Shown: piece by piece, positions 1 through 64,000 of the stretch | How the letters are laid out: every line of letters begins with the position of its first letter | Position numbering within the stretch: the first letter of the stretch is position 1 | Source of the DNA: Candidatus Poribacteria bacterium | Lineage (GTDB): Bacteria; Poribacteria; WGA-4E; WGA-3G | Direction of reading: 5' to 3' | Assembly (NCBI GenBank): GCA_965242965.1 | Contig: OZ251518.1 | Coordinates: 2,016,001-2,080,000 of the forward strand | DNA: 64,000 bases | The notes under the pieces: generated by a model | The model's database searches: none | What the model was told of the DNA's origin: nothing | Seen by the model: only the letters and a program-made list of their open reading frames with translations | Program-made: the position numbers and the translations under genes

Positions 1-20
1 AAAAAAGGAGGTAATTTTTC

Positions 21-1634
21 TTGGCAAACAAACGATTGACACACGGTGGCAACGCTGTGGCGTTTGTGGTGATTCTTTTCAGCATTCTCGCGTTGATTAA
101 CTTTCTATCAACGCGCCGTTTTATCCGCGCTGATCTCACCGAAGACAAACGCTATACCATCTCGGATGCTACCAAAAATGTGCTGAACACGCTAGACGAC
201 ATCGTCACCGTCACCGCTTACTTTTCGACGGAGCCTGCCGAGGTAGCGCAGATTCGTCGGAACGTCAGAGATGTGTTGGAGGAATATAACGCCTTCTCTA
301 AAAAACTCCAAATCGACTTCGTGAACCCCGCCGATTTTGACGACGCGAAAAAGCAGGAACTTCGGTTTAAAGGGATTCCTGAACTCCAGATTAATGTCGT
401 CAAAGAGGACAAAGCGGAAATCGCGAACGTCTATATGGGCATCGGCATCGGATACGGCGGCAAGGAGGAAGTCTTACCGGTTGTGCAATCCACAGCAAAT
501 TTGGAATACGAACTCACGTCCACTCTCCTGAAAGTGACGACGAAAGAGGCGAAGACGGTAGGATTTTTGACAGGACACGGCGAACTTGACATCAACGCGC
601 AAAATGCGCAGGAATTGCGCACCCTTTTGGATAAAAATGCCAAGGGACAATACAACATCACCACCGTAGCACTGCAAGATGGCAAACCTGTTGACGAAGC
701 CGTCGCAACGCTGGTTGTCGCCGGACCGCGGCGGGCGTTGGCGGAACGTGAAAAATATGAGTTGGACCAGTTTATCATGCGCGGCGGCCGGATAATCTTT
801 CTTGTCGATGCCGTTCAGTTCCAACCTAACACGTTACAGGCGACACCGCTCAGCACCGGCTTAAACGACATGCTAGCGCATTACGGTATCACACTGGGCA
901 ATAACCTGCTCGCTGACAGGCGGTTTCACGATTCAGCGCGATTCCAACAGGGGTTCATGACGGTTATTCAGCCGTATCCCTATTTTGTCAAAATTGTGAA
1001 CCAGAATTTCTCTACGGAACACACTGTCACGAATCAGTTAGAAGCGTTGACGTTGCCATGGACGAGTTCCGTAGACGTAGTCGCGAAGGAAGGAACTACG
1101 GCGACAACATTGGCGAAAACGAGCGAATTTGGGCAGAGCATGCAAGGGTATTACAACCTCATGCCTAATGCGCAGCTGCCACCGGGTGATATGCAGCCGT
1201 ATGCCGTTGCCGTGGCGGTGGAAGGAACGGTTCCCAGTTTCTACGCCGATAAAGAAATTCCGCCGGTTGCGGCGGTTGAAGGAGCGGAATCAGTTGAACC
1301 GACGAATCCCGATGAACGCGTCACGAAGCCGATGAGTGAACAGACGCAACTCGTTGTCGTTGGCACGGCGCAATTTCTATCACAGATGCGTCCGGACGGT
1401 ATCAACTTTTTCTTAAACACTGTTGACTGGCTGACGCTCGGCGATGCGCTCATCGGCATCCGTTCGCACGCTATCACCGAGCGGCCGCTCCGCGAGACAA
1501 CTGAACTAGAGAAAAACTTCTTCAAATACCTATCTATCGTCGGCATCCCGCTGCTGGTGGTTATCTTTGGGTTGCTGCGGTATTTCTTGAAAAGGAGGGC
1601 AAAACGGATGGTAGAAACCTACGGTGCTGTGTAG
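21..1634 (+). CDS. GldG-family ABC-type auxiliary membrane protein
   Basis: N-terminal TM, DLTEDKRYTIS motif, VGFLTGHGE, FFLNTVDWL, C-terminal TM; AGGAGG upstream of TTG start. Confidence 0.85.
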   Translation: MANKRLTHGGNAVAFVVILFSILALINFLSTRRFIRADLTEDKRYTISDATKNVLNTLDDIVTVTAYFSTEPAEVAQIRRNVRDVLEEYNAFSKKLQIDFVNPADFDDAKKQELRFKGIPELQINVVKEDKAEIANVYMGIGIGYGGKEEVLPVVQSTANLEYELTSTLLKVTTKEAKTVGFLTGHGELDINAQNAQELRTLLDKNAKGQYNITTVALQDGKPVDEAVATLVVAGPRRALAEREKYELDQFIMRGGRIIFLVDAVQFQPNTLQATPLSTGLNDMLAHYGITLGNNLLADRRFHDSARFQQGFMTVIQPYPYFVKIVNQNFSTEHTVTNQLEALTLPWTSSVDVVAKEGTTATTLAKTSEFGQSMQGYYNLMPNAQLPPGDMQPYAVAVAVEGTVPSFYADKEIPPVAAVEGAESVEPTNPDERVTKPMSEQTQLVVVGTAQFLSQMRPDGINFFLNTVDWLTLGDALIGIRSHAITERPLRETTELEKNFFKYLSIVGIPLLVVIFGLLRYFLKRRAKRMVETYGAV

Positions 1635-1707
1635 GTTTTCTGTATGGCGCAAAGCGTTCCGCAGTTGAACAACGCATTGCGAACGACAACATCCGAAAGA
1701 TAAACCG

Positions 1708-2691
1708 ATGAAGACAAAACAACTTCTGATTTTAGGCGGCGTTTTTGTTGTCTTGGCCCTCGTCGTCCTGCTCTTTGAGAATCCGTTTGGACAAAGCGAG
1801 TATGAAAAAAAGGTTCAGACAGCAATGCCGCTGTTCCCGAATTTTGATAAGGAACAGGTAACGGGAGTAGAAATCATCACTGCCGGTGAGACGACAACGC
1901 TTGCAAAACAAGATGGGAAGTGGGTAGTCACCTCGCTGGACAGTTACCCTGCCGATGCCGAAGGCGTTGAGGAATTGCTGACAAAGGTGAGCGAATTTAA
2001 GAATACGCAGCGCGTCTCCTCAAACCCCGAAAAGCAGGTGGAGTTTGAGGTGGATAGCACCACCGGCGTTGAGGTGAAACTGATGGACGCGAACGACACG
2101 CTGTTAGCACACCTGTTCGTGGGAAAAACGACACCCGGCTTTCTGAGCAGTTACGTGCGCGCTGCCGATACGAACGATGTCTACGTCGCGCAAGGGTATC
2201 TCAAATCGGTATTTGACAAAGGGGAGCGAACGTGGAAGGACAGGACGATTTTCGATTTCAACGAGGGCATCGTCACGCAGGTTAACATCACGTCGCCGGA
2301 GGAAACGGTGGAACTTCGGCTAGATGCGGAAGGCACGTGGCAGATGCTCCAACCGGAAGCATCTGCTGTCAAACAAGCAGAAGTGGATAGCCTGCTGGCG
2401 ACCTTCAGCCAGTTGGATACCGACGATTTCGCTGAGCCGAAAGAGCTCGCCGAATACGAGTTAGCATCGCCGCACTCTTCCATATCGGCGACATTGAACG
2501 ATGGGACTACGGCGACGTTACTCATCGGCAAAGAGGAAGAGGGTAAACTTTACGTCAAGCGCGCTGATGGGGATACCGTTTTCAGGCTCTTCAAATCGAA
2601 CGTAGATAGACTGATTCAGAAAGCTGAGACGCTTAAGGAAGAGGCCGCACCGCCTACCGAGGCAGAGGAGGAGGTAACGCCGACGGAATAA
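1708..2691 (+). CDS. DUF4340 domain protein
   Basis: N-terminal TM anchor, two repeated beta-rich units (W..., L.VG..., YVR/YVK); usual neighbour of GldG. Confidence 0.8.
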   Translation: MKTKQLLILGGVFVVLALVVLLFENPFGQSEYEKKVQTAMPLFPNFDKEQVTGVEIITAGETTTLAKQDGKWVVTSLDSYPADAEGVEELLTKVSEFKNTQRVSSNPEKQVEFEVDSTTGVEVKLMDANDTLLAHLFVGKTTPGFLSSYVRAADTNDVYVAQGYLKSVFDKGERTWKDRTIFDFNEGIVTQVNITSPEETVELRLDAEGTWQMLQPEASAVKQAEVDSLLATFSQLDTDDFAEPKELAEYELASPHSSISATLNDGTTATLLIGKEEEGKLYVKRADGDTVFRLFKSNVDRLIQKAETLKEEAAPPTEAEEEVTPTE

Positions 2692-2764
2692 GCGCGCTCC
2701 CAACTCTAGAAGCGGGGGACTGTCCCCCGCCATCTCTCAACTATTGACATAGGAGGCATTCATC

Positions 2765-3370
2765 ATGCCGTATAGCAGTTTTACCCTGGAATCAGTGCTA
2801 CAGGCGTTTCCGCTTGAAAAGGTGAATGTTCAAGGGCTGTTTTCTGCAATTGAACCGATAGAGCCGAGTGCTCTTTTGACGACAACGTTGGCGCGGAACG
2901 TGCCGTTAGCCGCTTCAATTGACACTGAGAAGGCAAAGTCTGAGATGATTGTCGCCCAGGTGCTTGTTGAACTCCGTGAGCAGTTAGAACGGCGTATCAG
3001 TCTTTTTTCGGGTGTTGACTTCAATGTGGATAGCGACAGCGACTTGACAGGGGTATGCGACTTTTTAATCAGTTTATCGCCTTGGCAGCGTTTCGTAGAG
3101 GCCCCTGTCATCACGCTCGTTGAGGCAAAAAACGACAACTTGATAAACGGTTTGGGGCAGTGTGTTGCGGAGATGGTGGCGGCGCAACGCTTTAACGCGG
3201 AGAAGGGGAACGACATCCCTTGCGTGTACGGTGCCTCGACGACAGGCGTGATGTGGCAGTTTCTCAAATTAGAGGGAAAGCAACTCCACGTGGATATGAG
3301 CGTCTACCAAATCGCGGAGTGTCACAGAATTCTCGGTATCCTCGCCAGCATGGTGGCGCAGAAGGCGTGA
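2765..3370 (+). CDS. PD-(D/E)XK-like hypothetical protein, tandem paralog 1
   Basis: 201 aa; GVCD...VEAK...GLGQCVAEMVAAQ; AGGAGG RBS. Confidence 0.7.
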   Translation: MPYSSFTLESVLQAFPLEKVNVQGLFSAIEPIEPSALLTTTLARNVPLAASIDTEKAKSEMIVAQVLVELREQLERRISLFSGVDFNVDSDSDLTGVCDFLISLSPWQRFVEAPVITLVEAKNDNLINGLGQCVAEMVAAQRFNAEKGNDIPCVYGASTTGVMWQFLKLEGKQLHVDMSVYQIAECHRILGILASMVAQKA

Positions 3371-3407
3371 GAAGCCACAAGAATGACGGTAGCGGAGGGT
3401 TTTCAAC

Positions 3408-4013
3408 ATGCCGTATAGCAGTTTTACCTTGGAATCAGTGCTACAGGCGTTTCACCTTGAAAAGGTGGATGTTCAAGGGCTGTTTTCTGCAATTGAACCG
3501 ATAGAGCCGAGTGCCCTTCTCACTGCAGTGCTGGAGCGCAATCTGCCGTTAGCGGTGAGACTCGCCACCGAAAAAGCGAAGTCCGAACTGATTGTCGCCC
3601 CGGTGCTTGTTGAGCTCCGCGAGCAGTTAGAGCGGCGTATCAGTCTCTTTTCGGGAATTGACTTCAACGTTGATGACAAAGCAGAACTCGGCGGCGTATG
3701 CGATTTTTTGATAAGTTTATCCCCTTGGCAAGCGTTTGTAGAGGCACCTGTCATCGTTCTCGTTGAGGCGAAGAACGATAAAATTGAGAGCGGGTTTGGA
3801 CAATGCGTTGCGGAGATGGTGGCGGCGCAACGCTTTAACGCGGAAAAAGGGAACGCCATTCCGCGCGTATACGGTGTCACGACGACAGGCGTGATGTGGC
3901 AGTTCCTTAAATTAGAGGGACAGACACTTCACATGGATATGGATGTCCACACGATTGAGCGATGCGATAAACTCCTCGGTATCCTCGCCAGCATGGTGGC
4001 GCAGAAGGCGTGA
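3408..4013 (+). CDS. PD-(D/E)XK-like hypothetical protein, tandem paralog 2
   Basis: 201 aa, same motifs, GGAGG RBS. Confidence 0.7.
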   Translation: MPYSSFTLESVLQAFHLEKVDVQGLFSAIEPIEPSALLTAVLERNLPLAVRLATEKAKSELIVAPVLVELREQLERRISLFSGIDFNVDDKAELGGVCDFLISLSPWQAFVEAPVIVLVEAKNDKIESGFGQCVAEMVAAQRFNAEKGNAIPRVYGVTTTGVMWQFLKLEGQTLHMDMDVHTIERCDKLLGILASMVAQKA

Positions 4014-4040
4014 TGCACACTACATAGGCGGTTTTTCATC

Positions 4041-4646
4041 ATGGCATACAGTAACTTTACCTTAGCGATGGTGCGGCAAGCGTTTAACTTACAAACAGTT
4101 CAGTCTATCGGACTTTTTTCTGAAACAGAGCCGGTGGAACCGAGTGAAACCCTCACCAGGGCTCTGGCAAAAAAGGCACCATTGGCTATCGCGATTGCCA
4201 CCGAGAAAGCGAAGTCCGAGTTGATTGTCTCCGAGGTATTGTTTGAGCTCCGTGAGCACTTTGAACAGCGCATCAGTCTTTTTTCGGGGATTGATTTTAC
4301 CGTGGATGCCGCTGCCAAACTCACCGGCATCTGCGATTTTTTAGTGAGTCTGTCCCCAGAACAGTTTGAGTTGGAAGCCCCCATCATCGTTCTTGTGGAG
4401 GCAAAAAATGACGCGCTGACAAGTGGGTTGGGGCAGTGCGTTGCGGAGATGGTGGCGGCGCAACGCTTTAATGCCGAACACGGGAATGACATCCCGTGTG
4501 TCTATGGGGCCACTACGTCAGGGATGGATTGGCTTTTCCTGAAATTGGAAGGACAGCAGCTCTCCATTGACATGAGTGCCTATACGATTGAGCGATGCGA
4601 CAGGATACTGGGTATTCTCGCGAGTATGGTGCAACAACAGGCGTGA
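4041..4646 (+). CDS. PD-(D/E)XK-like hypothetical protein, tandem paralog 3
   Basis: 201 aa, same motifs, more divergent. Confidence 0.7.
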   Translation: MAYSNFTLAMVRQAFNLQTVQSIGLFSETEPVEPSETLTRALAKKAPLAIAIATEKAKSELIVSEVLFELREHFEQRISLFSGIDFTVDAAAKLTGICDFLVSLSPEQFELEAPIIVLVEAKNDALTSGLGQCVAEMVAAQRFNAEHGNDIPCVYGATTSGMDWLFLKLEGQQLSIDMSAYTIERCDRILGILASMVQQQA

Positions 4647-4685
4647 GACAACCGTGAGAAAACGCGGCGCGCTACCAAAGCGTGC

Positions 4686-5912
4686 CTACGGAGCCTGAAC
4701 GGGCACATCGCTATTTCGGTATACCAGAAGAATCGCGAGCGCAATCAATGTCCCGATAACTCCCACCGGCCAGAATCCTCCAACCACATCAACCAGCCAA
4801 CCGAGAGAGGGCGCGAGGACAATCGTCGCAAGCGATTTTGCCTGTGCCTCAATAGAAAGCACCGTCGCGCTCATCTCCGGTGTGGACTGCGCGTTAAAAC
4901 GGCTTATCAATCCGGGCCGCCAGAAATTCTGGAGGATAGCCAAGCCAACGAAAAGTGCAATGATGGCGGGATACGTGTTAAACCACAATGCTGGAATTAA
5001 GAGCGCGTAGAGCCCGAGGTTTACCCACCACAGCACTCGCGCTGCGCCTTCATCGCTGCCTCGCCATTCCGTGACTTTGTGCGAATTCCGGGAGGCGAAG
5101 GAGGAGAGGAAATAAAGCGCGAAATAAACGCCAGCCACTAACAACGCCGCCCGCTTCGATTCATCAAGCATTAAGAGCAGCGGCATCGCGATAGCAGTCT
5201 GTTTGAGAATCGGTTGGAGATAGTCCTTGCTCGCTTTGAACATCCCCTCGAATCCCATCCCTTCAAAAACCAATCGGCGCAAAGGTGGAAATTGAACTGA
5301 TAGTTTCAATGCCTTACCGAGTAACGCGGTGACTGTTTTGAGGGAGAACTCGCTTTTCCTGTCGCCATCTAACGCTGCCGGGTAACCGAAGAAGTTGACG
5401 ATGTTGAACGCGTAAGGAACGATTGAAAACCAGAAGATGTCGGTGAAGTTGCCGCGATAGAAAACGAGGGCACCAGCGATGAGGACAGAAACCGCCGAAC
5501 CCATCTGTGACCAGGAGCGAGTATAGCCGTATATTTTCGTCTTTTCGTCCGCTCTTCCCTGTTGCCGCAGCCAGTCGAATATCATCGCCTTGTGTGTGCC
5601 GCTTCGGAACGCGTCCCCTAAACCGAAGAAGAACATCCCGCCGAAAAGCAGGAAGAGTGCCTCGCTCATCGCGAATGTCGCGAAGGATGCGATATAGGCG
5701 ACGAACGAAAATATCATCGCGCGGCGGCGGCCGTAAAGATCTGCCACCGCACCAGAGGGAATCTCAAAAAGATTGGTGCAGATTTCCCGAAACCCGATGA
5801 GGATGCCTATCTGAAAGAAAGAGAGCCCTTTCTCCCGAAATGCTAAAATCAGGAACGCATCGTAGTAGCGTTGATTTTTCAGGAAGCCGTAGAGTGAAAA
5901 ACGAAATAGCAT
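4686..5912 (-). CDS. MFS transporter
   Basis: EIPSGAVADLYGRR MFS motif A; many hydrophobic helices. Confidence 0.9.
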   Translation of the reverse strand: MLFRFSLYGFLKNQRYYDAFLILAFREKGLSFFQIGILIGFREICTNLFEIPSGAVADLYGRRRAMIFSFVAYIASFATFAMSEALFLLFGGMFFFGLGDAFRSGTHKAMIFDWLRQQGRADEKTKIYGYTRSWSQMGSAVSVLIAGALVFYRGNFTDIFWFSIVPYAFNIVNFFGYPAALDGDRKSEFSLKTVTALLGKALKLSVQFPPLRRLVFEGMGFEGMFKASKDYLQPILKQTAIAMPLLLMLDESKRAALLVAGVYFALYFLSSFASRNSHKVTEWRGSDEGAARVLWWVNLGLYALLIPALWFNTYPAIIALFVGLAILQNFWRPGLISRFNAQSTPEMSATVLSIEAQAKSLATIVLAPSLGWLVDVVGGFWPVGVIGTLIALAILLVYRNSDVPVQAP

Positions 5913-5961
5913 AGGAACGCGCCTTTATCGGTAGACGTGCGCTTCGCCGTTGTCTTATGGC

Positions 5962-6630
5962 TCAGCGTTTCACCGCGACAGAAATGCCATCGCGAAGCGG
6001 AATAATCGTCGTGAACACATCGGGCGAACTGTAAAGTAGCCGCGTTAATTCTTTGACACCGCGCGTGGCTTCGTGCAGCCACTGCTCGTCTTCCGGCGCA
6101 ACTTCGGGAACGTTCTGAACGACGCGCCCCATCCACAGCATGTTGTCCGTGATAAACAATCCGCCGCTCTTAAGCCGGGGAATCGCCTTGCGGAAGGCTT
6201 CGGAATACCCGTCTTTGTCGATGTCGTTGTAGATGATGTCAAATTCCCCTTCGGTTTCGTCAATGATGTCAAGCGCGTTGCCGACGCGGTAATCAATGCG
6301 TTCCGCTATGCCGCCGCGCGCGAGATACGCCGCTGCCTGCTCAGCGTTCTCCTGTGAACCGTCGGTGCAGATAATTGAAGCGTCTGGTTCACGCAACGCC
6401 TTCGCCATCCAATACGCGGAATAGCCGAACCCAGAGCCCATCTCGAAAATACGCTTCGGGTTCGTCAGTAGCACCAATTGATGCAACACGCGTCCGACGA
6501 GCGGCCCTACGATTGGGAATCGACGTTCCCGTGCGTATGCCTCCATTTCCGTTAGCACCGCGTCGCGTTCGGGGATAGTGTCAAGTAGGTATTCGTTAAT
6601 CGATGGATGCAGGATATCTAAACGTTCCAT
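5962..6630 (-). CDS. O-methyltransferase (Methyltransf_3 type)
   Basis: EMGSGFGYSA, FDIIYNDIDK..Y, DNMLWMG, PLRDGI. Confidence 0.9.
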   Translation of the reverse strand: MERLDILHPSINEYLLDTIPERDAVLTEMEAYARERRFPIVGPLVGRVLHQLVLLTNPKRIFEMGSGFGYSAYWMAKALREPDASIICTDGSQENAEQAAAYLARGGIAERIDYRVGNALDIIDETEGEFDIIYNDIDKDGYSEAFRKAIPRLKSGGLFITDNMLWMGRVVQNVPEVAPEDEQWLHEATRGVKELTRLLYSSPDVFTTIIPLRDGISVAVKR

Positions 6631-6786
6631 AGTGTCTCCGCGTCTGTCTATCTGTCTTGATTTATCGTTAAAAGGCGCGCCATTGATGATATGTCAGAAT
6701 CACGATGCGCCTGTCGACGGTGTTCTACGTGAACTCTGTGCCTATCATAACACAGTCGCGAAATTTGTGCAATACCAAATTAGATT

Positions 6787-7200
6787 GAGGGTGTTTCATA
6801 AATCCCTGTCGGCGAGACCTCCCGGTCTCGATGCAATAGGGCGGCAGAAACCCCCCCTTCATCGTAGGGCGAGGGCCTGTCCCTCGCCATGCTTGATTGC
6901 CCCTTTCACCGTAGGGCGAGGGCCTGTCCCTCGCCATGCTTGATTGCCCCTTTCACCGTAGGGCGAGGGCCTGTCCCTCGCCATGCACCGGTCTGAGCAG
7001 CAAACATCCGTGGTCTCTGGGCTGCGGGAGGTTTCCGCAGCGGTGGAGAGATCGCGGGGGACAGGCCCCCGCGCTACGGGAACAACTCAGAAAGCGTCCC
7101 CGTTCACCGTAGGGCGGTGGGAAAACCTGTCCCTCGCCATCGTCCGCGCACTCCAACGATCGCGGGGGACAGGCCCCCGCGCTACGGGAACATCGAGACC
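6787..7200. repeat. Mosaic REP-like palindrome array beginning with end motif GAGGGTGTTTCATAAAT
   Basis: Tandem GTAGGGCGAGGGCCTGTCCCTCGCC and inverted CGCGGGGGACAGGCCCCCGCGCTAC units. Confidence 0.9.
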
Positions 7201-7284
7201 AGGTGAGGTTGTGAAAGGAGATGAAGGGAAAGGAGACAGGACGAGGGAAAAATCTTCCCTCGCCGTGCGAAACGCGAGGTGTTT

Positions 7285-8295
7285 CTATCCCGCAAGCAAT
7301 TCTTCATGATACGCAAAGATTGCAGGCGTGCCGCCCGTGTGCAGGAAGATAACCGTTTCATCAGCACCGATGCGTCCCTCTCGGATATGCTCAATCAGGC
7401 ACGCCATCGCCTTCGCAGTGTAAACCGGATCGAGGAAGATACCCTCGGTGTTGGCAACCAACTTGAGTGCCGCAATGCACTCTGGCGTGAGATACCCGTA
7501 TGCATCGCCGATGTAGTCGTCCGTATTCTGGATATCGGCGTGGGAGATTCGCGTGTCAAGTCCTAGCAGTTCCGCCGCGGTGTTGGCGGCACTGCTCATC
7601 CGTTCAAGTTTACCTTCCCATTGAATCGGCGCGCAACCGAACGGCTTCAGTTTCATGCCGAGTGCCTGGGTGCCAAGCACCAACCCGGCTTGCGTACCGC
7701 CGACAGATGAGGTGTAAATCCTGTCCGCGTCAATGCCCAGGCGTTCCTGCTGTTCCTGAATTTCGGCGATGCACCACGCGAACGCGACCGCGGCGAGAGC
7801 CGTGGAGCGCGGCGATGCAACGACGTAAGGCTTCAACCCTTGCAACCGCAATTCATCGGCGAGCGCAAATTTCAGTGCATCTAATTCAGGGCCGAAGGGG
7901 ACATCAACGACTTCCACATCCGCGCCTGCGAGCCGGTCCAACAATAAATTTCCTTGTGGGATACTCTTGTGGTCGCGGGCGAGTCGCAGGTAGCAGTTGA
8001 GTCCCAGTTTTCCGCAAGCCGCGGCGGTTTGGCGGCAGTGGTTTGATTGTGAGGCAGCACCGTGCACAATCGTATCCGCGCCTTGGTGGACACCGTCGCC
8101 AATCGTGAAGGTAAGTTGACGGACTTTGTTGCCGCCAAACGCCAAACCGGAGCAATCTTCCCGCTTCATGAAAATGCGCGGGCCGCCGAGTGCTTCGGCG
8201 AGGCGCGGGCATTCCTCAAGCGGTGTTGGAAAATGCCCGATATCCACCTGCGGCAGCCGCGCGATTGCCGAAATGAGTTGTTCCCGAATCTTCAT
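7285..8295 (-). CDS. D-cysteine desulfhydrase / ACC deaminase family PLP enzyme
   Basis: PTPLE, KREDCSGLAFGGNKVR, QSNH, LDPVYTAKA, FLHTGG; start reassigned to ATG 8295. Confidence 0.9.
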   Translation of the reverse strand: MKIREQLISAIARLPQVDIGHFPTPLEECPRLAEALGGPRIFMKREDCSGLAFGGNKVRQLTFTIGDGVHQGADTIVHGAASQSNHCRQTAAACGKLGLNCYLRLARDHKSIPQGNLLLDRLAGADVEVVDVPFGPELDALKFALADELRLQGLKPYVVASPRSTALAAVAFAWCIAEIQEQQERLGIDADRIYTSSVGGTQAGLVLGTQALGMKLKPFGCAPIQWEGKLERMSSAANTAAELLGLDTRISHADIQNTDDYIGDAYGYLTPECIAALKLVANTEGIFLDPVYTAKAMACLIEHIREGRIGADETVIFLHTGGTPAIFAYHEELLAG

Positions 8296-8370
8296 TTTTG
8301 TTGTTCCTAGCGGTAGGGTAGCGTGTGTCCTTATCAGGCAGACAAGACGTTGCATTGTCGGCATTTGAGG

Positions 8371-8464
8371 GATGCCAGTTTTGCCAACGTCAAGCCGGCT
8401 TCCATCTGTAGGTTGCGCTCGCCTGAGCGCAACAAGATGCCAGTTTTGCCAACGTCAAGCCGGC
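8371..8464. repeat. 29-bp perfect direct repeat flanking a single GTAG hairpin
   Basis: GATGCCAGTTTTGCCAACGTCAAGCCGGC at 8371-8399 and 8436-8464. Confidence 0.9.
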
Positions 8465-8526
8465 CTGGTAAGAGAACGTGCTTATCAAAAGCAGCGTTGA
8501 ACACCACATGGCGAGAGACAAAAATC

Positions 8527-10062
8527 CTATTGGCTCTGAATCACGACGGCTGCTTGGACGACGCGTTGTCCATCCTTGGATTGCAACCCCGGCGTGATGA
8601 CTTCAATGATGGTGCCGGTTTCAAACTCGCTGGCGCGCGCGCCTTTGAGTTTGTGGTGCCGGCTTGACACCTTCGTCACCCCAGTCTCAATCGGCATCAC
8701 TTCGTAATCCATGAGTTCGAGGAACCAGTTGAGTCGCTTCGGCATCGGTTCTGGATGCGTGCTTTTCGCAACGTTCAGGAACAGGACATCCCGCACGAAT
8801 TCAACGAGGAACTTCTTGAAAGGGAGCATCTCCACCTTTGCGGCGTGCTTTTTCTCGAGGTTCGCGAGTTTCTTCGTGAAATTCTGGATGTATCCGTTGC
8901 ATTCGTTGCGGATTTTCTCTAAGTCGCGCTCATTATCGGCGATAGGACCGGCGGCGAAGACTGTGGGTGAAGGGACAGATGCGCCGCGCGTCTGCTTGAG
9001 CGTCTGCTTGAGCGTCGCTTCGATATCGGCGAGCGTTTCAACGAGTGCTTCCTGCTTCGCTTCCTCCCGCCAAGCGGCGATTTCGTTCACCATCAGGTTG
9101 AGGAGAAACACCGCGGTTTCTTCTTGGCTGAGCGTCTCGGCATCCCAATTTTCCAGCACGAGCCCGCAGCCATCTTCATAATCCTTCTCCAGTTTCGCAA
9201 TCCTGTCGTGGAGTTCGTTCTGAACGCGCTCCCCTTCTTCCCGATAGTGTGCCTTGTTCCGCCGGGCACCGGTGGGGAGTCTTAGCGCGTGGGCGAGGTT
9301 TCCGAAAACACCACCCTTTTGCACCGGTGTAGCCGATGCTGTTCCGCCGATGTTGATGGCTGCGCGCGCCTTCTTCCGTGCCGCGACGGCACTCGGCGGC
9401 AGAGACGGAATGGTAATCTGGAACCCAAAATTCGTTTCCGGCAGTGCGTCCAACCGATTCATGATGGCAGGCTTTGTGGGCAGTGCATCGTCAGCAGCGG
9501 GCGGCAGGCTTTGCGGTGCGGGCGGCAAAACCGCCTTGACAGGTTGTGCTGCCGGTTCACTCTCCGGTGCGTCTTCGGCTGCCGGTTCATTCTCGACAAG
9601 CGTTTCGGCTGCCGATACCGGTCGCGCTTCTTCCTCTTCGGCAGTGATTTCAGGCGATGCATCCTCATCCTGCGGCACCTCGGCGAGGTGTGATTCTTCC
9701 TCTTCCCCGGCTGCCTGGTCTGCAGCAAGCGTTTCTGCCGGTTCCGGCATTTCGCTTTTGAGACGTTCCAATTCTTCGACGATCTTCTCGATGTGCGTCG
9801 AGATAGGTTCGTAGTTATCGACGAAAAAGGTCAGGCGGTACGCCTGCATTACGTCTGTAGGCATAACGGCGGATTGCTTCTCATCGGCGAGGTTAAAATC
9901 GGTCCAATTGGCGCGTCCGCTGATAGGCAGCCGTTGATACATGACGCGCACGCGCCGCTCATGTTCTGCCAGGTTTTCCAGATTCATCAGGATTCGCTGC
10001 CCATTGGTACTGAAGGATACCTCGATGTCTCGAAAACGACCGGTTATGCTGTTTGTGGCCAT
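8527..10062 (-). CDS. Hypothetical protein with acidic/Pro-rich linker and C-terminal GrpE-like domain
   Basis: C-terminus GTIIEVITPGLQSKDGQRVVQAAVV resembles the GrpE beta-domain; AGGAGA RBS before ATG 10062. Confidence 0.55.
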   Translation of the reverse strand: MATNSITGRFRDIEVSFSTNGQRILMNLENLAEHERRVRVMYQRLPISGRANWTDFNLADEKQSAVMPTDVMQAYRLTFFVDNYEPISTHIEKIVEELERLKSEMPEPAETLAADQAAGEEEESHLAEVPQDEDASPEITAEEEEARPVSAAETLVENEPAAEDAPESEPAAQPVKAVLPPAPQSLPPAADDALPTKPAIMNRLDALPETNFGFQITIPSLPPSAVAARKKARAAINIGGTASATPVQKGGVFGNLAHALRLPTGARRNKAHYREEGERVQNELHDRIAKLEKDYEDGCGLVLENWDAETLSQEETAVFLLNLMVNEIAAWREEAKQEALVETLADIEATLKQTLKQTRGASVPSPTVFAAGPIADNERDLEKIRNECNGYIQNFTKKLANLEKKHAAKVEMLPFKKFLVEFVRDVLFLNVAKSTHPEPMPKRLNWFLELMDYEVMPIETGVTKVSSRHHKLKGARASEFETGTIIEVITPGLQSKDGQRVVQAAVVIQSQ

Positions 10063-10312
10063 GTTATGTTCTCCTATAAACATTTTGGGTTGTTCCTAGC
10101 GGTGGTATGCAAGTGAGGACAACTTCCTCACCGCCTGCACAGCCTAGTCGCCGCGAAACAACGCATTACAAAAGACAAAAAGTCTCTGTCCTGATTAAAT
10201 AGAAAAACGTTTTTTGTAGATTTAGGTTACAAAACTGACATAGCCATTTGATTTTTCGCCTGTGTTGATGCTCTGAAACTCCCTCATAAACGGTGAAAAA
10301 ATGGAGAATTGC

Positions 10313-11058
10313 CGGTAGGAGAGCCCTCCCGGTCTTGACATTTTCCGGTAGGAGAGACCTCCTGGTCTCGATGCAATTCGGTAGGCGTTCACGAAAAAAA
10401 ACGCCACCCTTCCTCGTAGGGCTTGGGCCCTCGCATGCCACACGCGCAGGCGAGCGGGTTTCCCTCGCCAGCGTCCGCGCGCGCCAGACCTCCTCCCTCT
10501 GTAGGGCAGGATCGCCAGATCCTGACCCGTTTGTGATCAGGCGATCACAAACTACAGAGGGGGAGCTCACCGTAGGGCGAGGGCCTGTCCCTCGCCAGCG
10601 TTCATGCACGCGCACTCTAACGATCGCGGGGGACAGGCCCCCGCGCTACGGTGGAAAAAACGGTTTATGTTACCGTAGGGCGAGGGCCTGTCCCTCGCCA
10701 TGCCTCGCGCTACGAAAAAAACGTCTCTTAGGTCCGTAGGACCTTAATGTCTATAGCAGCCGAAACGCAAAAGGCACTAAGGTCCTTTAGGTCCTTAATA
10801 TTCTTTAACGCACAACATGTTTTCCCATTAAGGACCTAAAGGACCTTGACGTGGGACCTGCACGTTTTTCTATAGACATGTAGGTCCTAAAGGACCTAGA
10901 CGCACATCGTAATGATGGACAACGCGGGGGCCTGTCCCCCGCGCTACGGGAACATCGAGACCGGGAGGTCTCTCCTACGGCATTGCATCAAGACCAGGAG
11001 GTCTCTCCTACCCCAGGAGGACGCACCTACCGAACGCATCGAAATATGAAACACCCTC
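10313..11058. repeat. Mosaic REP-like array ending in TATGAAACACCCTC
   Basis: Several GTAG palindrome families plus AGGTCC-N-GGACCT/CTATAGACAT block. Confidence 0.9.
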
Positions 11059-11076
11059 AATTAATCTAGTCTCATA

Positions 11077-11105
11077 ATTAAACCACACAAAAAACCGTTT
11101 GTCAA
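11077..11105 (-). promoter_or_regulatory. Sigma70-type promoter pointing into the REP array
   Basis: TTGACA-17-TTTAAT on the minus strand. Confidence 0.55.
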
Positions 11106-11175
11106 ATGAATTCGACTTAAATTTTCGGATAAAAATGCATTTTTGGGGGAGAATCCGGACTTTCTCCCGCCAAAT

Positions 11176-14100
11176 TCACCGTTGGATAAACATTTTCCGC
11201 GTCGCACGGAAATGCCCCGCCTCAATAGTATAGAAATAAATGCCACTTGCCACAGGTTCACCGCTAGCATTCCTGCCATCCCAATACGCTGTATGCGCGC
11301 CGGCACGCTGATGTCCAACTGCCTTGACATGGACGCGCCTACCTGTCGCATCGTAAATGGACAGCGTGACAGGTGCCGCGGCGGCGAGTTGATACGGAAT
11401 CCATGTCTCCGGATTGAACGGGTTTGGATAGTTCTGCCCGAGGTGAAACACACCGCTGGACGACAGAAATGCCTGTTCCTGTTCTACAGAAAACTGCGAT
11501 GCATCTTCTACGGCGAGTTTAAAACGGTGCGGATGCACCTGAAAAACGCGCAATTGATACAGGTCAGCGACGTATAGAACGGGCGCGCCTGAGCCCGTTG
11601 TTTCAAGTTTGAGTTCAAAGGGATAGCGGAGTCCATCAAAACGTGAGATGGAGGTCAGCGCGTGCTTGTCAATAATCTGAAGGCTCTCGCTATCTAATAA
11701 ATAGAGATAGTTTTCATGCACTTCGGCATCAATAGGAAGCGCGCCGTTTGCGTAGAGTCCTATCTGTCTCGGTTTGTCCGGTTCACTAATGTCTAACACG
11801 ACAACGCCGACGCGGCTGTCCAACAGATACGCGCGTTCCGATGCTGGTGCAATTTCAGTCGCGTTGCCTTGCGTGGCGTAACTGGAGACGCGGCGAGGCA
11901 TAGCGGCTTCCGTAATGTCAAAAATGTGCATGCCACCTTCTAGGGCGGCAATGTAGGCGTGTGAACCGTCAACCGCAATCCGATAGGCACTGCCGCGCAT
12001 ATCACGTTCGGCGATAGTGACGAACTTGTCAAGTTCAACGACGATGAGGGATTCTGCGCAGAGGTAGGCGTAGTCTTCATGGATAGCGATGTCCGTAACA
12101 GGGTTCGCTGTCGGGATATGCGTTACAAGCGTGTTGCCTGCCAAATTGACAACGGACATCCCTGTTTCGGTTGCGACGAAGCCGCTAGGCGCGTTTTTCA
12201 AGCGCGCTACGCGGACTGTGGTGGCGGATGCCGGGAGGGGCAATGTCTGTGTCACGGTGCCGTCGTGAGGAGTTGTCAATTCAATAGTCTTCAATCCGCC
12301 TGCGCCGTTTGCGATGTAGACAGCGCGTTCTCCATTTGGCTGTTCGCTTGTATCAAGTCCGTACGCTGTGCCATCAGATGCGTAGCGGTGCGTCCATTGC
12401 GGCGCGTGCGGCGTGCTGACATCGATGGTTTGGATGCCCCCTTTTCCATCGGCGACGTAAGCGAAATTGCCCCACAACGCGACATCGTTTGCGTTTCCGA
12501 ACGTTGGCTGCGAAGAAAGCCATTGCGGTTGCTGAGGTTTGCGGACATTGATGAAGTGTAATCCCGCCTGCCGGTCTGTGAGATAAACGGTGTCGTTATG
12601 CAACTGAATGCCGGTTGCGAGCCCGGGGGTATCTAAACTGGCAATGATTTCCGGTTGGAGAACGCGAGGGACAGGTGCAGGGGGATTTTCGGCTTGAGCC
12701 TGGATATTGACAACGCGGAAATTGCCACCGGCGACGTAGACGGTGCCTGTATCTGTTACCGCAAAATCGTGCGCGAGGAGAGGGACAATGCCTTCTGTCA
12801 CAAAATTGCCGAGGGGACTCGGTTTGAGGATATGAAGTCCCTGCCTGCTATCGCTGAGATAGACGGTATCGTCCGCGATGGAGATATGGAGTGGAATGCC
12901 CGCGGTTTTAAAGAATCGCCGCGGCCTCGGCGTTGCAGCATTCTGCGTATCGGGTTGGTTAAAAACGAGCAGGCCGCGTTCATTATCTAGGACATAGACT
13001 TTTCCATCGGCGATGTGAACTTTGCTCGCGTTGGTGAAGCCGCCAAGCGTTTTGATAATTCTCGGTGCAGGCGGCGAATTGATAGCGATGAGATGCACGC
13101 CTCCCTCCCCATCGGCGACATACGCCGTATCGGCATCCACGGTGACTCCTTGTGCCTTTCCCGGCGTTGCGATTTCACCGACGCGGGCAGGTTTACCCGA
13201 ATCCGTAAGCGCGAAGATTTCTAATCCCCAATCGCTGGCTGCGCAAAGATAAGGTTCGCCAGTCTCGGTGAGGTGGATTGCGACATCATGATAGTCGCTG
13301 GCGAGGTGGAGTTGCGTCATCGGCTCAAGGATATAGGAGACATTCGATTTCTTCGCGCTTGGTTGCGTTCGGTTGCCGAGAGAATGGGTTATCGCGTGCG
13401 GTTCGCTTCGTGATTGAGTCGGTTGCCTCGGTTCGCCGACTAAGGGCAATTCGGGACCGGAGTTCCCTCCTACCGCGACATATCGGAGCGTTTGTGGCGC
13501 GTCTGCCGTTACTATCAGAACAATCTGGCCATTTTGTTGTAAGTCGTCAAACCGAATCTTTCCGTTATTTTGTGCATCGAATTCAATTATAGTGGACGCG
13601 CTTTGTAACCGCGTCGGTGCAGCGGAAGGCAAATAGAGTGCCGAGGCATGGAGGTTTCCAACTTCGTCTCCATTGAGCGCGATTTCAAGCGTTGATGGCA
13701 GATTTTGAAACAAGATGTAGTGCGCACCCCACGTTTCAATTGGGATAGTGTTAGCAGCAGTCGGGTAAGTGCGGACACGCCGGACGGTAGCCGTAACCTT
13801 CCGATTACGCAGGTTTTGATAACCAAGCTGTTTGGCGCGAGTGGTATTGTTCAGCCAATTGGCGAGTCCCCAGTTCAGAAAGGCATCTGCAAAACGTTCT
13901 TCAGTAGGAGAGCCTCCCCGTTCTTGTAATGCGTTCTCAATTGCCTGTTGTCCAAGGGCATCCTCTTCCACAATTTGGCGGATGAGGGGCGCGCCGCCAT
14001 ACTGTTCATAGAGATAGAGCAGCAGCATGAACGCGCCGCCGTAATAGATATTCGGGGTGTTGGCATAAGTGAGAGAAACTTCCGGGGCGGCGAGATAACC

Positions 14101-14859
14101 GTCGACATAAATCGTGTGGACATTACCGTAGACTGCCCATTCAGCGAAGCAGGCGATGCCTTCCTCTAGCCATCGCTGATCGGTGGTGCCGCCGTTCTGA
14201 AACCAGTTAATGAGATGTCCGAATTCGTGCGCGAGACTGCTGTAAAAGGTGTGTCGGGCGCGTTCACGGAACTGATAGATGTCCATGAACAGCATTTCGC
14301 GCCGATTGCTATTGTGTGCCGTTGGGAGCTGATCTGCCGGTGCGAAGTAGCCGCCATAATCACGTCCAGAGGCGTTCATGCCGACATCGTGCATCAACAG
14401 CGTAATGCGGTTGTCTCTATCGAGCCCCGGGCGGAATTCAGTGCCCATCCACTTGCGGACTTCAGGATAGATGCGCGCGTCAAACTCCGCCGCAATGGAT
14501 ACCGCTTCCGCATCCGTGAGTAGATGCCGCACCGAGTTTTCAACGTAGACGTAGAGGTGTGCGCTTATGGCGACGCAGGTAGCCTTCACCTCCATCTCTG
14601 GAATGTGGATAAAAAACCTGTCTATCTGTCCGAGTTGGACAGGGGCTGCGGGGGCATGTTCATCCAGCAGGAGAGCCCTCCCGTTCTCGATTTCTTCGTG
14701 TAGGTGATGGCGATGGGCAGCCCGCCGCGCCCTGTCAACCAGCAACGGAGTGCCGCACTGCCACGGGGCAGCACCGTAGGCATGCCAACCCTGTGTGAAG
14801 TCAACAGCGGACACCACAAGAAAAATGAGTATGAGGGAGAGAGAAAACTTTCTCATCAT
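11176..14859 (-). CDS. Secreted metallopeptidase-like protein with LVIVD repeats and FlgD-Ig/secretion-type C-terminal domain
   Basis: Signal peptide; AHEFGH...WLEEG zinc motif; repeated AYVADG.GG units; QNYPNPFNPETWIPYQL...WDGRNASGEPVASGIYFY. Confidence 0.85.
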   Translation of the reverse strand: MMRKFSLSLILIFLVVSAVDFTQGWHAYGAAPWQCGTPLLVDRARRAAHRHHLHEEIENGRALLLDEHAPAAPVQLGQIDRFFIHIPEMEVKATCVAISAHLYVYVENSVRHLLTDAEAVSIAAEFDARIYPEVRKWMGTEFRPGLDRDNRITLLMHDVGMNASGRDYGGYFAPADQLPTAHNSNRREMLFMDIYQFRERARHTFYSSLAHEFGHLINWFQNGGTTDQRWLEEGIACFAEWAVYGNVHTIYVDGYLAAPEVSLTYANTPNIYYGGAFMLLLYLYEQYGGAPLIRQIVEEDALGQQAIENALQERGGSPTEERFADAFLNWGLANWLNNTTRAKQLGYQNLRNRKVTATVRRVRTYPTAANTIPIETWGAHYILFQNLPSTLEIALNGDEVGNLHASALYLPSAAPTRLQSASTIIEFDAQNNGKIRFDDLQQNGQIVLIVTADAPQTLRYVAVGGNSGPELPLVGEPRQPTQSRSEPHAITHSLGNRTQPSAKKSNVSYILEPMTQLHLASDYHDVAIHLTETGEPYLCAASDWGLEIFALTDSGKPARVGEIATPGKAQGVTVDADTAYVADGEGGVHLIAINSPPAPRIIKTLGGFTNASKVHIADGKVYVLDNERGLLVFNQPDTQNAATPRPRRFFKTAGIPLHISIADDTVYLSDSRQGLHILKPSPLGNFVTEGIVPLLAHDFAVTDTGTVYVAGGNFRVVNIQAQAENPPAPVPRVLQPEIIASLDTPGLATGIQLHNDTVYLTDRQAGLHFINVRKPQQPQWLSSQPTFGNANDVALWGNFAYVADGKGGIQTIDVSTPHAPQWTHRYASDGTAYGLDTSEQPNGERAVYIANGAGGLKTIELTTPHDGTVTQTLPLPASATTVRVARLKNAPSGFVATETGMSVVNLAGNTLVTHIPTANPVTDIAIHEDYAYLCAESLIVVELDKFVTIAERDMRGSAYRIAVDGSHAYIAALEGGMHIFDITEAAMPRRVSSYATQGNATEIAPASERAYLLDSRVGVVVLDISEPDKPRQIGLYANGALPIDAEVHENYLYLLDSESLQIIDKHALTSISRFDGLRYPFELKLETTGSGAPVLYVADLYQLRVFQVHPHRFKLAVEDASQFSVEQEQAFLSSSGVFHLGQNYPNPFNPETWIPYQLAAAAPVTLSIYDATGRRVHVKAVGHQRAGAHTAYWDGRNASGEPVASGIYFYTIEAGHFRATRKMFIQR

Positions 14860-15095
14860 AAGGCGACTGCCGATGGCCGTTCTTGAACCACAGGAATGAC
14901 GTAACTCCGAATCGTCATTTCAGCAATCTGTTCCGTTTTTACCTGCGGTTCTGGGGTTTGGCGATAATCGAAGACGACATAGTATCCCCGCGTGACACCC
15001 TCTAGTTTGAGATATTTCGCGAGCTGCTCTTTGCCGGCTTGATAGGATTTTTCGCCTTGGATTTCTGTCCGAATTCGGTGCTTTATCTGCATCAT
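14856..15095 (-). pseudogene. 79-aa C-terminal remnant of a PD-(D/E)XK-type domain
   Basis: GKEQLAKYL...GYYVVF resembles the QL..Y tail of such nucleases; the upstream part is missing. Confidence 0.5.
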
Positions 15096-15163
15096 GTTAA
15101 GTTTAACACAGCCTAGTGGAAATTGTCAAGGCGGACAATAAACTAAATAGGCCTGATATTAAG

Positions 15164-15418
15164 AGGGTGTTTCATAAATCTGTGTAGGAGAGCCTTCCCG
15201 ATCTCAATATCGTCCGCGCACTCCAACGCTCGCGGGGGACAGGCCCCCGCGCTACGGGAAAAAACGCCACCCCCTTCATCGTAGGGCGAGGGACAGGCCC
15301 TCGCCTGCGTGCGTGCATGCGGCATCCAACGCTCGCGGGGGACAGACTCCCGCCCTACGGGAAGAAATCAAGACCCGGAGGTCTCTCCTACCGCACGCAT
15401 CGAAATATGAAACACCCT
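15164..15418. mobile_element. MITE-like REP cassette with 13-bp TIR and 9-bp flanking duplication
   Basis: AGGGTGTTTCATA (15164-15176) ... TATGAAACACCCT (15406-15418); GATATTAAG at 15155-15163 and 15419-15427. Confidence 0.7.
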
Positions 15419-15425
15419 GATATTA

Positions 15426-15454
15426 AGTATACCTGAAACGGACTGAATTGTCAA
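15426..15454 (-). promoter_or_regulatory. Sigma70-type promoter firing into the TIR cassette
   Basis: TTGACA-17-TATACT on the minus strand. Confidence 0.7.
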
Positions 15455-15529
15455 AAAACAGAGATTTTCCTTGACATCGCGGTTAACTTTGTGGTATCAT
15501 AATAGAAAAACAAAAAGGAGGCATCTGTT

Positions 15530-16120
15530 ATGCAGAGTCTATTTGAAATGTTGATAGGTGTCGGGACATCGTTAGTCGCAACCGGCATCGGTGTCCTCGC
15601 CGCTTGGCTGTGGAGCCGTAAAAAACGGGATGATGAGTCGACAAACCGGATTCACCGGCTTGAAATCCTGGTCGAGAGTTTGTCTGAAAGAGCTGACAAC
15701 CTCATCGAAAACTTGGGAATCAAATTTGATAACCTTGCCAAATTTGTCTCTTTGTCCATCCGAGATTTTGAGCAGGAGCGCGAACGTGATAAACAAGCGT
15801 TTGAAGAATACCTTGCGCGGATGCAAGAAGAACTTGAACGCGACCGCGAGTCGCTGCAGCAAAAGTGGGAAAGTGAGCGTGAGTTGCTGCAGCAAAAGTG
15901 GGAAAGTGAGCGCGAATTGCTGCAGCAAAAATGGGACCGCGAGCGCGAACTTCGGCAGCAAGAGTGGGAGCGCGAACGCGAACTTCAGCAGCAAGAGTGG
16001 GAAAAGAACAGCGATCACATTGTGAAAGCTGCCGCGCTGGAAGCCCTCAAGGTGCTGGAAGCCAGCAGGACATCCCCGCAATCGGATTCAAAAACACCGC
16101 CCAGGGACTCCAACGGCTGA
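15530..16120 (+). CDS. Membrane-anchored coiled-coil protein with 11-aa repeats
   Basis: N-terminal TM; five ExERELLQQKW-like repeats; AAGGAGG RBS and TTGACA-18-TATCAT upstream. Confidence 0.75.
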   Translation: MQSLFEMLIGVGTSLVATGIGVLAAWLWSRKKRDDESTNRIHRLEILVESLSERADNLIENLGIKFDNLAKFVSLSIRDFEQERERDKQAFEEYLARMQEELERDRESLQQKWESERELLQQKWESERELLQQKWDRERELRQQEWERERELQQQEWEKNSDHIVKAAALEALKVLEASRTSPQSDSKTPPRDSNG

Positions 16121-16194
16121 GCCCTAAGCACAATAATAGGACGAGGCGATGAAACCCCGTGCTTCATTGCCTCTTCCCGCTAACAGACGAAAAC

Positions 16195-16614
16195 ATGAAA
16201 CCTTACGAATACCTTGAACACACCGCCGATATGGGCTTAAAAGTCTTCGGCGAAGATTTGACGGCACTCTTCACCAACGCCGCGCAAGGACTCTTTGAGA
16301 CAATAGCTGTCGTGGACACGATTGACGAAACGGCATCGGTGCAGCTCCACGTCACAGCGGATTCGGTTGAGGAGCTCTTCGTCGCATGGCTTGATGAACT
16401 CAACTTCCGACACGAGACAGAAGCTATCTTCTTTAAGCGCGCACACATCGCTCACTGCAGCGAGACGGCTGTCTCGGCGGAGGTCTACGGTGAACCGGCG
16501 AATTTTGATAAGCACGAAGTCTATACGGAGATTAAAAGCGTCACCTATCATCAATTGCAGGTTGTGCAGAATCCGGACGGCGGGTGGTTTGCCCAGGTCA
16601 TTTTTGATTTGTAA
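16195..16614 (+). CDS. Archease
   Basis: YEYLEHTADMG, EIKSVTYHQL, C-terminal FDL; start reassigned to ATG 16195. Confidence 0.92.
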   Translation: MKPYEYLEHTADMGLKVFGEDLTALFTNAAQGLFETIAVVDTIDETASVQLHVTADSVEELFVAWLDELNFRHETEAIFFKRAHIAHCSETAVSAEVYGEPANFDKHEVYTEIKSVTYHQLQVVQNPDGGWFAQVIFDL

Positions 16615-16700
16615 AAATTAGTTAGGGAATGTCGTCATCTGCAACGTCAATAACGTTGATGATGGCTTCCGCAGAAAGAGTTGCTCTCCCCAGTAACCCT

Positions 16701-18395
16701 TTACCGAACGCCTCGCGAATGACGAATTTCCTCAATACGGATATGCCGATTCGGTTTGACGTTTTCAAGCGTATTCACGGCACCGCTTGGCCAGCGAACC
16801 ACGATTTTATCAATTTGAGCCCGGGAGGTATCTTCTACCGGCGTGCTATTGCCCAGTCCGAAGATGGCGGTGAGTTCACTCTGGGAGCAGTAACTTGAAC
16901 CGCTCTTGACGGTATGCGTCTGTGTGCCTAGCGCGGAGGTGACGCGAATTTGCGCACCGATGCCATCGCTGTTGCTAGTTTGCCCGATGAGCGAAATCTT
17001 AATCCACGCGTTGCGGTTACCTCCATCGTTACGAAAGAGATACGCGGGCCCGTTGGAGGTAGTCACAAGTAAATCCCAGTCGCCATCGTTATCAATGTCA
17101 CCGTAGGCGGCCCCTCTGCCGACAAGCGGTTTCCCCAGAGCAGCGTCAACATCCCTGAGGATATCCGTGAATTTGCCGTTCGCCTGATGATGAAATAGGT
17201 GCGGCGGCTGCGCGTACGTCACTTCACTCTGGATGGCGTTGATGTCCGTCTCCACATGTCCGTTGGCGGTGAAAATGTCTAGGCTTCCATCCAGATCGAA
17301 GTCAAAAAAGAAGCATGCGAAGGTGAGTGTCAACAGCGATGCATTCCCGATGTGCGCGATGGGGGCATCGTCAATAAAAAAGTCGCCTTCGTTGTGATAG
17401 AGGTTCAGCATCTCATTAGAAAAGTTCCCGATGACGAGGCTCTCCCGACCGCTTCTGTCGTAGTCCGCCGCGTCAATGCCCATAGCACCGGTGGCGATGC
17501 CGTTTTCGTTATAGGCAATGCCGGCGAGCATCGCTGTCTCGATAAACGTGCCATCGCCGTTGTTTTGATAGAGTTTATTGGGCTGCGTGTCGTTCGCTTC
17601 AAAGATGTCTGGCCAACCGTCGCCGTTGTAATCAAAGATACACACGCCGAGGGATTTGCTGGTGTTATCCTCAATCCGTGCGATGCGGGAGACATCGAGA
17701 AAAGTGCCATCGCCTCGGTTTCTAAAGAGTTTGCTCGCTTGCCCGGTGTAGGATTCGGGAGTGCAATAGGATTTGTTCGTGCCATCCAGCGTGCAGAAAA
17801 TATCAGTTTCGATGCTCCACTCCACATAGTTCGCGACGTAAAGATCGAGGTAACCGTCTCTGTTATAGTCAAACCACGCGCAGCTCGTTCCGAAGCCGGG
17901 GTTATGGATGCCCGCGGTTTCTGTCACGTCAAGGAACGTCCCATCGCCTTGATTTTGAAAAATCCGGTCGGTTTCAAGGCAGCTGATGTAAATATCCGAG
18001 TCTTTGTCGTTATCGTAATCTGCGACGGCGACTCCCATACCATAGAGCGGCACTGCGAGCCCGACAACTTCGGTGACATCGGTGAAGGTGCCATCGCGGT
18101 TGTTCCTGTAGAGTGCCATCGTCTGCCGTTTTCCGGTTGGGTGCCCTGGCCAATCTTTGCCGTTGACAATGAGAATATCCTGCCAGCCGTCCGAGTCATA
18201 GTCCAGAAAAGCGCAGCCTGAGCCCATCGTTTCGGGGAGATATTTCTCGCCGAAGGCACCGGTGTTATGCACGAAATTGATGCCTGCCGCGCGCGTGATG
18301 TCTGTCCATTGCGGTAGAGATTGCGGTAGAGATTGCGCTGAGACTGTGAGGTAGCCGCAGCAAATATAGCAGAGTAGGGTTGCTAACGTTTTCAT
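16701..18395 (-). CDS. CRTAC1-family FG-GAP / ASPIC-UnbV protein
   Basis: ETMGSGCAFLDYD, repeated DYDNDGxxD motifs, SGSSYCSQS...FGLG, WPSG. Confidence 0.92.
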   Translation of the reverse strand: MKTLATLLCYICCGYLTVSAQSLPQSLPQWTDITRAAGINFVHNTGAFGEKYLPETMGSGCAFLDYDSDGWQDILIVNGKDWPGHPTGKRQTMALYRNNRDGTFTDVTEVVGLAVPLYGMGVAVADYDNDKDSDIYISCLETDRIFQNQGDGTFLDVTETAGIHNPGFGTSCAWFDYNRDGYLDLYVANYVEWSIETDIFCTLDGTNKSYCTPESYTGQASKLFRNRGDGTFLDVSRIARIEDNTSKSLGVCIFDYNGDGWPDIFEANDTQPNKLYQNNGDGTFIETAMLAGIAYNENGIATGAMGIDAADYDRSGRESLVIGNFSNEMLNLYHNEGDFFIDDAPIAHIGNASLLTLTFACFFFDFDLDGSLDIFTANGHVETDINAIQSEVTYAQPPHLFHHQANGKFTDILRDVDAALGKPLVGRGAAYGDIDNDGDWDLLVTTSNGPAYLFRNDGGNRNAWIKISLIGQTSNSDGIGAQIRVTSALGTQTHTVKSGSSYCSQSELTAIFGLGNSTPVEDTSRAQIDKIVVRWPSGAVNTLENVKPNRHIRIEEIRHSRGVR

Positions 18396-19693
18396 TTTCG
18401 CAAAACCAATAGATATTCGGATTTCATTCCGTCAGGGTTCTTATTTTTTCGCGCGCCGAAGAGTTTCCGCGTCTGAATTCTGTCCTCATAGACATGCTCA
18501 AACGTCCAACCGCGTTCACAGAAATACTCCATCGCTATCCGCCAGATTTCGACGGCTATGCCATCAATCTTCGGATTGCCGACGAAAATGCATGCAGGCG
18601 CGCCCGGTTTCAAGCAATTCATCGCGTTTTCAAGTGCGTTGAGGGTGTGGCAAAAATAGGAATCTAAACGCTGCCGTAGATCTGGGCGCGTCAACGCTGT
18701 CCGTATTTTCTCCAGCGTCGGTGTGTCAATCACCCTGTCCGCCTTCCGATAGGGAATCTCCAGACGCGACAACTCGCGAATCTTTTCCTCGCCGTAGCCG
18801 AGCCAGAACAACTCCATCTTCGTTGAACGGATGTATTCCTGCGCTTGCAGATACGGCGGCGAGGTAATCAACGCATCACACTCCCGCTGAATGTGGTGAT
18901 ACGACGAGTCAACGCCGCCGTGGAACGCCACATGGCTATGGCTGTCGTGCTGGCGCGTGATAGTCATAAACTCGTTGAGGCACCTAAGCGTTTTCAAGGC
19001 ATGACTGCTCACCATCGTCCTTAACTGCGCTTGCCAGTCTTCTTGAAGGAGTGCCTCAATGGACTTCAATTTGCTTTTTGAGCGCGCCAATTTCGGCGTG
19101 CGGTGCTCGGCATAAGAGAAGTGTTTGCTCGCTTTCAGCAACCCCGATTCGATAATCCGCGCATAGATGCAATCATTTGCAGATTTGATGAACCCCCAAT
19201 AGCGCGAGAGAACTTCCAGCATCGCCTCTGGATACCAATAGGTGACGTTGGACCAGGCAGGGAGAAAACACTTGGTGCTTTGCGCCATGTCGTCTAGTTT
19301 TTGACACAACCTCTCCTCGCGCAATGCTTCTTTCCCTCGGTAAACCTTCATCGGCATGAGATGGTTCAAAAGCGGATTCAGATCGAGGAGCACAGCGTTG
19401 CGTTTGCAGAGATATGCCTCAACTCCGACGGTGCCGGAACCTGCGAACGGATCGACAATCCAGTCGCCGGTTTGTGTGAAAGTATCAATTGCGTATCTCA
19501 CCACTTGCGGGATGAATTTCGCGGGATAAGCAAAAATGGCGTGCGTCAGGTAGCCGGTATCGCGAATTTCGGGAACAAGTTCCCGAAAAGAGACGCGCGT
19601 CATTTCTTCGGGAATAGGCGTGTTTTCGGGATTTTCCGGCGCAGCCGCCGCGGGGAAAATCATCAATTGTTCTTTAAGTTTACGGTTTGTCAT
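18392..19693 (-). CDS. DNA amino-methyltransferase (SPPY, probably N4-cytosine)
   Basis: YPAKFIPQ, DPFAGSGT (motif I), ITSPPY (motif IV). Confidence 0.85.
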   Translation of the reverse strand: MTNRKLKEQLMIFPAAAAPENPENTPIPEEMTRVSFRELVPEIRDTGYLTHAIFAYPAKFIPQVVRYAIDTFTQTGDWIVDPFAGSGTVGVEAYLCKRNAVLLDLNPLLNHLMPMKVYRGKEALREERLCQKLDDMAQSTKCFLPAWSNVTYWYPEAMLEVLSRYWGFIKSANDCIYARIIESGLLKASKHFSYAEHRTPKLARSKSKLKSIEALLQEDWQAQLRTMVSSHALKTLRCLNEFMTITRQHDSHSHVAFHGGVDSSYHHIQRECDALITSPPYLQAQEYIRSTKMELFWLGYGEEKIRELSRLEIPYRKADRVIDTPTLEKIRTALTRPDLRQRLDSYFCHTLNALENAMNCLKPGAPACIFVGNPKIDGIAVEIWRIAMEYFCERGWTFEHVYEDRIQTRKLFGARKNKNPDGMKSEYLLVLRK

Positions 19694-19695
19694 TT

Positions 19696-19791
19696 TTTGT
19701 TGTTCGCGAGGCGTTGTTTGGCTTTTGCTGTGCTGATGATATTTTTGTTGTTCGCTAGGCGTTGTTTGACTTTTTCTGTGCTGATGATATT
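19696..19791. repeat. 48-bp imperfect tandem duplication
   Basis: TTTGTTGTTCGC(G/T)AGGCGTTGTTTG...CTGTGCTGATGATATT twice. Confidence 0.85.
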
Positions 19792-19868
19792 GACTGAGCA
19801 GGCCGCATTGACGTTGTCAATGCTTGCATTCCTGGGTTGTGCGTGAGGCGGTCAGTCGGTTGTCCCGC

Positions 19869-21038
19869 TCATCTTTGAATAGGAATCCACTGCTCACACT
19901 CCCACGAGGTTTGGATAGCGGCTTGCACATCGGCGACAGCGGCGGCTTCGCGAAAGCCTGGCACGCCTTGCTTTCCGTCGCGGATAGCACTCAGAAACTG
20001 ATATGCCTCAATTATCTTCAAATCATCGTAACCTAAACCGACACCGGGTCCGGGGTTAAAATGACTGTGGAAAGGATGCGCCGGTCCGCTCAACACGCGC
20101 GTATAGCCATCAGAGAACCTGTCTTCAGTCGGCAGGCATACCTCCAGCTCGTTCATCTGTTCAAAGTTCCATCGGAGCGCGCCGTTTGTGCCGTGCACTT
20201 CAAACGCCATTTCACATTTCGGACCGGCGATGATTCTGCACGCCTCTAACGTGCCGCGTGCGCCGTTTTCAAATCGCACTAGCGCGCCGACGTAGTCCTC
20301 GTTCGTAACAGGGTTTACCGGGCTATCAGAATTTCCGTGTGTAAAATGTGTGCCGGAACCTGCTGCCGCTACCGGACGTTCGGGAATGAACGTCTCCTTT
20401 TGCGCTACCACACTGGCGATGTCACCCGCAATAAAGCGCGCCATGTCGATGACGTGTGAAAGCAAATCTCCCAAGGCACCGAGCCCCGCGATTTCTTCCT
20501 GAAACCGCCATGAAAGCACGGCGCGTGGATGACTCGCATACCCGGCGAAAAACCGTCCGCGATAGTGCGTGAGTTTGCCTAACTTTCCCTCCGAAATGAG
20601 CCGCTGCGCGTGCTGCACGACAGGTGCCCATCGGTAGTTATAGCCGACGCAGGTGAGCACCCCGGCGCGTTGCGCGGCGGCATAAATCGCTTTTGTCTCC
20701 GCGGGATTCCGTCCGACAGGCTTTTCACAGAAAACGTGTTTTCCTGCCGCTGTTGCTGCTTCCACTATCTCAAGATGCTTATTGTTCGGCGCGGCGATAT
20801 CGACGACATCAACGCTTTTTTCGCGTAGCACCTTTTGGAAGTCAGTAGTGGCGTGTTCAAAGCCGAAGCGCGTTTTCGCTTCGGTGGCGCGTTGCCCAAC
20901 GTCGTCAGCACAGATGACAAGTCTCGGTTGAAGTCCGCTTTCGTGAAACCTATCCGCAATCTGGCGATAGGCGCGGGCATGCGTCATCCCCATCCAGCCC
21001 ATGCCGATGATACCGATACCTATTGTCTGTCTTGCCAT
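19869..21038 (-). CDS. Gfo/Idh/MocA family oxidoreductase
   Basis: IGIIGMGWMG, GKHVFCEKP, GALGDLLSH. Confidence 0.92.
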   Translation of the reverse strand: MARQTIGIGIIGMGWMGMTHARAYRQIADRFHESGLQPRLVICADDVGQRATEAKTRFGFEHATTDFQKVLREKSVDVVDIAAPNNKHLEIVEAATAAGKHVFCEKPVGRNPAETKAIYAAAQRAGVLTCVGYNYRWAPVVQHAQRLISEGKLGKLTHYRGRFFAGYASHPRAVLSWRFQEEIAGLGALGDLLSHVIDMARFIAGDIASVVAQKETFIPERPVAAAGSGTHFTHGNSDSPVNPVTNEDYVGALVRFENGARGTLEACRIIAGPKCEMAFEVHGTNGALRWNFEQMNELEVCLPTEDRFSDGYTRVLSGPAHPFHSHFNPGPGVGLGYDDLKIIEAYQFLSAIRDGKQGVPGFREAAAVADVQAAIQTSWECEQWIPIQR

Positions 21039-21721
21039 TTCAGGTTTCCCCAGGTAGTCGCGAGTTTGCCGCGAGGTGCAACAGGACGCGGTTTTCCGGG
21101 GCCGCCACTGCGGATATTCGCCCCAGTTATCTCCACATTGTCAAACCGCGCTTGTGCATCTGAAACAACGAGTCCTGCTTGTCCACCTTTCAATGGTTCA
21201 TCGTCAATAGCAGTGAATACCTCGTCGTCAACCTTGAATTCAAGAGTGCCATCTTCATAAACGGTGGCAGTGAGTTCATACCACGTGTCAATCTCGGCAG
21301 CGAACGGAAATACCACGGGAAACCAGTCGTTTGGTTCTGCCTTGATGATTCGGACGGTGCCGAAAACATAGTCAATAAAGAATAGGTAGCGGGTATCCTC
21401 TTCACCTCTATCGTGGAGTGTCAGCCCGATGCTCGGCGGTTCGTCCTTTTCCTCAACTAACTTTGCGCGGCAGGAGAGGGAATAGTATCGCCACGAGAGT
21501 TCGCCGGTTGTCCAGAGACTCATGAAGCCGGGTAGGAAGATTTCACCGACAGCTTCGCCTTTGTTAATCCACCACTTTTCAACCTGCCTGTCCAGATTAA
21601 AAATTTTCCATTCGCGGGTGTCGTTGTCTTCAAAATCGTCGCGCCATGTGCCTGCGAAACCGAGTGGGTTTAAAACGAGCAGGATGGCGATGATGCTTCC
21701 GAAAGTCAGTAGTATTTTCAT
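21020..21721 (-). CDS. Secreted concanavalin-like (DUF1080-type) protein with KLATTWG tail
   Basis: Signal peptide, DDFED start, G.AGL...ARFDNVEI, VAPRGKLATTWGNLK. Confidence 0.7.
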   Translation of the reverse strand: MKILLTFGSIIAILLVLNPLGFAGTWRDDFEDNDTREWKIFNLDRQVEKWWINKGEAVGEIFLPGFMSLWTTGELSWRYYSLSCRAKLVEEKDEPPSIGLTLHDRGEEDTRYLFFIDYVFGTVRIIKAEPNDWFPVVFPFAAEIDTWYELTATVYEDGTLEFKVDDEVFTAIDDEPLKGGQAGLVVSDAQARFDNVEITGANIRSGGPGKPRPVAPRGKLATTWGNLKWQDRQ

Positions 21722-21790
21722 TTCTCGTTACCTCTATTGCGGTTCTGGTAGACGCGCTTCCAAATTGCGCCTAGCGGACGTTACACAATG

Positions 21791-24700
21791 TCATTTAATG
21801 TCATCTTCGGGAGATACCAAACAACGCTTATCGGCATCGGCATACGGACAGAACTGGCAGTGCGAGAGATTTTTTTCGTAACTGCCTCGCTGCAGATTAG
21901 CGATTGTCTCCTGCCCCCGCGGTGCAATCTCCTGCAACTCAGCGCGGCTGAAACGCAGCGTCTCGCACCGATTCTCAGCGGTAAAGAAGAGGTTAACGGT
22001 AACTTCGGGCTGCTCTGGATAACGCTGATGCACCAGCCACGCGTAAAGTTCCATTTGCGGGTGATATACCGCCACATCTGAAGTCTCGCCGGTTTTGTAA
22101 TCGATGAGCTGCCACTGTCCCGCTGCGTCCTTGAATAGCCTGTCCAACCTTCCGACAAGGAGATGTTGTTCGCCGAGCTCGGCGTGGATTTGCTGTTCGC
22201 AGCGGTTTGTCTCAGCGGATGCAAGCGCGGTTTGTCCCAATTCAGAATTGAGAAAGTTGTTGACATGCTCACGAACGGCTGCCTCGGAAACGCCGCGATA
22301 CCTGCGAACTTCGCTGCGAATCAGTGACGCAACCTTTTCCACGTCAGTCTGTCGTTCAATGCCCGAGAGGACAGCGTGAACGGCGCGTCCCATCTCGGTT
22401 CCATCCCACGCCTGTGCCTCTGCTTCATCGTAACTGTCTTCCTCGGAAGAAGCATCATGCTTGGGATTCGGAATTCGGAGGACGTTCTCTAGCCGATACC
22501 GCATTGGACACCGCGCATAATTTGCGAGCTCAGTAACGGCATAGGAATTCCCGATAGTCTGCGGATTTAGCGCGCTCAGCGGCGGTTCAGGCATATCCGC
22601 AGAGACAGCTTCTTCGGCTTTGGCATCCTCAACCTTGATGTCATCCAAGCACCGAAAAATCTCAATTGAGAGATGAAAAGCGTTACGGCTTGTTATGCCC
22701 TCTGAATAAGTTTCCAATTCAACAGGCAGGCACTGCGAACCTTCATCAGGCACACCGAGGTGCGTGTAGAGCCACTCCAGCATATTGCTTCGTTTGCCAT
22801 TTGCCTCTTGCGAGCCCGCTAAGATGAGCCGGTCGCGGGCACGCGTCGCGCCGACATAGAAAAGCCGTTTCTTCTCAGCTTCTGTCTTCACTTTCGCGCG
22901 TTCCTTCATCACGGTGACGATACTCGGCTCCGTTTTCGCGTAATCTTTAGCCGGGCTACGCGGACTAAAGCCGATGCCGAGTTCTTCATCAATAAAAGGT
23001 TCTTTGTCGCCTCGAGGGGCGCGATGCAGCCCCGGCAGAATGACGACTGGGAATTCCAGGCCTTTCGCTGCGTGGATAGTCATAATGTTGACAGCCTTGC
23101 CGCCAAGTTGAACCGGTGCTTGCCCTTCGCGCGGTTCCTCGTCAATCAAAATCCGCAGGAACTCAATGAAACTCGTCAACGTTGGCGTGTCGGCATCCCC
23201 CTCGAAGTTGCGTGCCAGGTCCAACAATTTTTGGTAATTCGCCCATCGCTGAGTTCCCTGCCGCCCGGTTGCCAGCGTGCCAATCATCCCAGTATCGTTA
23301 ACGATAGTGAGAAGAAGTTCGTTTACAGGGATGCGTTTTGCGAGTTCCCGCTGTCTTTTCAGACAGTCCATCGCTATTTGAAGTCGTGGATTCTCTGTAG
23401 GCGCGCTTTGTAAGCGCGCTTCCGCTTTCTCCCAGAAATTGTCACCCTTTTGCAGTGAAATCTCATAGAGCTCGGCATCAGATATACCGAAGAAAGGCGC
23501 GCGCAAAACGGCTGCGAGTGAGACATCGCCTTCGGCAGTTGCATCAAGAACGTGGAGGTAATTCCACATATCATAAATTTCCTGACGCTGATAGAAGCCG
23601 ATGCCGCCGGTGGTGAGGTAAGGGACTTTCGCCTCAAGCAGCGCGCTTTCGATATCCGGCAGATGGGTGCGGCTGCGGATGAGGATGGCGATGTCGCCGT
23701 ATTGAATCCGACGCAGCTTGTCGCTGTCTTTATCCCAAACCTGAAATCCTTCCGCAATCAGGCTTTTGACGCGCTTGGCGATGAGTTCATTCTCATTGAC
23801 GGCATCGTCGCCCTTTTGCCCGAGAATAATCTCGATTTTGCCTTGGGCTTCTGGCGTATTAGCACTCACTTCTGCCGGCGCAGGACGGCCTTGGACGAGT
23901 TGCTGATATGCAACCTCAAATTCGTTTTCGTTGCCATCACCCATCAGATTTTCAAAAAAAACATTGACAAATCCGATGACATCGCGAAGCGAACGGAAAT
24001 TTTCCTCCATGCCGATGGATGCGCCTTGCATCACTTCTATCTTCTTGCGGGTTTGGTTGAAAACCCGAATGTCGGCATCGCGGAACCCGTAAATACCCTG
24101 TTTCGCATCGCCGACGATGAACAGATTTGCGGCGTTGAGGTTGTCTGTCAAGAGCGTCACGAGCTCTTCCTGCACCGGGTTGATGTCCTGATACTCGTCT
24201 ACCATGAAGTATCGGTAGCGTGCCTGCAGTCGCTCTCGAATTTCCGCGTTGTTTTTGAGCAAATCACGGAGTTTGAGCTGCAGGTCTGGGTAGTCCAACT
24301 GGCCTTGCGCGAGTTTGGCGTGCCGATATGCCCGCTCTATCCGCGTGTAGAGATGGAGCACATCGCGAGTAGTGTCAATGAGGAAACTGTTGTCGTCGCT
24401 CAGCAGCTCTTTAAGAGTTTCCGAGGCTGACATCAAAAATTCAATCTCACTCTCAATGTCAATTGTCTTGACTCCGAGAAAATCTCTTTTCGCGACGGTT
24501 CCACTCTTCGTTCTAATGAGAGAGGCGATCTGGCTCAGGATATCTAGTATAACCGAACCCCTCTTTCCGGTCTCTTGATTTTCCTGTTCCAATTGTTCGG
24601 TTAATTCTCGAACCTCCGGTGCGTTTTTGCCTCTCGCGACTTTCAGCACAGCGTTCAGACAACGGAGCCATTCCTCTGTATCTGGTTTGTCCTCTACTCC

Positions 24701-25285
24701 CCAGAGCTCGCCGCGGATTTCCGCGTTGCTGTGCCCGCCATAGACTTCCCGTTTCAGGCGTTCAACTACCTCGCGCTGCTCTATCATTTTCGAGAGGAAT
24801 TCCTCCAATTGCTTCCTGCTTCCGTAGCGTCGGAGCAAGCAAGTGAGCACGTTTCGCTCTGCGTCCGCCGCGTTCGTCGCGATTTCCTTCAACTCGTCCT
24901 GGACGGTTTTCTGGAGGAGAAGTTTCTGATCGATGCCTTGGAGGATGCCGAAGTTCGCCGGGACACCCGCTTGAAACGGAAATTCCCGCAGAATGCGCGA
25001 GCAGAAAGCGTGAATCGTTGAGATAGGGGCTACTGACATCTGCTCTTGAATCCCTTCGGTATTTTGCCCCTTGTTTAACTCGCTAGTGATGCGCTCCTTC
25101 ATTTCGGCAGCGGCTTTCTCGGTAAAGGTAATAGCAACAATCTCGTTCGGTTTTGCGTCCGTTTTGTGCAGAATTTCGAGATAGCGTCCTACCAATACCC
25201 TCGTTTTCCCGGAGCCGGCACCCGCTGTGACGCAGATGTGCTGTTCAATGTTGAGTGCTTCTTGTTGGCGGGGTGTAAATTGCAT
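21791..25285 (-). CDS. addA: AddA/UvrD-family helicase-nuclease
   Basis: AGAGSGKT, TFTEKAA, VDEYQD, VGDAKQ, TIHAAKGLEF, TRARD; C-terminal GRLD...IDYKTG and Cys motif. Confidence 0.85.
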   Translation of the reverse strand: MQFTPRQQEALNIEQHICVTAGAGSGKTRVLVGRYLEILHKTDAKPNEIVAITFTEKAAAEMKERITSELNKGQNTEGIQEQMSVAPISTIHAFCSRILREFPFQAGVPANFGILQGIDQKLLLQKTVQDELKEIATNAADAERNVLTCLLRRYGSRKQLEEFLSKMIEQREVVERLKREVYGGHSNAEIRGELWGVEDKPDTEEWLRCLNAVLKVARGKNAPEVRELTEQLEQENQETGKRGSVILDILSQIASLIRTKSGTVAKRDFLGVKTIDIESEIEFLMSASETLKELLSDDNSFLIDTTRDVLHLYTRIERAYRHAKLAQGQLDYPDLQLKLRDLLKNNAEIRERLQARYRYFMVDEYQDINPVQEELVTLLTDNLNAANLFIVGDAKQGIYGFRDADIRVFNQTRKKIEVMQGASIGMEENFRSLRDVIGFVNVFFENLMGDGNENEFEVAYQQLVQGRPAPAEVSANTPEAQGKIEIILGQKGDDAVNENELIAKRVKSLIAEGFQVWDKDSDKLRRIQYGDIAILIRSRTHLPDIESALLEAKVPYLTTGGIGFYQRQEIYDMWNYLHVLDATAEGDVSLAAVLRAPFFGISDAELYEISLQKGDNFWEKAEARLQSAPTENPRLQIAMDCLKRQRELAKRIPVNELLLTIVNDTGMIGTLATGRQGTQRWANYQKLLDLARNFEGDADTPTLTSFIEFLRILIDEEPREGQAPVQLGGKAVNIMTIHAAKGLEFPVVILPGLHRAPRGDKEPFIDEELGIGFSPRSPAKDYAKTEPSIVTVMKERAKVKTEAEKKRLFYVGATRARDRLILAGSQEANGKRSNMLEWLYTHLGVPDEGSQCLPVELETYSEGITSRNAFHLSIEIFRCLDDIKVEDAKAEEAVSADMPEPPLSALNPQTIGNSYAVTELANYARCPMRYRLENVLRIPNPKHDASSEEDSYDEAEAQAWDGTEMGRAVHAVLSGIERQTDVEKVASLIRSEVRRYRGVSEAAVREHVNNFLNSELGQTALASAETNRCEQQIHAELGEQHLLVGRLDRLFKDAAGQWQLIDYKTGETSDVAVYHPQMELYAWLVHQRYPEQPEVTVNLFFTAENRCETLRFSRAELQEIAPRGQETIANLQRGSYEKNLSHCQFCPYADADKRCLVSPEDDIK

Positions 25286-25350
25286 ATTTTTGTTATCCTT
25301 TTCTGTCCGGCGAGTGACAGGTTTCCCTCGTCTTACGATAGCTGGCAGTT

Positions 25351-26415
25351 TCAATCTAGCAGGGGAATGACTGCCTCTGCGGCGATTGCGAGTTGAACGG
25401 TATCGCCCGGCTTCTTTGCTTCGGTGCCCGGTTCATAGTGAGCGGCTTTCAGCGGAATGTCGGAGGCGAGGAGGTGGTATTCCTCCATTCTACCAAGATA
25501 GTTGACAGCCGCTACCTTCGCCGTGATGCGGTTTTCCTCGTGAAGGTTTCCGAGATGGATTGCCTCCGGTCGAATGGAACATTGCACCTGCGCGCCCGGT
25601 GTCAATTCGTGATAGACGGTATCAGACTGAAGCAAACCGACAGGTGTCTCAATTGTGGCACTACCGTTTGCCATGCTTTGAACGCGTCCTGAAATAAAGT
25701 TAGTCTCCCCGATAAAACTAGCGACGAAGGTATTCTTAGGGAATTGATACACCTCCCGCGGTGTGCCGACTTGGACAAGCGCGCCGTCATTCATAATTGC
25801 CATCCTGTCTGCCATAGAGAGGGCATCCACCTGGTCATGCGTGACATAGAAGGTTGTGATATTCGTGCGGCTATGAATCTGCTTGACTTCGTCGCGCATG
25901 TGCTGTCGGAGAGCGGCATCAAGATTGCTGATTGGTTCGTCAAGAAGCAGCACGCTGGGCTCGATGACGAGCGCGCGGGCGAGCGCGATGCGCTGTTGTT
26001 GTCCACCGGAGAGCGTGTTGACGGTTCTGTTGCCATAATCTGTCATTTGCACCATTTCCAACACTTCGGCGATTTTCCGTTGGCGTTCCACCTTCTCCAG
26101 TTTGCGCAGCGTGAGCCCATATTCAATGTTTTCCGCGACGGACATGTGTGGCCAGAGCGCGTAGTTTTGGAACACCATTCCTGTGTTGCGCTGGTGCGGC
26201 GGAATAGCGTTCATCACTTTGTCGTCAAACCTTAATGTCCCGACATCGGGTTGGTAGAACCCGGCGACGATGCGCAAGAAGGTAGATTTACCGCACCCGG
26301 AGGGCCCGAGGAGGAAAAAGAATTCGCCCGGTTCAATTCTGAGGCTCACGTCGTTTACCGCGAGCGTGGTATCAAAGGCTTTGGTAACGTGAGTCAATTC
26401 GACTGCAACTGCCAT
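25351..26415 (-). CDS. ABC transporter ATP-binding protein (PotA/FbpC-like)
   Basis: GPSGCGKS, LSGGQQQR, LLLDEP, TOBE-like tail; start reassigned to ATG 26415. Confidence 0.92.
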   Translation of the reverse strand: MAVAVELTHVTKAFDTTLAVNDVSLRIEPGEFFFLLGPSGCGKSTFLRIVAGFYQPDVGTLRFDDKVMNAIPPHQRNTGMVFQNYALWPHMSVAENIEYGLTLRKLEKVERQRKIAEVLEMVQMTDYGNRTVNTLSGGQQQRIALARALVIEPSVLLLDEPISNLDAALRQHMRDEVKQIHSRTNITTFYVTHDQVDALSMADRMAIMNDGALVQVGTPREVYQFPKNTFVASFIGETNFISGRVQSMANGSATIETPVGLLQSDTVYHELTPGAQVQCSIRPEAIHLGNLHEENRITAKVAAVNYLGRMEEYHLLASDIPLKAAHYEPGTEAKKPGDTVQLAIAAEAVIPLLD

Positions 26416-26590
26416 ATTTTTCTTCTTCGCGATGCGTTGTTCATTTTCTGCGTGGCAAATTACGTTGCCGCAACAGGCTGACGTGACGTTGTCACGTCTT
26501 ACGTTCCTAGGCATTCAATATTAAGAATTACCTAACGCGCCTAGTAGGCGCGGTTTTGCTCAGCCGATTCGTCCGATGCCGCGCGGCTTG

Positions 26591-26983
26591 CTATTCGGCG
26601 AGTTGCTGCAAGAAGGCCTCAAGGTTCGGTGCCTGGTCCGCGGCGGGGAGCAACTGCTTGAGGCGTTCCACCTCTTGGATGTTTTCAAAGGTGGGCCGTA
26701 ATGCCTGGACGGCTGTCGCGTCAAACCGCGACTCAAGGATAGCGATGAGGGCTTCAATCATCCCATACCGTTGCCATTGTTCTTGTGCATGTGCGGCTTG
26801 TTCTTGTGCATGTGCGGCTTCGGCTTGTTTCTGTGCGTGTGCGGCTTGTTCCTCTGCGTGTGCGGCGCGCCGATTCGCCTCAGCGATGTCCCTGTCTGCG
26901 GCGGCGGCGCGCTGCCGCATCTCCTCCATGAGCGCGGCTTCCCGCTCCGCAAAAAGGCTATGAAGATAAGTTGAATATTTCAC
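26591..26983 (-). CDS. Standalone copy of the Rpn C-terminal domain (putative RpnS-like antitoxin)
   Basis: GGAGGG RBS + GTG; close paralog of the last 139 aa of the upstream gene. Confidence 0.7.
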   Translation of the reverse strand: MKYSTYLHSLFAEREAALMEEMRQRAAAADRDIAEANRRAAHAEEQAAHAQKQAEAAHAQEQAAHAQEQWQRYGMIEALIAILESRFDATAVQALRPTFENIQEVERLKQLLPAADQAPNLEAFLQQLAE

Positions 26984-27073
26984 GAGATCCCTCCGGATAA
27001 AACGAGTGCCACAGTAGATTCGCGGCTGCGCGTTGGAGTTGCGTAGCCGATTCGTCCGATGCCGCGCGGCTTC

Positions 27074-28132
27074 CTATTCGGCGAGTTGCTGCAAGAAGGC
27101 CTCAAGGTTCGGTACCTGTCTAGCTGCCAGGAGGAGTTGCTTGAGGCGTTCCACCTCTTGGACGTTTTCAAAGGTGGGCCGTAATGCCTGGACAACTGTT
27201 GCGTCAAACCGCAATGCAAGGATAGCGATAAGGCCTTCAATAATCCCATACCGTTGCCCTTGTTCCTCTGCGTGTGCGGCTTGTTCCTGTGCATGCGCGG
27301 CTTGCTCTTGGGCTTGTTCTTGTGCGTGTGCGGCTTGTTCCTGAGCTTGTGCGGCTTGTTCTTGTGCGTGTGTGGCGCGCCGATTCGCCTCGGCGAGGTT
27401 TCTGTCCGCGTCGGCGGCGCGCTGCTGCATCTCTGCCATCAGCGCGGCTTCCCGCTCCGCAAAGAGACTCTGAAGATAAGTTGAATATTCCACGAGATCC
27501 CTCCGAATAAAACGATGTATCTTTTCTTGACTATACTCGGCACTGCCAAATATACCGAGCAATGCCATTAAATCTGCCTGCAATGCATCCGGCACCGGTG
27601 CAGTCGCCGTCGCACGAATACATGTCTGTAACCAGGCATCGGCATCCATTCCCGCCGGCGGCTGCATTAACGGTGTGAAAGGCAGCAACGCCGGCTCCTG
27701 CGCCTCTAACACTGATACGCCGTCAATGTCATTGAGGCGCAGCACTTTATACCGCACGGAAAAGTGATGCGCATCACCGAACTGGCACGTATACCCACCC
27801 GGGTCCCGCCGTCCCGCACGGGAATGCAAATAGATGACAGTGCCATACACCGGCAGTTTGTGCGTGGCAACGAGATACCCGCAATAGCCCGCCATGCGGA
27901 ACTGCATCTCCTCACGGCTATCATGCAATTGCACCTCGGTATGCGCGATGGCTTCTTCGCCGTTGATAAGCATCCGTACGGTGCTATCGCCACGTCGTGT
28001 CCACAGCCGCTGCTGCTCGGTATCCAACCGGCGGAGCACCGTGATGTCAGGAGTGCCGAGGAAATACTTCAGGAGCGGTTCACCGAGTTCCAGCAGCAGA
28101 TGTTTGGCGGCACTATCATAGGGAATTCGCAT
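27074..28132 (-). CDS. Rpn-family (recombination-promoting nuclease / putative transposase) PD-(D/E)XK protein
   Basis: YDSAAK, RGD, HTEVQ, MQFRMAGY, PVYGTVIYL, LLPFTPL, QAAHAQE heptads, LE.F tail. Confidence 0.8.
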   Translation of the reverse strand: MRIPYDSAAKHLLLELGEPLLKYFLGTPDITVLRRLDTEQQRLWTRRGDSTVRMLINGEEAIAHTEVQLHDSREEMQFRMAGYCGYLVATHKLPVYGTVIYLHSRAGRRDPGGYTCQFGDAHHFSVRYKVLRLNDIDGVSVLEAQEPALLPFTPLMQPPAGMDADAWLQTCIRATATAPVPDALQADLMALLGIFGSAEYSQEKIHRFIRRDLVEYSTYLQSLFAEREAALMAEMQQRAADADRNLAEANRRATHAQEQAAQAQEQAAHAQEQAQEQAAHAQEQAAHAEEQGQRYGIIEGLIAILALRFDATVVQALRPTFENVQEVERLKQLLLAARQVPNLEAFLQQLAE

Positions 28133-28135
28133 AGT

Positions 28136-28165
28136 ATTATACCTCACCTTGTTTCGTTTTGTCAA
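28136..28165 (-). promoter_or_regulatory. Consensus sigma70 promoter abutting the Rpn start codon
   Basis: TTGACA-18-TATAAT, 3 nt before ATG 28132. Confidence 0.7.
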
Positions 28166-28172
28166 GTCTTTT

Positions 28173-28955
28173 TTATCGCACAGTTTTCGCGCAGCGGAAA
28201 CCGATGGTGCTTCCCGATGTGAGATGATACCACCTATCGGCGAGGCGCAAGTCTTCGGCCCTGCCACCCCATCCGCCGCCGCGCAGAATGCGGAAATTTT
28301 CGTTATCGGGTGCTGACGCTCTGCCGAAATAGGGATTATGTTCGGGACTCACCGCGTAGAAATCGCCGTTATATTCGTCAAAGCACCACTCCCAGACATT
28401 GCCAGCCATGTCGTAGAGGTTATAGCCGTTCGGCGGGAAACTTCCAACAGGCGATGTCCACGTCCACTTGTCTTTGCCATCAATGCCTCCAAAATTGGCA
28501 TTGTTCTGTGTGATTGTATCGCCTGTTGGGTAACGTTTGCCAGCGAGATTGCCGCGGGCGGCGTATTCCCACTCCGCCTCCGTTGGCAACCGTTTCTTTG
28601 CCCACTTTGCATAAGCGACAGCATCACGCCACGTCACTCGCACAACGGGAAAATCCGGTGCATTAAACCTCGGATTGTGCCAGAGCGGCGGTTCCGGATA
28701 CCCTGTCGCTTCGACAAATGCCCGATAGCGCGCGTTCGTCACCTCATAAGCATCCATGTAAAACGCGTCAAGCGAGACGGTATGGATAGGTTGTTCATCG
28801 CTATCGCCTGTATCGGAGCCCATCAGAAATGTGCCGGCGGGGATGAGCACCATTGTCGCGCCATCAATTGGAGAGACAATCTCTGTGGACAGCATGTCCG
28901 AGTCTCGCATACATCCGCAGAGAAAAACGCAGAGGATGCAGAGTGCAATTTTCAT
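28173..28955 (-). CDS. Formylglycine-generating enzyme (SUMF1) family lipoprotein
   Basis: IPAGTFLMGS, RLPTEAEWEYAARG, LYDMAGNVWEW, GFRC. Confidence 0.92.
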   Translation of the reverse strand: MKIALCILCVFLCGCMRDSDMLSTEIVSPIDGATMVLIPAGTFLMGSDTGDSDEQPIHTVSLDAFYMDAYEVTNARYRAFVEATGYPEPPLWHNPRFNAPDFPVVRVTWRDAVAYAKWAKKRLPTEAEWEYAARGNLAGKRYPTGDTITQNNANFGGIDGKDKWTWTSPVGSFPPNGYNLYDMAGNVWEWCFDEYNGDFYAVSPEHNPYFGRASAPDNENFRILRGGGWGGRAEDLRLADRWYHLTSGSTIGFRCAKTVR

Positions 28956-30427
28956 AACTTCAATGCAACTTGTTGCGCCGTTTCAACTATCCACGCCTGT
29001 TCTCGTCCGTAAATCGCGCGTAGATCCAACCACAATTGCGCGTCCTTGATTCTCCCGATAACCGGTACTTTTGCGTTCCGGAAATGCGCGGCGAGCCCTT
29101 CGGCAGAAACGTCGGATGCTTCCAGCACAAGCGCGACACTCCGCAACGTCTCAATGGGTAACGCGCCACTCCCGATTTGCCCGTGCGTCTCCGCAACCCG
29201 AATCCGAACTTTGTCGCCAAAGATGCTTTCAAGTTGATTTGCCAATTCCAGGGCGACGGTGTGGAGTGCCTCCATCGGGCGCGTGTATCGGTTGAGCATG
29301 GGGAGTTGGGCTGCCAATGTATCTGTTCCAGCGTATGGAGCCGTGAGATAAAGTTGCAACGTCGCCGATAAAGCGGCGAGGGTGAGTTTATCTACCCTCA
29401 TGGCGCGCATCATGGGATTTTTGCGCATCTTTTCAATCCATTCTGCTTTGCCGACAATGAGCCCCGCTTGCGGCCCGCCGAGGAGTTTATCCCCACTAAA
29501 GGTGACGATATCCACCCCGCTTGCGAGGCTTTCAGCGACGAGAGGTTCACGCGGCAATCCATATTGCGTCATGTCAACGAGCGCGCCGCTACCCAGGTCT
29601 TCCATTGTCGGGATGCCGTGCTGCGCGCCCAGTTGTGTCAATTCTTCCATCGCTGGTGTCGCGGTGAACCCGAGGATTTTGTAGTTACTCGGATGCACCT
29701 TGAGCAGCAGCCCAGTGTTCTCCGTGATTGCCGCTGCGTAATCGCGCAAATGGGTTCGGTTTGTCGTGCCCACCTCTCTGAGTATCGCGCCGCTTGCTTC
29801 CATGACATCGGGGATGCGGAACGCGCCGCCGATTTCAATGAGTTCCCCGCGCGAGACAATCACCTCTTTTCCGCGCGCCAGCGTCTGGAGTGCCAATAAA
29901 ACCGCCGCTGCGTTGTTATTGACGATGGTAGATGCTTCCGCCCCGGTAAGTTGTTGCAAGAGTGGTTCGGTTATCCTATCCCGGTGCCCGCGTTTGCCGG
30001 TGGCCACGTCGTATTCAAGGTTGACATAGTTTTGTGCTGCTTGCTGAATCGCCTCGCACGCGGCGGTGCTAAGCAGTGCCCTCCCCAAGTTGGTGTGCGT
30101 AATCGTGCCGGTGGCGTTGACGACAGGATGCAGGCGCGGCACCATTTTAGCCTCAATGCGTTGACGCGTCAGACGCGCGTATGCCGCTGCGTCTGGCAGT
30201 TTTTCTACCGAAGTTGTGGCGTTTGACGCATCACGCTGACCTGACGTTGTCACGTCTTGCAAGATACTGCTGCGGATATCAGCGATGACAGCGCGAAGGG
30301 CCTCTATGACAAGCGGACGCGCATAGATGGCCTGCAGTTCAAGCATCTCCGAAGTGTTCAGCAGTTTTTCGATGGCAGGCAATTGCTGCAGCAGGTTTTG
30401 AGATGTCAACCGATTCTCCCCTATCAA
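28952..30427 (-). CDS. selA: L-seryl-tRNA(Sec) selenium transferase
   Basis: VVNATG...HTNLGRA, SRGELIEIGGAFR, EVGTTNRT, FSGDKLLGGPQAG. Confidence 0.95.
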   Translation of the reverse strand: MIGENRLTSQNLLQQLPAIEKLLNTSEMLELQAIYARPLVIEALRAVIADIRSSILQDVTTSGQRDASNATTSVEKLPDAAAYARLTRQRIEAKMVPRLHPVVNATGTITHTNLGRALLSTAACEAIQQAAQNYVNLEYDVATGKRGHRDRITEPLLQQLTGAEASTIVNNNAAAVLLALQTLARGKEVIVSRGELIEIGGAFRIPDVMEASGAILREVGTTNRTHLRDYAAAITENTGLLLKVHPSNYKILGFTATPAMEELTQLGAQHGIPTMEDLGSGALVDMTQYGLPREPLVAESLASGVDIVTFSGDKLLGGPQAGLIVGKAEWIEKMRKNPMMRAMRVDKLTLAALSATLQLYLTAPYAGTDTLAAQLPMLNRYTRPMEALHTVALELANQLESIFGDKVRIRVAETHGQIGSGALPIETLRSVALVLEASDVSAEGLAAHFRNAKVPVIGRIKDAQLWLDLRAIYGREQAWIVETAQQVALKL

Positions 30428-30465
30428 TAGTCAATGGTAAGGGTGGAAACTATAGAAATCCACCC

Positions 30466-33400
30466 TTACAAACGCAACACACTCAGCGTCGCTTTTTCGC
30501 CGTTGAGGTTTTCGACGCGGGTGAACGCATTTTCGCCCGGCACCTCAACGACTTCGGTGGTGAGCGTCTCACTGAGCACATAGTCCCGATGCGCCGCGAA
30601 CGCTTCGTCCACTAGCGGCGTAGCAGTGAGACTCAACTGAATCCGGTCGGCGACGTTAAAATCAGCCGCCTTCCGCAGGTTCTGGATTTTATTGACGAGT
30701 TCGCGCGCCAAACCTTCCAGCACCAATTCGTGCGTCAACGCCGTCGCCAACGCGACAAACTTCTGTGCATCCGCTTCCACGACGAAGCCTTCCCGATGCT
30801 GCGTTTGCACGTCGATTTCCTCGCGCGTGAGCGTGAACGTTTTTGTTGTTCGCGAGGTGTCGTTCATCTGCGACTGGGCAGCGGCCGTTGTCAAGTCTTG
30901 CATTTCCACTTGTATGCTGCCTGTGGATTCCAATGCTGTCTTCAGTTTTGCAGCATCTGCCGTGGCGAGTGCCTTCGCGATAGCTTGAACATCCTTGCCG
31001 TATTTCGGTCCCAGCACCTTGAAATTCGGTTTGAGCGTCACCTGCGCGAAGGCGTTCATATCCTCCGTAAAAGTGACAGATTTGACGTTGAGTTCGGCGT
31101 GAACTAACGCCACCAAGCGGGTGACGGTTGCCTGCTGTGCCGCGGATAACCCACCGATTGTCAGTTCCGAAAGCGGCTGCCGCGTCTTGATACCCGAACG
31201 ATTTCGCGCCGCATGCCCCATGCTGATAACCTCGCGCACGAACGCCATGTCTTCTTCCAGTTGCGCGTTTTCCAACGTCGCATCCGCGACAGGGTAGGAT
31301 ACCAAATGAACGCTTACCGGTGCATCGGCATTAAGCGAACCGACGAGGTTGCGGTAGAGCTCCTCCGCCAAAAACGGGATAAACGGCGCTGCCAATTTCG
31401 CAACCGTGACTAATACCTCATAGAGCGTGGCGTAGGCGGCGCGCTTATCCGGCCCCAATGCCGCACCCCAAAACCGGTCGCGTGAACGGCGGACATACCA
31501 GTTACTCAGGTCATCGATGAACGCCTCGATTGCGCGGGGCGCATTGGTAAGATGATAATTCTCCATCTCTTCCCGAACTGTGCTAGTGACGGTTTGCAAT
31601 CGCGCCAAGAGCCATCTATCCATGACAGAACGTTCGGCAGGGCTCGGAGCCTCTTCCAATACACCGCTTCCCTCGATATTGGCATACATGACGAAGAAAC
31701 TGTAGACGTTATGGAGGGTGCCCATGAATTTCTTCAGTGCTTCGTCAATTCTGTCAACTTTAAAGGCGCGCTGTGTCCACGGCGGACAGGCGGTGAACAT
31801 ATACCACCGCATCGCGTCCGCGCCCTGTTTGTCCAGAATCGTCCACGGATCTACGGTGTTACCGCGGCTCTTGCTCATCTTTTGCCCATCGGCTGCCATG
31901 ATGAGTTCATGGCAGAGGCAGTTTTTGTAGGCAGGCTTGTCGTAAAGGAGCGTGCCTGTCGCCAAGAGGCTGTAGAACCAGCCGCGCGTCTGATCGATGG
32001 CTTCGGAGATAAAATCAGGCGGATACGCTTGTGCCAGCATCTCCTGATTCTCGAATGGGTAGTGCCATTGCGCCGTGTGCGCGCAGCCTGAATCAAACCA
32101 GCAATCGATGACATCCGGCACGCGATGCATCCTGCCGCCGCACTTATCGCAAGTGAGAACGACATCATCGACATAAGGCCGGTGGAGTTCAATATCGTCC
32201 GGAACGTTCGTGCCTCGCTCTTTCAGTTCGGCGATACTACCGATGCAGTGCTGATTGCCACACGCATCGCATGTCCAGACAGGCAGCGGCGTTCCCCAAT
32301 AACGTTCACGGCTTAATCCCCAATCGACGTTGTTTTCCAGCCAATTGCCGAACCGTCCCTCTTTGATATGTTCCGGGTACCAGTTAATCTGCTGATTGTG
32401 CCGGAGCATCTGTTCGCGGATAGCGGTGGTGCGGATGAACCACGATTCGCGCGCGTAATAGAGCAACGGCGTATCGCACCGCCAACAGAACGGGTATTCG
32501 TGCTTATATTCGCTCGCCTTCAACAACAGCCCGCGCTGTGCGAGGTTTTCGGTGATACCTGCGTCGGCATCTTTCACGAATGTGCCTGCCCACGGTTCTA
32601 CTTCCGGCACAAACGTTCCATCCGGTGCCACCAACTGCACCAGCGGCAAGCCGTGTTTTTGCCCGATTTCGTAATCGTCTTGCCCGAATGCGGGAGCGAT
32701 ATGCACTAACCCTGTCCCGTCTTCAAGCGTAACGAAGTCACCGGCGACGACGTAGTGCGTGCGAGGGCCTGTCCCCCGCGCTGCGGTAGAAGGCGCATCG
32801 CTCGATGTGAAGTCAAACAGCGGTTCATACTCCCAATCGAGGAGTTCGTATCCTTTGTAGTGTGTCGTCATGTCCGGTTGTTCATCGCCAAACACTTTAG
32901 ACAAGAGTTCTTTTGCGAGGATGAGATGCTGTCCTTCATGCGCAACGCCGACGTAATCGTAATCTTCGCCCACGGCGATAGCCAGATTAGAGGGCAGCGT
33001 CCACGGAGTCGTCGTCCAGACGAGCAGGTAGGTGTTCTCCTGATTTTTGACTGGGAATTTCACGTAAACAGAAGGGTCTGCCACAGTCTTGTAACTGAGC
33101 GAAACCTCGTGTGTAGCAAGGGTTGTCCCGCATCGGCAGCAGTAAGGTTGCACCTTGTGTCCCTGATACAGGAGTTCCTTATCCCATGCTTGCCGCAGCA
33201 CCCACCACACGCTCTCAATGTAATCGTTTGACAGCGTGATGTAGGCATCGTCTAGGTTCACCCAGAACCCGATGCGTTCTGTCATCAGCCGCCATTCCTG
33301 TTCGTATTGGAAGACGTTCTCCTTGCATTTTTCGATGAAGTTCTCAACGCCGTAAGCCTCAAGTTCAGCCTTATTTGTGATATTGAGCTGCTTTTCGACC

Positions 33401-33684
33401 TGGTATTCAACCGGCAGGCCGTGCGTGTCCCATCCCGCTTTTCGGTGGACGTAGTGTCCTGTCATCGTCTTATAGCGGCAGACGGTATCTTTCAGGATAC
33501 GCCCAAGAACGTGGTGCACGCCGGGCGGCGCGTTAGCGAACGGCGGTCCTTCGAGGAAGACAAACGGCGGGTCTGCCTGATGCGCAGTCATGCTTTTCTG
33601 GAAGATATCGTTCTCTCGCCAGAACACCAAGGTCGCTTTTTCTTTTTCTGCAAACGTAAATTGTGGGGATACCTCTTCAAACAT
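30466..33684 (-). CDS. ileS: Isoleucine--tRNA ligase (type 2)
   Basis: EGPPFAN, GWDTHGLPVE, WTTTPWTLPSN, DQTRGWFY, KMSKS; start reassigned to ATG 33684. Confidence 0.96.
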   Translation of the reverse strand: MFEEVSPQFTFAEKEKATLVFWRENDIFQKSMTAHQADPPFVFLEGPPFANAPPGVHHVLGRILKDTVCRYKTMTGHYVHRKAGWDTHGLPVEYQVEKQLNITNKAELEAYGVENFIEKCKENVFQYEQEWRLMTERIGFWVNLDDAYITLSNDYIESVWWVLRQAWDKELLYQGHKVQPYCCRCGTTLATHEVSLSYKTVADPSVYVKFPVKNQENTYLLVWTTTPWTLPSNLAIAVGEDYDYVGVAHEGQHLILAKELLSKVFGDEQPDMTTHYKGYELLDWEYEPLFDFTSSDAPSTAARGTGPRTHYVVAGDFVTLEDGTGLVHIAPAFGQDDYEIGQKHGLPLVQLVAPDGTFVPEVEPWAGTFVKDADAGITENLAQRGLLLKASEYKHEYPFCWRCDTPLLYYARESWFIRTTAIREQMLRHNQQINWYPEHIKEGRFGNWLENNVDWGLSRERYWGTPLPVWTCDACGNQHCIGSIAELKERGTNVPDDIELHRPYVDDVVLTCDKCGGRMHRVPDVIDCWFDSGCAHTAQWHYPFENQEMLAQAYPPDFISEAIDQTRGWFYSLLATGTLLYDKPAYKNCLCHELIMAADGQKMSKSRGNTVDPWTILDKQGADAMRWYMFTACPPWTQRAFKVDRIDEALKKFMGTLHNVYSFFVMYANIEGSGVLEEAPSPAERSVMDRWLLARLQTVTSTVREEMENYHLTNAPRAIEAFIDDLSNWYVRRSRDRFWGAALGPDKRAAYATLYEVLVTVAKLAAPFIPFLAEELYRNLVGSLNADAPVSVHLVSYPVADATLENAQLEEDMAFVREVISMGHAARNRSGIKTRQPLSELTIGGLSAAQQATVTRLVALVHAELNVKSVTFTEDMNAFAQVTLKPNFKVLGPKYGKDVQAIAKALATADAAKLKTALESTGSIQVEMQDLTTAAAQSQMNDTSRTTKTFTLTREEIDVQTQHREGFVVEADAQKFVALATALTHELVLEGLARELVNKIQNLRKAADFNVADRIQLSLTATPLVDEAFAAHRDYVLSETLTTEVVEVPGENAFTRVENLNGEKATLSVLRL

Positions 33685-33781
33685 GCGAAATCCCTCTCGT
33701 TTTTTTAGACACGACTTACGCAAGCAGGTAGGCGCGCTTCGTGTAAGTCTGAATAGCAACGAAAAATCGTATTTACTAATT

Positions 33782-33849
33782 ATGATACCATATTTTGCGA
33801 TGGATGTCAAATCTTTTTTTATTCATTTTTCCCCAAAATGTGGTATAAT
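33782..33849. promoter_or_regulatory. Divergent promoters for ileS (-) and the downstream operon (+)
   Basis: Minus: TTGACA-17-TATCAT (33810-33782); plus: TGTGG-TATAAT (33844-33849). Confidence 0.7.
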
Positions 33850-33880
33850 ATCTGTAGCGAAAAAAAGGAGGAAGGAACCG

Positions 33881-34522
33881 GTGGCATTTAGCGATTTCAA
33901 AACAGTCTCTGAAGTGCAGAAAGAATTCAGAATCACCTACTCGGAAGATGACTTCGTCCGGGGTGAACCTTCAACGCCATCGGAGCATTTTCTGAAAGAG
34001 CTCGCGTTTACGCAGGAGCACTTTGACGTTTTCACGTCCGAGGCGATTCGGACAGAGGCGATTATTTTTCCGGTCTTACGCGAAATCTACAAGGCTTACG
34101 CCGATACTTGTGTACTCTGGGTAAAACGCCCGGTCATTTACGATGATATTTTAACAGGGACACCAGATTACTTCGTCTCTACGAAATCGGAATTGGGCAA
34201 AACCGTCGTGGGGAGCCCACTCATCCTCATGGTTGAGGCGAAGAAGAACGATTTTGAACTCGGCTGGGGACAATGTCTCGCCGAATTAGTCGCCGCGCAG
34301 AAGATTAATGATGATGCGGCTTGTCCCGTGTATGGCATTGTCACCGATGGAAAATTGTGGGAATTCGGGCGGCTTATTGGCGATGCTTTTACGCGAAACA
34401 TAACGCCTTTCTGGCTTGCCAATTTTCCGGTGCTTTTTGGGGCACTTGATGCAGTCTTCAAAGCCGCTATTAAAACCGAAAACGGAGAAACCCCCGACTA
34501 TGGAACTTTACGAAGCCGTTAG
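33881..34522 (+). CDS. PD-(D/E)XK-like hypothetical protein, distant paralog of the 2765-4646 triplet
   Basis: GTPDY...VEAKK...GWGQCLAELVAAQ...VYGIVT; AGGAGG then GTG start. Confidence 0.7.
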   Translation: MAFSDFKTVSEVQKEFRITYSEDDFVRGEPSTPSEHFLKELAFTQEHFDVFTSEAIRTEAIIFPVLREIYKAYADTCVLWVKRPVIYDDILTGTPDYFVSTKSELGKTVVGSPLILMVEAKKNDFELGWGQCLAELVAAQKINDDAACPVYGIVTDGKLWEFGRLIGDAFTRNITPFWLANFPVLFGALDAVFKAAIKTENGETPDYGTLRSR

Positions 34523-35906
34523 CCCGCTAGATTTCCGATACTACGGCGGCGACGCGGCATTTATGAAACGTCTCCTGCCCTACGTCTCCGAGGCAGGCTA
34601 TGTCACCTATCAGGCGAAAGTGGAGGCGGCACTGGTGCGCACCCTCGCAGACTACGGTGTCTGCACCGCAAAAATCGCCGATGAAGTGGAGCAAGCAGTT
34701 GCACTTGTCACGGCGGAGGAAGTCTACGAGGAACAACGCCGTATCCGGCACAACATCCGTTCTCTCGTCAATGTTATCCGGCGAAACATCAGTCTCGAAG
34801 CGCGTCCTTACGTCCACTTGTTCGCGACATCTGCGGACATACTTGATACCGCCACCGCTTTGCGGTTCAAAGAGCTCACCGAAAACGTTATCATTCCCGA
34901 CTTGGTGGCGTTTGAGAAGCAACTCATAGTGCTGGCGCGGGAACACGCGGAGACGGTGCAGATCGGCAGGACGCACGGGCAACACGCGGAACCAACTACC
35001 TTCGGCTATGCGATGGCACTCTACGTCAGCCGCATCGGCACGCGTATTGAGAAGATTTCTGAGGCGGCTCAAAATCTGCGCGGACAATTTTCAGGTGCAG
35101 TCGGCGCGTTTAACGGACTTGCCCTGATTCACGAACACCCGGAACAAATCGAGGTACATTTCCTCGCGCTCCTCGGGCTGAAGCCGTCCGATACGCACAC
35201 TTCAACGCAGTGTGTGGAGCCGGAGTTCATCTCGGATTTAGCGTATCAAGTTACGGCGGCTTACACCGTGCTTGCCAACTTCGCCGATGATATGCGGCAC
35301 CTCTACCGCACCGAAATCGCGGAGGTGGGGAGGAAGTATAACCCGCAACTTGTCGGTTCATCGACGATGCCGCACAAGGTAAACCCGGAGGCGTATGAGA
35401 ACGTTAAAAGCCTCTGGAAAGCGTTTGTGCCACGGATGCAGACTGTCTTCATGGATAGCATCCTTGAGCACCAACGCGACCTGACGAATTCTGCCTCAAG
35501 CCGTTTTGTGACAGAATTGTTCACGGCGTTTGATTACGCTATCTATCGGCTGCGGCGCGCGGTAGAGGAGATGGATGTCAAAGCGGAGAATATGCGCCGA
35601 AACCTGGCACTCAGCGCGGAGGATACGATTGCGGAACCTATCTATCTGTTGATGGCATATTATGGATTTCCTGATGCCTATGAGCATACCCGTGCGTTGA
35701 TTGCGCAGGTGCACGAGACCGGGAAGAGCCTCTCCGCGCTTTTGTGGGAAGATGAGACGTTCCGGCCATTCCTTGACAAACTGACAGATTCGCAGCGCGA
35801 GGCACTCCGCGCACCGACAAATTATATCGGCGCGTCCGTGCAAAGGACGCACGCCACATGCGATGCGTGGGAAAAACGGATGGAAGCGTTTGGAAATGTC
35901 CCTTAG
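34500..35906 (+). CDS. purB: Adenylosuccinate lyase
   Basis: SPLDFRY, GRTHGQHAEP, SGAVG, GSSTMPHKVNP, EHQRDLTNS. Confidence 0.9.
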   Translation: MELYEAVSPLDFRYYGGDAAFMKRLLPYVSEAGYVTYQAKVEAALVRTLADYGVCTAKIADEVEQAVALVTAEEVYEEQRRIRHNIRSLVNVIRRNISLEARPYVHLFATSADILDTATALRFKELTENVIIPDLVAFEKQLIVLAREHAETVQIGRTHGQHAEPTTFGYAMALYVSRIGTRIEKISEAAQNLRGQFSGAVGAFNGLALIHEHPEQIEVHFLALLGLKPSDTHTSTQCVEPEFISDLAYQVTAAYTVLANFADDMRHLYRTEIAEVGRKYNPQLVGSSTMPHKVNPEAYENVKSLWKAFVPRMQTVFMDSILEHQRDLTNSASSRFVTELFTAFDYAIYRLRRAVEEMDVKAENMRRNLALSAEDTIAEPIYLLMAYYGFPDAYEHTRALIAQVHETGKSLSALLWEDETFRPFLDKLTDSQREALRAPTNYIGASVQRTHATCDAWEKRMEAFGNVP

Positions 35907-35907
35907 C

Positions 35908-36100
35908 CCGCATCGCGGGGAAACCTATCCCTCGCCCATCGTTTCATAGTTTCTCGAGACCGGGAGGTCTCTCCTACTGGGACGCATTGGCCTGTCCCTC
36001 GCCAGCATCTCGTAGTTTCGTAGTGCGAGGGCCTGTCCCTCGCAATCGTCTCATCTTCTAATTTCGTAGTGCGAGGGCCTGTCCCTCGTGCTTTGCCTCT
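35908..36100. repeat. REP-like array
   Basis: GTAGTGCGAGGGCCTGTCCCTCG and GAGACCGGGAGGTCTCTCCTAC units. Confidence 0.85.
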
Positions 36101-36131
36101 CGCCAATCTAATACGACGGGACAGGCACGCT

Positions 36132-37421
36132 ATGTTTGACATTGTCTACTTGACGCGACGAGGCTTCTGTCTAATCAGACGATACCCACGCTTTTGGCTG
36201 ACGGTAGCCTTCCTGCTCACCTTCGCCCTCGGTATCTGGACGGGACGCGCAGCGCGTTTCAATCAAATCAAGCGATACGTTACCTCCTATCTGGACTTCT
36301 CCCGGGGTGAGGTAACGCAGCGCATCGCGCCCGGCATCGTGCATCGGCAGCGGCAACATAAAGGCGTGCTTACCAACATTCTTGAAGTGTCTCCAAGTGC
36401 TGCGAAGCTCCGTCCTTATCGCGCTTTAGATGCTGGCATCGGCACCGAAACCTTACGTTCATTGGCGCGGCGGCACAAGGCACTCGCGGCGATAAACGGC
36501 GGCTACTTTGAGATGGTAGGCACCTTCCGCGGCGAATCAGTCGGCGCGCTGAAGATTGATGGCGAATGGCACAGCGAACCCGAACAAGGTAGAGCCGTCA
36601 TCGGATTCAGAACCGTCAACGGCAAAATTGAGACATTCATCGACCGGATTGTTCTCAAAATAACACTCATTCTCCCGAACGGCGAGATATTGCCAATTGA
36701 CGGCATCAACCGAAGCCGTGGCAGAGACGAATTGGTGCTTTATCGTTCGCACTTCCACAGCGTGACGTTGACAATGTCCGATGGCGTTGAGGTAGTCGTG
36801 AAAAATGGCGAGGTTATTGGCATTTACGATAAAACCGGTAGCCTGCGTATCCCCGCCGATGGCTACGTCCTCTCCGCGAGCGGGAAGAAGCAGGCGGCAC
36901 TTTTAGCGAATCTGTCTGTTGGAGATGCCGTGCGGATTCGCGAGACAGTCATTCCTGAACGCGTCGGCGACAGCGCGCTGTGGGCCAGTTGCGAACACAT
37001 TATCGGCGGCGGCCCGCTGTTACTGCGAGACGGCGCAGTGCCTACAACGAAAGCGTATCAAGCCGAAGGGTTTGACAAAGCGTTCCATAGTTTCTGGCAC
37101 CCGCGCACCGCGATCGGGAAAAAGGCGGATGGCACCCTGCTTTTTGTAACCATAACCGCCGCGGATGCCGGGGTTAGACGCGGCGTGACGTTACCTCGCC
37201 TCGCTGAATTGTTTGCCGAATGGGGGGCGACAGACGCGCTCAATCTTGATGGAGGCAACTCCTCTATGCTCATCATCCGGGATAAGGTAGTGAGTGTTAA
37301 CTCACGAGAGAAACCCAGGAAGACTGCCCGCGGCAACCGCCGGATGCGGCCTTTACCCAAGCAACAGGGCCGCGCGATTGCGGATGCACTGTTGATTTTT
37401 GAGCAGGATTTACAAGATTAG
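36132..37421 (+). CDS. Phosphodiester glycosidase (NAGPA/DUF2233) family protein
   Basis: AAINGGYF, GGGPLL, HPRTAIG, ALNLDGGNSS. Confidence 0.9.
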   Translation: MFDIVYLTRRGFCLIRRYPRFWLTVAFLLTFALGIWTGRAARFNQIKRYVTSYLDFSRGEVTQRIAPGIVHRQRQHKGVLTNILEVSPSAAKLRPYRALDAGIGTETLRSLARRHKALAAINGGYFEMVGTFRGESVGALKIDGEWHSEPEQGRAVIGFRTVNGKIETFIDRIVLKITLILPNGEILPIDGINRSRGRDELVLYRSHFHSVTLTMSDGVEVVVKNGEVIGIYDKTGSLRIPADGYVLSASGKKQAALLANLSVGDAVRIRETVIPERVGDSALWASCEHIIGGGPLLLRDGAVPTTKAYQAEGFDKAFHSFWHPRTAIGKKADGTLLFVTITAADAGVRRGVTLPRLAELFAEWGATDALNLDGGNSSMLIIRDKVVSVNSREKPRKTARGNRRMRPLPKQQGRAIADALLIFEQDLQD

Positions 37422-38345
37422 CACGATTAGCAAGAGATGAGCAGGATTTGCAGGATTTACAAGATGAGCAAGATGAGTCCGTAGCGCGGGGGCCTGTCCC
37501 CCGCGATCGCACGCGTGCCCCAGAGACCGTAGTTCGGGATCGCCTGATCCCGAACGGATGCATAGCGAAGAGAATCCCTTCCGGGCCCGTAGCGCGGGGG
37601 CCTGTCCCCCGCGAGCGCACCCGCGAAAAACATCTCTTCAGGTCCGTTAGGACTAAAATCCTTCCTGGCCCGTAGCGCGGGGGCCTGTCCCCCGCGAGCG
37701 CACCCGCGAAAAACATCTCTTCAGGTCCGTTAGGACTAAAATCCTTCCTGGCCCGTAGCGCGGGGGCCTGTCCCCCGCGAGTGCCCGACCCGCGCGAAAA
37801 CTGCACGCAGACCAAGGCCATTTCCCTCTCAATCGCGGCACGGCGAGGGACAGGCCCTCGCCCTACGGTGAAACGGAGACGGCCTCATCTACCGTAGCGC
37901 GGGGGCCTGTCCCCCGCGATTGTTCACGTGAAAAACATCTCTTCAGGTCCTTTAGGTCCTGCATGTCTATAGTATCCCCGATCCAAAAAAAAGCTAAGGT
38001 CCTTTAGGTCCTTAATATGCAGCAGAAAACATTAAGGTCCTACGGACCTTGAGGGGTATTGCATCGGCGTGCTATAGACATTAAGGTCCTACGGACCTTG
38101 AGGAGAACCCTTCCTGGCCCGTAGCGCGGGGGCCTGTCCCCCGCGATCGCCCGACCCGCACGAAAAACGCACGCAGACAAACCGTTTCCCTCCCGACCGA
38201 GGCATGGCGAGGGACAGGCCCTCGCCCTACAGTCATCGGCACGTTTTTCCCCCGCGATCGCCCGATCCGCGCGAAAAACGAACGCCAACCAACGCCATTT
38301 TCCCGACCGAGGCATGGCGAGGGACAGGCCCTCGCCCTACGGTAT
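37400..38345. repeat. Large mosaic REP-like array
   Basis: 9-bp periodic GATTTACAA/GATGAGCAG block, tandem GTAGCGCGGGGGCCTGTCCCCCGCG units, AAGGTCCTACGGACCTT block. Confidence 0.92.
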
Positions 38346-38439
38346 AACACCGCGGTCTCCCGCGCCGGCAGGATGGATTCTGGATTCTAAAAAAATTTAA
38401 CTAGCAAAGAAAAAAGCAATGTGATATACTGTTCATGTC

Positions 38440-40557
38440 ATGAACATTTTTAAACACATCAGTCTCCTGTCCTGCATCGCTTTTATCATCGGATGCGGGG
38501 TGCCGAACAACCCATACCCGAAAGCCGAACAGGCACAGGAAATCTATTACAGCACGTTCAGCGAAGAGCCGAAACACTTCGACCCGGCCGTATCCTACAG
38601 CTCGGACGAATATCGGTTTATTCAGCAGATTTACGAACCGCCGCTGCAATACCACTACCTGAAACGGCCTTATGAACTCATGCCGTTAACGGCAGAATCG
38701 GTGCCGATACCGCGCTATTTTGATGCCGATGGACGCGCCTTGCCAACCGATGCCCCGGCTGATTCGGTTGCACGCGCCGTTTATGAAATTCGCATCCGAC
38801 CGGGGATAATGTATCAGCCGCACCCCTGTTTCGCGAAGGATGAAAACGGCGAACGGCTCTATCACAACGTCACGAAAGCGGACGTGAAGGGTTTCACCGA
38901 GATCAAAGATTTCCCGAGGACAGGCACGCGCGAACTCATCGCGGCGGATTATGTCTACCAACTCTTGCGCATGGCAGACCCGAGCGTCTCCTGTCCCATC
39001 TTCAGCACGTTAGAGGACTATATCCTCGGCATGGAGGCGTATTCCGATGCGTTGAAGCAAAACGTTAGCGACACGCCGTTCCCCGGTGTGGAAATCGTCG
39101 ACAGGTATACCTATCGGGTTATCCTCAAAACCAAGTATCCGCAGTTCGTCTATTGGCTGGCGATGCCGTTCTTCTCGCCGATGCCGAAAGAGGCAGTCAA
39201 TTTCTATAACCAGCCTGCGCTGAAGGAACGGAACATCACCCTTGACAGGTTTCCTGTCGGCACGGGCCCTTATCGCATTGAGACGCTTGTGCCATACAAA
39301 GAGATTATCCTCGTGAAAAACGAGAATTTTCGGGTGGAACGGTATCCCTCCAGCGGCGCGCCCGGCGACAGGGAAGCGGGCTTGCTGGACGATGCCTGGC
39401 ACATCGTCCCGTTTATGCCAAAGGTTGTCTACAAATTAGAGAAGGAGTATATCCCGCGCTGGAACAAATTCCTGCAGGGATATTACGATAGTGCCGGCAT
39501 CTCATCGGATACGTTTGATAGTGCCATCGCCTTTGACGATACCGGTGACCCGAGGGCGAGCGACTTGCTGCAAGCGAAGAACATCGTTTTGCGCACGAGT
39601 GTTAGCCCGACGACGATTTACCTCGGCTTCAACATGCAGGACGATGTCGTCGGCGGTTATACGGCGGATAAACAGAAACTGCGTCAAGCCATCTCAATTG
39701 CGTTGAATTACGAAGAATACATTGAAATCTTTTTGAATGGGCGCGGCGTGATTTCGCAGAGCCCCATCCCACCCGGCATCTTCGGTTACGAAGAGGGAGA
39801 AATCGGCATTAACCCGTATGTCTACAATTGGGATGCCCAGACTGGATTGCCCGTGCGGAAATCGTTGGAGGCGGCGCGTCAACTCCTCGCGGAAGCCGGT
39901 TATCCCGATGGCCTGGACAAAGACGGCAATCCGCTCGTCGTCCATTTTGATAACGCGTGGACATCTGCCGGTGCGACACCGCGCTTGGCGTGGATGCGCC
40001 GCCAGTTCGAGAAAATCGGCATCACGATGGAAAACCGCACCACCGATTACAACCGATTTCGCGACAAGGTGCAGAACGCGAACTTCCAAGTCATTTCGTG
40101 GGGATGGCGCGCGGACTACCCCGATGCAGAGAACTTCATGTTCCTCCTCTACGGGCCGAACGGGAGAGCGACATTCGGCGGCGAAAACACGGCGAACTAT
40201 GATAACCCCCAATACAATCGGCTGTTTGAACAGATGAAAAACATGGAGAATTCGCCGGAACGGCTGGAAATCATCCGACAGATGAAACGGGTGCTGCAAC
40301 AGGATGCGCCGTGGGTGTTTACCTATCATCCCGTCTCTTTTGGGCTTTCGCATCAGTGGGTGAAAAACAGCAAACCGAGTCCGTTAGGTGGAAATACGCT
40401 CAAATATCTCCGCGTGGATGCATCGTTGCGCGCACAAAACCGAGCGGCGTGGAATCAGCCGCTGACCTGGCCGCTGTGGGCATTTTTCGGCGTGCTCCTC
40501 CTCGGCACTATTCCAGCGGTAATCACCGTGTGGAAACGAGAACGCGGGACACATTAA
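38440..40557 (+). CDS. Peptide ABC transporter substrate-binding lipoprotein (family 5) with C-terminal TM
   Basis: Lipobox IIGC, PKHFDPA, PVGTGPY, LRQAIS.A, W.ADYPDAENF. Confidence 0.9.
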   Translation: MNIFKHISLLSCIAFIIGCGVPNNPYPKAEQAQEIYYSTFSEEPKHFDPAVSYSSDEYRFIQQIYEPPLQYHYLKRPYELMPLTAESVPIPRYFDADGRALPTDAPADSVARAVYEIRIRPGIMYQPHPCFAKDENGERLYHNVTKADVKGFTEIKDFPRTGTRELIAADYVYQLLRMADPSVSCPIFSTLEDYILGMEAYSDALKQNVSDTPFPGVEIVDRYTYRVILKTKYPQFVYWLAMPFFSPMPKEAVNFYNQPALKERNITLDRFPVGTGPYRIETLVPYKEIILVKNENFRVERYPSSGAPGDREAGLLDDAWHIVPFMPKVVYKLEKEYIPRWNKFLQGYYDSAGISSDTFDSAIAFDDTGDPRASDLLQAKNIVLRTSVSPTTIYLGFNMQDDVVGGYTADKQKLRQAISIALNYEEYIEIFLNGRGVISQSPIPPGIFGYEEGEIGINPYVYNWDAQTGLPVRKSLEAARQLLAEAGYPDGLDKDGNPLVVHFDNAWTSAGATPRLAWMRRQFEKIGITMENRTTDYNRFRDKVQNANFQVISWGWRADYPDAENFMFLLYGPNGRATFGGENTANYDNPQYNRLFEQMKNMENSPERLEIIRQMKRVLQQDAPWVFTYHPVSFGLSHQWVKNSKPSPLGGNTLKYLRVDASLRAQNRAAWNQPLTWPLWAFFGVLLLGTIPAVITVWKRERGTH

Positions 40558-40560
40558 CCG

Positions 40561-41541
40561 ATGCTTGCCTACATTATACGGCGAATCCTTTACGCCATTC
40601 CCATCCTCATCGGTGTGAACATCATCGTCTTCGTGCTGTTCTTCGTCGTCAATTCGCCCGATAGCATGGCGCGTTCCATCCTCGGCGAGAAAAATATCAC
40701 GCAAGAAGATGTGGACAATTGGAAACGCAAAAACGGATACCATCTGCCGCTGTTTTTCAATATCGAGGCGACTGGGACTGCAATAGTCACGCAGACAGTC
40801 TTCTTCCAAAAGTCAGCGAAACTGTTCGTCTTTGACTTCGGCGTATCGGATACGAACAACATTGACATCACCTCGCAAATCGGGGAACGCATGTGGGCGA
40901 GTTTGACTATTGCCGTGCCGACGTTCCTGCTCGGACTGCTCGTCAATATCACTACCTCAATGATAGTCGCCTACTATCGCGGCACCTACGTCGATTTTTG
41001 GGGGACAATCCTCGCTGTGATTATCATGTCCGTTTCGCAACTTTTCTATATTATCGGTGGGCAGTGGTTGTTCGGCAAGGTATTCCGTCTCTTCCCGATT
41101 TCGGGATACGATTCGGGGGTGGAACTCCTCAAGTTCGTGATTCTGCCGGTGGTTATCGGTATTATCAGCGGCATCGGCGGAGGCATCCGTTTTTACCGGA
41201 CGATTTTTCTTGAGGAAGTGAACCGCGACTATGTCCGCACGGCGCGTGCCAAAGGGCTGAGCGAGGGAATTGTCCTCTTCAAGCATGCCCTCAAAAACGC
41301 CATGATTCCGATTCTGACGAACGTCGTCATCGCGATACCGCTCCTCTTCACGGGTAGTTTGGTGATGGAGGCATTTTTCGCGATTCCGGGGTTGGGCAGT
41401 TTCACAATTGAGGCGATTTATGCGCAAGACTTCGCCATCGTCCGAAGCATGGTGTATCTCGGGTCGGTGCTGTATATTGCCGGTCTGCTGATGACAGACA
41501 TTAGTTATACCCTCGTCGATCCGCGCATCCGATTTGCATGA
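40561..41541 (+). CDS. Peptide ABC transporter permease (DppB/OppB-like)
   Basis: MLAYIIRR, DYVRTARAKGL, F.IPGLG, DPRIR. Confidence 0.92.
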   Translation: MLAYIIRRILYAIPILIGVNIIVFVLFFVVNSPDSMARSILGEKNITQEDVDNWKRKNGYHLPLFFNIEATGTAIVTQTVFFQKSAKLFVFDFGVSDTNNIDITSQIGERMWASLTIAVPTFLLGLLVNITTSMIVAYYRGTYVDFWGTILAVIIMSVSQLFYIIGGQWLFGKVFRLFPISGYDSGVELLKFVILPVVIGIISGIGGGIRFYRTIFLEEVNRDYVRTARAKGLSEGIVLFKHALKNAMIPILTNVVIAIPLLFTGSLVMEAFFAIPGLGSFTIEAIYAQDFAIVRSMVYLGSVLYIAGLLMTDISYTLVDPRIRFA

Positions 41542-41544
41542 TTG

Positions 41545-42209
41545 AGATCGGGCCCAACTCTGTAGTTCGGGAGGCATCGGGCCCACCTCTGTAGTTCGGG
41601 AGCACCTGCTCCCGAACGGTTCAGGAGCAGGCGCTCCTGAACTACAGGGCCTGGCGCGCGAACGCTGGCGAGGGGAACCCGCTCGCCAGCGCGTGTGGCA
41701 TGCGAGGGCCCACGCCCTACGGGGAAGGGGACGGCGTTTTTAACCGTAGCGCGGGGGCCTGTCCCCCGCGATCGCAGCATGGCGAGGGACAGGTTTTCCC
41801 ACAGCCCTACGTGAAGGGACGGCGTTTTTTTCACCGCAGCGTGGGGGCCTGTCCCCCGCGAGTTTCCGGTAGACCGCAGCACGGCGAGGGACAGGCCCTC
41901 GCCCTATGTGAAGGAGACCGTTTTTTACCGTAGCGCGGGGGCCTGTCCCCCGCGATCGCAGCATAAGGGGCGGCGTTTTTTTATCGTAGCGCGGGGGCCT
42001 GTCCCCCGCGATCGTTCGACCTGCGCGAAAATCGTCCATCGACCAAGGCCATTTCCCTTCCGATCGAGGCATGGCGAGGGACAGGCCCTCGCCCTACGTG
42101 AAGGGACGGCGTTTTTTCACCGTAGCGCGGGGCCCTCGGATGCCACACGCGCATCTGAGCGGGTTTCCCCCGCGATCGCTGCACGGCGAGGGACAGGCCC
42201 TCGCCCTAC
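41545..42209. repeat. Mosaic REP-like array
   Basis: GTAGTTCGGGAGC...CTCCTGAACTAC doublet plus alternating inverted REP pairs. Confidence 0.9.
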
Positions 42210-42254
42210 GTGAAACGAGAACGTTTATCAAACGCTTTGCGCCAGAATAAAAAT

Positions 42255-42692
42255 ATGATAGCAGAAAAAAGAAGTTACCAAATCATCCAAGGTGTCACCA
42301 GCCTCGGTTTAGGCGGGCTCAGCATCGTTTTATCGATGACGCTTCAGCGTTCTGGACATCGTCCGGAGCTGCTGTCCCTGTTCCTTGTCATCGGCGTGAC
42401 GATGATTTTCACGGGTGACTACCTGATTAATCTATTCAAAATGCCGGTAACGCCGGCGAAGCAGGAAATCGCGAGCGATGTCGGTTTCATCGCTTATGGC
42501 GCGTTTTATATCGGCATCGCCATGTCGCGGCTCCTACAGTTTAACCTATCGCATCTCAATCCATCGTTCTTCCTACAACCGCTCTGGATTCGGCGCGGCG
42601 TGGCCGGTATCGGGATTATCCTTATCGCCGGGGGCATTCAGGGACTGTGGTTATTGTGGAGACAAACGAAGCAAGAAGAGGCATCTGAGTAA
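42255..42692 (+). CDS. Hypothetical 4-TM membrane protein
   Basis: Four hydrophobic segments; start uncertain. Confidence 0.65.
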   Translation: MIAEKRSYQIIQGVTSLGLGGLSIVLSMTLQRSGHRPELLSLFLVIGVTMIFTGDYLINLFKMPVTPAKQEIASDVGFIAYGAFYIGIAMSRLLQFNLSHLNPSFFLQPLWIRRGVAGIGIILIAGGIQGLWLLWRQTKQEEASE

Positions 42693-42740
42693 ACAAAAGG
42701 ACGGATCTAGCAATCCGTCCTTTATGCCGACAGAGTGTCA

Positions 42741-43046
42741 TCATCGTGCAATAATTACGGCGTAACGGAGCGGCGTTTCGCCCACATTCCGAATCCCGTG
42801 CAAGACGCGGCAATCGACGTGAATAGCCTGATTATCGGTGAGCCGGTGCGTCTGTTCGCCGAAAAGCACTTCGCCTTCTCCAGAGAAGACGTAGAAAATC
42901 TCCTGTCCGTCGTGCTGATGCGGCGGATGCGCCCGCGTGCCAGGGTCCACCTCAGAGATGTGGAGATGCAGTTGTTCCGGGTCTGCCCCCTTTTGAAAGA
43001 TAAACCGATCAATGCCTTTGACATCGGTTCTGACTGTTTCAGTCAT
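42741..43046 (-). CDS. Cupin domain protein
   Basis: PG...HPPHQH..QEIFYVFSGEG...HGIRNVG; GGAGG RBS. Confidence 0.88.
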   Translation of the reverse strand: MTETVRTDVKGIDRFIFQKGADPEQLHLHISEVDPGTRAHPPHQHDGQEIFYVFSGEGEVLFGEQTHRLTDNQAIHVDCRVLHGIRNVGETPLRYAVIIAR

Positions 43047-43109
43047 AAGAAATCCCTCCCTAGTTTTTTTGCTTAATTTAGCAGGTATTTGGGAATTTGT
43101 CAATTCGTT

Positions 43110-43625
43110 TCTCGATGCCTTCCCGGTAGGAGAGCCCTCGGGTCTCGATGTTCCCGTAGCGCGGGGGACAGGCCCCCGCGAGGCTCAAGAACCGTTTTTT
43201 TCACCGCAGCGCGGGGGCCTGTCCCCCGCGAGGGCTCAAGAACCGTTTTTTTTAGCGTAGCGCGGGGGCCTGTCCCCCGCGAGCTCTCTCGTGCACCAGG
43301 GCACGGCGAGGGACAGGCCCTCGCCCTACGGTGACAGGACGGCGTTTTTTTCACCGCAGCGCGGGGGCCTGTCCCCCGCGAGGGCTCAAGAACCGTTTTT
43401 TTTAGCGTAGCGCGGGGGCCTGTCCCCCGCGATCTCCATCGTCACGATGTGTATTTCTCCCACTGTAGTTTGTGATCGCCTGATCACAAACAGGTCAGGA
43501 TCAGGCGATCCTGACCTACAGAGGTGGGCCCAATGCGCTCCGGTAGGAGGGACATCCCTGTCCCGATATGAAACACATCGAGACCAGGAGGTCTCTCCTA
43601 CGGGGAAAACGCTTGCAGCGAGACC
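43110..43625. repeat. Mosaic REP-like array (left direct repeat of the DUF499/DUF1156 cassette)
   Basis: Same unit order and linkers as 49838-50274. Confidence 0.9.
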
Positions 43626-43645
43626 GGGAAGGCTCTCCTACGGGG

Positions 43646-46138
43646 CTACACCTCCTCAACCACAATCCCCAACGCGCGCAGACTCTCCAACAACTCTTCG
43701 TAAGCCTCCTGCGAGATTTGACCGGATGAGGCCCGCAACTCTAACTGCACACTCGTTCCTAACGCGTTGAGAGACTGCGCGACATTGCTCATCTTTCCCT
43801 GAGGCAACGTAAAACGGATGCCGATAGGTGGACTTGGAACTGGCGTTGGAGTCGGCTTTGGCACTGGCGCGGGTTCCGGCACAGGCCTTACATCTGGTTC
43901 AACGAGCTGCCCTGTGCAAAGCGAAGGTTGAATAATTACCTCGTTATCGCCAAGCGTGACTTCTGCAGCTTCTTGCATGAAAGCGCGCGTGAGGAACTCA
44001 CCTCCCACTCTCTCACCGATGCCAAATTGCCCCTGCGCCACGCCTTGGCGGATACCCGTTATCCACGCCTCGCGAAGCACGCGCTGCTCACCCGGTGTGC
44101 GGAGACTGGAGGAATGGAGCTGCGCCGTTGATACCGTATCGTTATCCTTCAGATAACGGTGGGCGATGTTCTTCGGCCCGATGCTGGTCAAGATTTCCCC
44201 CTTCATACAGAGCATCTCGTAAACTTTCTCATCCAGCCGTGTGTTCATCCCAATCGCGGGGAGCCCGAGGTCTTCCTCACGAAAGCCGTCTCGTGTCGGA
44301 ATTAAGAGGGTGCGATAATCTTGGCACACCGCATCGGTGAGCGCGCTCGCAGCTTGCCGCAATTGCGTCTTTACCTCCTTTTGTTGCTCATCGGATAAAT
44401 TCAGGGAGTTATCGTCCCTAATTGCCTCATAAGCGAGGACGCGCTTCACTTCAGTCTGCAGCTTCCCCGCGCTTCCGGCAAAAGGCACGAGGAAAAAGAG
44501 CGTGTTGCGATAGGTGCGCGGGGTTTCGCCGCGCATCTCCAGCAGGTTTCTGCAGAACGCATCGTCCCGTTGCGACAGCACAATGAGTTTCAGGTCTGGG
44601 GTATCCGCGATGTCCATTCCATTTCGCGGAGAAATGAACGTCTTCATCTTGGCACCGGGTTTAGTGGAGAAACTCCGTTTAATCTGTGCCTCGGCACGCG
44701 ATGCGACTTCGGCATCGTCCAGATTTTCCATCCGAATCTGCAAAATCCGCGTTAAGTTGGGTTGCGTGTCAAAATAAGCCTTCCCATTTTCGGTGCGCAG
44801 ATAAGAGAGATGCGCTCCCAACTGCGCCATCGCCGAATCGATGACAGAGGCAGTATCGGGAAGACGCGCCGCACTCCGCTTCACCTGTTCCAAACTCGCG
44901 CCGCGCTTCTGTCCACCCGTGAAAGAGTAGAGAAAGACTGCTGTCGCCGCCCGCGTGCCCAGTCGCAAATGCCTTAACGTATCACCCAGTGCTTCATCCG
45001 CCACCTTCGCGCCTGCATCCGCCGCGGTAATGTCGTTTGAGATGATGCTGCTAAACACGTTGCCAGCGTGCCTTAAGAGCTCCCCGCGGATGTCGGCATC
45101 GCGCAAGTCAAAATCGGCGAGGGAGATGTAGGGCAGATGTTTGCCGCGGCACCGATGCACGACTCGCGAGAGGAGCCGCAGCACGCCGCGCGTCCGCTGA
45201 AAATTCGGGAAACTCCCCCACCGATGATACAACACATCGATGACCTCGGGTTGAAACGGATAACTTGCGATAAACCGTTCGCGATATTCGGATTTTTGCT
45301 GGCCGGGCGGCAGTATGGATTCGCTGTCGGCATAATTCGCGAAGTCGCGGGCAATCCGCTTCGCGACACCGAGGTCAACTTCGGAGAACAATCGGCTACG
45401 AATGATGTTGGCAATTTCGGAGTCGTCCACCGGCGTTCCAACGCGCGCCATTCTATCCAGCAGCTTTTTAAACTCATTCGACAAGGCTGTCGCGCCGTAA
45501 TCCTCGTTCGCACCCGATTGCCGCGTCGCTATCAAGGCGACGTTGTTGCAGGAACGCACCGCCTCCATCAAGTTATGAACAAACCGCAGTGCCTGTTTTG
45601 CCAACGTGCTTCTGCCAATGTCAACCGCCTCGGCTGCCGCGAGATAATTCAGCACCTCGTCCATTAAAATCACGACAGGTTTTCCAACGCCGGTGAGGCG
45701 TTCGGCAATCTTCTCACTCCCCGGTGCCCGATGCCCGTGAAAGTGTTGCATCTCGCCGATTAACTGCGTTTCCAATGCGCCCCAGAGCGTCTGCTCGGCT
45801 TCCATGCCGGTGCCGACGAGGACTACCGGCTTCGCTTTCCACTCGTTCGCTTTGTGGAACAGCGTGATGAGCGTGTGGGTTTTCCCACCACCGAACGGGG
45901 TTTGCAACTGAATGACAGCATCGCCGCCGCGGCCTTTCACTCGGCGTTCTACCCCATGGAGCAGCTGCTTCAACCCCCCGGTCATGTAAGTTTTCTGGAA
46001 AAACCGCTTGGCGTGTCGGTATTCAACGGGTCCTTCGTCTTTTGCCACGTCGCCGAGGTTTGCGGCGTAGGTATCCAAAGTGAAATTGCCGCGTAAAATA
46101 TCGTTGTGCGGCATGGCGATTGTCTCAAATCCTGCCAT
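43646..46138 (-). CDS. DUF499-family AAA+ ATPase
   Basis: PH.DI..G, FF.KTYMT, QLQTPFGGGKTH, ILMDE, YPFQP, FQRTRGVLRLL; AGGAG before ATG 46138. Confidence 0.9.
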   Translation of the reverse strand: MAGFETIAMPHNDILRGNFTLDTYAANLGDVAKDEGPVEYRHAKRFFQKTYMTGGLKQLLHGVERRVKGRGGDAVIQLQTPFGGGKTHTLITLFHKANEWKAKPVVLVGTGMEAEQTLWGALETQLIGEMQHFHGHRAPGSEKIAERLTGVGKPVVILMDEVLNYLAAAEAVDIGRSTLAKQALRFVHNLMEAVRSCNNVALIATRQSGANEDYGATALSNEFKKLLDRMARVGTPVDDSEIANIIRSRLFSEVDLGVAKRIARDFANYADSESILPPGQQKSEYRERFIASYPFQPEVIDVLYHRWGSFPNFQRTRGVLRLLSRVVHRCRGKHLPYISLADFDLRDADIRGELLRHAGNVFSSIISNDITAADAGAKVADEALGDTLRHLRLGTRAATAVFLYSFTGGQKRGASLEQVKRSAARLPDTASVIDSAMAQLGAHLSYLRTENGKAYFDTQPNLTRILQIRMENLDDAEVASRAEAQIKRSFSTKPGAKMKTFISPRNGMDIADTPDLKLIVLSQRDDAFCRNLLEMRGETPRTYRNTLFFLVPFAGSAGKLQTEVKRVLAYEAIRDDNSLNLSDEQQKEVKTQLRQAASALTDAVCQDYRTLLIPTRDGFREEDLGLPAIGMNTRLDEKVYEMLCMKGEILTSIGPKNIAHRYLKDNDTVSTAQLHSSSLRTPGEQRVLREAWITGIRQGVAQGQFGIGERVGGEFLTRAFMQEAAEVTLGDNEVIIQPSLCTGQLVEPDVRPVPEPAPVPKPTPTPVPSPPIGIRFTLPQGKMSNVAQSLNALGTSVQLELRASSGQISQEAYEELLESLRALGIVVEEV

Positions 46139-46185
46139 GGGCGTGTTCTCCTTATAGATTTTCATATGCTAGCGTTCCTGCAATA

Positions 46186-47079
46186 CCGTAGGAGAGACCT
46201 CCCGGTCTCGATTTCCCGGTAGGAGAGACCTCCTGGTCTCGATTTTTCCCGTAGCGCGGGGGCCTGTCCCCCGCGAGCGTTAGATTGCGCCGACGATGGC
46301 GAGGGACAGGCCCTCGCCCTACGATGACAGGGACCGTTTTTTACCGTAGCGCGGGGGCCTGTCCCCCGCGAGCACCGATGAAGGGGGTGACGTTTTTTTT
46401 CGTAGCGCGGGGGCCTGTCCTCCGCGAGCGTTAGATTGCGCCGACGATGGCGAGGGACAGGCCCTCGCCCTACGATGAGGGACAGGCGTTTTTTTCACCG
46501 TAGCGCGGGGGCCTGTCCCCCGCGATCTCGGATGAAGGGAGTGGCGTTTTTTTCCCGTAGCGCGGGGGCCTGTCCCCCGCGAGCGCACCCGCGAAAAACA
46601 TCTCTTCAGGTCCTTTAGGTCCTGCATGTCTATAGTATCCCGCCGACAGAGAAGAGCCCTAAGGTCCTTTAGGTCCTTAATAGGCACCGGACACATCGCA
46701 GCAGAAAAGATTAAGGTCCTACGGACCTTGAGGACTTGGCGGGCTCCGCGTGCTATAGACATTAAGGTCCTACGGACCTAAGAGGCGTTTTTTATCGTAG
46801 CGCGCGTTGGATTGCGCCGACGATGGCGAGGGACAGGCCCTCGCCCTACGGTAACGAGGAAACAGCCTTGCAAACCGTAGCGCGGGGGCCTGTCCCCCGC
46901 GATCACACGCGTACCCGAAAGCACGGCGAGGGACAGGCCCTCGCCCTACGGTGACGAGGGGCTTTCTGCCGCCCTATTGCATCGAGACCGGGAGGTCTCT
47001 CCTACCGGCAATTCCCCGTTTTTTCAACGGCGCGCGGGAGCCTGGCACCGCGACGTTGAACCATTTATGAAACCCCCTC
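46186..47079. repeat. Large mosaic REP-like array separating DUF1156 and DUF499
   Basis: Many inverted REP pairs; ends in TATGAAACCCCCTC overlapping the DUF1156 stop codon. Confidence 0.92.
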
Positions 47080-49734
47080 GTTAATCCCCTCCACGATTTC
47101 CGCGACCTCCCGCTGAATAGCACCCCGGCCCGCGCACCAACCCTCCAGCCACAAACGCTCCCGGCTATCCGTCGGTAAAGCATCACTAATTTCTTTCGCA
47201 ACGTTCCAGATGAGTTCATTCAAACCGATTCGCCCGCGCGCGAGCCGCTGAATCATCGCATCACGTTCACCAGAACTCCACAGAAGCAAAGCGTGATGCA
47301 ACACATCAATCAACTCCTCGCTATTGGATAAAGTGGAGACATCCCTGTCTTGCGGGCCGAGGACGCGGATAAACGTTTTCTCCCTGCGGATGAAACTCCC
47401 GGCACCCCACTCCACCGCGAGTTCAAGCCCAAGGGATTGCGCGAGTTTGTTCGCGTCATTGAAGGGGACAGGCTTCTCGCCGTTTTCGCGCCGCCACCGG
47501 AGGTAGAACCGCGTCAGGTGACTCCCGGCTGCACCCGCCTGTTCGCCATCAAAACGTTCCAATATCGCCCGGATATCCTCAATCATCTGCCCGGCACGAA
47601 TAGGCTCGTCATCGTGATCAAGCACCTCTCGGTATTTGCCAAACACCTCAATGCCGCCGCCGATAGCCGCTATGAACAAGTCTGCCCCGGAAAAACCCCA
47701 CTCCCACAAGGTGAACAACTTCTCTTTGAGGTGAACCTCTAGTTCTTGGAGAACTTCCCGATAAGTCCCCCACTCTTCGCGCTCCGTTTTCCGGGCAACC
47801 ATGTAGATGGAAGAGGCGAGGGCTGCAGAATTGTAACTCCGCCAACGCACCTTCTTCTCCGTATCAATCGGCCACGCGGCGGTAACTACAAGACCCGAGT
47901 CAAGCAAGGCGTTTATCATTGCCTCCCATCCCTCGGTTGACTTGTGGGCATAGACAATGACAGCAATCCCGTTCGGTTTCAGCACCCGATGCATCTCCGA
48001 GAACGCTTTCGTCAGTCCTGTTTCAAAAAAGCGTTTTCCTGCCTCCCATCCGCCTTTTCGGTGCCCATACGCGACGATTTCCTCATCTTTCGGCGTGAGA
48101 GATTTCTCAAACAGTTCTGGATAGAGGTATCCCACGCTTCGCTTGAGCCAGACGTAGAAGAGATCGGAGAGGTAAGCGTAGGGAACGTTATCGTAATAGG
48201 GCGGATCCGTTAACACCGCGTCGAAAGTGTTATCGGGATAGGGAAGAGCTGTCGCTGAGGCTTGTTGCACGGTAGCCGGGGGGACATCCATTTGCGACAG
48301 ATGCTCCATCGGTTTTGAAACGGTTTTCACGCGATTCGCTGCCACGTGAAACGGATTCGCTTCCCCGTAATCCCAAACCATGGGCATGGTTTGCATCCCA
48401 AAGAGTTTGACAACAGACTCATTGCTATTACCCCACGGGCAGAGACTTGAACCTTTGTCGGCTATCCGGTCCAGCCACAATCCCAAGTAGGTTGTGACAG
48501 CACGCGCATAGTCCGCGGCGCAGTCCTCTTGGGTAAGCATCGCCGAGTGTGCATCCCTGATCTTATCAGTAAAGGTAATCAACGCGAGTTGCTGGCGCGC
48601 ATTGAAGAGCTCACCATACGTATTGAAATTGTAATTGTGAATGGCAATAGCTCTTTCTGCGCCGGGACCTTTTATTTTTGGCGTTGGCTCATCTGGCACT
48701 GGGGCGAATCCCCATTTTTCCTTGAGCAACGCCTGTTTTTCAAGGAGACGGCTTTGTGCCTCTCTGAAAACTGCCTCATCCTCATCCGTGGCCAGGCGAT
48801 ACCGTTTGCCTGTCACGTTTGGACGGTGAGTGACGACAGCAACCATTTTTTCGCCTGCCATCCCTTCCTGAAACAGGCGGCGCGTGTCTTTCGCCGGGAT
48901 AGTGTTTTTACAGAGAGGACAGGTAACAACGGCTTTCGTGACCGATCCGGCGGCGGGTTTGAAGTCGTCCGGGGTGGGTTCATATCCGGGCCCTACGATG
49001 CGGAAGGCAAGCGCGCCATCTGCATCGTAGGGATAGAGCGCGATGTCTTTATTCCCTGCGAGCCAAAATTGGCCCATCAGGGGAATAGTAGCCGAGCATC
49101 CCAGATTCTGGCACGGTAACGTGCGCGCCCAGATGTAGGCGAAAACGTTAGCACCGTCGGCTTCCTTTAGATAGAACGGTGCCAATTCTGGTTCCGCTTG
49201 TTCGATGACCCGGGTTGCCCATTTTTGGAAATCGTCGTGGAGGCGTTGGCCGTATTTTTGCGGGTATTCAAGCGTGCATTTCTGAATAAGCACGGAGACA
49301 GGATTGAGATCGCAGGAGTGGGTTTCGCAACCGAGGCGGAGTGCTTCCAACGGAATCGCGCCGCGTCCACCGAACGGGTCGAGCACCTTGGGTGGTTTCC
49401 CATCGTGGGATTCCAAGATGTCGCGGCGGGCTTGCTCAATCCAGAGTGGTTTGAGCGCGTTTTCCCACTTGGCGAGTTCAGCGATGAAAACTTGCTTGTG
49501 CGTCGGTTCTAGCGGATTGTCAGAAACCCTACTTGTTTGTGAAGTGAAGGGGGGGGGGGTTATGAGTGCGGCATAAGCCGTGGCACGCGAGGGTCCGAGA
49601 GGTCGGCTTGCCCACCAGATGTGGAGTCCGGTTATCTGCTGCCTATTTTTGTCTTTGCGTCCCTGTTCGCTGACTTCTTCAACAGGGAAAGCGATTTCGA
49701 TGATGCGTTTGTCGTTGCTCACGCGAGTCTCCAT
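47065..49734 (-). CDS. DUF1156-family adenine-specific DNA methyltransferase
   Basis: LHIWWASRP, DPFGGRGAIPLEALRLG, DLNPV, TDPPYYDNVPY, WPIDTE, ALASS. Confidence 0.92.
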   Translation of the reverse strand: METRVSNDKRIIEIAFPVEEVSEQGRKDKNRQQITGLHIWWASRPLGPSRATAYAALITPPPFTSQTSRVSDNPLEPTHKQVFIAELAKWENALKPLWIEQARRDILESHDGKPPKVLDPFGGRGAIPLEALRLGCETHSCDLNPVSVLIQKCTLEYPQKYGQRLHDDFQKWATRVIEQAEPELAPFYLKEADGANVFAYIWARTLPCQNLGCSATIPLMGQFWLAGNKDIALYPYDADGALAFRIVGPGYEPTPDDFKPAAGSVTKAVVTCPLCKNTIPAKDTRRLFQEGMAGEKMVAVVTHRPNVTGKRYRLATDEDEAVFREAQSRLLEKQALLKEKWGFAPVPDEPTPKIKGPGAERAIAIHNYNFNTYGELFNARQQLALITFTDKIRDAHSAMLTQEDCAADYARAVTTYLGLWLDRIADKGSSLCPWGNSNESVVKLFGMQTMPMVWDYGEANPFHVAANRVKTVSKPMEHLSQMDVPPATVQQASATALPYPDNTFDAVLTDPPYYDNVPYAYLSDLFYVWLKRSVGYLYPELFEKSLTPKDEEIVAYGHRKGGWEAGKRFFETGLTKAFSEMHRVLKPNGIAVIVYAHKSTEGWEAMINALLDSGLVVTAAWPIDTEKKVRWRSYNSAALASSIYMVARKTEREEWGTYREVLQELEVHLKEKLFTLWEWGFSGADLFIAAIGGGIEVFGKYREVLDHDDEPIRAGQMIEDIRAILERFDGEQAGAAGSHLTRFYLRWRRENGEKPVPFNDANKLAQSLGLELAVEWGAGSFIRREKTFIRVLGPQDRDVSTLSNSEELIDVLHHALLLWSSGERDAMIQRLARGRIGLNELIWNVAKEISDALPTDSRERLWLEGWCAGRGAIQREVAEIVEGINEGVS
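49549..49559 (-). repeat. C11 homopolymer tract in the coding strand of the DUF1156 methyltransferase
   Basis: G11 on the + strand, encoding T-P-P-P near codon 60. Confidence 0.85.
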
Positions 49735-49751
49735 TGGAAAATTTGTTAATT

Positions 49752-49781
49752 ACGATACCACAAAATCGGTTAAATTGTCAA
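49752..49781 (-). promoter_or_regulatory. Sigma70-type promoter for the DUF1156 gene
   Basis: TTGACA-18-TATCGT, preceded by TGTGG. Confidence 0.6.
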
Positions 49782-49814
49782 ATGTATCAGGTCTGATGCA
49801 AATGTCATCATTCC

Positions 49815-50327
49815 TCCCCGTAGGAGAGACCTCCTGGTCTCGATGCCTTCCCTGTAGGAGAGACCTCCTGGTCTCGATTTGCCCGTAGCGCGGGGGTCTG
49901 TCCCCCGCGATGGCTCAAGAACCGTTTTTTTTATCGTAGGGCGGGGGTCTGTCCCCCGCGATCTCTCTCGTGCACCAGGGCACGGCGAGGGACAGGCCCT
50001 CGCCCTACGGTGAGGGGGCATTTTTTTACCGTAGCGCGGGGGTCTGTCCCCCGCGATGGCTCAAGAACCGTTTTTTTTCGTAGCGCGGGGGCCTGTCCCC
50101 CGCGATCGCCATTGTCATGATGTGTGTTTCCTCCTCTGTAGTTCGGGAGCACCCGCTCCCGAACGGATCAGGATCTGGCGATCCTGACCTACAGAGGTGG
50201 GCCCAATGCCTTCCGGTAGGAGGGACATCCCTGTCCCGATATGAAACACATCGAGACCAGGAGGTCTCTCCTACCGGGGAAATGGAAGCGTTATCATTTT
50301 TACAACAACGAGATATGAAACAACCTC
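49815..50327. repeat. Mosaic REP-like array (right direct repeat) ending in TATGAAACAACCTC
   Basis: Colinear with 43110-43601. Confidence 0.9.
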
Positions 50328-50332
50328 TTTTA

Positions 50333-50362
50333 ATTATACAACATTTTTGGAATTTTTGTCAA
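50333..50362 (-). promoter_or_regulatory. Consensus sigma70 promoter firing into the REP array
   Basis: TTGACA-18-TATAAT; array end motif begins 6 nt after the -10. Confidence 0.75.
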
Positions 50363-50541
50363 GGGTCTATTTTTCAATAGCGAATCGAGAGAAGAAAACA
50401 GACAACTACGGAAATCTGTCCCGACAAAATTGCAGGTTGACTAAAAACCCATAATTTGCTATAAATAGGATACCATATCACCTTTCAAGCACCTCACGGT
50501 GCTTTATCGGCATAGATACTTTTCGACCTAAGGGGGTTTTC

Positions 50542-51189
50542 ATGAATACAAAGAATCTCGTCGCTGAATTTATCGGCACGTTCGCGCTCATCTTTATCGG
50601 CGCGGGCGCGCTGGCGATAGCTCAAGCAAATTTAGTGGGCATCGCACTCGCCCACGGACTCGTCATCGTCACGTTCGCTTATGCGTACGGGCATATTTCT
50701 GGCACGCACATTAACCCGGCCGTGACGCTAGGACTCCTCATCGCGGGAGAAATCCGAATCGCCGCCGCCGTCGGGTATTGGGTTGTGCAGTTTCTTGGCG
50801 GAATTTTGGGAGCAGTAGTGCTTAATGCGGTGCTACCAGAAGCCGGTGACCTTGGGGTAACTATTTTAACGGAAGGTGTGACATCAACGCAAGGGCTCAT
50901 CGTGGAGATTGTGCTCACTTTCTTCCTCGTCAACACGATTTTCAATACGGCGGTGAGCGGCAAGGCGGGGAATTTCGCAGGGCTCGCGATTGGGCTGACG
51001 CTGGTGCTGTGCATCCTCATGGGCGGACCGCTGACACGCGCGTCTCTTAATCCTGCACGGACGTTGGGGCCTGCCATCGTCAGCGGGAATTATGCGGATA
51101 TTTGGCTCTATTTTGTCGGGCCGGCGATTGGGGCTGTGCTGGCCGCGCTGCTCTATATCGGTGTCTTGAAGGACAAAGATTCGGCCTGA
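50542..51189 (+). CDS. Aquaporin (MIP family)
   Basis: AEFIGTF, ISGTHINPAVT, SLNPARTLGPA. Confidence 0.95.
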   Translation: MNTKNLVAEFIGTFALIFIGAGALAIAQANLVGIALAHGLVIVTFAYAYGHISGTHINPAVTLGLLIAGEIRIAAAVGYWVVQFLGGILGAVVLNAVLPEAGDLGVTILTEGVTSTQGLIVEIVLTFFLVNTIFNTAVSGKAGNFAGLAIGLTLVLCILMGGPLTRASLNPARTLGPAIVSGNYADIWLYFVGPAIGAVLAALLYIGVLKDKDSA

Positions 51190-51690
51190 TTGCCGGTCTC
51201 TTCCGGTAGGAGGGACATCCCTGTCCCGATTGCAGGTAGGAGGGACATCCCTGTCCCGATACGCAACCGGTAGGAGGGACATCCCTGTCCCGATTGCGGT
51301 AGGAGGGACATCCTTGTCCCGATTGCAGGTAGGAGGGACATCCTTGTCCCGATACGAAAAATCGAGACCAGGAGGGCTCTCCTACTGGCACCCCTCTGTA
51401 GTTCGGGAGCGCCTGCTCCCGAACGGTTCAGGAGCAGGCGCTCCTGAACTACAGGCGTGAGGAGCATCCCACATCGAGACCAGGAGGTCTCTCCTACGGG
51501 GGAGGCATCGAGACCGGGAGGGCTCTCCTACTGGCACCCCTCCGTAGTTCGGGAGCGCCCGCTCCCGAACGGTTCAGGAGCAGGCGCTCCTGAACTACAG
51601 GCGTGAGGAGCATCCCACATCGAGACCAGGAGGTCTCTCCTACCGGGCTGATGCCTTCGCGGTAGGAGGAACATCCCTGTCCCGATACTG
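51190..51690. repeat. REP-like array with tandem GTAGGAGGGACATCC(C/T)TGTCCCGAT units
   Basis: Five head-to-tail copies at about 51205-51352, then a roughly 145-bp block duplicated. Confidence 0.9.
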
Positions 51691-51694
51691 CACG

Positions 51695-51732
51695 AGAAAA
51701 AGGCGAGAGCACAGCGGCCCTCGCCTTTTTCT
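51695..51732. terminator. Bidirectional intrinsic terminator after hsp20
   Basis: AGAAAAAGGCGAG...CTCGCCTTTTTCT hairpin with A/T tails. Confidence 0.7.
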
Positions 51733-51743
51733 GTTCGCGAGGT

Positions 51744-52196
51744 TTAGGCGTTCACCTCGATCGGGATTTCCTTGGGCTTCGCTTCTTCCGCCTTCGGGAC
51801 GATGAGCGTCAAGACACCATCGCGGTAGGCCGCGGTGATGGCATCGGCATCAACGTTCGGCGGGAGCGTGAACGCCCGCTGGAAGCTGCCGTAGTGGCGT
51901 TCCACCCGGCGGTAGTCCTTCCCTTCGTCTGTCTCTTCCTGCCGTTTCTCGCCCCGGAGGGTGAGGACGTTGTCCCGGACAGAGACGTTGACATCTTCCT
52001 GTTTGACTCCGGGGAGCTCGGCGCGGACTTCAAAGCCGTTGTCTGTCTCGGCGATGTCCACGGAGGGGTTCCACCGGTTTTCCGTTTCATCGGTAGGCTC
52101 GTTCGGCGAAGCGAACAAGTCGTTGAACATCTGTCCCATCTCGTTGTGAAACTGGAACAGGTTTCTTGCCGGTCTGCGCAAGGTTACGTAAGTCAT
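51744..52196 (-). CDS. Hsp20/alpha-crystallin small heat-shock protein
   Basis: PSVDIAE, AELPGV, LTLRGEK, ERHYGSFQRAF, YRDGVL; AAGGAG RBS before ATG 52196. Confidence 0.95.
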   Translation of the reverse strand: MTYVTLRRPARNLFQFHNEMGQMFNDLFASPNEPTDETENRWNPSVDIAETDNGFEVRAELPGVKQEDVNVSVRDNVLTLRGEKRQEETDEGKDYRRVERHYGSFQRAFTLPPNVDADAITAAYRDGVLTLIVPKAEEAKPKEIPIEVNA

Positions 52197-52270
52197 TTTC
52201 TTTCTCCTTTGTGTTTGATGTCGGCATTCTCGTTGCAAATGCCAACTTTTCGTTGTTTCTATCACGTTAC

Positions 52271-52330
52271 TAGCAACTTCCGTGCCAAAAATTTGGCACG
52301 CTGCAAGAGTGTTTGCAAGTAGCGTGCCAA
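52271..52330 (-). promoter_or_regulatory. Two tandem sigma54 (-24/-12) promoter motifs upstream of hsp20
   Basis: TTGGCACGGAAGTTGCT (52288-52272) and TTGGCACGCTACTTGCA (52330-52314). Confidence 0.8.
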
Positions 52331-52413
52331 CTTTTAAACGCCGAATTGGCATGAACGTGCCACTTTGGAATAGAAAGGATGTCAAAAAGGCAGACGTGAA
52401 AATGAGGCGTGCG

Positions 52414-53073
52414 TCACACGCGCGTCGATGCGCGTCCTTCTTCGATTCGGGCGCGGATGCCAGCAGCGAGCATCTGCAACGCAACCGGATTTTCATCATG
52501 AAACGGGATAACCAGATCGGCATATTTTTTACACGGTTCGGTATAGAGAGGGAAGTTAGGCAGCACATCTCGCCGATACCAATTAATCGCCCACTCCAGG
52601 TCACCGCCGCGTTCCACCACGTCGCGGAGCATCCGACGCAGGACTCGTTCGTGTGCGTCTACGTCAAGGAACACCTTGATATCCATCAACTCGCGCAACG
52701 CCGCGCTCCAAAAGATGAGGTGTCCCTCCACAATGACGACATCGCTCGGTTGGAGGTATGAAGGCGCATCGCCGCGACGCGCAGCCCGCGTGCCGGGGAT
52801 AGGCACCGCAACTGCTTCGCGCCTGCGGAGTTTCGCGATGTCCTCAATGAGCGCGTCCCAAAGCACGACATCCGGGTGATTCGCGGTAATCACCTTCTCC
52901 CGTTCTTCCGGCGAATATTCTGCCCAATCCCGAAAATAGGCATCTTGATTGAGGATAACGGGGGTGCAATCCGCTAATTGTTCGGCCAGCAAGGCTGCAA
53001 AGGTTGTTTTCCCAGAGGCGGAGCCGCCCATAATGCCAAGGGTAGTGGGGGTGAAATGCTGTTGTGTTTTCAT
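52414..53073 (-). CDS. Uridine kinase family protein
   Basis: GIMGGSASGKTT, QDAYF, VIVEG, RRMLRDVVERG, YADLVIP; start reassigned to ATG 53073. Confidence 0.85.
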   Translation of the reverse strand: MKTQQHFTPTTLGIMGGSASGKTTFAALLAEQLADCTPVILNQDAYFRDWAEYSPEEREKVITANHPDVVLWDALIEDIAKLRRREAVAVPIPGTRAARRGDAPSYLQPSDVVIVEGHLIFWSAALRELMDIKVFLDVDAHERVLRRMLRDVVERGGDLEWAINWYRRDVLPNFPLYTEPCKKYADLVIPFHDENPVALQMLAAGIRARIEEGRASTRV

Positions 53074-53124
53074 GCGGGTATGATAGCAGAATTGGAGATA
53101 TAAAGCAAATTTGTGTCGTGGAAC

Positions 53125-53465
53125 GATCGCGAGGCCAAGAAACCTCTCACACACCGTAGGGCGGGGGCCTGTCCCCCGCCGGGCTCGGGTCGCCGAACGA
53201 TCGCGAGGGACAGGCCCTCGCGCTACGGGACAGGGGACAAGAAACCTTTCACACACCGTAGGGCGGGGGCCTGTCCCCCGCCGTGCCTCGGATAATCGAA
53301 AACGCTCTTCATGACCTACGATCGCGAGGGACAGGCCCTCGCGCTACGGTGGGGGCGGAAACCTCTCTCATACCGTAGGGCGGGGGCCTGTCCCCCGCCA
53401 GGCCTCGGTCGAGGAAAACGCTCTTCACAAACAACGATCGCGAGGGACAGGCCCTCGCGCTACGG
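53125..53465. repeat. REP-like array of variant inverted pairs
   Basis: GTAGGGCGGGGGCCTGTCCCCCGCC / CGCGAGGGACAGGCCCTCGCGCTAC, three pairs. Confidence 0.9.
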
Positions 53466-53559
53466 CCCGAGACACGGTGAAAGTTTTACAATTTTTCTTG
53501 ACATTCACCTTGGAAATCCGTTATACTATTTTCATATTTTATACAAAAAGGAGAAAAAC

Positions 53560-54315
53560 ATGATGAAAAAACCTTTCGTCTATCTTTTCATTGCACAACT
53601 GATGATACTCACGCCGTTCGCTCTCGCCGATTTCACGGCAGGGCTCGTCCTGCATCATACCTATGATGAAGGCAGCGGCACACTCGCCGCCGATTCCAGC
53701 GGCAACGGACATGATGGCGAAGTTTCCAATCCCGAATGGGTTGATGGAAAGTTCGGCAAAGCACTGCAATTCGGCGGTGAAGGAAGCGATGTGTTCGTCA
53801 CCGTGGAGAGCACACCGCTCCTGAACGTTAACGAATGCACGTTCATGGCGTGGATTAACGCCGAACATTGGGACGGCACGCGGCAAATCGTCGGCAAATC
53901 TGTCCACGGCGGGTGCGCCGGCAGAACGCAATACGGCTTGTTTAGCGAAAGCGGTGTCTTCAAACTCCGCTTTGAAACTGAAGGCGGCCGCGCCGACATT
54001 ACCACAGATCTGCCTGCAACCGGCGAGTGGGTGAATATCGCCTTTACTAACGACGGTGAAACCGCCACGATTTACATCAACGGCGAGGCGGTAGTTGACG
54101 GTGAGGTGCCGGGCACACTCAGTGCCAACGATGATCCGTGGCGTATCGGACAAGATTGCGAACGCGAGAACTATGTCTTTGCTGGCATCATCGACGAGGT
54201 GCGTCTCTGGAACCGCGCGTTGTCTGCAGCGGACATCGCTGATTTACAAGGATTGCTCACCGATGTCGAGGCACGCGGTAAATTAGCGACGACATGGGGC
54301 AGTCTCAAGCAGTAG
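53560..54315 (+). CDS. Secreted LamG-like jellyroll protein with KLATTWG tail
   Basis: DSSGNGHDG, GKFGKAL.F, G.IDEVRLWNRALS, ARGKLATTWGSLK; AGGAG RBS and TTGACA-18-TATACT. Confidence 0.9.
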   Translation: MMKKPFVYLFIAQLMILTPFALADFTAGLVLHHTYDEGSGTLAADSSGNGHDGEVSNPEWVDGKFGKALQFGGEGSDVFVTVESTPLLNVNECTFMAWINAEHWDGTRQIVGKSVHGGCAGRTQYGLFSESGVFKLRFETEGGRADITTDLPATGEWVNIAFTNDGETATIYINGEAVVDGEVPGTLSANDDPWRIGQDCERENYVFAGIIDEVRLWNRALSAADIADLQGLLTDVEARGKLATTWGSLKQ

Positions 54316-54372
54316 CATTGCTTTCGTTAGGGCGGATGTCCATATCCGCCCACAACCCTTCCATCAAAAAAC

Positions 54373-56205
54373 ATGTTTTGGGAACAAATCGCCACACACT
54401 ACCGCGCCGGCTCCGCGCACCAATTTTTACTCCACTTCAACGTGCAGGACCTGCACTACGACGACGCTTACGGCTACTTGCCCGCGATGCCCTATCTCAT
54501 GGAGCAACTCAACCTCTTGGGGTGCGAGCTGGTTGTCGGCTATAATTCCGTGCAGGGAATTATTTTTCCGAACGTTCACCAGTGGCGCAGAACGCAGAGG
54601 ACGCTGGAAATTGTCCCATCGGATGCACCGGATGAAGTTCCACTGCCGGATGAGCGGAGAAGAATAAACGCCAATCTCGCTATCGGCAAACTTCACGAAG
54701 ACCCGGTTGCTGCGATGGAGCCGCATCCATCGGAGGAGTTGCAAAACAGGCTGAGCCATCTCCTGCGGCAGCAGCGGGCTAAAGTCGGGCTGATCATTAA
54801 TTTTCTGGAGCAGCTCGCGCCGAATCATCCCTCTTTCGCCAGCGGTGCGAACGATGATTTGCAACGCTTTCTCAACCTCCTCCACCATTGGGCATCGGAC
54901 ATGGACATCCGCCGCCGCAAGCACATTATCCTGCTGGTCACGCAGAACACGTTTGATATCCACCCCAGTCTCACCGTGAACCCCGAAATTCCAGTCGTGG
55001 AGATGCCGTTTCCGGACTATGCGCAGCGTTTGCAGTTTATAGGGCATCTGCACACCATTTCTCCGAACGATGCGCCGATGCGCGAGAGCCTCGGCAATGC
55101 CCGCGCGCGAGAAGAATTGGCGCGTGAGACAGCGGGCCTAAATCTGTTCGGCATCCACGATATTGCGCGCCAAGCCGCCACCACGCAACAAGAAGCGAGA
55201 GGTGAACTGCTCCTCAACTATCGGCAGGAGAGCATCAAGACTTTCAGTCGTGGCGTTCTGGAGGTAGGTGAACCGCGCGAAGTTGCACGGATGCAAGGCC
55301 CGAGTCATGTCAACCGCGCTATCCAAGACATTGCCGATGGCTTGAAACAAGGAGACTGGCGGCGCATTCCGCGAGGCATGTTGCTCCTCGGCCCCGCAGG
55401 GACAGGGAAGGTGTTCATAGCGAAACTGCTCGCGGGGAAAGCGGAGACAGCGTTTGTCCAGCTCCGTTATGCGAGTCAAGTCGGCGAAGTCGCTATCAGC
55501 GTCAACGGCAACGGCAACGAGGGGAGTTATGAGCGGAATCTGAGTGCCGCGCTCAGTTTTATCCGTGGCATCGCGCCCGTTGTCGTCTTTATTGACGAAA
55601 TTGAGCAAGCATCGCCGCATACCAGCATGCAACCCGAGCATTGGGAGCGCGACTTGCCGGTGAGTCTTGTGAACGCGATTAGCGATACGTCGCTGCGCGG
55701 CAAGGTGATATGGGTAGGCGCGACGAATCGTCCCGATTTGATGCCATCTATCTTCCGGCGCGTTGGAATTTTTGACCACAAGCTCATCTTACTACCACCG
55801 ACCCCTTTTGAGAGGGCAGCAATCCTGAAGATTTTTTGCGAACCTCGCACGCAGGAGAGCATCGATTATCAGTCAATCGTCGGCGATGCACGGACAGATG
55901 GGATTACTGCCCGCGATTTGTGGTTGATAATGCAGCGAGCGCGGAACCTTGCTCAGCGCAACAACCGCGAGCAGTTAACCGAACCAGACCTGCGTGAGGC
56001 AGTCGACGATTTCGCGCCAGATCATTCGCCGGAGATGCAGCAATTTATGGGCTTATTAGCGATGCGTGAGGCAAATTCGCGTGCGATGCTGCCGGATGCC
56101 TTGCTGCCGCAGTATCAAGAATTCGTAGAGGGCAATCGGATTGATAAAACGAAGATAAATCGGCGGTTGTTGGAGTTGAGTGGGGAGCTTGGGTTGCAGG
56201 GGTGA
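54373..56205 (+). CDS. AAA+ ATPase with long N-terminal region
   Basis: GMLLLGPAGTGKV, VFIDEIE, GATNRPD. Confidence 0.85.
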   Translation: MFWEQIATHYRAGSAHQFLLHFNVQDLHYDDAYGYLPAMPYLMEQLNLLGCELVVGYNSVQGIIFPNVHQWRRTQRTLEIVPSDAPDEVPLPDERRRINANLAIGKLHEDPVAAMEPHPSEELQNRLSHLLRQQRAKVGLIINFLEQLAPNHPSFASGANDDLQRFLNLLHHWASDMDIRRRKHIILLVTQNTFDIHPSLTVNPEIPVVEMPFPDYAQRLQFIGHLHTISPNDAPMRESLGNARAREELARETAGLNLFGIHDIARQAATTQQEARGELLLNYRQESIKTFSRGVLEVGEPREVARMQGPSHVNRAIQDIADGLKQGDWRRIPRGMLLLGPAGTGKVFIAKLLAGKAETAFVQLRYASQVGEVAISVNGNGNEGSYERNLSAALSFIRGIAPVVVFIDEIEQASPHTSMQPEHWERDLPVSLVNAISDTSLRGKVIWVGATNRPDLMPSIFRRVGIFDHKLILLPPTPFERAAILKIFCEPRTQESIDYQSIVGDARTDGITARDLWLIMQRARNLAQRNNREQLTEPDLREAVDDFAPDHSPEMQQFMGLLAMREANSRAMLPDALLPQYQEFVEGNRIDKTKINRRLLELSGELGLQG

Positions 56206-56242
56206 TGGGAGACAAAATTTCGGTTTTCAGCGAGCCCGGAAA

Positions 56243-56320
56243 ATGGCGAGGGACAGGCCCTCGCCCTACGGTAAAAGGAAACATTGAGGCATGGCGAGGG
56301 ACAGGCCCTCGCCCTACGGT
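56243..56320. repeat. Two REP units between convergent genes
   Basis: GGCGAGGGACAGGCCCTCGCCCTAC twice. Confidence 0.85.
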
Positions 56321-56345
56321 AACGGGAGACATTGATGCACGCGGA

Positions 56346-56765
56346 TTATCTAGCAATAGCGAACCCGATATTATCGATGCCCGCTCGCTTGGCAATATCC
56401 ATCACCCGCACAATCTGCTCGTGGAACACATCGCGCTCAGCCATAATAGTCAGACGACTTTTGGATGCCGCCGGCGCGTTGAGGAGACGGTTAAACATCT
56501 CCCCTGTCCGGACAATCGCCTCAGGGCCAGCACCGCTCATAAGGATAGTGCCCTCAGTCTCGCCGGGCGCAGGACTGGCAATCCGGACGACAATAGCTGC
56601 CTGAACCGGCGGCGGAAAGGAAATCGGCGGCGGGAGTTGGACCCGCAACCCCGGAATCGGCGCGAAGGTCGTTGATACCATAAAGAAAATCAGGAGCAGA
56701 AACACACAATCGATCATCGGTGCCATGCTCAGCGTCGGCAGTTTGCGTTTCCTCAGATGTTGCAT
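56346..56765 (-). CDS. ExbD/TolR biopolymer transport protein
   Basis: APMIDCVFLLLIFFMVSTTF, IVRVMDIAKRAG; AAGGAGG RBS. Confidence 0.88.
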   Translation of the reverse strand: MQHLRKRKLPTLSMAPMIDCVFLLLIFFMVSTTFAPIPGLRVQLPPPISFPPPVQAAIVVRIASPAPGETEGTILMSGAGPEAIVRTGEMFNRLLNAPAASKSRLTIMAERDVFHEQIVRVMDIAKRAGIDNIGFAIAR

Positions 56766-56954
56766 TTCAGATTCCTCCTTTGTGTCCTCTGGCAACAGTT
56801 TTCAGCAAGTGCCAGAACCAAAGTTATCCTGACGTTACTTTTTATGAACACCTGAGTCGTTAAGAAGTTACGCGAATTTCTATAGTGCAAAAAAAATAAC
56901 TTGAAACGGTAGGCGCGCTTTCCAACGGCGCGCTGCTATCCATAGGAGAAACCA

Positions 56955-58478
56955 ATGTCAAAACCGTATTTCATAACAAACTTCATCGCCATCGTGTGCT
57001 GTCTCATCTGCGAAGCCGTTGCACAACCGGTGACGGTGAACATCACAACGCCGCGGCGAGGCACAATCGTCACGGAAAAACATTACACCGGACATCTACA
57101 ACCGCAGGCAGAAATTAAGGTGTTCGCCAACATTGCCGGTAAAATCGTTGAACGCCAAGCCGATGCAGGACAAAAAGTGGCGAAAGGTGAGGGCATCGCG
57201 CGGAGCACATCTCAAGAAGCAGGCATCGCTGTGATAAAGGCGGAAGCGGCGTTGAGTGCAGCGCAATCACGACTCACTACGACAGAGGCGAACGCGCAAG
57301 CCCGCGTGGCATCACAACTCGCCATCGCGCAAGAATCGCTCCTCGCCACACAGGCGAAATTGGAAGAGACGAAGTTGCTCGCCGAAATGCGCATTCGTAA
57401 CCAACTCATCCAAGCAGAATCTGTCTATAAATCCGCCGTAGCAACGCTTACACGTTCGGAAGTCAACGCGCAACAGACGTTGGAACGCGCAAAGGCGGAA
57501 CTTGAGAGAACGGCATTAGACTTTGAACGCACTCAGGCACTGCACGAAAAACAGCACATCAGCGACAGCGATTTCGAGGCATCAGAGACGCGGTTCAAAC
57601 TCGCGCAAAGTCGGCATCAAGAAGCACTCGCGACGCTCAATCAGTTTGCGGATGGCACGGCACAACTTGCTGTCGAAAAGGCGAAGGCAGAATTGGATAT
57701 GGCGCGGAAAGTTGTAGAAAGCCGCGGTTGGGAACGCGAAATCGCCGCCGCTGAATCCAAAGTGATGCAAGCGGAAGCTCACCTCAGCACGGCACAAAAA
57801 TTGGTGGAAGCGAAATCGTGGGAGCACGAAATTGCCATCGCAAGAACTGCTGTCCGTGAGGCGGAAGCGCAACTGAAACTCGCACAAGAACAGGTAAACA
57901 ACGCCGCCATTACTTCGCCCATTGACGGCGTAATCGCCACGCGACACTTGGACATGGGTGACTACGCCAGACCGGCGGCGGTGCCGGGCGCGGTGCCGGT
58001 GTTTACGGTGGTATCACTAGATACTATCAAAGCAGGCTGGAATATGCCAGCCGCAGATGTCGGCGGCGTTAAAAACGGGGATATGGTGCTAATCTCCACC
58101 GCCGGCATCCGAAACATTGTGGGCACGGTTGACTTTATCAGTCCAATCGTTCGCCGAGAAGACGACACGGTGATTGTCCATGCTTCTGTGCAAGCGGAGG
58201 GACTGAAACCGGGCGCGTCTATCACCGTTTCCGTCAAAACCGGCGAGCGGAAAAATGTCCTATTGTTGCCGCGTCGCGCTGTTTTGCGGATTCAAGAGGG
58301 TGCGGGAGAGATTTTCGTCGTTGAGGGAAACGTTGTGCGGCGGCGGCAGGTTACCGTCGGTGCTGTTTACGGCGGCGAGATTGAGATTACGTCGCGTCTC
58401 GTCTTAAAAACGCAAGTGATTGTGAATTCGCAGCATCGGTTGGGAGATGGCACGGCTGTGACTATCGCGCAGGATTAA
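56955..58478 (+). CDS. Efflux RND/ABC periplasmic adaptor with long coiled coil
   Basis: G..V.KG lipoyl half, ITSPIDGVI, G.VDFISP, V.RR.V.VG. Confidence 0.85.
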   Translation: MSKPYFITNFIAIVCCLICEAVAQPVTVNITTPRRGTIVTEKHYTGHLQPQAEIKVFANIAGKIVERQADAGQKVAKGEGIARSTSQEAGIAVIKAEAALSAAQSRLTTTEANAQARVASQLAIAQESLLATQAKLEETKLLAEMRIRNQLIQAESVYKSAVATLTRSEVNAQQTLERAKAELERTALDFERTQALHEKQHISDSDFEASETRFKLAQSRHQEALATLNQFADGTAQLAVEKAKAELDMARKVVESRGWEREIAAAESKVMQAEAHLSTAQKLVEAKSWEHEIAIARTAVREAEAQLKLAQEQVNNAAITSPIDGVIATRHLDMGDYARPAAVPGAVPVFTVVSLDTIKAGWNMPAADVGGVKNGDMVLISTAGIRNIVGTVDFISPIVRREDDTVIVHASVQAEGLKPGASITVSVKTGERKNVLLLPRRAVLRIQEGAGEIFVVEGNVVRRRQVTVGAVYGGEIEITSRLVLKTQVIVNSQHRLGDGTAVTIAQD

Positions 58479-58489
58479 GTTGGATTATC

Positions 58490-58865
58490 GTCTGGCGAGG
58501 GAAACTTGTCCCTCGCCAGATATCGGGTTTCTCGCTATCCCTTACTATAGACATGCAGGTCCTACGGACCTGAAGAGGTTTCCTTAGAGGCACAGCATGT
58601 CCCGCGATGAACCCTCCTTCTCCTGCAAATCCTGCTTCATATCTGTAGGTCAAGATCGCCCGATCTTGACCTGTTCGGGATCAGGCGATCCCGAACTACT
58701 TAGGTTCATCCTGCTTTAGCCAATTAGCATCGCGGGGGACAGGCCCCCGCGCTACGTTCTAAGCGACGTTTTTCGGTTGAATCGAACACTCGCGGGGGAC
58801 AGGCCCCCGCACTACGAAAAAAGTGGGTTTCCGTATGAGCCTTTAGGTCCTACGGACCTGAAGAG
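58490..58865. repeat. Mosaic REP-like array
   Basis: CTATAGACATGCAGGTCCTACGGACCTG, GTAGGTCAAGATC...CCGAACTAC, CGCGGGGGACAGGCCCCCGC units. Confidence 0.85.
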
Positions 58866-58932
58866 GTTTCCTTCTCTTTTTGCAAATCAACGCTCTATCC
58901 CCGAAAATAAGACGACTCAACTGAATTTCATA

Positions 58933-60114
58933 TCAGGCAAAAGAAGGACGCGCGCCCAGACAATCACGCCCCAAAACATAAACCCGTATCTGCTCCCACT
59001 TCCGCTTGGACCGGTGCGTTGCAACTCGCCTTTTAAAAACATCGCACACCCGAAACCCTGCCGATGCAATTATCCGCTCCATGTTCTCAATCGCCTTCGG
59101 ACCGGAGGCATCCGCATACCCTAATAAAATCGTGCCTTCCGGTTTCAGGAAATTCGGAGCCTGCGCAAAAAACCTTTCTAACGTCCGCTGCTTCTCATCG
59201 TGGATGGCGAGTTCAGATCGGTTCCGAGCTCGCATGACTACCCACGGTGCATTGAAGAGAATCAGATCGAATGACTGATGCGATGGAAATTCTTCAAATA
59301 GATCGCCGGGAGGCATGACGTGGATGTGCGTGTCTTCAGGATAAATCCGTTGGATATTTAATCTTGTCGTTGCTACCGCTTCGGAGAGGAGATCGGATGC
59401 GTGGAGGGTAACATCGGCACCTAATTCTTGCCGCGCGAGCAGTGTTAAAACACCGCAGCCGCAGCCGATGTCGGCGGCAAAAATCGAGACCGGGAGGTCT
59501 CTCCTACGGGCGAATGCCTGCAACGCTTCTTGAAAGCATTCAACTGTCTCTTGTGAGCGCGGCGGGAGGACGTTTTCGGAGGCGACGAGGGATGCATCGA
59601 GTGCGTTGACTGGATACGTCGTCTCAAGCGCGCTCTGGATGCGTTGGACGGACGCGACAGGGACGAGAAATGGATGCCCTTCGTTCGCGCCGGGAGGTTC
59701 GCCGATAAGCTCCAAGAGATAGGGCAAATCGGGAGATGGATCTGTCTGCAATGTGCCTTCTGCATCTGCCCAGCATAAGAGACGCGCGTAAGCCTCTTCT
59801 AAACGCGCGCGGGAAATAGCTCTTCCCGGCCGCGAGTGGCGATTGCCTTTCGCGCGCGAAGCTGATTTATAGGCGTGCGCCGGTGTCACAGCATTTTTGT
59901 GGCGGCGAATGTAGTCCATCACCACCATAATTTGTTCCCAAGCCCCTTGGACTACAGCGACACCGCCTCGCTCAATATGCGTGGAAATCCGACCGAGGTG
60001 CACTAAGTCCTGATGCGCGAACAATTTCACGCGCCCGCGCGCGAAGACTGCGTCGCGGATGGCAGTGGGGACGTAGAGTGTGCCGATGTTGGTGACGGAA
60101 TAGAAGGTGTTCAT
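58933..60114 (-). CDS. Class I SAM-dependent methyltransferase (PrmC/MTS-like)
   Basis: ADIGCGCG, GDLF, FDLILFNAPW; start reassigned to ATG 60114. Confidence 0.8.
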   Translation of the reverse strand: MNTFYSVTNIGTLYVPTAIRDAVFARGRVKLFAHQDLVHLGRISTHIERGGVAVVQGAWEQIMVVMDYIRRHKNAVTPAHAYKSASRAKGNRHSRPGRAISRARLEEAYARLLCWADAEGTLQTDPSPDLPYLLELIGEPPGANEGHPFLVPVASVQRIQSALETTYPVNALDASLVASENVLPPRSQETVECFQEALQAFARRRDLPVSIFAADIGCGCGVLTLLARQELGADVTLHASDLLSEAVATTRLNIQRIYPEDTHIHVMPPGDLFEEFPSHQSFDLILFNAPWVVMRARNRSELAIHDEKQRTLERFFAQAPNFLKPEGTILLGYADASGPKAIENMERIIASAGFRVCDVFKRRVATHRSKRKWEQIRVYVLGRDCLGARPSFA

Positions 60115-60207
60115 GAGGAAAACGGCGATGGAGAATATGCCGGCGCGCAGCCGAGGCATGGCGAGGGACAGGCCCTCGCCCTACGATTCGGTGGAAACTA
60201 TTTGGGA

Positions 60208-61257
60208 CTAACGCATCGCGACGATTTCGCCGGTTTTGATGGATTCTGCCTCTTTATAGCAGAGCAGGAGTGCATCTCTCGCACCTATGCCGGAGAGCGC
60301 GGTGGGTTCTTCTTCCCTATCAATTGCCTCAACGGCATAGCGGAGCTCGGCGGCGAAGGCATCGATCGGATCGGCATCTCCTAAATCCACCGGATGCACC
60401 TCGCCTGATTCGTCCAAGAGCGTCAACGGCACTGCCGTCACCGGCTCGCTGCCAAGCGTTGCGAAGTCATACAGCAACGTCGCTTTCTCAAGGTAAATCT
60501 CAAATCCGTGCGAGAAGGCTCTGCCGGGTTGCGATACCGCGCCGGACGAACAACTCACGGCAAGTTCTTTGTCGTTGTAGATATACTGCGTCGTTACGTA
60601 GTCAACGAAATTGCCGCCCGCCAGTTTGCCTTGCGAGAAAACAGCATCCGGCACGCCACAAAGCAGTTGGATGAAATGCGTGTCGTGGATGTGTAGATCG
60701 ATGCCGGGTCCGCCGCTTTTCTCAACATCGGCGAGTTCCCGCGACCAGCTCGGTTTGGAGATGATGCGCTTAAAATGCGCGCCGACGAGCGCGCCATATT
60801 CGCCACTCTCAACGATGCGCTTGGCGTAGGCATACTCGGCGAAGAAAGGGAGGACATGCGCCACCATAAAATGTTTATTTTTCTTTTCCGCCAGTGCAAC
60901 TATCTCATTCGCATCGTCAATGGCAATGGAGATGGGTTTTTCGACGAGGGTATGTTTGCCCGCGTTGAGGGATGCCATGCTGACAGATTTGTGCAACTGC
61001 GTCGGCAGGCAGATATCCACCAAATCGATTTCTTCATCGGCGAGGAGCGCGTCAATCTCGCTATATTTTCGGATATGCGAGAGCTCTTCGATGCCGCCCC
61101 GCGGTCCGAAATTGCCTTGAATGCCTGTCCAATCGCCGTTCAGTTTTTTGGCATCGCGTGTGCAAATCGCGACGACTACGGCATCCGGAACACGCTGGAT
61201 GCCGTAGTAGTGGATCATGCCCATAAATCCGATGCCGATAATGCCAATTTTTACCAT
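60208..61257 (-). CDS. Gfo/Idh/MocA family oxidoreductase
   Basis: IGIIGIGFMG, GKHTLVEKP, IDLHIHD. Confidence 0.92.
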   Translation of the reverse strand: MVKIGIIGIGFMGMIHYYGIQRVPDAVVVAICTRDAKKLNGDWTGIQGNFGPRGGIEELSHIRKYSEIDALLADEEIDLVDICLPTQLHKSVSMASLNAGKHTLVEKPISIAIDDANEIVALAEKKNKHFMVAHVLPFFAEYAYAKRIVESGEYGALVGAHFKRIISKPSWSRELADVEKSGGPGIDLHIHDTHFIQLLCGVPDAVFSQGKLAGGNFVDYVTTQYIYNDKELAVSCSSGAVSQPGRAFSHGFEIYLEKATLLYDFATLGSEPVTAVPLTLLDESGEVHPVDLGDADPIDAFAAELRYAVEAIDREEEPTALSGIGARDALLLCYKEAESIKTGEIVAMR

Positions 61258-61316
61258 GTTTGTATCCAAGAAGTGATGGCGCGCTGGGAAAGCGCGCCTA
61301 CCGGATTTTGACAGAA

Positions 61317-62111
61317 TCAGCGCAACTCGCTTGCCCTACGCTTAATGCTACCCCACGTCGTAGAGGCTTTATCTTGCGCCGAAACGGCGAGGATATCACC
61401 GTTCATAATTTCGTTGATTTCGTCTTCGCTGAGGGCGCGTCGCCAGATGGCGGCTTCGTCAATCGAACCGTTTTCAAAGGTATACTGCGGCCGGTCTTTG
61501 GAGCATCCGATGCGCAAATCCTGGTCATTCGTGCCTTTGAAATCGAATTTCTCAGCCTTTTCCTGCGCCAATTCGCCGTCAACGTAGATTTTCATGTCAC
61601 TGCCGTCATAAGTGCCGACGACGTGATGCCACTTTTTTTCGTCAAGATTGTGCGGAGCGTTCAAGGTAGGCCGGCTGTTGCCGGTGCCCAAGAACATATT
61701 AAAATTCGCGCCGTCGCCGAAAACGCCAATGCCGTAAGAGGAATGCTCGCCGCCGTTATGGCAGTTTTTGTCAAACCACTGCGCGTTGGTATTCCACGCT
61801 TCCTGATAAATCCAAGCGGCCATCGTAATTTCACCGCTGATTTTCAGTTCTTCGGCAGCGGGGATGTTAACGCAGTCCGCGCCTTCGGCGGTAATATTAA
61901 TCGCCTTGCCGTATTTCCCATCGACAATCTTGGTGTTGGCGATGATGTCCGCGTCAAGTCCGTTGCCGGAATTGTCGGCAATCGTCTTGCCGCCGGCATC
62001 GTCAAACGTCATGTAGATAACGATGTCATCGTCAAGTGCCGCGGTGGCAGCGTTTCCCACCGTGAGTAACATCACGGCGGCCAGCACTGAGCAGATAAAT
62101 AACCGTTTCAT
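61317..62111 (-). CDS. Secreted LamG-like jellyroll protein with KASTTWG tail
   Basis: DNSGNGLD, GKYGKAI, WHHVVGTYDG, GSIDEAAIWRRALS, AQDKASTTWGSIK. Confidence 0.9.
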   Translation of the reverse strand: MKRLFICSVLAAVMLLTVGNAATAALDDDIVIYMTFDDAGGKTIADNSGNGLDADIIANTKIVDGKYGKAINITAEGADCVNIPAAEELKISGEITMAAWIYQEAWNTNAQWFDKNCHNGGEHSSYGIGVFGDGANFNMFLGTGNSRPTLNAPHNLDEKKWHHVVGTYDGSDMKIYVDGELAQEKAEKFDFKGTNDQDLRIGCSKDRPQYTFENGSIDEAAIWRRALSEDEINEIMNGDILAVSAQDKASTTWGSIKRRASELR

Positions 62112-62224
62112 GTCTCTCCTCCAAAGCGAAAGTCTCGTGCTACAAATTGTGGTGCTATTTTAACACAGATGCGCAGAAAAGGTCAAATTGTTTTTTGTTC
62201 TACGGATGCATCGTTCGCTTCAAC

Positions 62225-62800
62225 GTCGCGGGGATAAGGCATCGCGCTACAGTAAAAAAAACGTGCCGTTTACCGTAGGGCGAGGGCCTGTCCCTCGCCA
62301 TGCATCGATCGGGAGGGAAATGGCCTTGGCCGGCGTGCGTTTTTCGCGCGGATCGAACGATCGCGGGGGACAGGCCCCCGCGCTACGGTAAAAAAACGTG
62401 CCGTTTACCGTAGGGCGAGGGCCTGTCCCTCGCCGTGCATCGATTGGGAAGGAAATGGCCTTGGCCGGCGTGCGTTTTTCGCGCAGGTCGAACGATCGCG
62501 GGGGACAGGCCCCCGCGCTACGGGCCCGGACGGGGGCCTACTCGCCATGCGCCGCTCGGGAGCAGGCGCTCCCGAACTACGGTCTTCTGCCCCTAATCCT
62601 GTGAAATCGTGATAATCGTGTAAATCCTGCTCGTCTCTAGGGCACACGGGCGATCGCGGGGGACAGGCCCCCGCGCTACGGGCCAGGAAGGGGTCCTCCT
62701 CTCCATGCGCCCGTTCGGGAGCAGGCAAGCCCGAACTACAGTCTCCTGCCTCTAATCCTGTGAAATCTTGTAAATCTTGTAAATCCTGCTCATCTCTTGG
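62225..62800. repeat. Mosaic REP-like array
   Basis: Duplicated inverted REP pairs plus AATCCTGTGAAATC low-complexity blocks. Confidence 0.9.
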
Positions 62801-63631
62801 CTAGCCCGAAGCAAGCACGGCGTTCATCAGTTCTTCCCATCGGCCCTCAAATTTCGCGCCGAATTCGGCTTCGCCGCCGGTTGCAAGCGGGCCGCGGAGC
62901 ATCGGTTTCGTCGTGTTATGCTTCTCCCACAGTGCTTTCCCGCCGAAGTCATTGTGAAGGAAATGGAGGGCAACCCCCGCGCGCTCCTTATCCGAAAGGT
63001 TCGATCTGGTGCAGTGAGCCACGCCATAACAGAAGAACAACACGCCACCCGCCTTCAACTCAATAGGGACAGCGCGCTCTTCTGGCGCATCGCACCGAAT
63101 ATGATGGTCGCTCAGCGGGTCGCGGTAGTGTTCATAACTCTCGCGATGACTGCCGGGGATGACGTGCATGCACCCGTTCTCAACATTCGCATCATGGATG
63201 GCAATCCACATCGCCGTGCCGCGCAACGGGTCCGCGATTTTGAAATAGGCGTTGTCTTGATGCCAACTGGTGCCGACACCGATCTTCGGCGGCTTCCAAA
63301 ACGCCTGATCGAGCTCCAACATGAACTCATCGCCGATGAGCTGCTGCACAACCGAAATAACCTTCGGATGAAACGGGAGTGCCTTGTGCAAGTCGCTGCG
63401 GTTATTCAGCGGGATAACCTGCAGGTTCTGGCGCGAGCCCTCGTTGTCGCGCTGAGTGCCATCCTCTTGGACAGCGCAATTAATGCCGGTTCCCTGTTCA
63501 AGTTCGGTGTCGTATATCCGCTCCAATTCCAAGCGGAGTGCCTTCGCCTCAACGGGATTAAAGAATCCCTCAATCTTCAAGTATCCCTCTTCTCGGAAGT
63601 GGGCAAGTTGTGTATCAGTGAGTTGCATCAT
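62801..63631 (-). CDS. Phytanoyl-CoA dioxygenase (PhyH) family
   Basis: F.EEGY, WHQD, WIAIHDA..ENGCM.VIPGSH, H...N.S...R. Confidence 0.92.
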   Translation of the reverse strand: MMQLTDTQLAHFREEGYLKIEGFFNPVEAKALRLELERIYDTELEQGTGINCAVQEDGTQRDNEGSRQNLQVIPLNNRSDLHKALPFHPKVISVVQQLIGDEFMLELDQAFWKPPKIGVGTSWHQDNAYFKIADPLRGTAMWIAIHDANVENGCMHVIPGSHRESYEHYRDPLSDHHIRCDAPEERAVPIELKAGGVLFFCYGVAHCTRSNLSDKERAGVALHFLHNDFGGKALWEKHNTTKPMLRGPLATGGEAEFGAKFEGRWEELMNAVLASG

Positions 63632-63741
63632 GAAAATCCTATCAATTTTTTAAGTGATGGCAAGGCAAGGCAGAAATCGAGACAAGGAGGGCTCGCCTAC
63701 AAGCCAATGCCCGCGGTCTTTGTTACCTGTTACCTTAGGGT

Positions 63742-63999
63742 TTATACAGAAAGCGCGCACGGCACGATGATAGAATCTACCATACCGTGCAAAATTTTCT
63801 TATCGGCGGGACAAACAGCCGCCTGCATGCCGCCGAGTTTCACAGTATTCCCGGTGACGAAATAATAGGGCCGCAGCAACGGGCGGCACGCCATCTCTTG
63901 GACATCGCCCGCGTCAAAATCGTAATACTGCATTCGCACCCGCTTCGCCGTGTGAAACTTCTGTAGGACATGCGGGGTTCTCTCAAAATTGGCTAACCC
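63742..63999 (-). CDS. C-terminal part of a conserved hypothetical protein (partial, begins beyond window)
   Basis: Frame open from the window edge: ...VLQKFH...RPYYFV...LGG...VCPADKKILHGM. Confidence 0.65.
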   Translation of the reverse strand, partial: GLANFERTPHVLQKFHTAKRVRMQYYDFDAGDVQEMACRPLLRPYYFVTGNTVKLGGMQAAVCPADKKILHGMVDSIIVPCALSV

Positions 64000-64000
64000 G

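What the first reader, a model, noticed from the sequence alone, without database searches (positions are those of the whole stretch)
32761..32781. REP palindrome inserted in frame inside ileS
Seen: GCGAGGGCCTGTCCCCCGCGC, a hybrid of the two commonest intergenic REP units here, lies inside intact ileS and reads ARGTGPR within YEPLFDFTSSDAPSTAARGTGPRTHYVV. Known: REPs are by definition extragenic; in-frame palindrome insertion into proteins is known mainly from Rickettsia palindromic elements. Inference: REP units in this lineage insert into surface loops of essential genes and create new peptide sequence. About ten candidate cases in 64 kb (see the following findings) would make this a genome-wide system.
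Basis: partly seen in the sequence, partly recalled or inferred. Interest (0 to 1): 0.85.

Follow-up and report, generated by a model that had tools for sequence, protein, structure and literature searches.

The report
REP repeat inserted inside ileS gene
One 30-base copy of a very abundant small palindromic repeat sits in frame in a floppy surface loop of the proofreading domain of this sponge-symbiont's only isoleucyl-tRNA synthetase and is tolerated there; this is real and recurs across the genome, but the kind of event is already described.

Summary
The 21-mer is at 32761-32781, antisense to an intact ileS (30466-33810, minus strand), and reads ARGTGPR.

It belongs to a GTAG-tagged REP family:
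- About 4,100 copies in this Candidatus Poribacteria genome.
- Present in all 3 genomes of the genus and in 0 of 28 other relatives searched.

Similarity to the REP family covers 28-29 nt. The net insert against orthologues is exactly 30 nt, or 10 residues (STAARGTGPR).
- 83 of 86 regex-matched IleRS loci have the short 8-residue segment.
- The sister species also carries a REP-like core in this loop.

An AlphaFold2 model of the CP1 editing domain puts the insert in the only low-confidence, unstructured internal loop. Contigs from three other studies bridge the insert without indels. Contigs in all four runs laid carry a variant that restores a perfect palindrome, so the "hybrid" is probably a point mutant.

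At least 30 other ORFs with Pfam domain matches carry this REP in frame.

This scan had already reported such inserts elsewhere in this genome. Verdict: a new member of a known kind, moderate interest.

The parts
30466..33810 (-). ileS ORF (type-2 isoleucyl-tRNA synthetase). The ORF as listed starts at a TTG. The probable true start is the ATG at 33684 (M43 of P0001), giving about 1072 aa. It is the only IleRS in the genome.
   Evidence: ORF, translation. (E = 0 to PDB 8c8w/1ile; the alignments begin at residues 43-46). (single full-length match in G000).
32761..32790 (-). Net 30-nt in-frame insert relative to orthologues. The coding strand reads TCT ACC GCA GCG CGG GGG ACA GGC CCT CGC, which is S341-T-A-A-R-G-T-G-P-R350 in P0001 numbering.
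   Evidence: Codon-level comparison with empty sites in other genera. Segment length 18 against 8 residues. 11 extra residues against 8c8w.
32761..32789 (-). REP-homologous stretch of 28-29 nt. The best matches to other genomic REP copies are 27 of 28 identical, and exact 23-mers are shared with four other copies.
   Evidence: blastn-short of the coding-strand segment against the genome.
32781..32784 (-). Degenerate REP tag GCAG (GTAG in the family), one base before the stem.
   Evidence: 3999 of 4171 family cores have GTAG at this offset on one side.
32773..32779 (-). 5' stem arm on the coding strand (GCGGGGG).
32768..32772 (-). 5-nt loop (ACAGG on the coding strand, CCTGT on the + strand). 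32768 C>A in some contigs changes Gly to Val.
32761..32767 (-). 3' stem arm on the coding strand (CCCTCGC). It pairs with the 5' arm except for one G.T (G.U in RNA) position, which is an A/C mismatch on the + strand (32764/32776).
   Evidence: (32776 C>T restores full pairing in other strains).

Best explanation
A single unit of a genus-specific, very high-copy, GTAG-tagged REP family (tag, 7-bp stem, 5-nt loop) became part of the DNA that encodes a surface loop of the CP1 editing (proofreading) domain of the sole isoleucyl-tRNA synthetase.

Shown:
- The insert is REP-derived.
- It adds exactly 30 nt (10 codons, STAARGTGPR) without a stop.
- The loop it lengthens is short in essentially all relatives that lack the REP family.
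- A structure model places it in an unstructured, low-confidence loop, while the rest of the domain is confidently folded like solved IleRS editing domains.
- Strains from several samples carry it without indels.

Inferred:
- REPs spread by RAYT (HUH tyrosine transposase) action on single-stranded hairpins and by local tandem duplication.
- They land blindly.
- Purifying selection removes all copies in genes except those that keep the frame, avoid the TAG of the tag, and fall in tolerant loops or linkers.
- The ileS copy is a tolerated passenger that is now decaying by point mutation. The 'hybrid' stem is one substitution away from a perfect A-type unit.
For: REP origin:
- 19 of 19 core bases plus tag region; 27 of 28 identity to other copies.
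- 0 matches in shuffles.
- The family has about 4100 copies, 96% with a GTAG tag.

Insertion:
- 83 of 86 regex-matched IleRS loci have the 8-residue segment (73 distinct DNA segments: 70 short, 3 long).
- Of the 23 loci the regex missed, 16 show 8-9-residue loops by eye. The other 7 are a divergent IleRS type at 37-44% identity.
- The REP family was found in 3 of 3 genomes of the genus and 0 of 28 other relatives.

Loop:
- The AF2 model of the CP1 fragment has mean pLDDT 86.3.
- The only internal segment under 50 is fragment residues 104-114 (SDAPSTAARGT), with no secondary structure across residues 96-119.
- Foldseek top hits are IleRS2 (TMq 0.86) and isolated IleRS editing domains.
- The editing motifs WTTTPWT and GTGLVHIAPAFGQDD are invariant in the alignment.

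Not an assembly artefact:
- Contigs in X10 (2155 nt), X4 (590 nt) and X1 (105 nt) bridge the insert with 0 gaps.
- No indels or joints were listed in any of the 4 runs from 4 studies.

Selection filter:
- Coding-like ORFs cover about 79% of the genome.
- Only 315 of 4348 REP cores lie in such ORFs, and only 49 have coding-like sequence on both sides.

Generality:
- 30 of 32 host ORFs scanned have Pfam domains.
- The aminotransferase and LigA inserts are absent in 4 and 2 of the four other genomes compared (three genera), respectively.

RAYT link: in sister genome G002 an intact 181-aa Y1 transposase is flanked by REPs of this family in both orientations.
Against: - No empty-site allele exists within the species or genus. 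The nearest empty sites are in other genera, and the loop residues beside the insert have also diverged (TSSDAP..T against AQHNQRA). The junctions are therefore inferred from length and REP similarity, not seen.
- No target-site duplication is visible.
- This genome lacks an orthologue of the G002 RAYT that is flanked by this family. Its single intact RAYT is flanked by a different GTAG REP family. The mobilising enzyme here is therefore unknown, although this genome has about 9 times more copies than G002.
- The sister species' REP-like core sits 7-8 codons further from the HY anchor and in a 48-nt insert. One ancestral insertion followed by indels and two independent insertions are both possible.
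- Translation of the insert and its neutrality for aminoacylation or editing were not tested.
- The position relative to tRNA or the editing pocket could not be measured, because the tools return no coordinates.
Confidence: 0.85

Rival explanations
1. The lengthened loop was kept because it is useful to the protein. It might tune editing, tRNA handling or an interaction in the sponge host. On this reading the insert is an exapted REP, not a passenger.
For: The loop is occupied by REP-like sequence in both genus members that have the gene assembled. It shows no indel variation in 4 runs. There is a strong reading-frame bias among intragenic REPs genome-wide: 25 of 35 clusters are in one frame, and for the CCTGT-loop cores the split is 18 in frame 1 against 1 in frame 2 (both frames are stop-free by my reading of the consensus). 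This shows that the encoded peptide matters to selection.
Against: The peptide itself varies between strains (Gly to Val at 32768, Thr to Met at 32759) and between species (ARGTGPR against ARGTVPH). The modelled loop is disordered. The same REP occurs in about 30 functionally unrelated proteins, which argues for tolerance rather than a specific function. Frame bias is explained equally well by avoiding a harmful peptide.
Confidence: 0.07
2. The element acts at the nucleic-acid level inside the gene. It could be an mRNA hairpin affecting decay or translation, or a DNA site for RAYT, gyrase or recombination. It would be retained for that reason.
For: The stem is kept: there is one G.U in the mRNA sense, and a fully paired variant occurs in other strains. 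Extragenic REPs are reported to affect mRNA stability and supercoiling (PMC3733652 abstract).
Against: Folding 61 nt of the mRNA gives no unusual stability (z = -0.31; 71 of 200 shuffles fold as well), and the minimum-free-energy structure is not the REP hairpin. In the sister species the stem has decayed by one pair. No RNA data were available.
Confidence: 0.05
3. The resemblance to REPs is coincidental or convergent (a Gly/Pro/Arg-rich loop in a GC-rich codon context), or it is an assembly artefact.
For: None beyond the short length of the element.
Against: 0 matches in 100 shuffles against 67 in the window. 27 of 28 identity including the tag region. The insert is absent from orthologues outside the genus. 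Independent contigs from other studies carry it.
Confidence: 0.01

Closest known systems
Intragenic GTAG-tagged REPs (Di Nocera, De Gregorio and Rocco 2013, BMC Genomics 14:522, PMC3733652; passages read)
   Same: Short stem-loop repeats with a GTAG tag, mostly extragenic, with a minority lying wholly inside ORFs of known proteins and translated in frame. That paper lists tRNA synthetases (X. oryzae, E. litoralis, S. alaskensis) and DNA ligase (O. terrae) among the hosts, and single units, dimers and clusters encoding up to tens of residues. All of these are seen here.
   Different: A new host phylum (Candidatus Poribacteria), with its own consensus sequence and about 4100 copies. The host site is a loop of the IleRS CP1 editing domain. 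The cognate RAYT was found only in the sister genome. The paper's Additional file 3 (list of hosts and encoded residues) could not be opened, so I cannot say whether an IleRS or a frame bias is reported there.
Rickettsia palindromic elements (RPE; Ogata et al. 2000, as cited in PMC3733652 and PMC3184786; not read itself)
   Same: Palindromic repeats inserted in frame in genes that probably still encode functional proteins.
   Different: RPEs are listed as about 105-146 nt (table in PMC3184786), against 28-30 nt here. According to PMC3733652 the small rickettsial ones are CGTC-tagged and lack a dedicated transposase. The unit here is GTAG-tagged.
REP/REPIN-RAYT systems (Nunvar 2010 PMC2817692 and Bertels & Rainey 2011 PMC3116915: search listing only; Messing 2012 PMC3479197: abstract read)
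   Same: A GTAG-tagged hairpin family. In G002 a Y1 (IS200-like) transposase gene is flanked by REPs of the family. There are large tandem arrays.
   Different: The ileS copy is a singlet inside a gene, not an extragenic doublet. This genome has no RAYT next to this family.
In-frame insertions of other small repeats or MITEs (Delihas 2007/2011, PMC3184786; passages read)
   Same: Repeat-borne open frames fused internally to protein genes.
   Different: Those elements are larger and bounded by terminal inverted repeats.

Membership tests
GTAG-tagged REP (repetitive extragenic palindrome) family | Short (20-40 bp) imperfect palindrome able to form a stem-loop | tested here: met
   7-bp arms and a 5-nt loop. 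The ileS copy has one A/C (G.U on the other strand) mismatch.
GTAG-tagged REP (repetitive extragenic palindrome) family | High copy number, dispersed over the genome | tested here: met
   4171 19-nt cores. 4107 by the stricter pattern, against 0 for the reversed control.
GTAG-tagged REP (repetitive extragenic palindrome) family | Unpaired GTAG tetranucleotide at one end | tested here: met
   3999 of 4171 cores have GTAG one base before the stem on one side. The ileS copy has GCAG, a variant shared exactly by at least four other copies.
GTAG-tagged REP (repetitive extragenic palindrome) family | Predominantly extragenic | tested here: met
   315 of 4348 cores lie inside coding-like ORFs, which cover about 79% of the genome. 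49 have coding-like flanks on both sides. Gene calls are my own crude ORF and codon-usage model.
GTAG-tagged REP (repetitive extragenic palindrome) family | Associated RAYT (Y1 transposase) gene flanked by REPs of the same family | tested here: inconclusive
   Own genome: not met. There is one intact 154-aa RAYT, flanked by a different GTAG family, and no family REP within 1.5 kb of either Y1_Tnp match. Sister genome G002: met. G000 has no orthologue of that gene.
Rickettsia palindromic elements (RPE) | Unit of about 105-146 nt encoding tens of residues, in a rickettsial lineage | tested here: not met
   The unit here is 28-30 nt (10 residues), in Poribacteria. It works like an RPE but is not one.
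Type-2 (eukaryote-like) isoleucyl-tRNA synthetase | Full-length similarity to solved IleRS2, with intact KMSKS and editing motifs | tested here: met
   E = 0 to 8c8w over residues 46-1084, and KMSKS is visible in the alignment. WTTTPWT and GTGLVHIAPAFGQDD are invariant. The fold matches IleRS2 and editing domains.

The most novel reading that the evidence does not exclude
In this Poribacteria genus the REP family is, in effect, translation-compatible mobile DNA. It repeatedly supplies ready-made Gly/Pro/Arg turn peptides to loops and interdomain linkers across the proteome: IleRS, LigA, PBP1, aminotransferase, kinases and about nine restriction-modification paralogues. Two observations suggest that selection acts on the encoded peptide and that certain loops are recurrent acceptors. 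First, the frame bias is extreme: 18 to 1 between the two open frames for CCTGT-loop cores, nearly always read as V-A-R-G-P-V-P-R-D/E. Second, the same loops are occupied in sister species. On this reading REPs would be a systematic engine of loop and linker evolution in a sponge symbiont, not an occasional accident.
Probability: 0.25. Interest if true: 0.55.

Novelty: new member of a known kind. Interest (0 to 1): 0.35.

Why it matters
It is a clean natural experiment in protein tolerance. An essential, single-copy aminoacyl-tRNA synthetase has accepted 10 repeat-encoded residues in its proofreading domain. The same repeat has been accepted in about 30 other proteins of one genome.

This gives a map of insertion-tolerant loops. 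It is also a case study of how selfish hairpin DNA is filtered by frame and position.

For annotation it is a practical warning. In REP-rich genomes such as these long-read sponge-symbiont assemblies, REPs are not safely 'extragenic'. Repeat masking can break real genes, and REP arrays can create false ORFs: 698 cores lie in ORFs of 100 aa or more, but only 49 have coding-like flanks.

It does not open a new class of biology. Intragenic GTAG REPs were catalogued in 2013.

Tried and rejected
- mRNA structure. 61 nt around the insert fold no better than shuffles (z = -0.31), and the minimum-free-energy structure is not the REP hairpin. I dropped the idea of a special RNA structure.
- Expression. 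No RNA holder was listed for the stretch, so nothing can be said about expression.
- RAYT beside the family in this genome. None was found.
- Third genus member, G001. Its 86%-complete assembly lacks the ileS region, and only REP-sized matches were found.
- L036. This is the one other Poribacteria IleRS with an 18-residue segment at the site. Its insert does not look like a REP, and a 24-mer from it occurs once in its genome at up to 3 mismatches. It is not evidently a repeat.
- Target-site duplication or exact junctions at ileS. None are recognisable, because the flanking loop codons have diverged.
- 'About ten cases in 64 kb'. This was not reproduced for this family. A k-mer scan gave a handful of further mid-gene repeat fragments and several at ORF ends, which may lie outside the true starts.
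- Technical misses. A MAFFT run of about 100 full-length proteins hit the time limit. A first anchor regex matched only 5 loci. Both were replaced.
- Completeness. My intragenic scan is not exhaustive.
- Short contigs in X1, X2 and X10 that leave the reference at about 32755-32761 and 32787-32795, the REP borders (table 7). I read them as other REP copies, but alternative alleles were not excluded.
Full report
**Observation.** The 21-mer GCGAGGGCCTGTCCCCCGCGC is at window 32761-32781 on the + strand. The region is antisense to a 1114-codon ORF (30466-33810, minus strand). The translation contains ...YEPLFDFTSSDAPSTAARGTGPRTHYVV....

The protein is a type-2 isoleucyl-tRNA synthetase:
- phmmer gives E = 0 to the Priestia megaterium IleRS2 chain 8c8w over residues 46-1084.
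- It gives 1.5e-274 to Thermus 1ile.
- These alignments start at residues 43-46, so the real start is probably the ATG at 33684.

A search of the window's own genome with this protein finds one full-length match. The other G000 matches listed have E 1.5e-45 or weaker at 23-28% identity. This is therefore the only ileS.

**The repeat family.** With up to 3 mismatches the 21-mer has 67 matches in the window and none in 100 dinucleotide-preserving shuffles. The repeat finder shows many families built on the same unit, which is a tag ..CCGTAG.., a 7-bp G/C-rich stem and a 5-nt loop CCTGT or ACAGG.

Counts in the whole genome (5.70 Mb, 2 contigs):
- The 19-nt core has 4171 hits.
- 2100 are A-type (GCGAGGG...CCCTCGC) and 1935 are G-type (GCGGGGG...CCCCCGC).
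- 16 are the hybrid present in ileS and 56 are the reciprocal hybrid.
- 3999 of the 4171 cores have GTAG one base before the stem on one side.
- 544 of 4348 15-nt cores are singletons. The rest sit within 200 nt of another copy.

This is a classical GTAG-tagged REP family.

**Organism and distribution.** Relatives of the IleRS in named genome records are almost all 'Candidatus Poribacteria bacterium' MAGs. That this is a sponge-symbiont phylum is my recollection, but it agrees with 'sponge metagenome' labels among the runs that hold the sequence.

The pattern GCGRGGGCCTGTCCCYCGC was counted on both strands:

| Genome | Relation | Copies |
|---|---|---|
| G000 | own | 4107 |
| G001 | same genus, 86% complete | 886 |
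| G002 | same genus | 444 |
| 28 other genomes | same family or order | 0 each |

The reversed-pattern control gave 0 everywhere.

**It is an insertion.** I compared IleRS from 109 loci: 29 from relatives and 80 from named genome contigs. Some loci are the same genome twice.
- A regex anchored on the conserved flanks matched 86 loci.
- 83 of these have an 8-residue segment, for example FAQHNQRA or SGQHPEKS.
- The window's protein has 18 residues, the same-genus G002 has 24, and one other MAG (L036) has 18.
- By DNA these are 73 distinct segments: 70 short and 3 long.
- Of the 23 loci the regex missed, 16 show 8-9-residue loops by eye. The other 7 (L023-L029) are a divergent IleRS type at 37-44% identity.

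At codon level the empty site in another genus reads TTC GCG CAA CAC AAT CAA AGA GCG CAC TAC. The window reads TTC ACA TCG AGC GAT GCG CCT [TCT ACC GCA GCG CGG GGG ACA GGC CCT CGC] ACG CAC TAC. The net difference is exactly 30 nt.

blastn-short of this stretch against the genome shows that similarity to other REP copies covers coding-strand CTACCGCAGCGCGGGGGACAGGCCCTCGC. That is 28-29 nt, at window 32761-32789. The best matches are 27 of 28 identical, and exact 23-mers including the variant tag CCGCAG occur at four other places. One REP unit therefore accounts for essentially the whole 30 nt.

HMMER's alignment to 8c8w also leaves 11 query residues unmatched exactly here.

**Where it sits in the protein.** I aligned 30 diverse CP1 fragments and modelled the window's fragment of 212 residues.
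- Mean pLDDT is 86.3 and pTM is 0.84.
- The only internal segment with pLDDT under 50 is fragment residues 104-114 (SDAPSTAARGT).
- There is no secondary structure from residue 96 to 119, and a strand begins at Y120-V-V-A.
- Foldseek's best hits are P. megaterium IleRS2 (TMq 0.86-0.87), other IleRS chains and isolated Thermus IleRS editing domains such as 1wk8, 1ue0 and 1udz.
- The editing-domain motifs WTTTPWT and GTGLVHIAPAFGQDD are invariant in the alignment.

The insert lengthens a loop inside the editing domain, about 17 residues upstream of the GTG-VH motif. I could not measure its distance to the editing pocket or the tRNA, because no coordinates are returned.

**Population check.** Twenty runs from 11 studies hold at least part of a 1-kb stretch around the site, and none is on record as RNA. 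I laid contigs of four runs from four studies.
- A 2155-nt contig (X10; 24 differences, 0 gaps), a 590-nt contig (X4; 16 differences, 0 gaps) and a 105-nt contig (X1; identical) bridge the insert.
- In X2 the listed pieces overlap across it, but none has 31 letters on both sides.
- No insertion, deletion or joint is listed in any run.

Two variants inside the REP are informative:
- 32776 C>T is present in contigs of all four runs. It is synonymous (CGG to CGA) and converts the A/C mismatch into an A-T pair, giving a perfect A-type REP.
- 32768 C>A (X1, X2) changes the loop and turns Gly into Val, giving ARGTVPR.

The 'hybrid' is therefore best read as an A-type unit carrying one stem substitution, not as a recombinant of two units. 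The encoded peptide is free to vary.

**Sister species.** G002's IleRS is 86% identical in protein and 76% in DNA over 551 nt. It has FAETAQSG-ARGTVPH-ALASASERA-Y at the site. Its DNA contains GCGCGAGGGACTGTCCCTCAC followed by GCGCTAGC, which is an A-type REP-like core with a decayed stem and a tag-like 3' end.
- It is read in the same frame as in the window.
- It lies in a 48-nt insert.
- Its core is 7-8 codons further from the conserved H/A-Y anchor.

The core identity between the two species (about 17 of 21) is similar to the gene-wide DNA identity. A single insertion in the genus ancestor followed by small indels is therefore plausible. Two independent hits in the same loop cannot be excluded. 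G001's assembly lacks the region.

**Generality.** I made crude gene calls from ORFs of 100 aa or more, scored with a codon model trained on 550 ORFs of 600 or more codons.
- Coding-like ORFs cover about 79% of the genome, yet only 315 of 4348 REP cores lie within them.
- 698 cores lie at least 50 codons from both ends of some ORF. Most of these ORFs are artefacts of stop-poor REP arrays.
- 49 cores in 34 ORFs have coding-like sequence on both sides.

I scanned 32 of these ORFs against Pfam. ileS itself and a 123-aa window ORF were handled separately; that ORF had no match. 30 of the 32 have families at E of 1e-5 or lower, and 2 (L121, L143) have none. By my reading of the tables, most hits bracket the REP. 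Hosts include:
- NAD-dependent DNA ligase
- a class A penicillin-binding protein
- a class I/II aminotransferase
- two PfkB kinases
- a DAG-kinase-like protein
- SRAP
- a PLP-dependent (PALP) enzyme
- a CCA/poly(A) polymerase-like enzyme
- a UvrD-RNase T fusion
- UPF0182
- a giant fn3/cadherin protein
- eight paralogous Type ISP-like restriction-modification proteins plus one Eco57I/TaqI_C type, with REPs in the linker before the specificity domain

Orthologue checks against five genomes (G002 plus four from three other genera):
- The aminotransferase carries three tandem 29-residue units (...TPVARGPVPREPS...) that are absent from all four other-genera genomes. G002 has a partial version.
- LigA carries a 22-residue insert with a degenerate core. 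G002 shares it, and two of the four other-genera genomes lack it entirely. A third (G004) has an unrelated 18-residue insert at the same site, and the fourth has about 4 extra residues there.

The counts are therefore lower bounds.

**Frame bias.**
- Of the 49 cores, 36 are in one frame (core starting at codon position 2).
- Counting one per cluster gives 25 of 35.
- For cores with the CCTGT loop on the coding strand, one frame is closed by the TAG of the tag, and the two others are open by my reading of the consensus.
- 18 clusters use the frame read as (T/S/P)-V-A-R-G-P-V-P-R-(D/E). One uses the frame read as R-S-A-G-A-C-P-P-R.
- Several of the 18 are in paralogous RM genes and may not be independent.

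The ileS copy belongs to the minority type (ACAGG loop, R-G-T-G-P-R; 7 clusters). Insertion cannot know the frame, so I infer selection on the encoded peptide. This is inference and was not tested.

**Transposase.** Pfam Y1_Tnp (PF01797) finds two places in the genome. One is broken by two TGA codons and one is intact.
- The intact 154-aa gene is flanked on both sides, in inverted orientation, by a different GTAG REP family (TGTAG-TTCGGGAGC...GCTCCCGAA). Neither locus has a REP of the ileS family within 1.5 kb.
- tblastn finds no further copy.
- In G002 a second, intact 181-aa Y1 gene is surrounded by REPs of the ileS family and variants of it, in both orientations.
- G000 has no orthologue of it. 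The best hit is its other RAYT at 26% identity.

The family is RAYT-associated in the genus, but in this genome its cognate enzyme is missing although the family is most abundant here. Action in trans by the remaining RAYT, growth by tandem duplication, or recent loss of the gene are all possible. None was tested.

**Comparison with the literature.** Di Nocera et al. 2013 (PMC3733652; abstract and passages read) sorted REPs into GTAG- and CGTC-tagged superfamilies. They report:
- REPs 'entirely located within ORFs' of known proteins in several species, with the most GTAG cases in Opitutus terrae.
- Many hosts in replication and repair genes, including DNA ligase in O. terrae.
- tRNA synthetases in three species.
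- Inserts of single units, dimers and clusters encoding 20-30 and up to 43-82 residues.

Their host table is a supplement that I could not open. Delihas 2011 (PMC3184786; passages read) reviews repeats fused in frame to protein genes. Messing et al. 2012 (PMC3479197; abstract read) describe the E. coli RAYT bound to a REP.

Searches for Poribacteria together with 'repetitive extragenic', RAYT, REPIN, 'palindromic repeat' or 'miniature inverted' found only two papers naming Poribacteria. Judged from title and abstract, neither is about REPs in Poribacteria. REPs in Poribacteria seem unreported in that library.

Earlier notes of this scan on the same genome describe in-frame REPs in a CoA ligase and in the RM gene at G000 about 422 kb, citing the same 2013 paper. 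I re-found the RM case independently.

**Verdict.** A REP unit is translated as 10 extra residues in a disordered loop of the editing domain of the sole IleRS. The same family decorates at least 30 other ORFs with Pfam domain matches.

The mechanism of arrival (RAYT-type single-strand transposition, with selection as the filter) is inferred, not shown. The phenomenon is a new member of a known kind. The points that go a little beyond the published description are:
- the scale, in a new phylum;
- the frame bias;
- the occupation of the same loops in sister species;
- the population variant showing how 'hybrid' units arise.

Noticed in passing
window ~30830-30900 (minus strand; includes the repeated 18-mer at 30840-30857): There is a second lineage-specific insert in the same ileS. 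It adds about 17 extra residues (...EMQDLTTAAAQSQMNDTSRTTK...) in the C-terminal region and is absent from G002 and 11 other orthologues. It contains an 18-mer that belongs to a different repeat family, with 18 exact copies in the genome.
   Followed up: partly
G000:C1:3462874-3464223 (L136): A class I/II aminotransferase carries three tandem 29-residue units, each with a REP read as VARGPVPR. Each unit also repeats part of the host sequence (period 87 nt). The insert is absent in four genomes from three other genera and partly present in G002. It looks like local tandem duplication after an initial insertion.
   Followed up: partly
G000:C1: 420304-423492, 612022-615450, 773531-776743, 1095918-1099040, 1984637-1987969, 2699772-2702915, 3227360-3230656, 5539924-5542881 and others (L115, L117, L119, L123, L126, L132, L134, L144): A large paralogous set of single-chain restriction-modification proteins (N6_Mtase/Eco57I plus Type_ISP_C or TaqI_C). 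Nearly all have one to three REPs in frame in the linker before the specificity domain.
   Followed up: partly
G000:C1:1205341-1207440 (L124) and L150-L154: NAD-dependent DNA ligase has a 22-residue insert with a degenerate REP core in its adenylation domain, shared with G002. G004 has an unrelated 18-residue insert at the same position.
   Followed up: partly
G000:C1:3147502-3147963 (L112); G002:C1:4791100-4791650 (L156): The only intact RAYT of this genome is flanked by a different GTAG REP family. The RAYT that is flanked by the ileS-type family exists in G002 but has no orthologue here. Yet this genome has about 9 times more copies of that family.
   Followed up: partly
L013, L016, L036, L044, L048, L062 (IleRS CP1 fragments, alignment A1): Other Poribacteria lineages have their own 9-12-residue inserts at other points of the IleRS CP1 domain. 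Examples are RVLSPLCGADTL, IGAHCPYSF and (T/A)(P/S)LDK(G/E)(D/G)(I/M)(E/G/K)G(L/W). Whether these derive from repeats of those genomes was checked only for L036, and it does not.
   Followed up: partly
genome-wide (34 ORFs): Intragenic REPs show a strong reading-frame bias. For CCTGT-loop cores, 18 clusters are in the frame read as VARGPVPR(D/E), against 1 in the other open frame.
   Followed up: partly
window 59479-59510, in ORF 58933-60159 (minus strand): A unit of another abundant palindromic family (GAGACCGGGAGGTCTC with a CTAC-type tag) lies inside a 408-aa ORF, just upstream of its methyltransferase domain (Pfam match at residues 228-376). Whether the N-terminal 216 residues belong to the gene is open.
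   Followed up: partly
window 32755-32761 and 32787-32795 (table 7): Short contigs in X1, X2 and X10 leave the reference at the borders of the REP. They are probably other REP copies, but alternative alleles (for example a doublet) were not excluded.
   Followed up: no

Follow-up and report, generated by a model that had tools for sequence, protein, structure and literature searches.

Composite REP arrays around a BREX-related HmaB-HmaC pair in Candidatus Poribacteria are probably later colonists of a resident cassette

The Hma system, composed of the helicase HmaA, the methylase HmaB and the ATPase HmaC, is also known as a DUF499-centred BREX-related (BR) system, and its core is described as tripartite in the sections of the literature considered here (PMC12839542, PMC11232893); in the corresponding section of one of these reports, phage protection was tested for HmaA of Halomonas only (PMC11232893). 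GTAG-headed REPs, BIMEs and REPINs, together with RAYT transposases, constitute another relevant body of knowledge, as covered in excerpts of four reports (PMC2817692, PMC8266576, PMC3686654, PMC3184786). Further, a Tn402-like integron of Acinetobacter located between two 439-bp direct-repeat copies of a MITE-like element is presented in part of PMC3184786, alongside integron mobilisation units.

In this work, we analysed a window of 64,000 nucleotides from the genome of a Candidatus Poribacteria sponge symbiont (G000), the whole 5.7 Mb of which was searched, focusing on a methylase and an ATPase gene located between two REP arrays (Table 1). An initial annotation had proposed that these arrays act as recombination sites for the gain, excision or amplification of a defence cassette, and that only the two genes, the methylase promoter and a third array lie between them. 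The genes and the third array are indeed the content of the interval, with HmaC, a middle array of about 900 bp and HmaB followed by an 85-bp promoter-like spacer, while the sole 12/12 consensus promoter pointing at HmaB (50362-50333, minus strand) lies outside the right array. This promoter sits in AT-rich DNA specific to G000 (50284-50430), a region not alignable with either G001, the closest relative, or G002, of the same genus. Other than HmaB and HmaC, no ORF of at least 150 aa was found in the cupin-aquaporin interval.

Table 1. Features of the cupin-aquaporin interval (A-D, REP unit types; lower case, inverted units)
Feature	Coordinates	Strand	Evidence or composition
Cupin gene, left flank	42741..43103	-	Pfam Cupin_2 5.5e-17; conserved beside aquaporin in relatives (synteny)
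Promoter-like site of cupin gene	43103-43075	-	TTGACA-17-TAAATT
Left composite REP array	43110..43610	+	C-unit tail, C', A, A, A, b, A, A, doublet, D, c
Extra degenerate c unit	43614..43644	+	Abuts HmaC stop codon; outside duplicated block
HmaC, DUF499 AAA+ ATPase, 839 aa	43646..46165	-	PADLOC HmaC 1.5e-108; Pfam DUF499 2.3e-32
Middle REP array, splits HmaB-HmaC	46166..47064	+	C C A b A A b A A ... b A b c + AAGGTCC-type hairpins
HmaB, DUF1156 N6-adenine-type DNA methyltransferase, 889 aa	47065..49734	-	PADLOC HmaB 1.2e-119; Pfam DUF1156 1e-10
C11 homopolymer tract, HmaB codons 59-62	49549..49559	-	Sequence reading
Promoter-like site proximal to HmaB, between right array and gene	49752..49781	-	TTGACA-18-TATCGT with TG, 10/12 matches
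Right composite REP array	49817..50283	+	C, C, A, A, b, A, A, doublet, D, c
Consensus sigma-70-type promoter, aimed through right array at HmaB	50333..50362	-	TTGACA-18-TATAAT, 12/12 matches
Aquaporin (MIP) gene, right flank	50542..51189	+	Pfam MIP 2.2e-57; synteny

The translation of HmaC contains Walker A (FGGGKTH) and Walker B (VVILMDEV) motifs, and that of HmaB the motifs DPFGGRG and DPPY; scores against the NCBIfam models were 169 bits for HmaC (DUF499_antiphage, under the 1200-bit cut-off) and 166 bits for HmaB, where the cut-off of 1000 bits was not reached. The true start of HmaB may be the GTG at 49722, which is preceded by GGAG, and homologues align from residue 5 onwards. No sequence match to either protein was found among solved structures. 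The cassette resembles the Hma system in its DUF1156-headed N6-type methylase and DUF499 AAA+ ATPase, for which a phage-defence role is predicted here. It differs in that no HmaA gene, either helicase or helicase-nuclease, was found in the cassette, whose two gene products are HmaB and HmaC, as well as in the splitting of the pair by the middle array and in the homopolymer tract of HmaB. Judged on its domains, the cassette is a helicase-less Hma, or DUF499-centred BREX-related, pair. The genome holds five HmaB-HmaC pairs, a side result of note in itself for helicase-less methylase-ATPase pairs, with HmaA at one locus only (L044; PADLOC 7.1e-191).

The site occupied by the cassette is recognisable in other genomes. 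Cupin and aquaporin genes adjoin each other, with 134-659 bp between them, in 5 of the 6 relatives with both genes inside the fetched 20-kb stretch, and also in 8 of 10 further Poribacteria records, a set that may partly overlap with the relatives by including the same genomes. These relatives carry a cassette-free allele, and the comparison identifies the cassette as an insertion into a conserved spacer. In G002 this spacer measures 659 bp, with no A-D units and the remains of an HmaB gene of another subtype, and it is short in the remaining cassette-free relatives. The spacer is a variable insertion site, having taken up a WD40 gene as well as two different Hma subtypes. No close relative emerged when JGI metagenome contigs were searched with the cupin protein, whose top match reached 84%.

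In G001, HmaC (83% aa identity) adjoins the cupin gene across a 265-bp spacer which aligns with G000 at one REPIN-like doublet only, and the orthologous stretch contains 0 A-D units vs 15 in G000; thus, the arrays look younger than the insertion. In this comparison, G001 is represented by the 3' 60% of HmaC plus the junction on the cupin side, its assembly being fragmented (210 contigs, 86% complete) and containing neither HmaB nor the aquaporin-side junction. G001 contig C195, considered as a possible orthologue of HmaB from the window, was dropped, as it is orthologous to the second HmaB-HmaC pair (L043). A similar contrast is displayed by the SBP5-LamG interval, with 5 units in G002 vs 53 in G000. 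Furthermore, other defence genes of G000 with flanking arrays, at L037 and L042, are absent from G002, and the corresponding empty sites contain none of the A, B, C or D units on reading of the sequence.

The two flanking arrays are closely related. They are colinear direct repeats with a common unit order, as previously noted; the colinearity starts at 43110/49838, reaches about 43610/50283 and is interrupted by a single 51-bp unit indel. One segment (43504-43601 vs 50177-50274) spans 98 bp and differs at two positions, 43537 and 43538. Each contains a two-hairpin doublet (REPIN-like at 43460-43527 in the left array; 50130-50200 in the right) and is bounded by inverted C units, located at 43120-43139 and 43588-43607 on the left, and at 49850-49881 and 50247-50278 on the right, where the 32-nt ends are 94% identical. 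By blastn against the whole genome, each array has the other as its best hit (406 bp, 90.1%, 541 bits), with next-best matches reaching 341 bits for the left array and 306 bits for the right, whereas the middle array has its best matches elsewhere in the genome and not in the flanking arrays. Two linkers had been regarded as distinctive: CTCTCTCGTGCACCAGGGCAC occurs twice in 5.7 Mb, both times in the flanking arrays, while GGCTCAAGAACCGTTTTT is common to the arrays (5 copies here) yet present 36 times genome-wide. Divergence is mosaic, with 18 of the 25 mismatches at offset 6673 in one hairpin (43435-43503). A left-array hairpin resembling that of G001 was considered as a chimera proving gene conversion; this was rejected, because the module is common, present in 246 exact copies, and thus not diagnostic.

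At the genome scale, GTAG-headed REP units of four types (A-D) number about 7,460 (7,462 when up to 3 mismatches are allowed) and make up 6.4% of the DNA. Unit A alone has 2,328 matches in G000 vs 0 for a reversed control, 361 in G001, 313 in G002, and 1, 0 and 0 in three genomes of other genera. These units are like REPs, BIMEs and REPINs in being short, GC-rich, intergenic GTAG hairpins in thousands of copies, arranged in mosaic arrays of alternating orientation in a genome that carries a Y1 (HUH) transposase gene. They differ in their very high density, in the inverted C...c boundaries of the arrays, which are copyable as units of 300-500 bp, and in the position of the intact RAYT-like gene. 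The Y1/HUH domain (PF01797) occurs at two places: one gene is broken by 2 TGA codons, and the other, with an intact Y1 domain, is flanked by two-hairpin doublets and not by A-D units. C units stand at the left ends and c units at the right ends in 78 of 750 arrays, and the opposite arrangement (c...C) in none. For one distant sister pair with inspected boundaries, the copies are whole elements running from GTAGGAGA to CTCTCCTAC, with no target duplication outside their resolved ends. A reading of the arrays as MITEs derived from a DDE transposase was discarded: although inverted ends are present, no target duplication was found.

An all-against-all megablast comparison of the 543 arrays of at least 250 bp placed the flanking pair, at 527 bits, in about the top 1% (median best match 257, 99th percentile 529), with best to second-best ratios of 1.7-1.9, among the highest of the set. 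This score is equalled or exceeded by three further pairs, at 566, 532 and 531 bits, and in two of these the arrays lie megabases from each other. The best match lies within 15 kb for 23 arrays, and all 23 are direct, while distant best-match pairs comprise 62 direct and 69 inverted; local same-orientation copying is thus general in G000. One local pair, L034, sits in a tandem gene family according to an orthologue check. A replication-linked orientation of array pairs was also considered and set aside: cumulative GC skew lacked a two-armed pattern, and partition of the chromosome into two arcs gave 57% consistency for direct versus inverted distant pairs, vs a null mean of 58%.

With the integration of these findings, we favour, with a probability of about 0.6, a reading in which the cassette was resident first and the REP arrays were later colonists rather than the vehicle of its acquisition. 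The pair, HmaB followed by HmaC, would have inserted into the short divergent-promoter spacer between cupin and aquaporin, in an ancestor that this Poribacteria species shares with its closest relative. Subsequently, and exclusively in this lineage, a massive expansion of GTAG-headed REP hairpins would have occupied each of the cassette's three non-coding gaps with a composite array that has inverted C-type hairpins at its boundaries. The flanking arrays would then be sister copies, in the same orientation, of one C...c-bounded composite element, produced either when one array was copied across to the opposite flank or by gene-conversion homogenisation, after which one hairpin module may have been exchanged. 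The data show the structure of the locus, the specific relation between the paired arrays, the insertion with respect to relatives and the lack of these arrays in relatives, and from them we infer the sequence of steps and the mode of copying; G001 could, conversely, have lost the arrays rather than G000 gaining them, and the 23/23 direct local sisters are also expected from repeated integration through array homology. If only colonisation took place, the locus would illustrate how REP expansions reshape non-coding DNA around recently acquired genes, and how direct repeats on either side of a cassette can resemble the trace of a mobile element.

Less probable, though the best placed of the alternatives, is that the arrays are active sites of deletion or amplification today, with populations polymorphic for alleles in which cupin and aquaporin are joined by a hybrid array. 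Within the 406 bp at 90% identity, the arrays share exact runs of 63, 51, 33 and 29 bp, which in direct-repeat arrays offer a plausible substrate for homologous deletion, and a review linking BIME/REP clusters to recombination in E. coli points the same way in the part concerned (PMC3184786). It is thus possible, from the repeat arrangement, that the 6.2-kb cassette could be deleted by homologous recombination via the 446-501-bp direct repeats. The four public runs, represented by Logan contigs only a few hundred bases long, which break off at each array without bridging any, argue against this reading insofar as none of the 15 joints listed, of 744 in total, skips about 6,673 bp, these 15 being repeat cross-joins. 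Furthermore, contig depth over the cassette is close to that over its flanks in three of the four runs, although such depths cannot rank parts of the stretch. In run X5, cupin and aquaporin show depths of about 210-330 vs 4-56 for HmaB and HmaC, a contrast missing from the other three runs; because contig depths sum over organisms, this is a lead only. A broader version appears improbable: composite-REP sisters in direct orientation around accessory genes, seen at about a dozen gene-bracketing places including three restriction- or defence-type loci, would allow homologous recombination to excise, lose or amplify these genes independently of a transposase, populations should be polymorphic, and helicase-less, phase-variable HmaB-HmaC pairs might share the single HmaA in trans. 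If true, it would represent a repeat-based, transposase-independent cycling of defence genes.

That the arrays delivered the cassette, either by Campbell-type integration of an HmaB-HmaC circle with one array into a resident array or as the ends of a composite mobile unit, is in our view very doubtful. The arrangement itself invites the idea, as mutual best-match direct repeats flank the cassette, all local best-match arrays are direct, and an Eco57I-like methylase and a Type ISP enzyme of G000 likewise lie between arrays and are missing from G002. A precedent exists in the MITE-flanked integron, for which excision by homologous recombination was proposed in the part of the report that deals with it (PMC3184786); here too, genes lie between two direct, non-coding copies of about 450 bp with inverted ends, and such excision is conceivable. 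The cassette differs from it in an identity of 90% instead of 100%, in a truncated left outer end, in the G001 junction that has the cassette but not the elements, and in target duplication, none of which was found outside the ends of the left, middle or right array or around the whole unit. Clean element transposition also fails to explain the left copy, which opens within a truncated, degenerate C unit instead of a GTAG end. A second array-HmaC-HmaB-array unit was not found in the genome, and the paralogous pair at L043, with an 8-bp gap between its genes, has no sister arrays on its two sides.

These comparisons bear on the sites for cassette gain put forward initially, a role that they do not support: the G001 junction lacks the arrays, and no cassette-free site in the relatives joins cupin to aquaporin through a single array. 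Equally similar arrays across the genome, coupled with the lack of an empty allele, had been named as evidence against the proposal; the former exist, in three pairs at least as similar, and empty alleles exist as well. Overall, the initial observation is confirmed; its recombination-site interpretation is supported in part, but for the most part not. Chance similarity of modular arrays built from a few abundant units, already disfavoured, is extremely improbable despite the abundance of the units and the three pairs of equal or higher score, given the 21-nt linker unique to the two arrays, the colinearity of unit order, spacers and D-c tail, the high best to second-best ratio, and the roughly 0.5% of arrays expected by chance, to judge from array density, to find their best match within 15 kb.

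A side observation concerns one further trait of HmaB. Phasevarions depend on phase-variable DNA methyltransferases with a length-variable repeat tract within the reading frame. HmaB is alike in its homopolymer tract early in the frame, which differs in length among relatives and natural contigs; here the methylase is part of a BREX-related pair, and both ON/OFF switching and a regulatory effect are putative. Tracts of C8-C23 occur at the equivalent place in 7 of 9 HmaB copies of G005 and in L004, L005 and L008, and HmaB relatives have frame breaks at residues 62-72, some of which could stem from homopolymer errors in long-read assemblies. A conserved, length-variable poly-C would make phase-variable BREX-related modification open to methylome data from sponge metagenomes. 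At 49549, public run contigs contain forms 3 and 4 nt shorter; because tract length varies in nature, the C11 tract suggests a candidate phase-variation switch.

Candidatus Poribacteria are sponge symbionts, and the genome under study (G000) comprises 5.7 Mb in two contigs. The window (C1:2016001-2080000) carries a two-gene cassette between a cupin and an aquaporin gene, accompanied by three repeat arrays, as detailed in the table. Besides the PADLOC assignments, both proteins were matched, far under the cut-offs, by the NCBIfam "anti-phage-associated" DUF499 and DUF1156 equivalogs, and a sequence search of solved structures yielded no match for either. As the expected motifs are present in the translations, the HmaB and HmaC genes look intact. 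The initial annotation had placed the HmaB promoter inside the bracketed segment; this stands for a weak promoter-like site, but the sole perfect consensus lies outside the right array, so that a transcript starting there would need to cross the array.

Features of the cassette and its surroundings (window positions)
Feature	Position	Strand	Remarks
Cupin gene	42741-43103	minus	
Left array	43110-43610		
HmaC, DUF499 protein, 839 aa	43646-46165	minus	PADLOC HmaC 1.5e-108; Walker A FGGGKTH, Walker B VVILMDEV (translation)
Middle array	46166-47064		
HmaB, DUF1156 methyltransferase, 889 aa	47065-49734	minus	PADLOC HmaB 1.2e-119; DPFGGRG and DPPY (translation)
C11 tract in HmaB	49549-49559	minus	codons 59-62
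Weak promoter-like site, right array/HmaB gap	49781-49752	minus	
Right array	49817-50283		
Perfect consensus promoter aimed at HmaB (sole perfect one)	50362-50333	minus	outside right array
Aquaporin gene	50542-51189	plus	
D/c-type array downstream of aquaporin	51206-51686		

The gene pair belongs to what PADLOC names Hma, renamed DUF499-centred BREX-related (BR) systems in a 2026 survey, which defines a tripartite core of an ATPase, a DUF1156-headed N6 methylase and a helicase or helicase-nuclease (PMC12839542); phage protection is demonstrated, in a separate study, for the helicase-nuclease HmaA only (PMC11232893). In contrast to Hma, the window cassette is missing the helicase. Since, furthermore, HmaA accompanies only one (L044) of the five HmaB-HmaC pairs of G000, we do not class the cassette as a complete Hma system; it would serve at best as the modification/sensor half of such a system, and any borrowing of HmaA in trans is speculative. 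The HmaB-HmaC pairs of G000 (loci L043, L044, L045 and L046 besides the window) display two gene orders, B-C and C-B, and at L044 and L046, too, REP arrays are found within the pair. For a cassette flanked by two direct copies of a non-coding element, the closest precedent is the MITE-flanked integron described in a review (PMC3184786). No mention of Poribacteria was found in the main text of the BR survey (PMC12839542), and a limited search of the literature on Poribacteria, restriction-modification and repeats retrieved only general sponge-symbiont genomics.

The cassette is an insertion into a variable site, given that the cupin gene adjoins the aquaporin gene in most relatives: the two are 134-659 bp apart in five (G002, G004, G005, G012 and G016) of the six G-handle relatives, namely those with both genes inside the fetched stretch, and they are also adjacent in 8 of 10 further Poribacteria records, which may overlap with the former. 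The three exceptions (G009, and the Poribacteria records L052 and L053) hold a WD40-repeat gene or a fragment thereof in the gap. The four scanned unit types (A-D) are all absent from the 659-bp spacer of G002, a genome of the same genus, which harbors at L021:10422-10640 a 62-codon remnant of a DUF1156 N-domain, 83% identical to the HmaB of G000 at L046 and only 35% to that of the window; as this remnant is of a different HmaB subtype, two Hma subtypes have occupied the cupin/aquaporin spacer within one genus. By identity in four of five flanking proteins, G001 is closer to G000 than G002 is; there, HmaC directly adjoins the cupin gene, with 83% identity over the last 501 residues, and of the 265-bp spacer between them only the two-hairpin doublet and the cupin promoter can be aligned with G000.

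A-D units number 0 in the orthologous stretch of G001 vs 15 in G000, and 5 in G002 vs 53 in G000 between the SBP5 and LamG genes, the five of G002 constituting a D/c array behind the aquaporin gene that is also present in G000. This array, located in G002 at L021:11647-11890, probably occurs in G001 too. Being common to these genomes, it is older than the A/b-type arrays around the cassette. Unit A was found in this genus only among the genomes sampled, and G000 has about 7 times as many copies as G001 or G002, the G001 count being a lower bound given its fragmented assembly. Furthermore, two other defence-type genes, for an Eco57I-like methylase (L037) and a Type ISP enzyme (L042), both located between arrays in G000, are missing from G002, whose empty sites (144 and 252 bp) displayed no A, B, C or D units on reading. 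In both G001 and G002, the DNA of the Type ISP gene is partially matched, at 66-81% identity, many times over and in at least a dozen places per genome, which indicates that this genus has a very large paralogous family of single-chain restriction enzymes.

The left and right arrays are reciprocal best matches in whole-genome blastn (406 bp, 90.1%, 541 bits), with runner-up matches of 341 and 306 bits, and are colinear from 43110/49838 to about 43610/50283, apart from one 51-bp unit indel. With the four scanned hairpin types labelled A to D, and inverted units in lower-case letters, the left array reads C-unit tail, C', A A A b A A, two-hairpin doublet, D, c, and the right one C C A A b A A, doublet, D, c. 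The description of the arrays in the initial annotation was confirmed, including the 98-bp shared stretch with 2 mismatches, which fall at two adjacent positions. Both distinctive linkers it had described are indeed common to the two arrays: CTCTCTCGTGCACCAGGGCAC has 2 copies genome-wide, both located here, and the second has 36. At offset 6673, the shift bringing the left array onto the right, 18 of the 25 mismatches fall in one doublet hairpin (43435-43503), where the left copy is one common hairpin module and the right copy is another. The divergence between the arrays is mosaic, and outside the swapped module they would be about 95% identical. The left array opens with the final 15 nt of a C unit lying upstream and not with a GTAG end, which argues against clean element transposition and favours copying by recombination or template switching, or later truncation.

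G000 is saturated with such repeats: the A unit (27 nt) has 2,328 matches vs 0 for the reversed control, and the four unit types reach 7,462 matches, including some A/B cross-matches twice, in 2,075 clusters amounting to 6.4% of the genome. In a comparison of the 543 arrays that reach 250 bp or more, the flanking pair scores 527 bits (megablast), corresponding to the 99th percentile, and is equaled or surpassed by three pairs, a local one at 566 bits and two, each separated by megabases, at 532 and 531 bits; the similarity of the flanking arrays is therefore far above modular chance, yet not unique to the cassette. Further, for 23 of the 543 arrays the best match lies no more than 15 kb away, where approximately 3 would be expected from array density, and all 23 are in direct orientation, whereas distant pairs of at least 300 bits are mixed (62 direct, 69 inverted); from this, same-orientation local copying of arrays is a general habit of G000. 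Other local pairs bracket genes for a PD40 propeller protein, a giant fn3/cadherin protein, an LTD protein, GlnA with an Eco57I-like methylase, a sigma factor, RecD2 with an N6_N4 methylase, a PIN protein, a sulfatase-maturase/peroxidase/tyrosinase group and a Type ISP restriction enzyme; one of these pairs sits within a tandem gene family.

Every array unit has GTAG at its head and a GC-rich hairpin behind it, the hallmark of RAYT-associated REPs as described in two publications (PMC2817692; PMC3184786). The Y1 transposase family has two matches in G000, one of them broken and the intact one flanked by the two-hairpin doublet type. At L048:1417-2523 (G000:C1, about 3,147,500-3,148,600), a RAYT-like gene shows a long open frame of 368 aa that passes through translated hairpin repeats upstream of a ~150-aa Y1 (HUH) domain, its true start being probably an internal Met, and a doublet lies directly downstream. 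Hairpin type C (GTAGGAGAGACCTCCTGGTCTCGAT) marks array ends, forward at the left and inverted at the right: among 750 arrays with at least 4 units, 78 have the C...c arrangement and none c...C, and the left, middle and right cassette arrays all obey this rule. Arrays with such C-type ends lie within the window at, for example, 46188-47008 and 49817-50283. In one distant sister pair, the homologous stretch is sharply delimited by GTAGGAGA at its start and CTCTCCTAC at its end; target duplications were found neither there nor around the arrays of the window. The arrays thus do not act like classical MITEs with target duplications; they act like composite REP elements that have hairpin ends and are copied in units of 300-500 bp.

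The cassette is a genuine insertion of a BREX-related pair that lacks the helicase, and the arrays are sister composite REP elements that most likely arrived later. In the simplest history, the cassette would have entered the cupin/aquaporin spacer before the G000/G001 split; REP expansion in the G000 lineage would afterwards have occupied all three non-coding gaps of the cassette, the outer arrays being sister copies of each other. That the cassette was gained through the arrays, as initially proposed, is disfavoured by the junction seen in G001, by empty sites that hold no arrays, by the degenerate outer end of the left array, and by the absence of a second copy of the whole array-cassette unit in G000 (blastn, whole genome). 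Refutation of the proposal had been tied to equally similar arrays genome-wide together with a lack of empty alleles; the former do occur elsewhere, but empty alleles exist in relatives, without arrays. Loss of the cassette by recombination of the arrays is mechanistically plausible, considering their exact shared runs of 63, 51, 33 and 29 bp. Public runs with cassette DNA consist of short contigs ending at every array, and in them the cupin-to-array and array-to-HmaC edges were confirmed in independent studies (run X10, records 9 and 10; runs X1 and X5, records 1 and 18).

The C11 tract of HmaB looks like a contingency tract, making this gene a candidate phase-variable BREX-related methylase. 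A C8-C23 tract occupies the same position in 7 of the 9 copies of G005, as well as in L004, L005 and L008; homologues with this trait come from G005, G004, G009 and G015. Many homologues with poly-C break frame exactly at the tract, some of which may be explained by homopolymer errors in long-read assemblies, and contigs from natural samples (public runs) contain forms 3 and 4 nt shorter at 49549. The nine dispersed HmaB paralogues of G005 (L129-L137) form a multi-copy family of solitary methylases, in which no mobile-element ends are visible: an HmaC partner accompanies one of the nine, neighbours differ at all nine, and the similarity (87-91% DNA identity to the reference copy L129) extends over the coding region only, from the ribosome-binding site to the stop codon.

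Follow-up and report, generated by a model that had tools for sequence, protein, structure and literature searches.

A methyltransferase loop in a clade of Candidatus Poribacteria that seems to have been rewritten repeatedly by REP elements

A methyltransferase gene of Candidatus Poribacteria carries, just before the codons of its SAM-binding motif, a perfect copy of a 25-nt repeat whose family is mostly extragenic in the 64-kb window (the whole stretch of 64,000 nucleotides analysed here). The locus raises the question of how such an element comes to lie within a conserved reading frame, and whether it arrived by a recent insertion, as an earlier note on this DNA had supposed. Comparison with relatives suggests more than a single insertion, as the loop has seemingly been rewritten repeatedly by REPs.

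Read on the minus strand, the 25-mer consists of a GTAG tag, GA, a stem arm of 6 bp, a 4-nt loop, the second stem arm and GAT (Table 1). It was called a REP in the earlier note, and its features agree: the GTAG tetranucleotide lies 5' of and outside the stem, the size is within the 20 to 40 nt of elements with a short palindrome, and 29 of the 33 sites of its family (C) are outside genes, with ten tandem pairs among them. The hairpin folds weakly (z -2.1). Four exact copies are present in the window, three of them intergenic, including that at 46981 to which the earlier note had pointed, and 21 matches with three or fewer mismatches were found in the window as against none in each of 100 shuffles. 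The exact variant accounts for 3 of 28 intergenic training copies of the family, a one-base variant being commoner (8/28). The gene-internal copy is single, with no other copy of families A to E within 650 nt, so it does not form a REPIN or BIME; the arrays of relatives are likewise head-to-tail rather than inverted. Nor does it resemble a MITE or IS insertion, as no flanking duplication was visible by eye and none of 26 close relatives has an empty site. Rfam gave no match across the window.

The element is read through within the predicted ORF (58933-60159, minus strand), with the frame intact as had been claimed. Its first base is the second of an Arg codon, and its last base is the second of an Ile codon. 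The peptide RRDLPVS is wholly encoded by the REP, and the flanking Arg and Ile partly. The position given earlier for RRRDLPVS also stands, the Asp of DIGCGCG being the fifth residue after the Ser.

Table 1. Positions of the methyltransferase, its REP and related elements in the window
Feature	Position	Strand	Remarks
Class I SAM-dependent methyltransferase	58933..60114	-	393 aa; distantly HemK/PrmC/N6AMT1-like
SAM-binding motif I (DIGCGCG)	59452..59472	-	Intact in 26/26 clade proteins checked
Family-C GTAG REP in methyltransferase	59483..59507	-	In frame, residues 203-211 of 393
Parts of this REP	Tag 59504-59507; GA 59502-59503; stem arms 59496-59501 and 59486-59491; loop 59492-59495	-
Spacer 5' of tag	59508..59517	-	10 nt; Ala-Phe-Ala plus one base
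Family-A REP just upstream of methyltransferase	60160..60184	-	Adjoins the ORF-caller's ATG at 60159
Exact intergenic REP copy	46981..47005	-
Exact intergenic REP copy	46188..46212	+	Member of tandem pair
Exact intergenic REP copy	10954..10978	-	Tandem pair, 33-nt spacing
B-type element	11574..11599	+	ATAG tag, 9-bp stem, GCCT loop; antisense in LVIVD/FlgD gene 11176-14859 (-)
Second in-gene family-C copy	14667..14691	+	Antisense in LVIVD gene
Decayed family-A REP in IleRS	32756..32784	.	11-residue insertion relative to solved IleRS 8c8u
Family-E REPs	23397-23419 (UvrD); 12185-12207 and 13592-13614 (LVIVD)		Recurring ARLQSAPT-like peptide
Degenerate family-C copy	16814-16838		Inside FG-GAP/ASPIC gene

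The host protein has a small, Rossmann-like methyltransferase domain (Pfam MTS, 40.2 bits against a cut-off of 23) with a GxGxG motif and a matching class I fold, and the closest solved structures in the PDB are N6AMT1 and HemK (E about 1e-5). Its likeness to HemK, PrmC and N6AMT1 consists of these PDB matches, the best NCBIfam matches and the common class I fold. It scores far below the PrmC/HemK equivalog cut-offs in NCBIfam (52.3 against 199.1 for TIGR03534; 34.6 against 115.5 for TIGR00536), HemK has NPPY where the Poribacteria protein has NAPW, and the N-terminal half also differs. FNAPW, like motif I, is retained in 26/26 clade proteins. Translation is likely to start at the ATG at 60114, not at 60159 as in the predicted ORF, and the Met at 60114 is invariant in 23/23 aligned sequences.

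Relatives of the protein belong to Candidatus Poribacteria, both among the named protein matches and at 75 of 80 genome loci; the other five loci are labelled uncultured bacterium. Against L001, the closest genome locus (86% identity), dN/dS with the loop removed was 0.18 at a dS of 0.34, and that of the neighbouring oxidoreductase was 0.11. By codon comparison the methyltransferase gene is under purifying selection. AlphaFold places the REP peptide between the helix 188-202 and strand 212-216 (beta-1), with a local pLDDT of about 82 in a model that has 63 as a whole. P0001, which has a three-copy array, was modelled with its core intact (mean pLDDT 82) and with the array as a loop of low confidence upon it. 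At the C-terminus the clade proteins are extended by about 10 residues (window 58936-58965), which are missing from the majority of the distant relatives. The surroundings of the gene differ between the two loci: L001 has about 6.5 kb of extra genes (approximately 8270-16390; Nal1-like, WD40, papain-like and LRR) between the methyltransferase and an HlyD gene, and these are missing from the corresponding place in the window.

The loop was compared in the best 120 of 676 protein matches and in 80 of 115 genome loci, the close protein matches being 90% cluster representatives. A well-supported clade of 27 comprises 25 proteins (83 to 94% identity), L001 and the window. Comparison with orthologs had been proposed as a way to find the empty site; all 26 close relatives hold a REP-derived loop, 21 of another REP type and five with two or three copies. 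The C-type loop thus occurs in 6 of the 27, with one copy in the window, two in P0002 and three each in P0001, P0003, P0005 and P0006. The other 21 have a B-type loop, with the peptide NRTGSPEPV or a near variant; it is unchanged in 17 of 20 proteins and has point changes in three. In L001 the DNA that encodes the B peptide is a perfect 9-bp hairpin with ATAG as tag and GCCT as loop, and the distance from its tag to the following Ala-Asp codons is the same as in the window. These are the one B allele and the one C allele seen as DNA; the others are known as peptides. The L001 element resembles intergenic family B (8408-8433). The back-translated fit of the B subtype to that copy is at background level, and the exact subtype has no intergenic copy in the 64-kb window plus a further 17 kb (81 kb).

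Back-translation separates the clade sharply from its distant relatives. At best, 6/6 C loops fit the family-C REP with 0 to 1 mismatches and 20/20 B protein loops fit the L001 element with 0 to 2, as against at least 5 (C) or at least 6 (B) in 95 distant loops. The distant loops are 9 to 14 aa long (10 aa in 56/95) compared with 14 aa in the window and 14 to 36 aa across the clade. Since they are only 0 to 5 residues shorter than the window's loop, the REP replaced residues, and its eight or nine codons were not simply added. A perfect loop stem of at least 6 bp was found at 2 of 79 distant loci (L043 and L065), neither of them tagged; the untagged 8-bp stem of L065 may be due to chance or be another decayed element. 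The density of tagged hairpins per 10 kb is 12.3 for the window and 8.1 for L001; the other loci have a median of 0, and two of them reach about 9. A constant 13 nt separates the first C copy from the Gln codon. Further copies are spaced at +33 nt, except in P0005, where the steps are +21 and then +33. Steps of 33 nt in these arrays are consistent with selection for frame, as only 4 of the 10 intergenic tandem spacings are divisible by three. Protein searches are blind to frameshifted alleles, so the constant frame is partly a matter of ascertainment.

The two loop types do not follow the gene tree as reconstructed from sequences with the loop removed. P0004 (94% identical) is of the window-group type at 17/19 diagnostic residues, yet it has a B element at the same offset and in a loop of the same length (14 aa) as the window, an apparent length-neutral swap. 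P0005 belongs with the B clade at 19/19 diagnostic residues, yet it has a C array. Both changes are confined between residues 184 and 238. In a careful tree of 20 of 121 proteins, a single clade of C alleles was rejected (p-AU 1.8e-5) and four state changes were needed, of which the starred branches force two. In a 37-row tree from a quick search, the starred branches force three. P0004 and P0005 are on short contigs (3.4 kb and 58 kb) and could be strain mosaics.

Similar passengers occur elsewhere in the window. A profile census, keeping sites above a shuffled-codon null, gave 127 sites in families A (69), B (18), C (33) and E (7). Genes cover 82% of the window and hold eight of the 127, in five genes. 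Besides the methyltransferase copy, seven REP-like copies lie in four other unrelated genes, including those for IleRS and UvrD, and in both orientations (Table 1). The element at 11574 fails the family-B profile, and its assignment rests on a match of 25/26 nt to the methyltransferase-loop element of L001. It adds five residues net; this insert is present in the window and in 8/9 close homologs, and absent from the ninth and from 109/109 parsed distant homologs (two were unparsed). At 14667 the window has one unit, and P0123 (95% identical) is 22 aa longer, with three similar units. Clade-specific insertions occur at several places in the LVIVD/FlgD protein; as many as seven of them have REP-like DNA, and one near 12650-12680 resembles family A by eye. 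A candidate at 13449, at first barely above the null, fell below it in the final census and was dropped. Copies at 53319-53463 and 36070 were left out before the census, being in probable mis-called starts. When 203 candidate proteins were searched for the C peptide there were six matches, four of which were the methyltransferase itself; P0121 and P0122 have arrays at N-termini that were judged to be mis-called starts and are not counted as in-gene insertions. False N-terminal extensions of this kind were seen at 53311-53500, 36069-36100 and 60114-60159, and in P0004, P0121 and P0122.

A family D, tagged ATAGACA, is also present, making at least five tagged families, and most intergenic spaces are REP-filled. 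Genes with DUF499 and DUF1156/methylase domains (43646-49734) lie between dense REP arrays, and their pairing may point to a BREX-related or restriction-type defence locus. Elsewhere in the window are three tandem 201-aa paralogs (2765-4646; spacing 643 and 633 nt), the first of which has no Pfam or NCBIfam match.

How old is the window's copy? The neutral chance that 25 nt stay unchanged over half the distance to L001 is 0.015, and the present sequence of the 25-mer is probably young. Perfect identity would be expected by chance in 29 to 61% of cases on branches of 0.05 to 0.02 substitutions per site, so it cannot date the event finely. The earlier proposal of a recent insertion is borne out in so far as the sequence is probably young; that the site was empty beforehand is not supported. 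A single, recent arrival of the REP at a formerly empty site would account for the 25/25 identity with three intergenic copies and for the small chance of remaining unchanged over the depth of the clade. It is nevertheless very improbable, given that none of the 26 close relatives, their proteins being 90% cluster representatives, has an empty site, that five of the six C alleles are multi-copy and that the net gain over the 95 distant loops is only 0 to 5 aa. An assembly artefact, in which a repeat was mis-joined or an array of tandem copies was reduced to a single one, is hardly credible, because the peptide occurs at this offset in five independent database proteins, three of which are on contigs of 5.0 to 5.8 Mb. 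It is true that at two sites the window shows a single unit and close relatives show three. However, its assembly resolves intergenic tandems at 29 to 40 nt spacing, and collapse of an array would alter the copy number only and leave the finding as it is. Domestication of the in-gene REP, for example as an expression-tuning mRNA hairpin or as a loop tuning the enzyme, is also quite improbable. Some REP is kept in 27/27 clade alleles, in sense orientation in the two seen as DNA, and the B peptide varies little; against this, the B and C peptides are unrelated, the loop ranges so widely in length, it is short and unconstrained in the 95 distant relatives, and comparable passengers sit in unrelated genes in either orientation. 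The REP peptide is most likely a neutral passenger.

The patchy distribution itself can be read in other ways. If the ancestral array was a mixed one, with B and C units next to each other in frame, differential loss by lineage would give a patchy tree with no special enzyme, and intergenic clusters do combine families (43465-43641). We regard this as improbable, as none of 27 alleles has both types and both start at the same offset in 14-aa alleles. A single change from B to C, followed by short-tract recombination among co-occurring strains, with array size set by slippage, is possible though somewhat unlikely. The 5' spacer, Ala-Phe-(Ala/Ser), and the offset are common to all six C alleles, which fits a single origin no less than repeated swaps; this counts against repeated overwriting, as does the small number of changes (two to three) that the starred branches force. 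The four residues before the first copy are the same in P0005 and P0003, and within P0003, as within P0006, a near-identical spacer recurs, which slippage would predict. At residues 184 and 238, however, each of the two discordant alleles retains its own backbone, which would limit tracts to about 160 bp or less between genes that are some 13% diverged. The array spacers also vary (MSPS, TNTG, TPSG, MPSP); they are not copied from the flanks of the gene and look intergenic-like by eye. B and C are alike only in tag and length, so ordinary gene conversion should not be able to interconvert them.

The loop is thus very probably a site of REP turnover. The explanation that we favour overall, and consider fairly probable, is a REP-tolerant loop in which spacer-plus-REP units are swapped by a RAYT and selected for frame. 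The loop between the helix and beta-1 would tolerate almost any sequence and has become, in one REP-rich clade of Poribacteria, a standing REP site. A RAYT (HUH tyrosine transposase) may recognise the tag and hairpin on single-stranded DNA and cut nearby, and a spacer-plus-REP unit of about 33 to 35 nt from the genome's REP pool would be swapped in. Units would be gained or lost by 33-nt steps, only frame-preserving products surviving selection. The spacer 5' of the window's tag differs between C-type and B-type alleles and is therefore counted within the swapped unit of about 35 nt, whose boundary is estimated from the peptides and a single comparison of DNA, with L001. The direction was probably from B to C: C is abundant, whereas the tag of B is a variant one, three B proteins show point changes, and 81 kb contain no intergenic copy that matches B exactly. 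The window's single copy may be the basic unit or a shrunken array. Whether repeated overwriting by a transposase, rather than shuffling of alleles, explains the scatter is close to evenly balanced, leaning slightly against.

Pfam searches for a RAYT among 37 window proteins and another 72 ORFs from the window and L001 gave none, nor did NCBIfam on seven ORFs or a HUH-motif scan of the window and 80 loci (1.53 Mb), these scans being crude. With neither the window, L001 nor the loci yielding a RAYT, we can only infer the swapping enzyme. CT and CA cleavage dinucleotides at the junctions were discarded as evidence because they are too common. More tentatively, and on balance doubtfully, a domesticated REP transposase may repeatedly overwrite and expand REPs in coding loops, so that these loops, including those of IleRS and UvrD, track the active REP family.

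The ingredients of this process are separately known, as far as the accessible parts of the papers cited here go. Intragenic REPs with a GTAG or CGTC tag are on record as singles, dimers and clusters inside ORFs (Di Nocera 2013, PMC3733652). The catalogued hosts include methyltransferases (Opitutus terrae Oter_4002), IleRS and UvrD, and in Xanthomonas recB roughly the same site is occupied by different REPs (PMC3733652). The Poribacteria elements resemble these in being tagged short palindromes in ORFs, with overlapping kinds of host gene, but the accessible text of that survey reports no length-neutral type swap in one codon register, copy-number series or tree test. REP overwriting is known from extragenic sites: in Pseudomonas chlororaphis, 13 of 20 fully conserved cases of orthologous extragenic spaces have REPINs of different type (REPORTH), which is attributed to overwriting by RAYTs (bioRxiv 10.1101/2024.10.14.618302). 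There too the orthologous site stays occupied and the REP type changes, but those REPINs are extragenic inverted doublets, in contrast to the single or head-to-tail, frame-bound copies in a conserved gene described here.

TnpA-REP/RAYT recognises single-strand GTAG hairpins, cleaves 5' or 3' of them and joins strands (PMC8266576). Family C is like the GTAG-GA REPs of Pseudomonas and Xanthomonas in its GTAG, GA, palindrome and GAT end (PMC2817692, PMC3686654). It differs from them, as described there, in that a cognate RAYT was sought without success in the window, L001 and the loci, in its host, Candidatus Poribacteria, and in the presence of at least four tagged families in 64 kb. In-frame repeats have been reviewed (PMC3184786). 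Rickettsia palindromic elements are likewise in-frame palindromic repeats inside functional genes, among them those of tRNA and DNA enzymes, but are described as about 105 to 146 nt long or CGTC-tagged, compared with the GTAG- or ATAG-tagged Poribacteria unit of 25 to 26 nt (PMC3733652, PMC3184786). The open-access literature, to which our search was confined (subscription papers and preprint supplements lay outside it), gave no account of Poribacteria REPs and none of REP-type swapping together with array growth inside one coding loop.

Evidence for spread and replacement of REPs in vivo has so far come, in the accessible parts of this literature, from cleavage in vitro and from extragenic comparison, in which boundaries are blurred. 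Where a swap falls in a conserved gene, codons that can be aligned enclose it on both sides, so the replaced spacer and REP (about 35 nt) and their junctions are legible and could be tested with purified transposase. For annotation of Poribacteria genomes, REP-derived peptides and false N-terminal extensions are a hazard. If the IleRS is the only one of the genome, REP inserts would be tolerated even in an essential gene. The methyltransferase loop points to a route by which non-coding repeats may supply and replace protein loops. If repeated overwriting by a transposase is the true cause, in-gene sites would record exact natural RAYT junctions, and REPs would be a standing source of loop variation.
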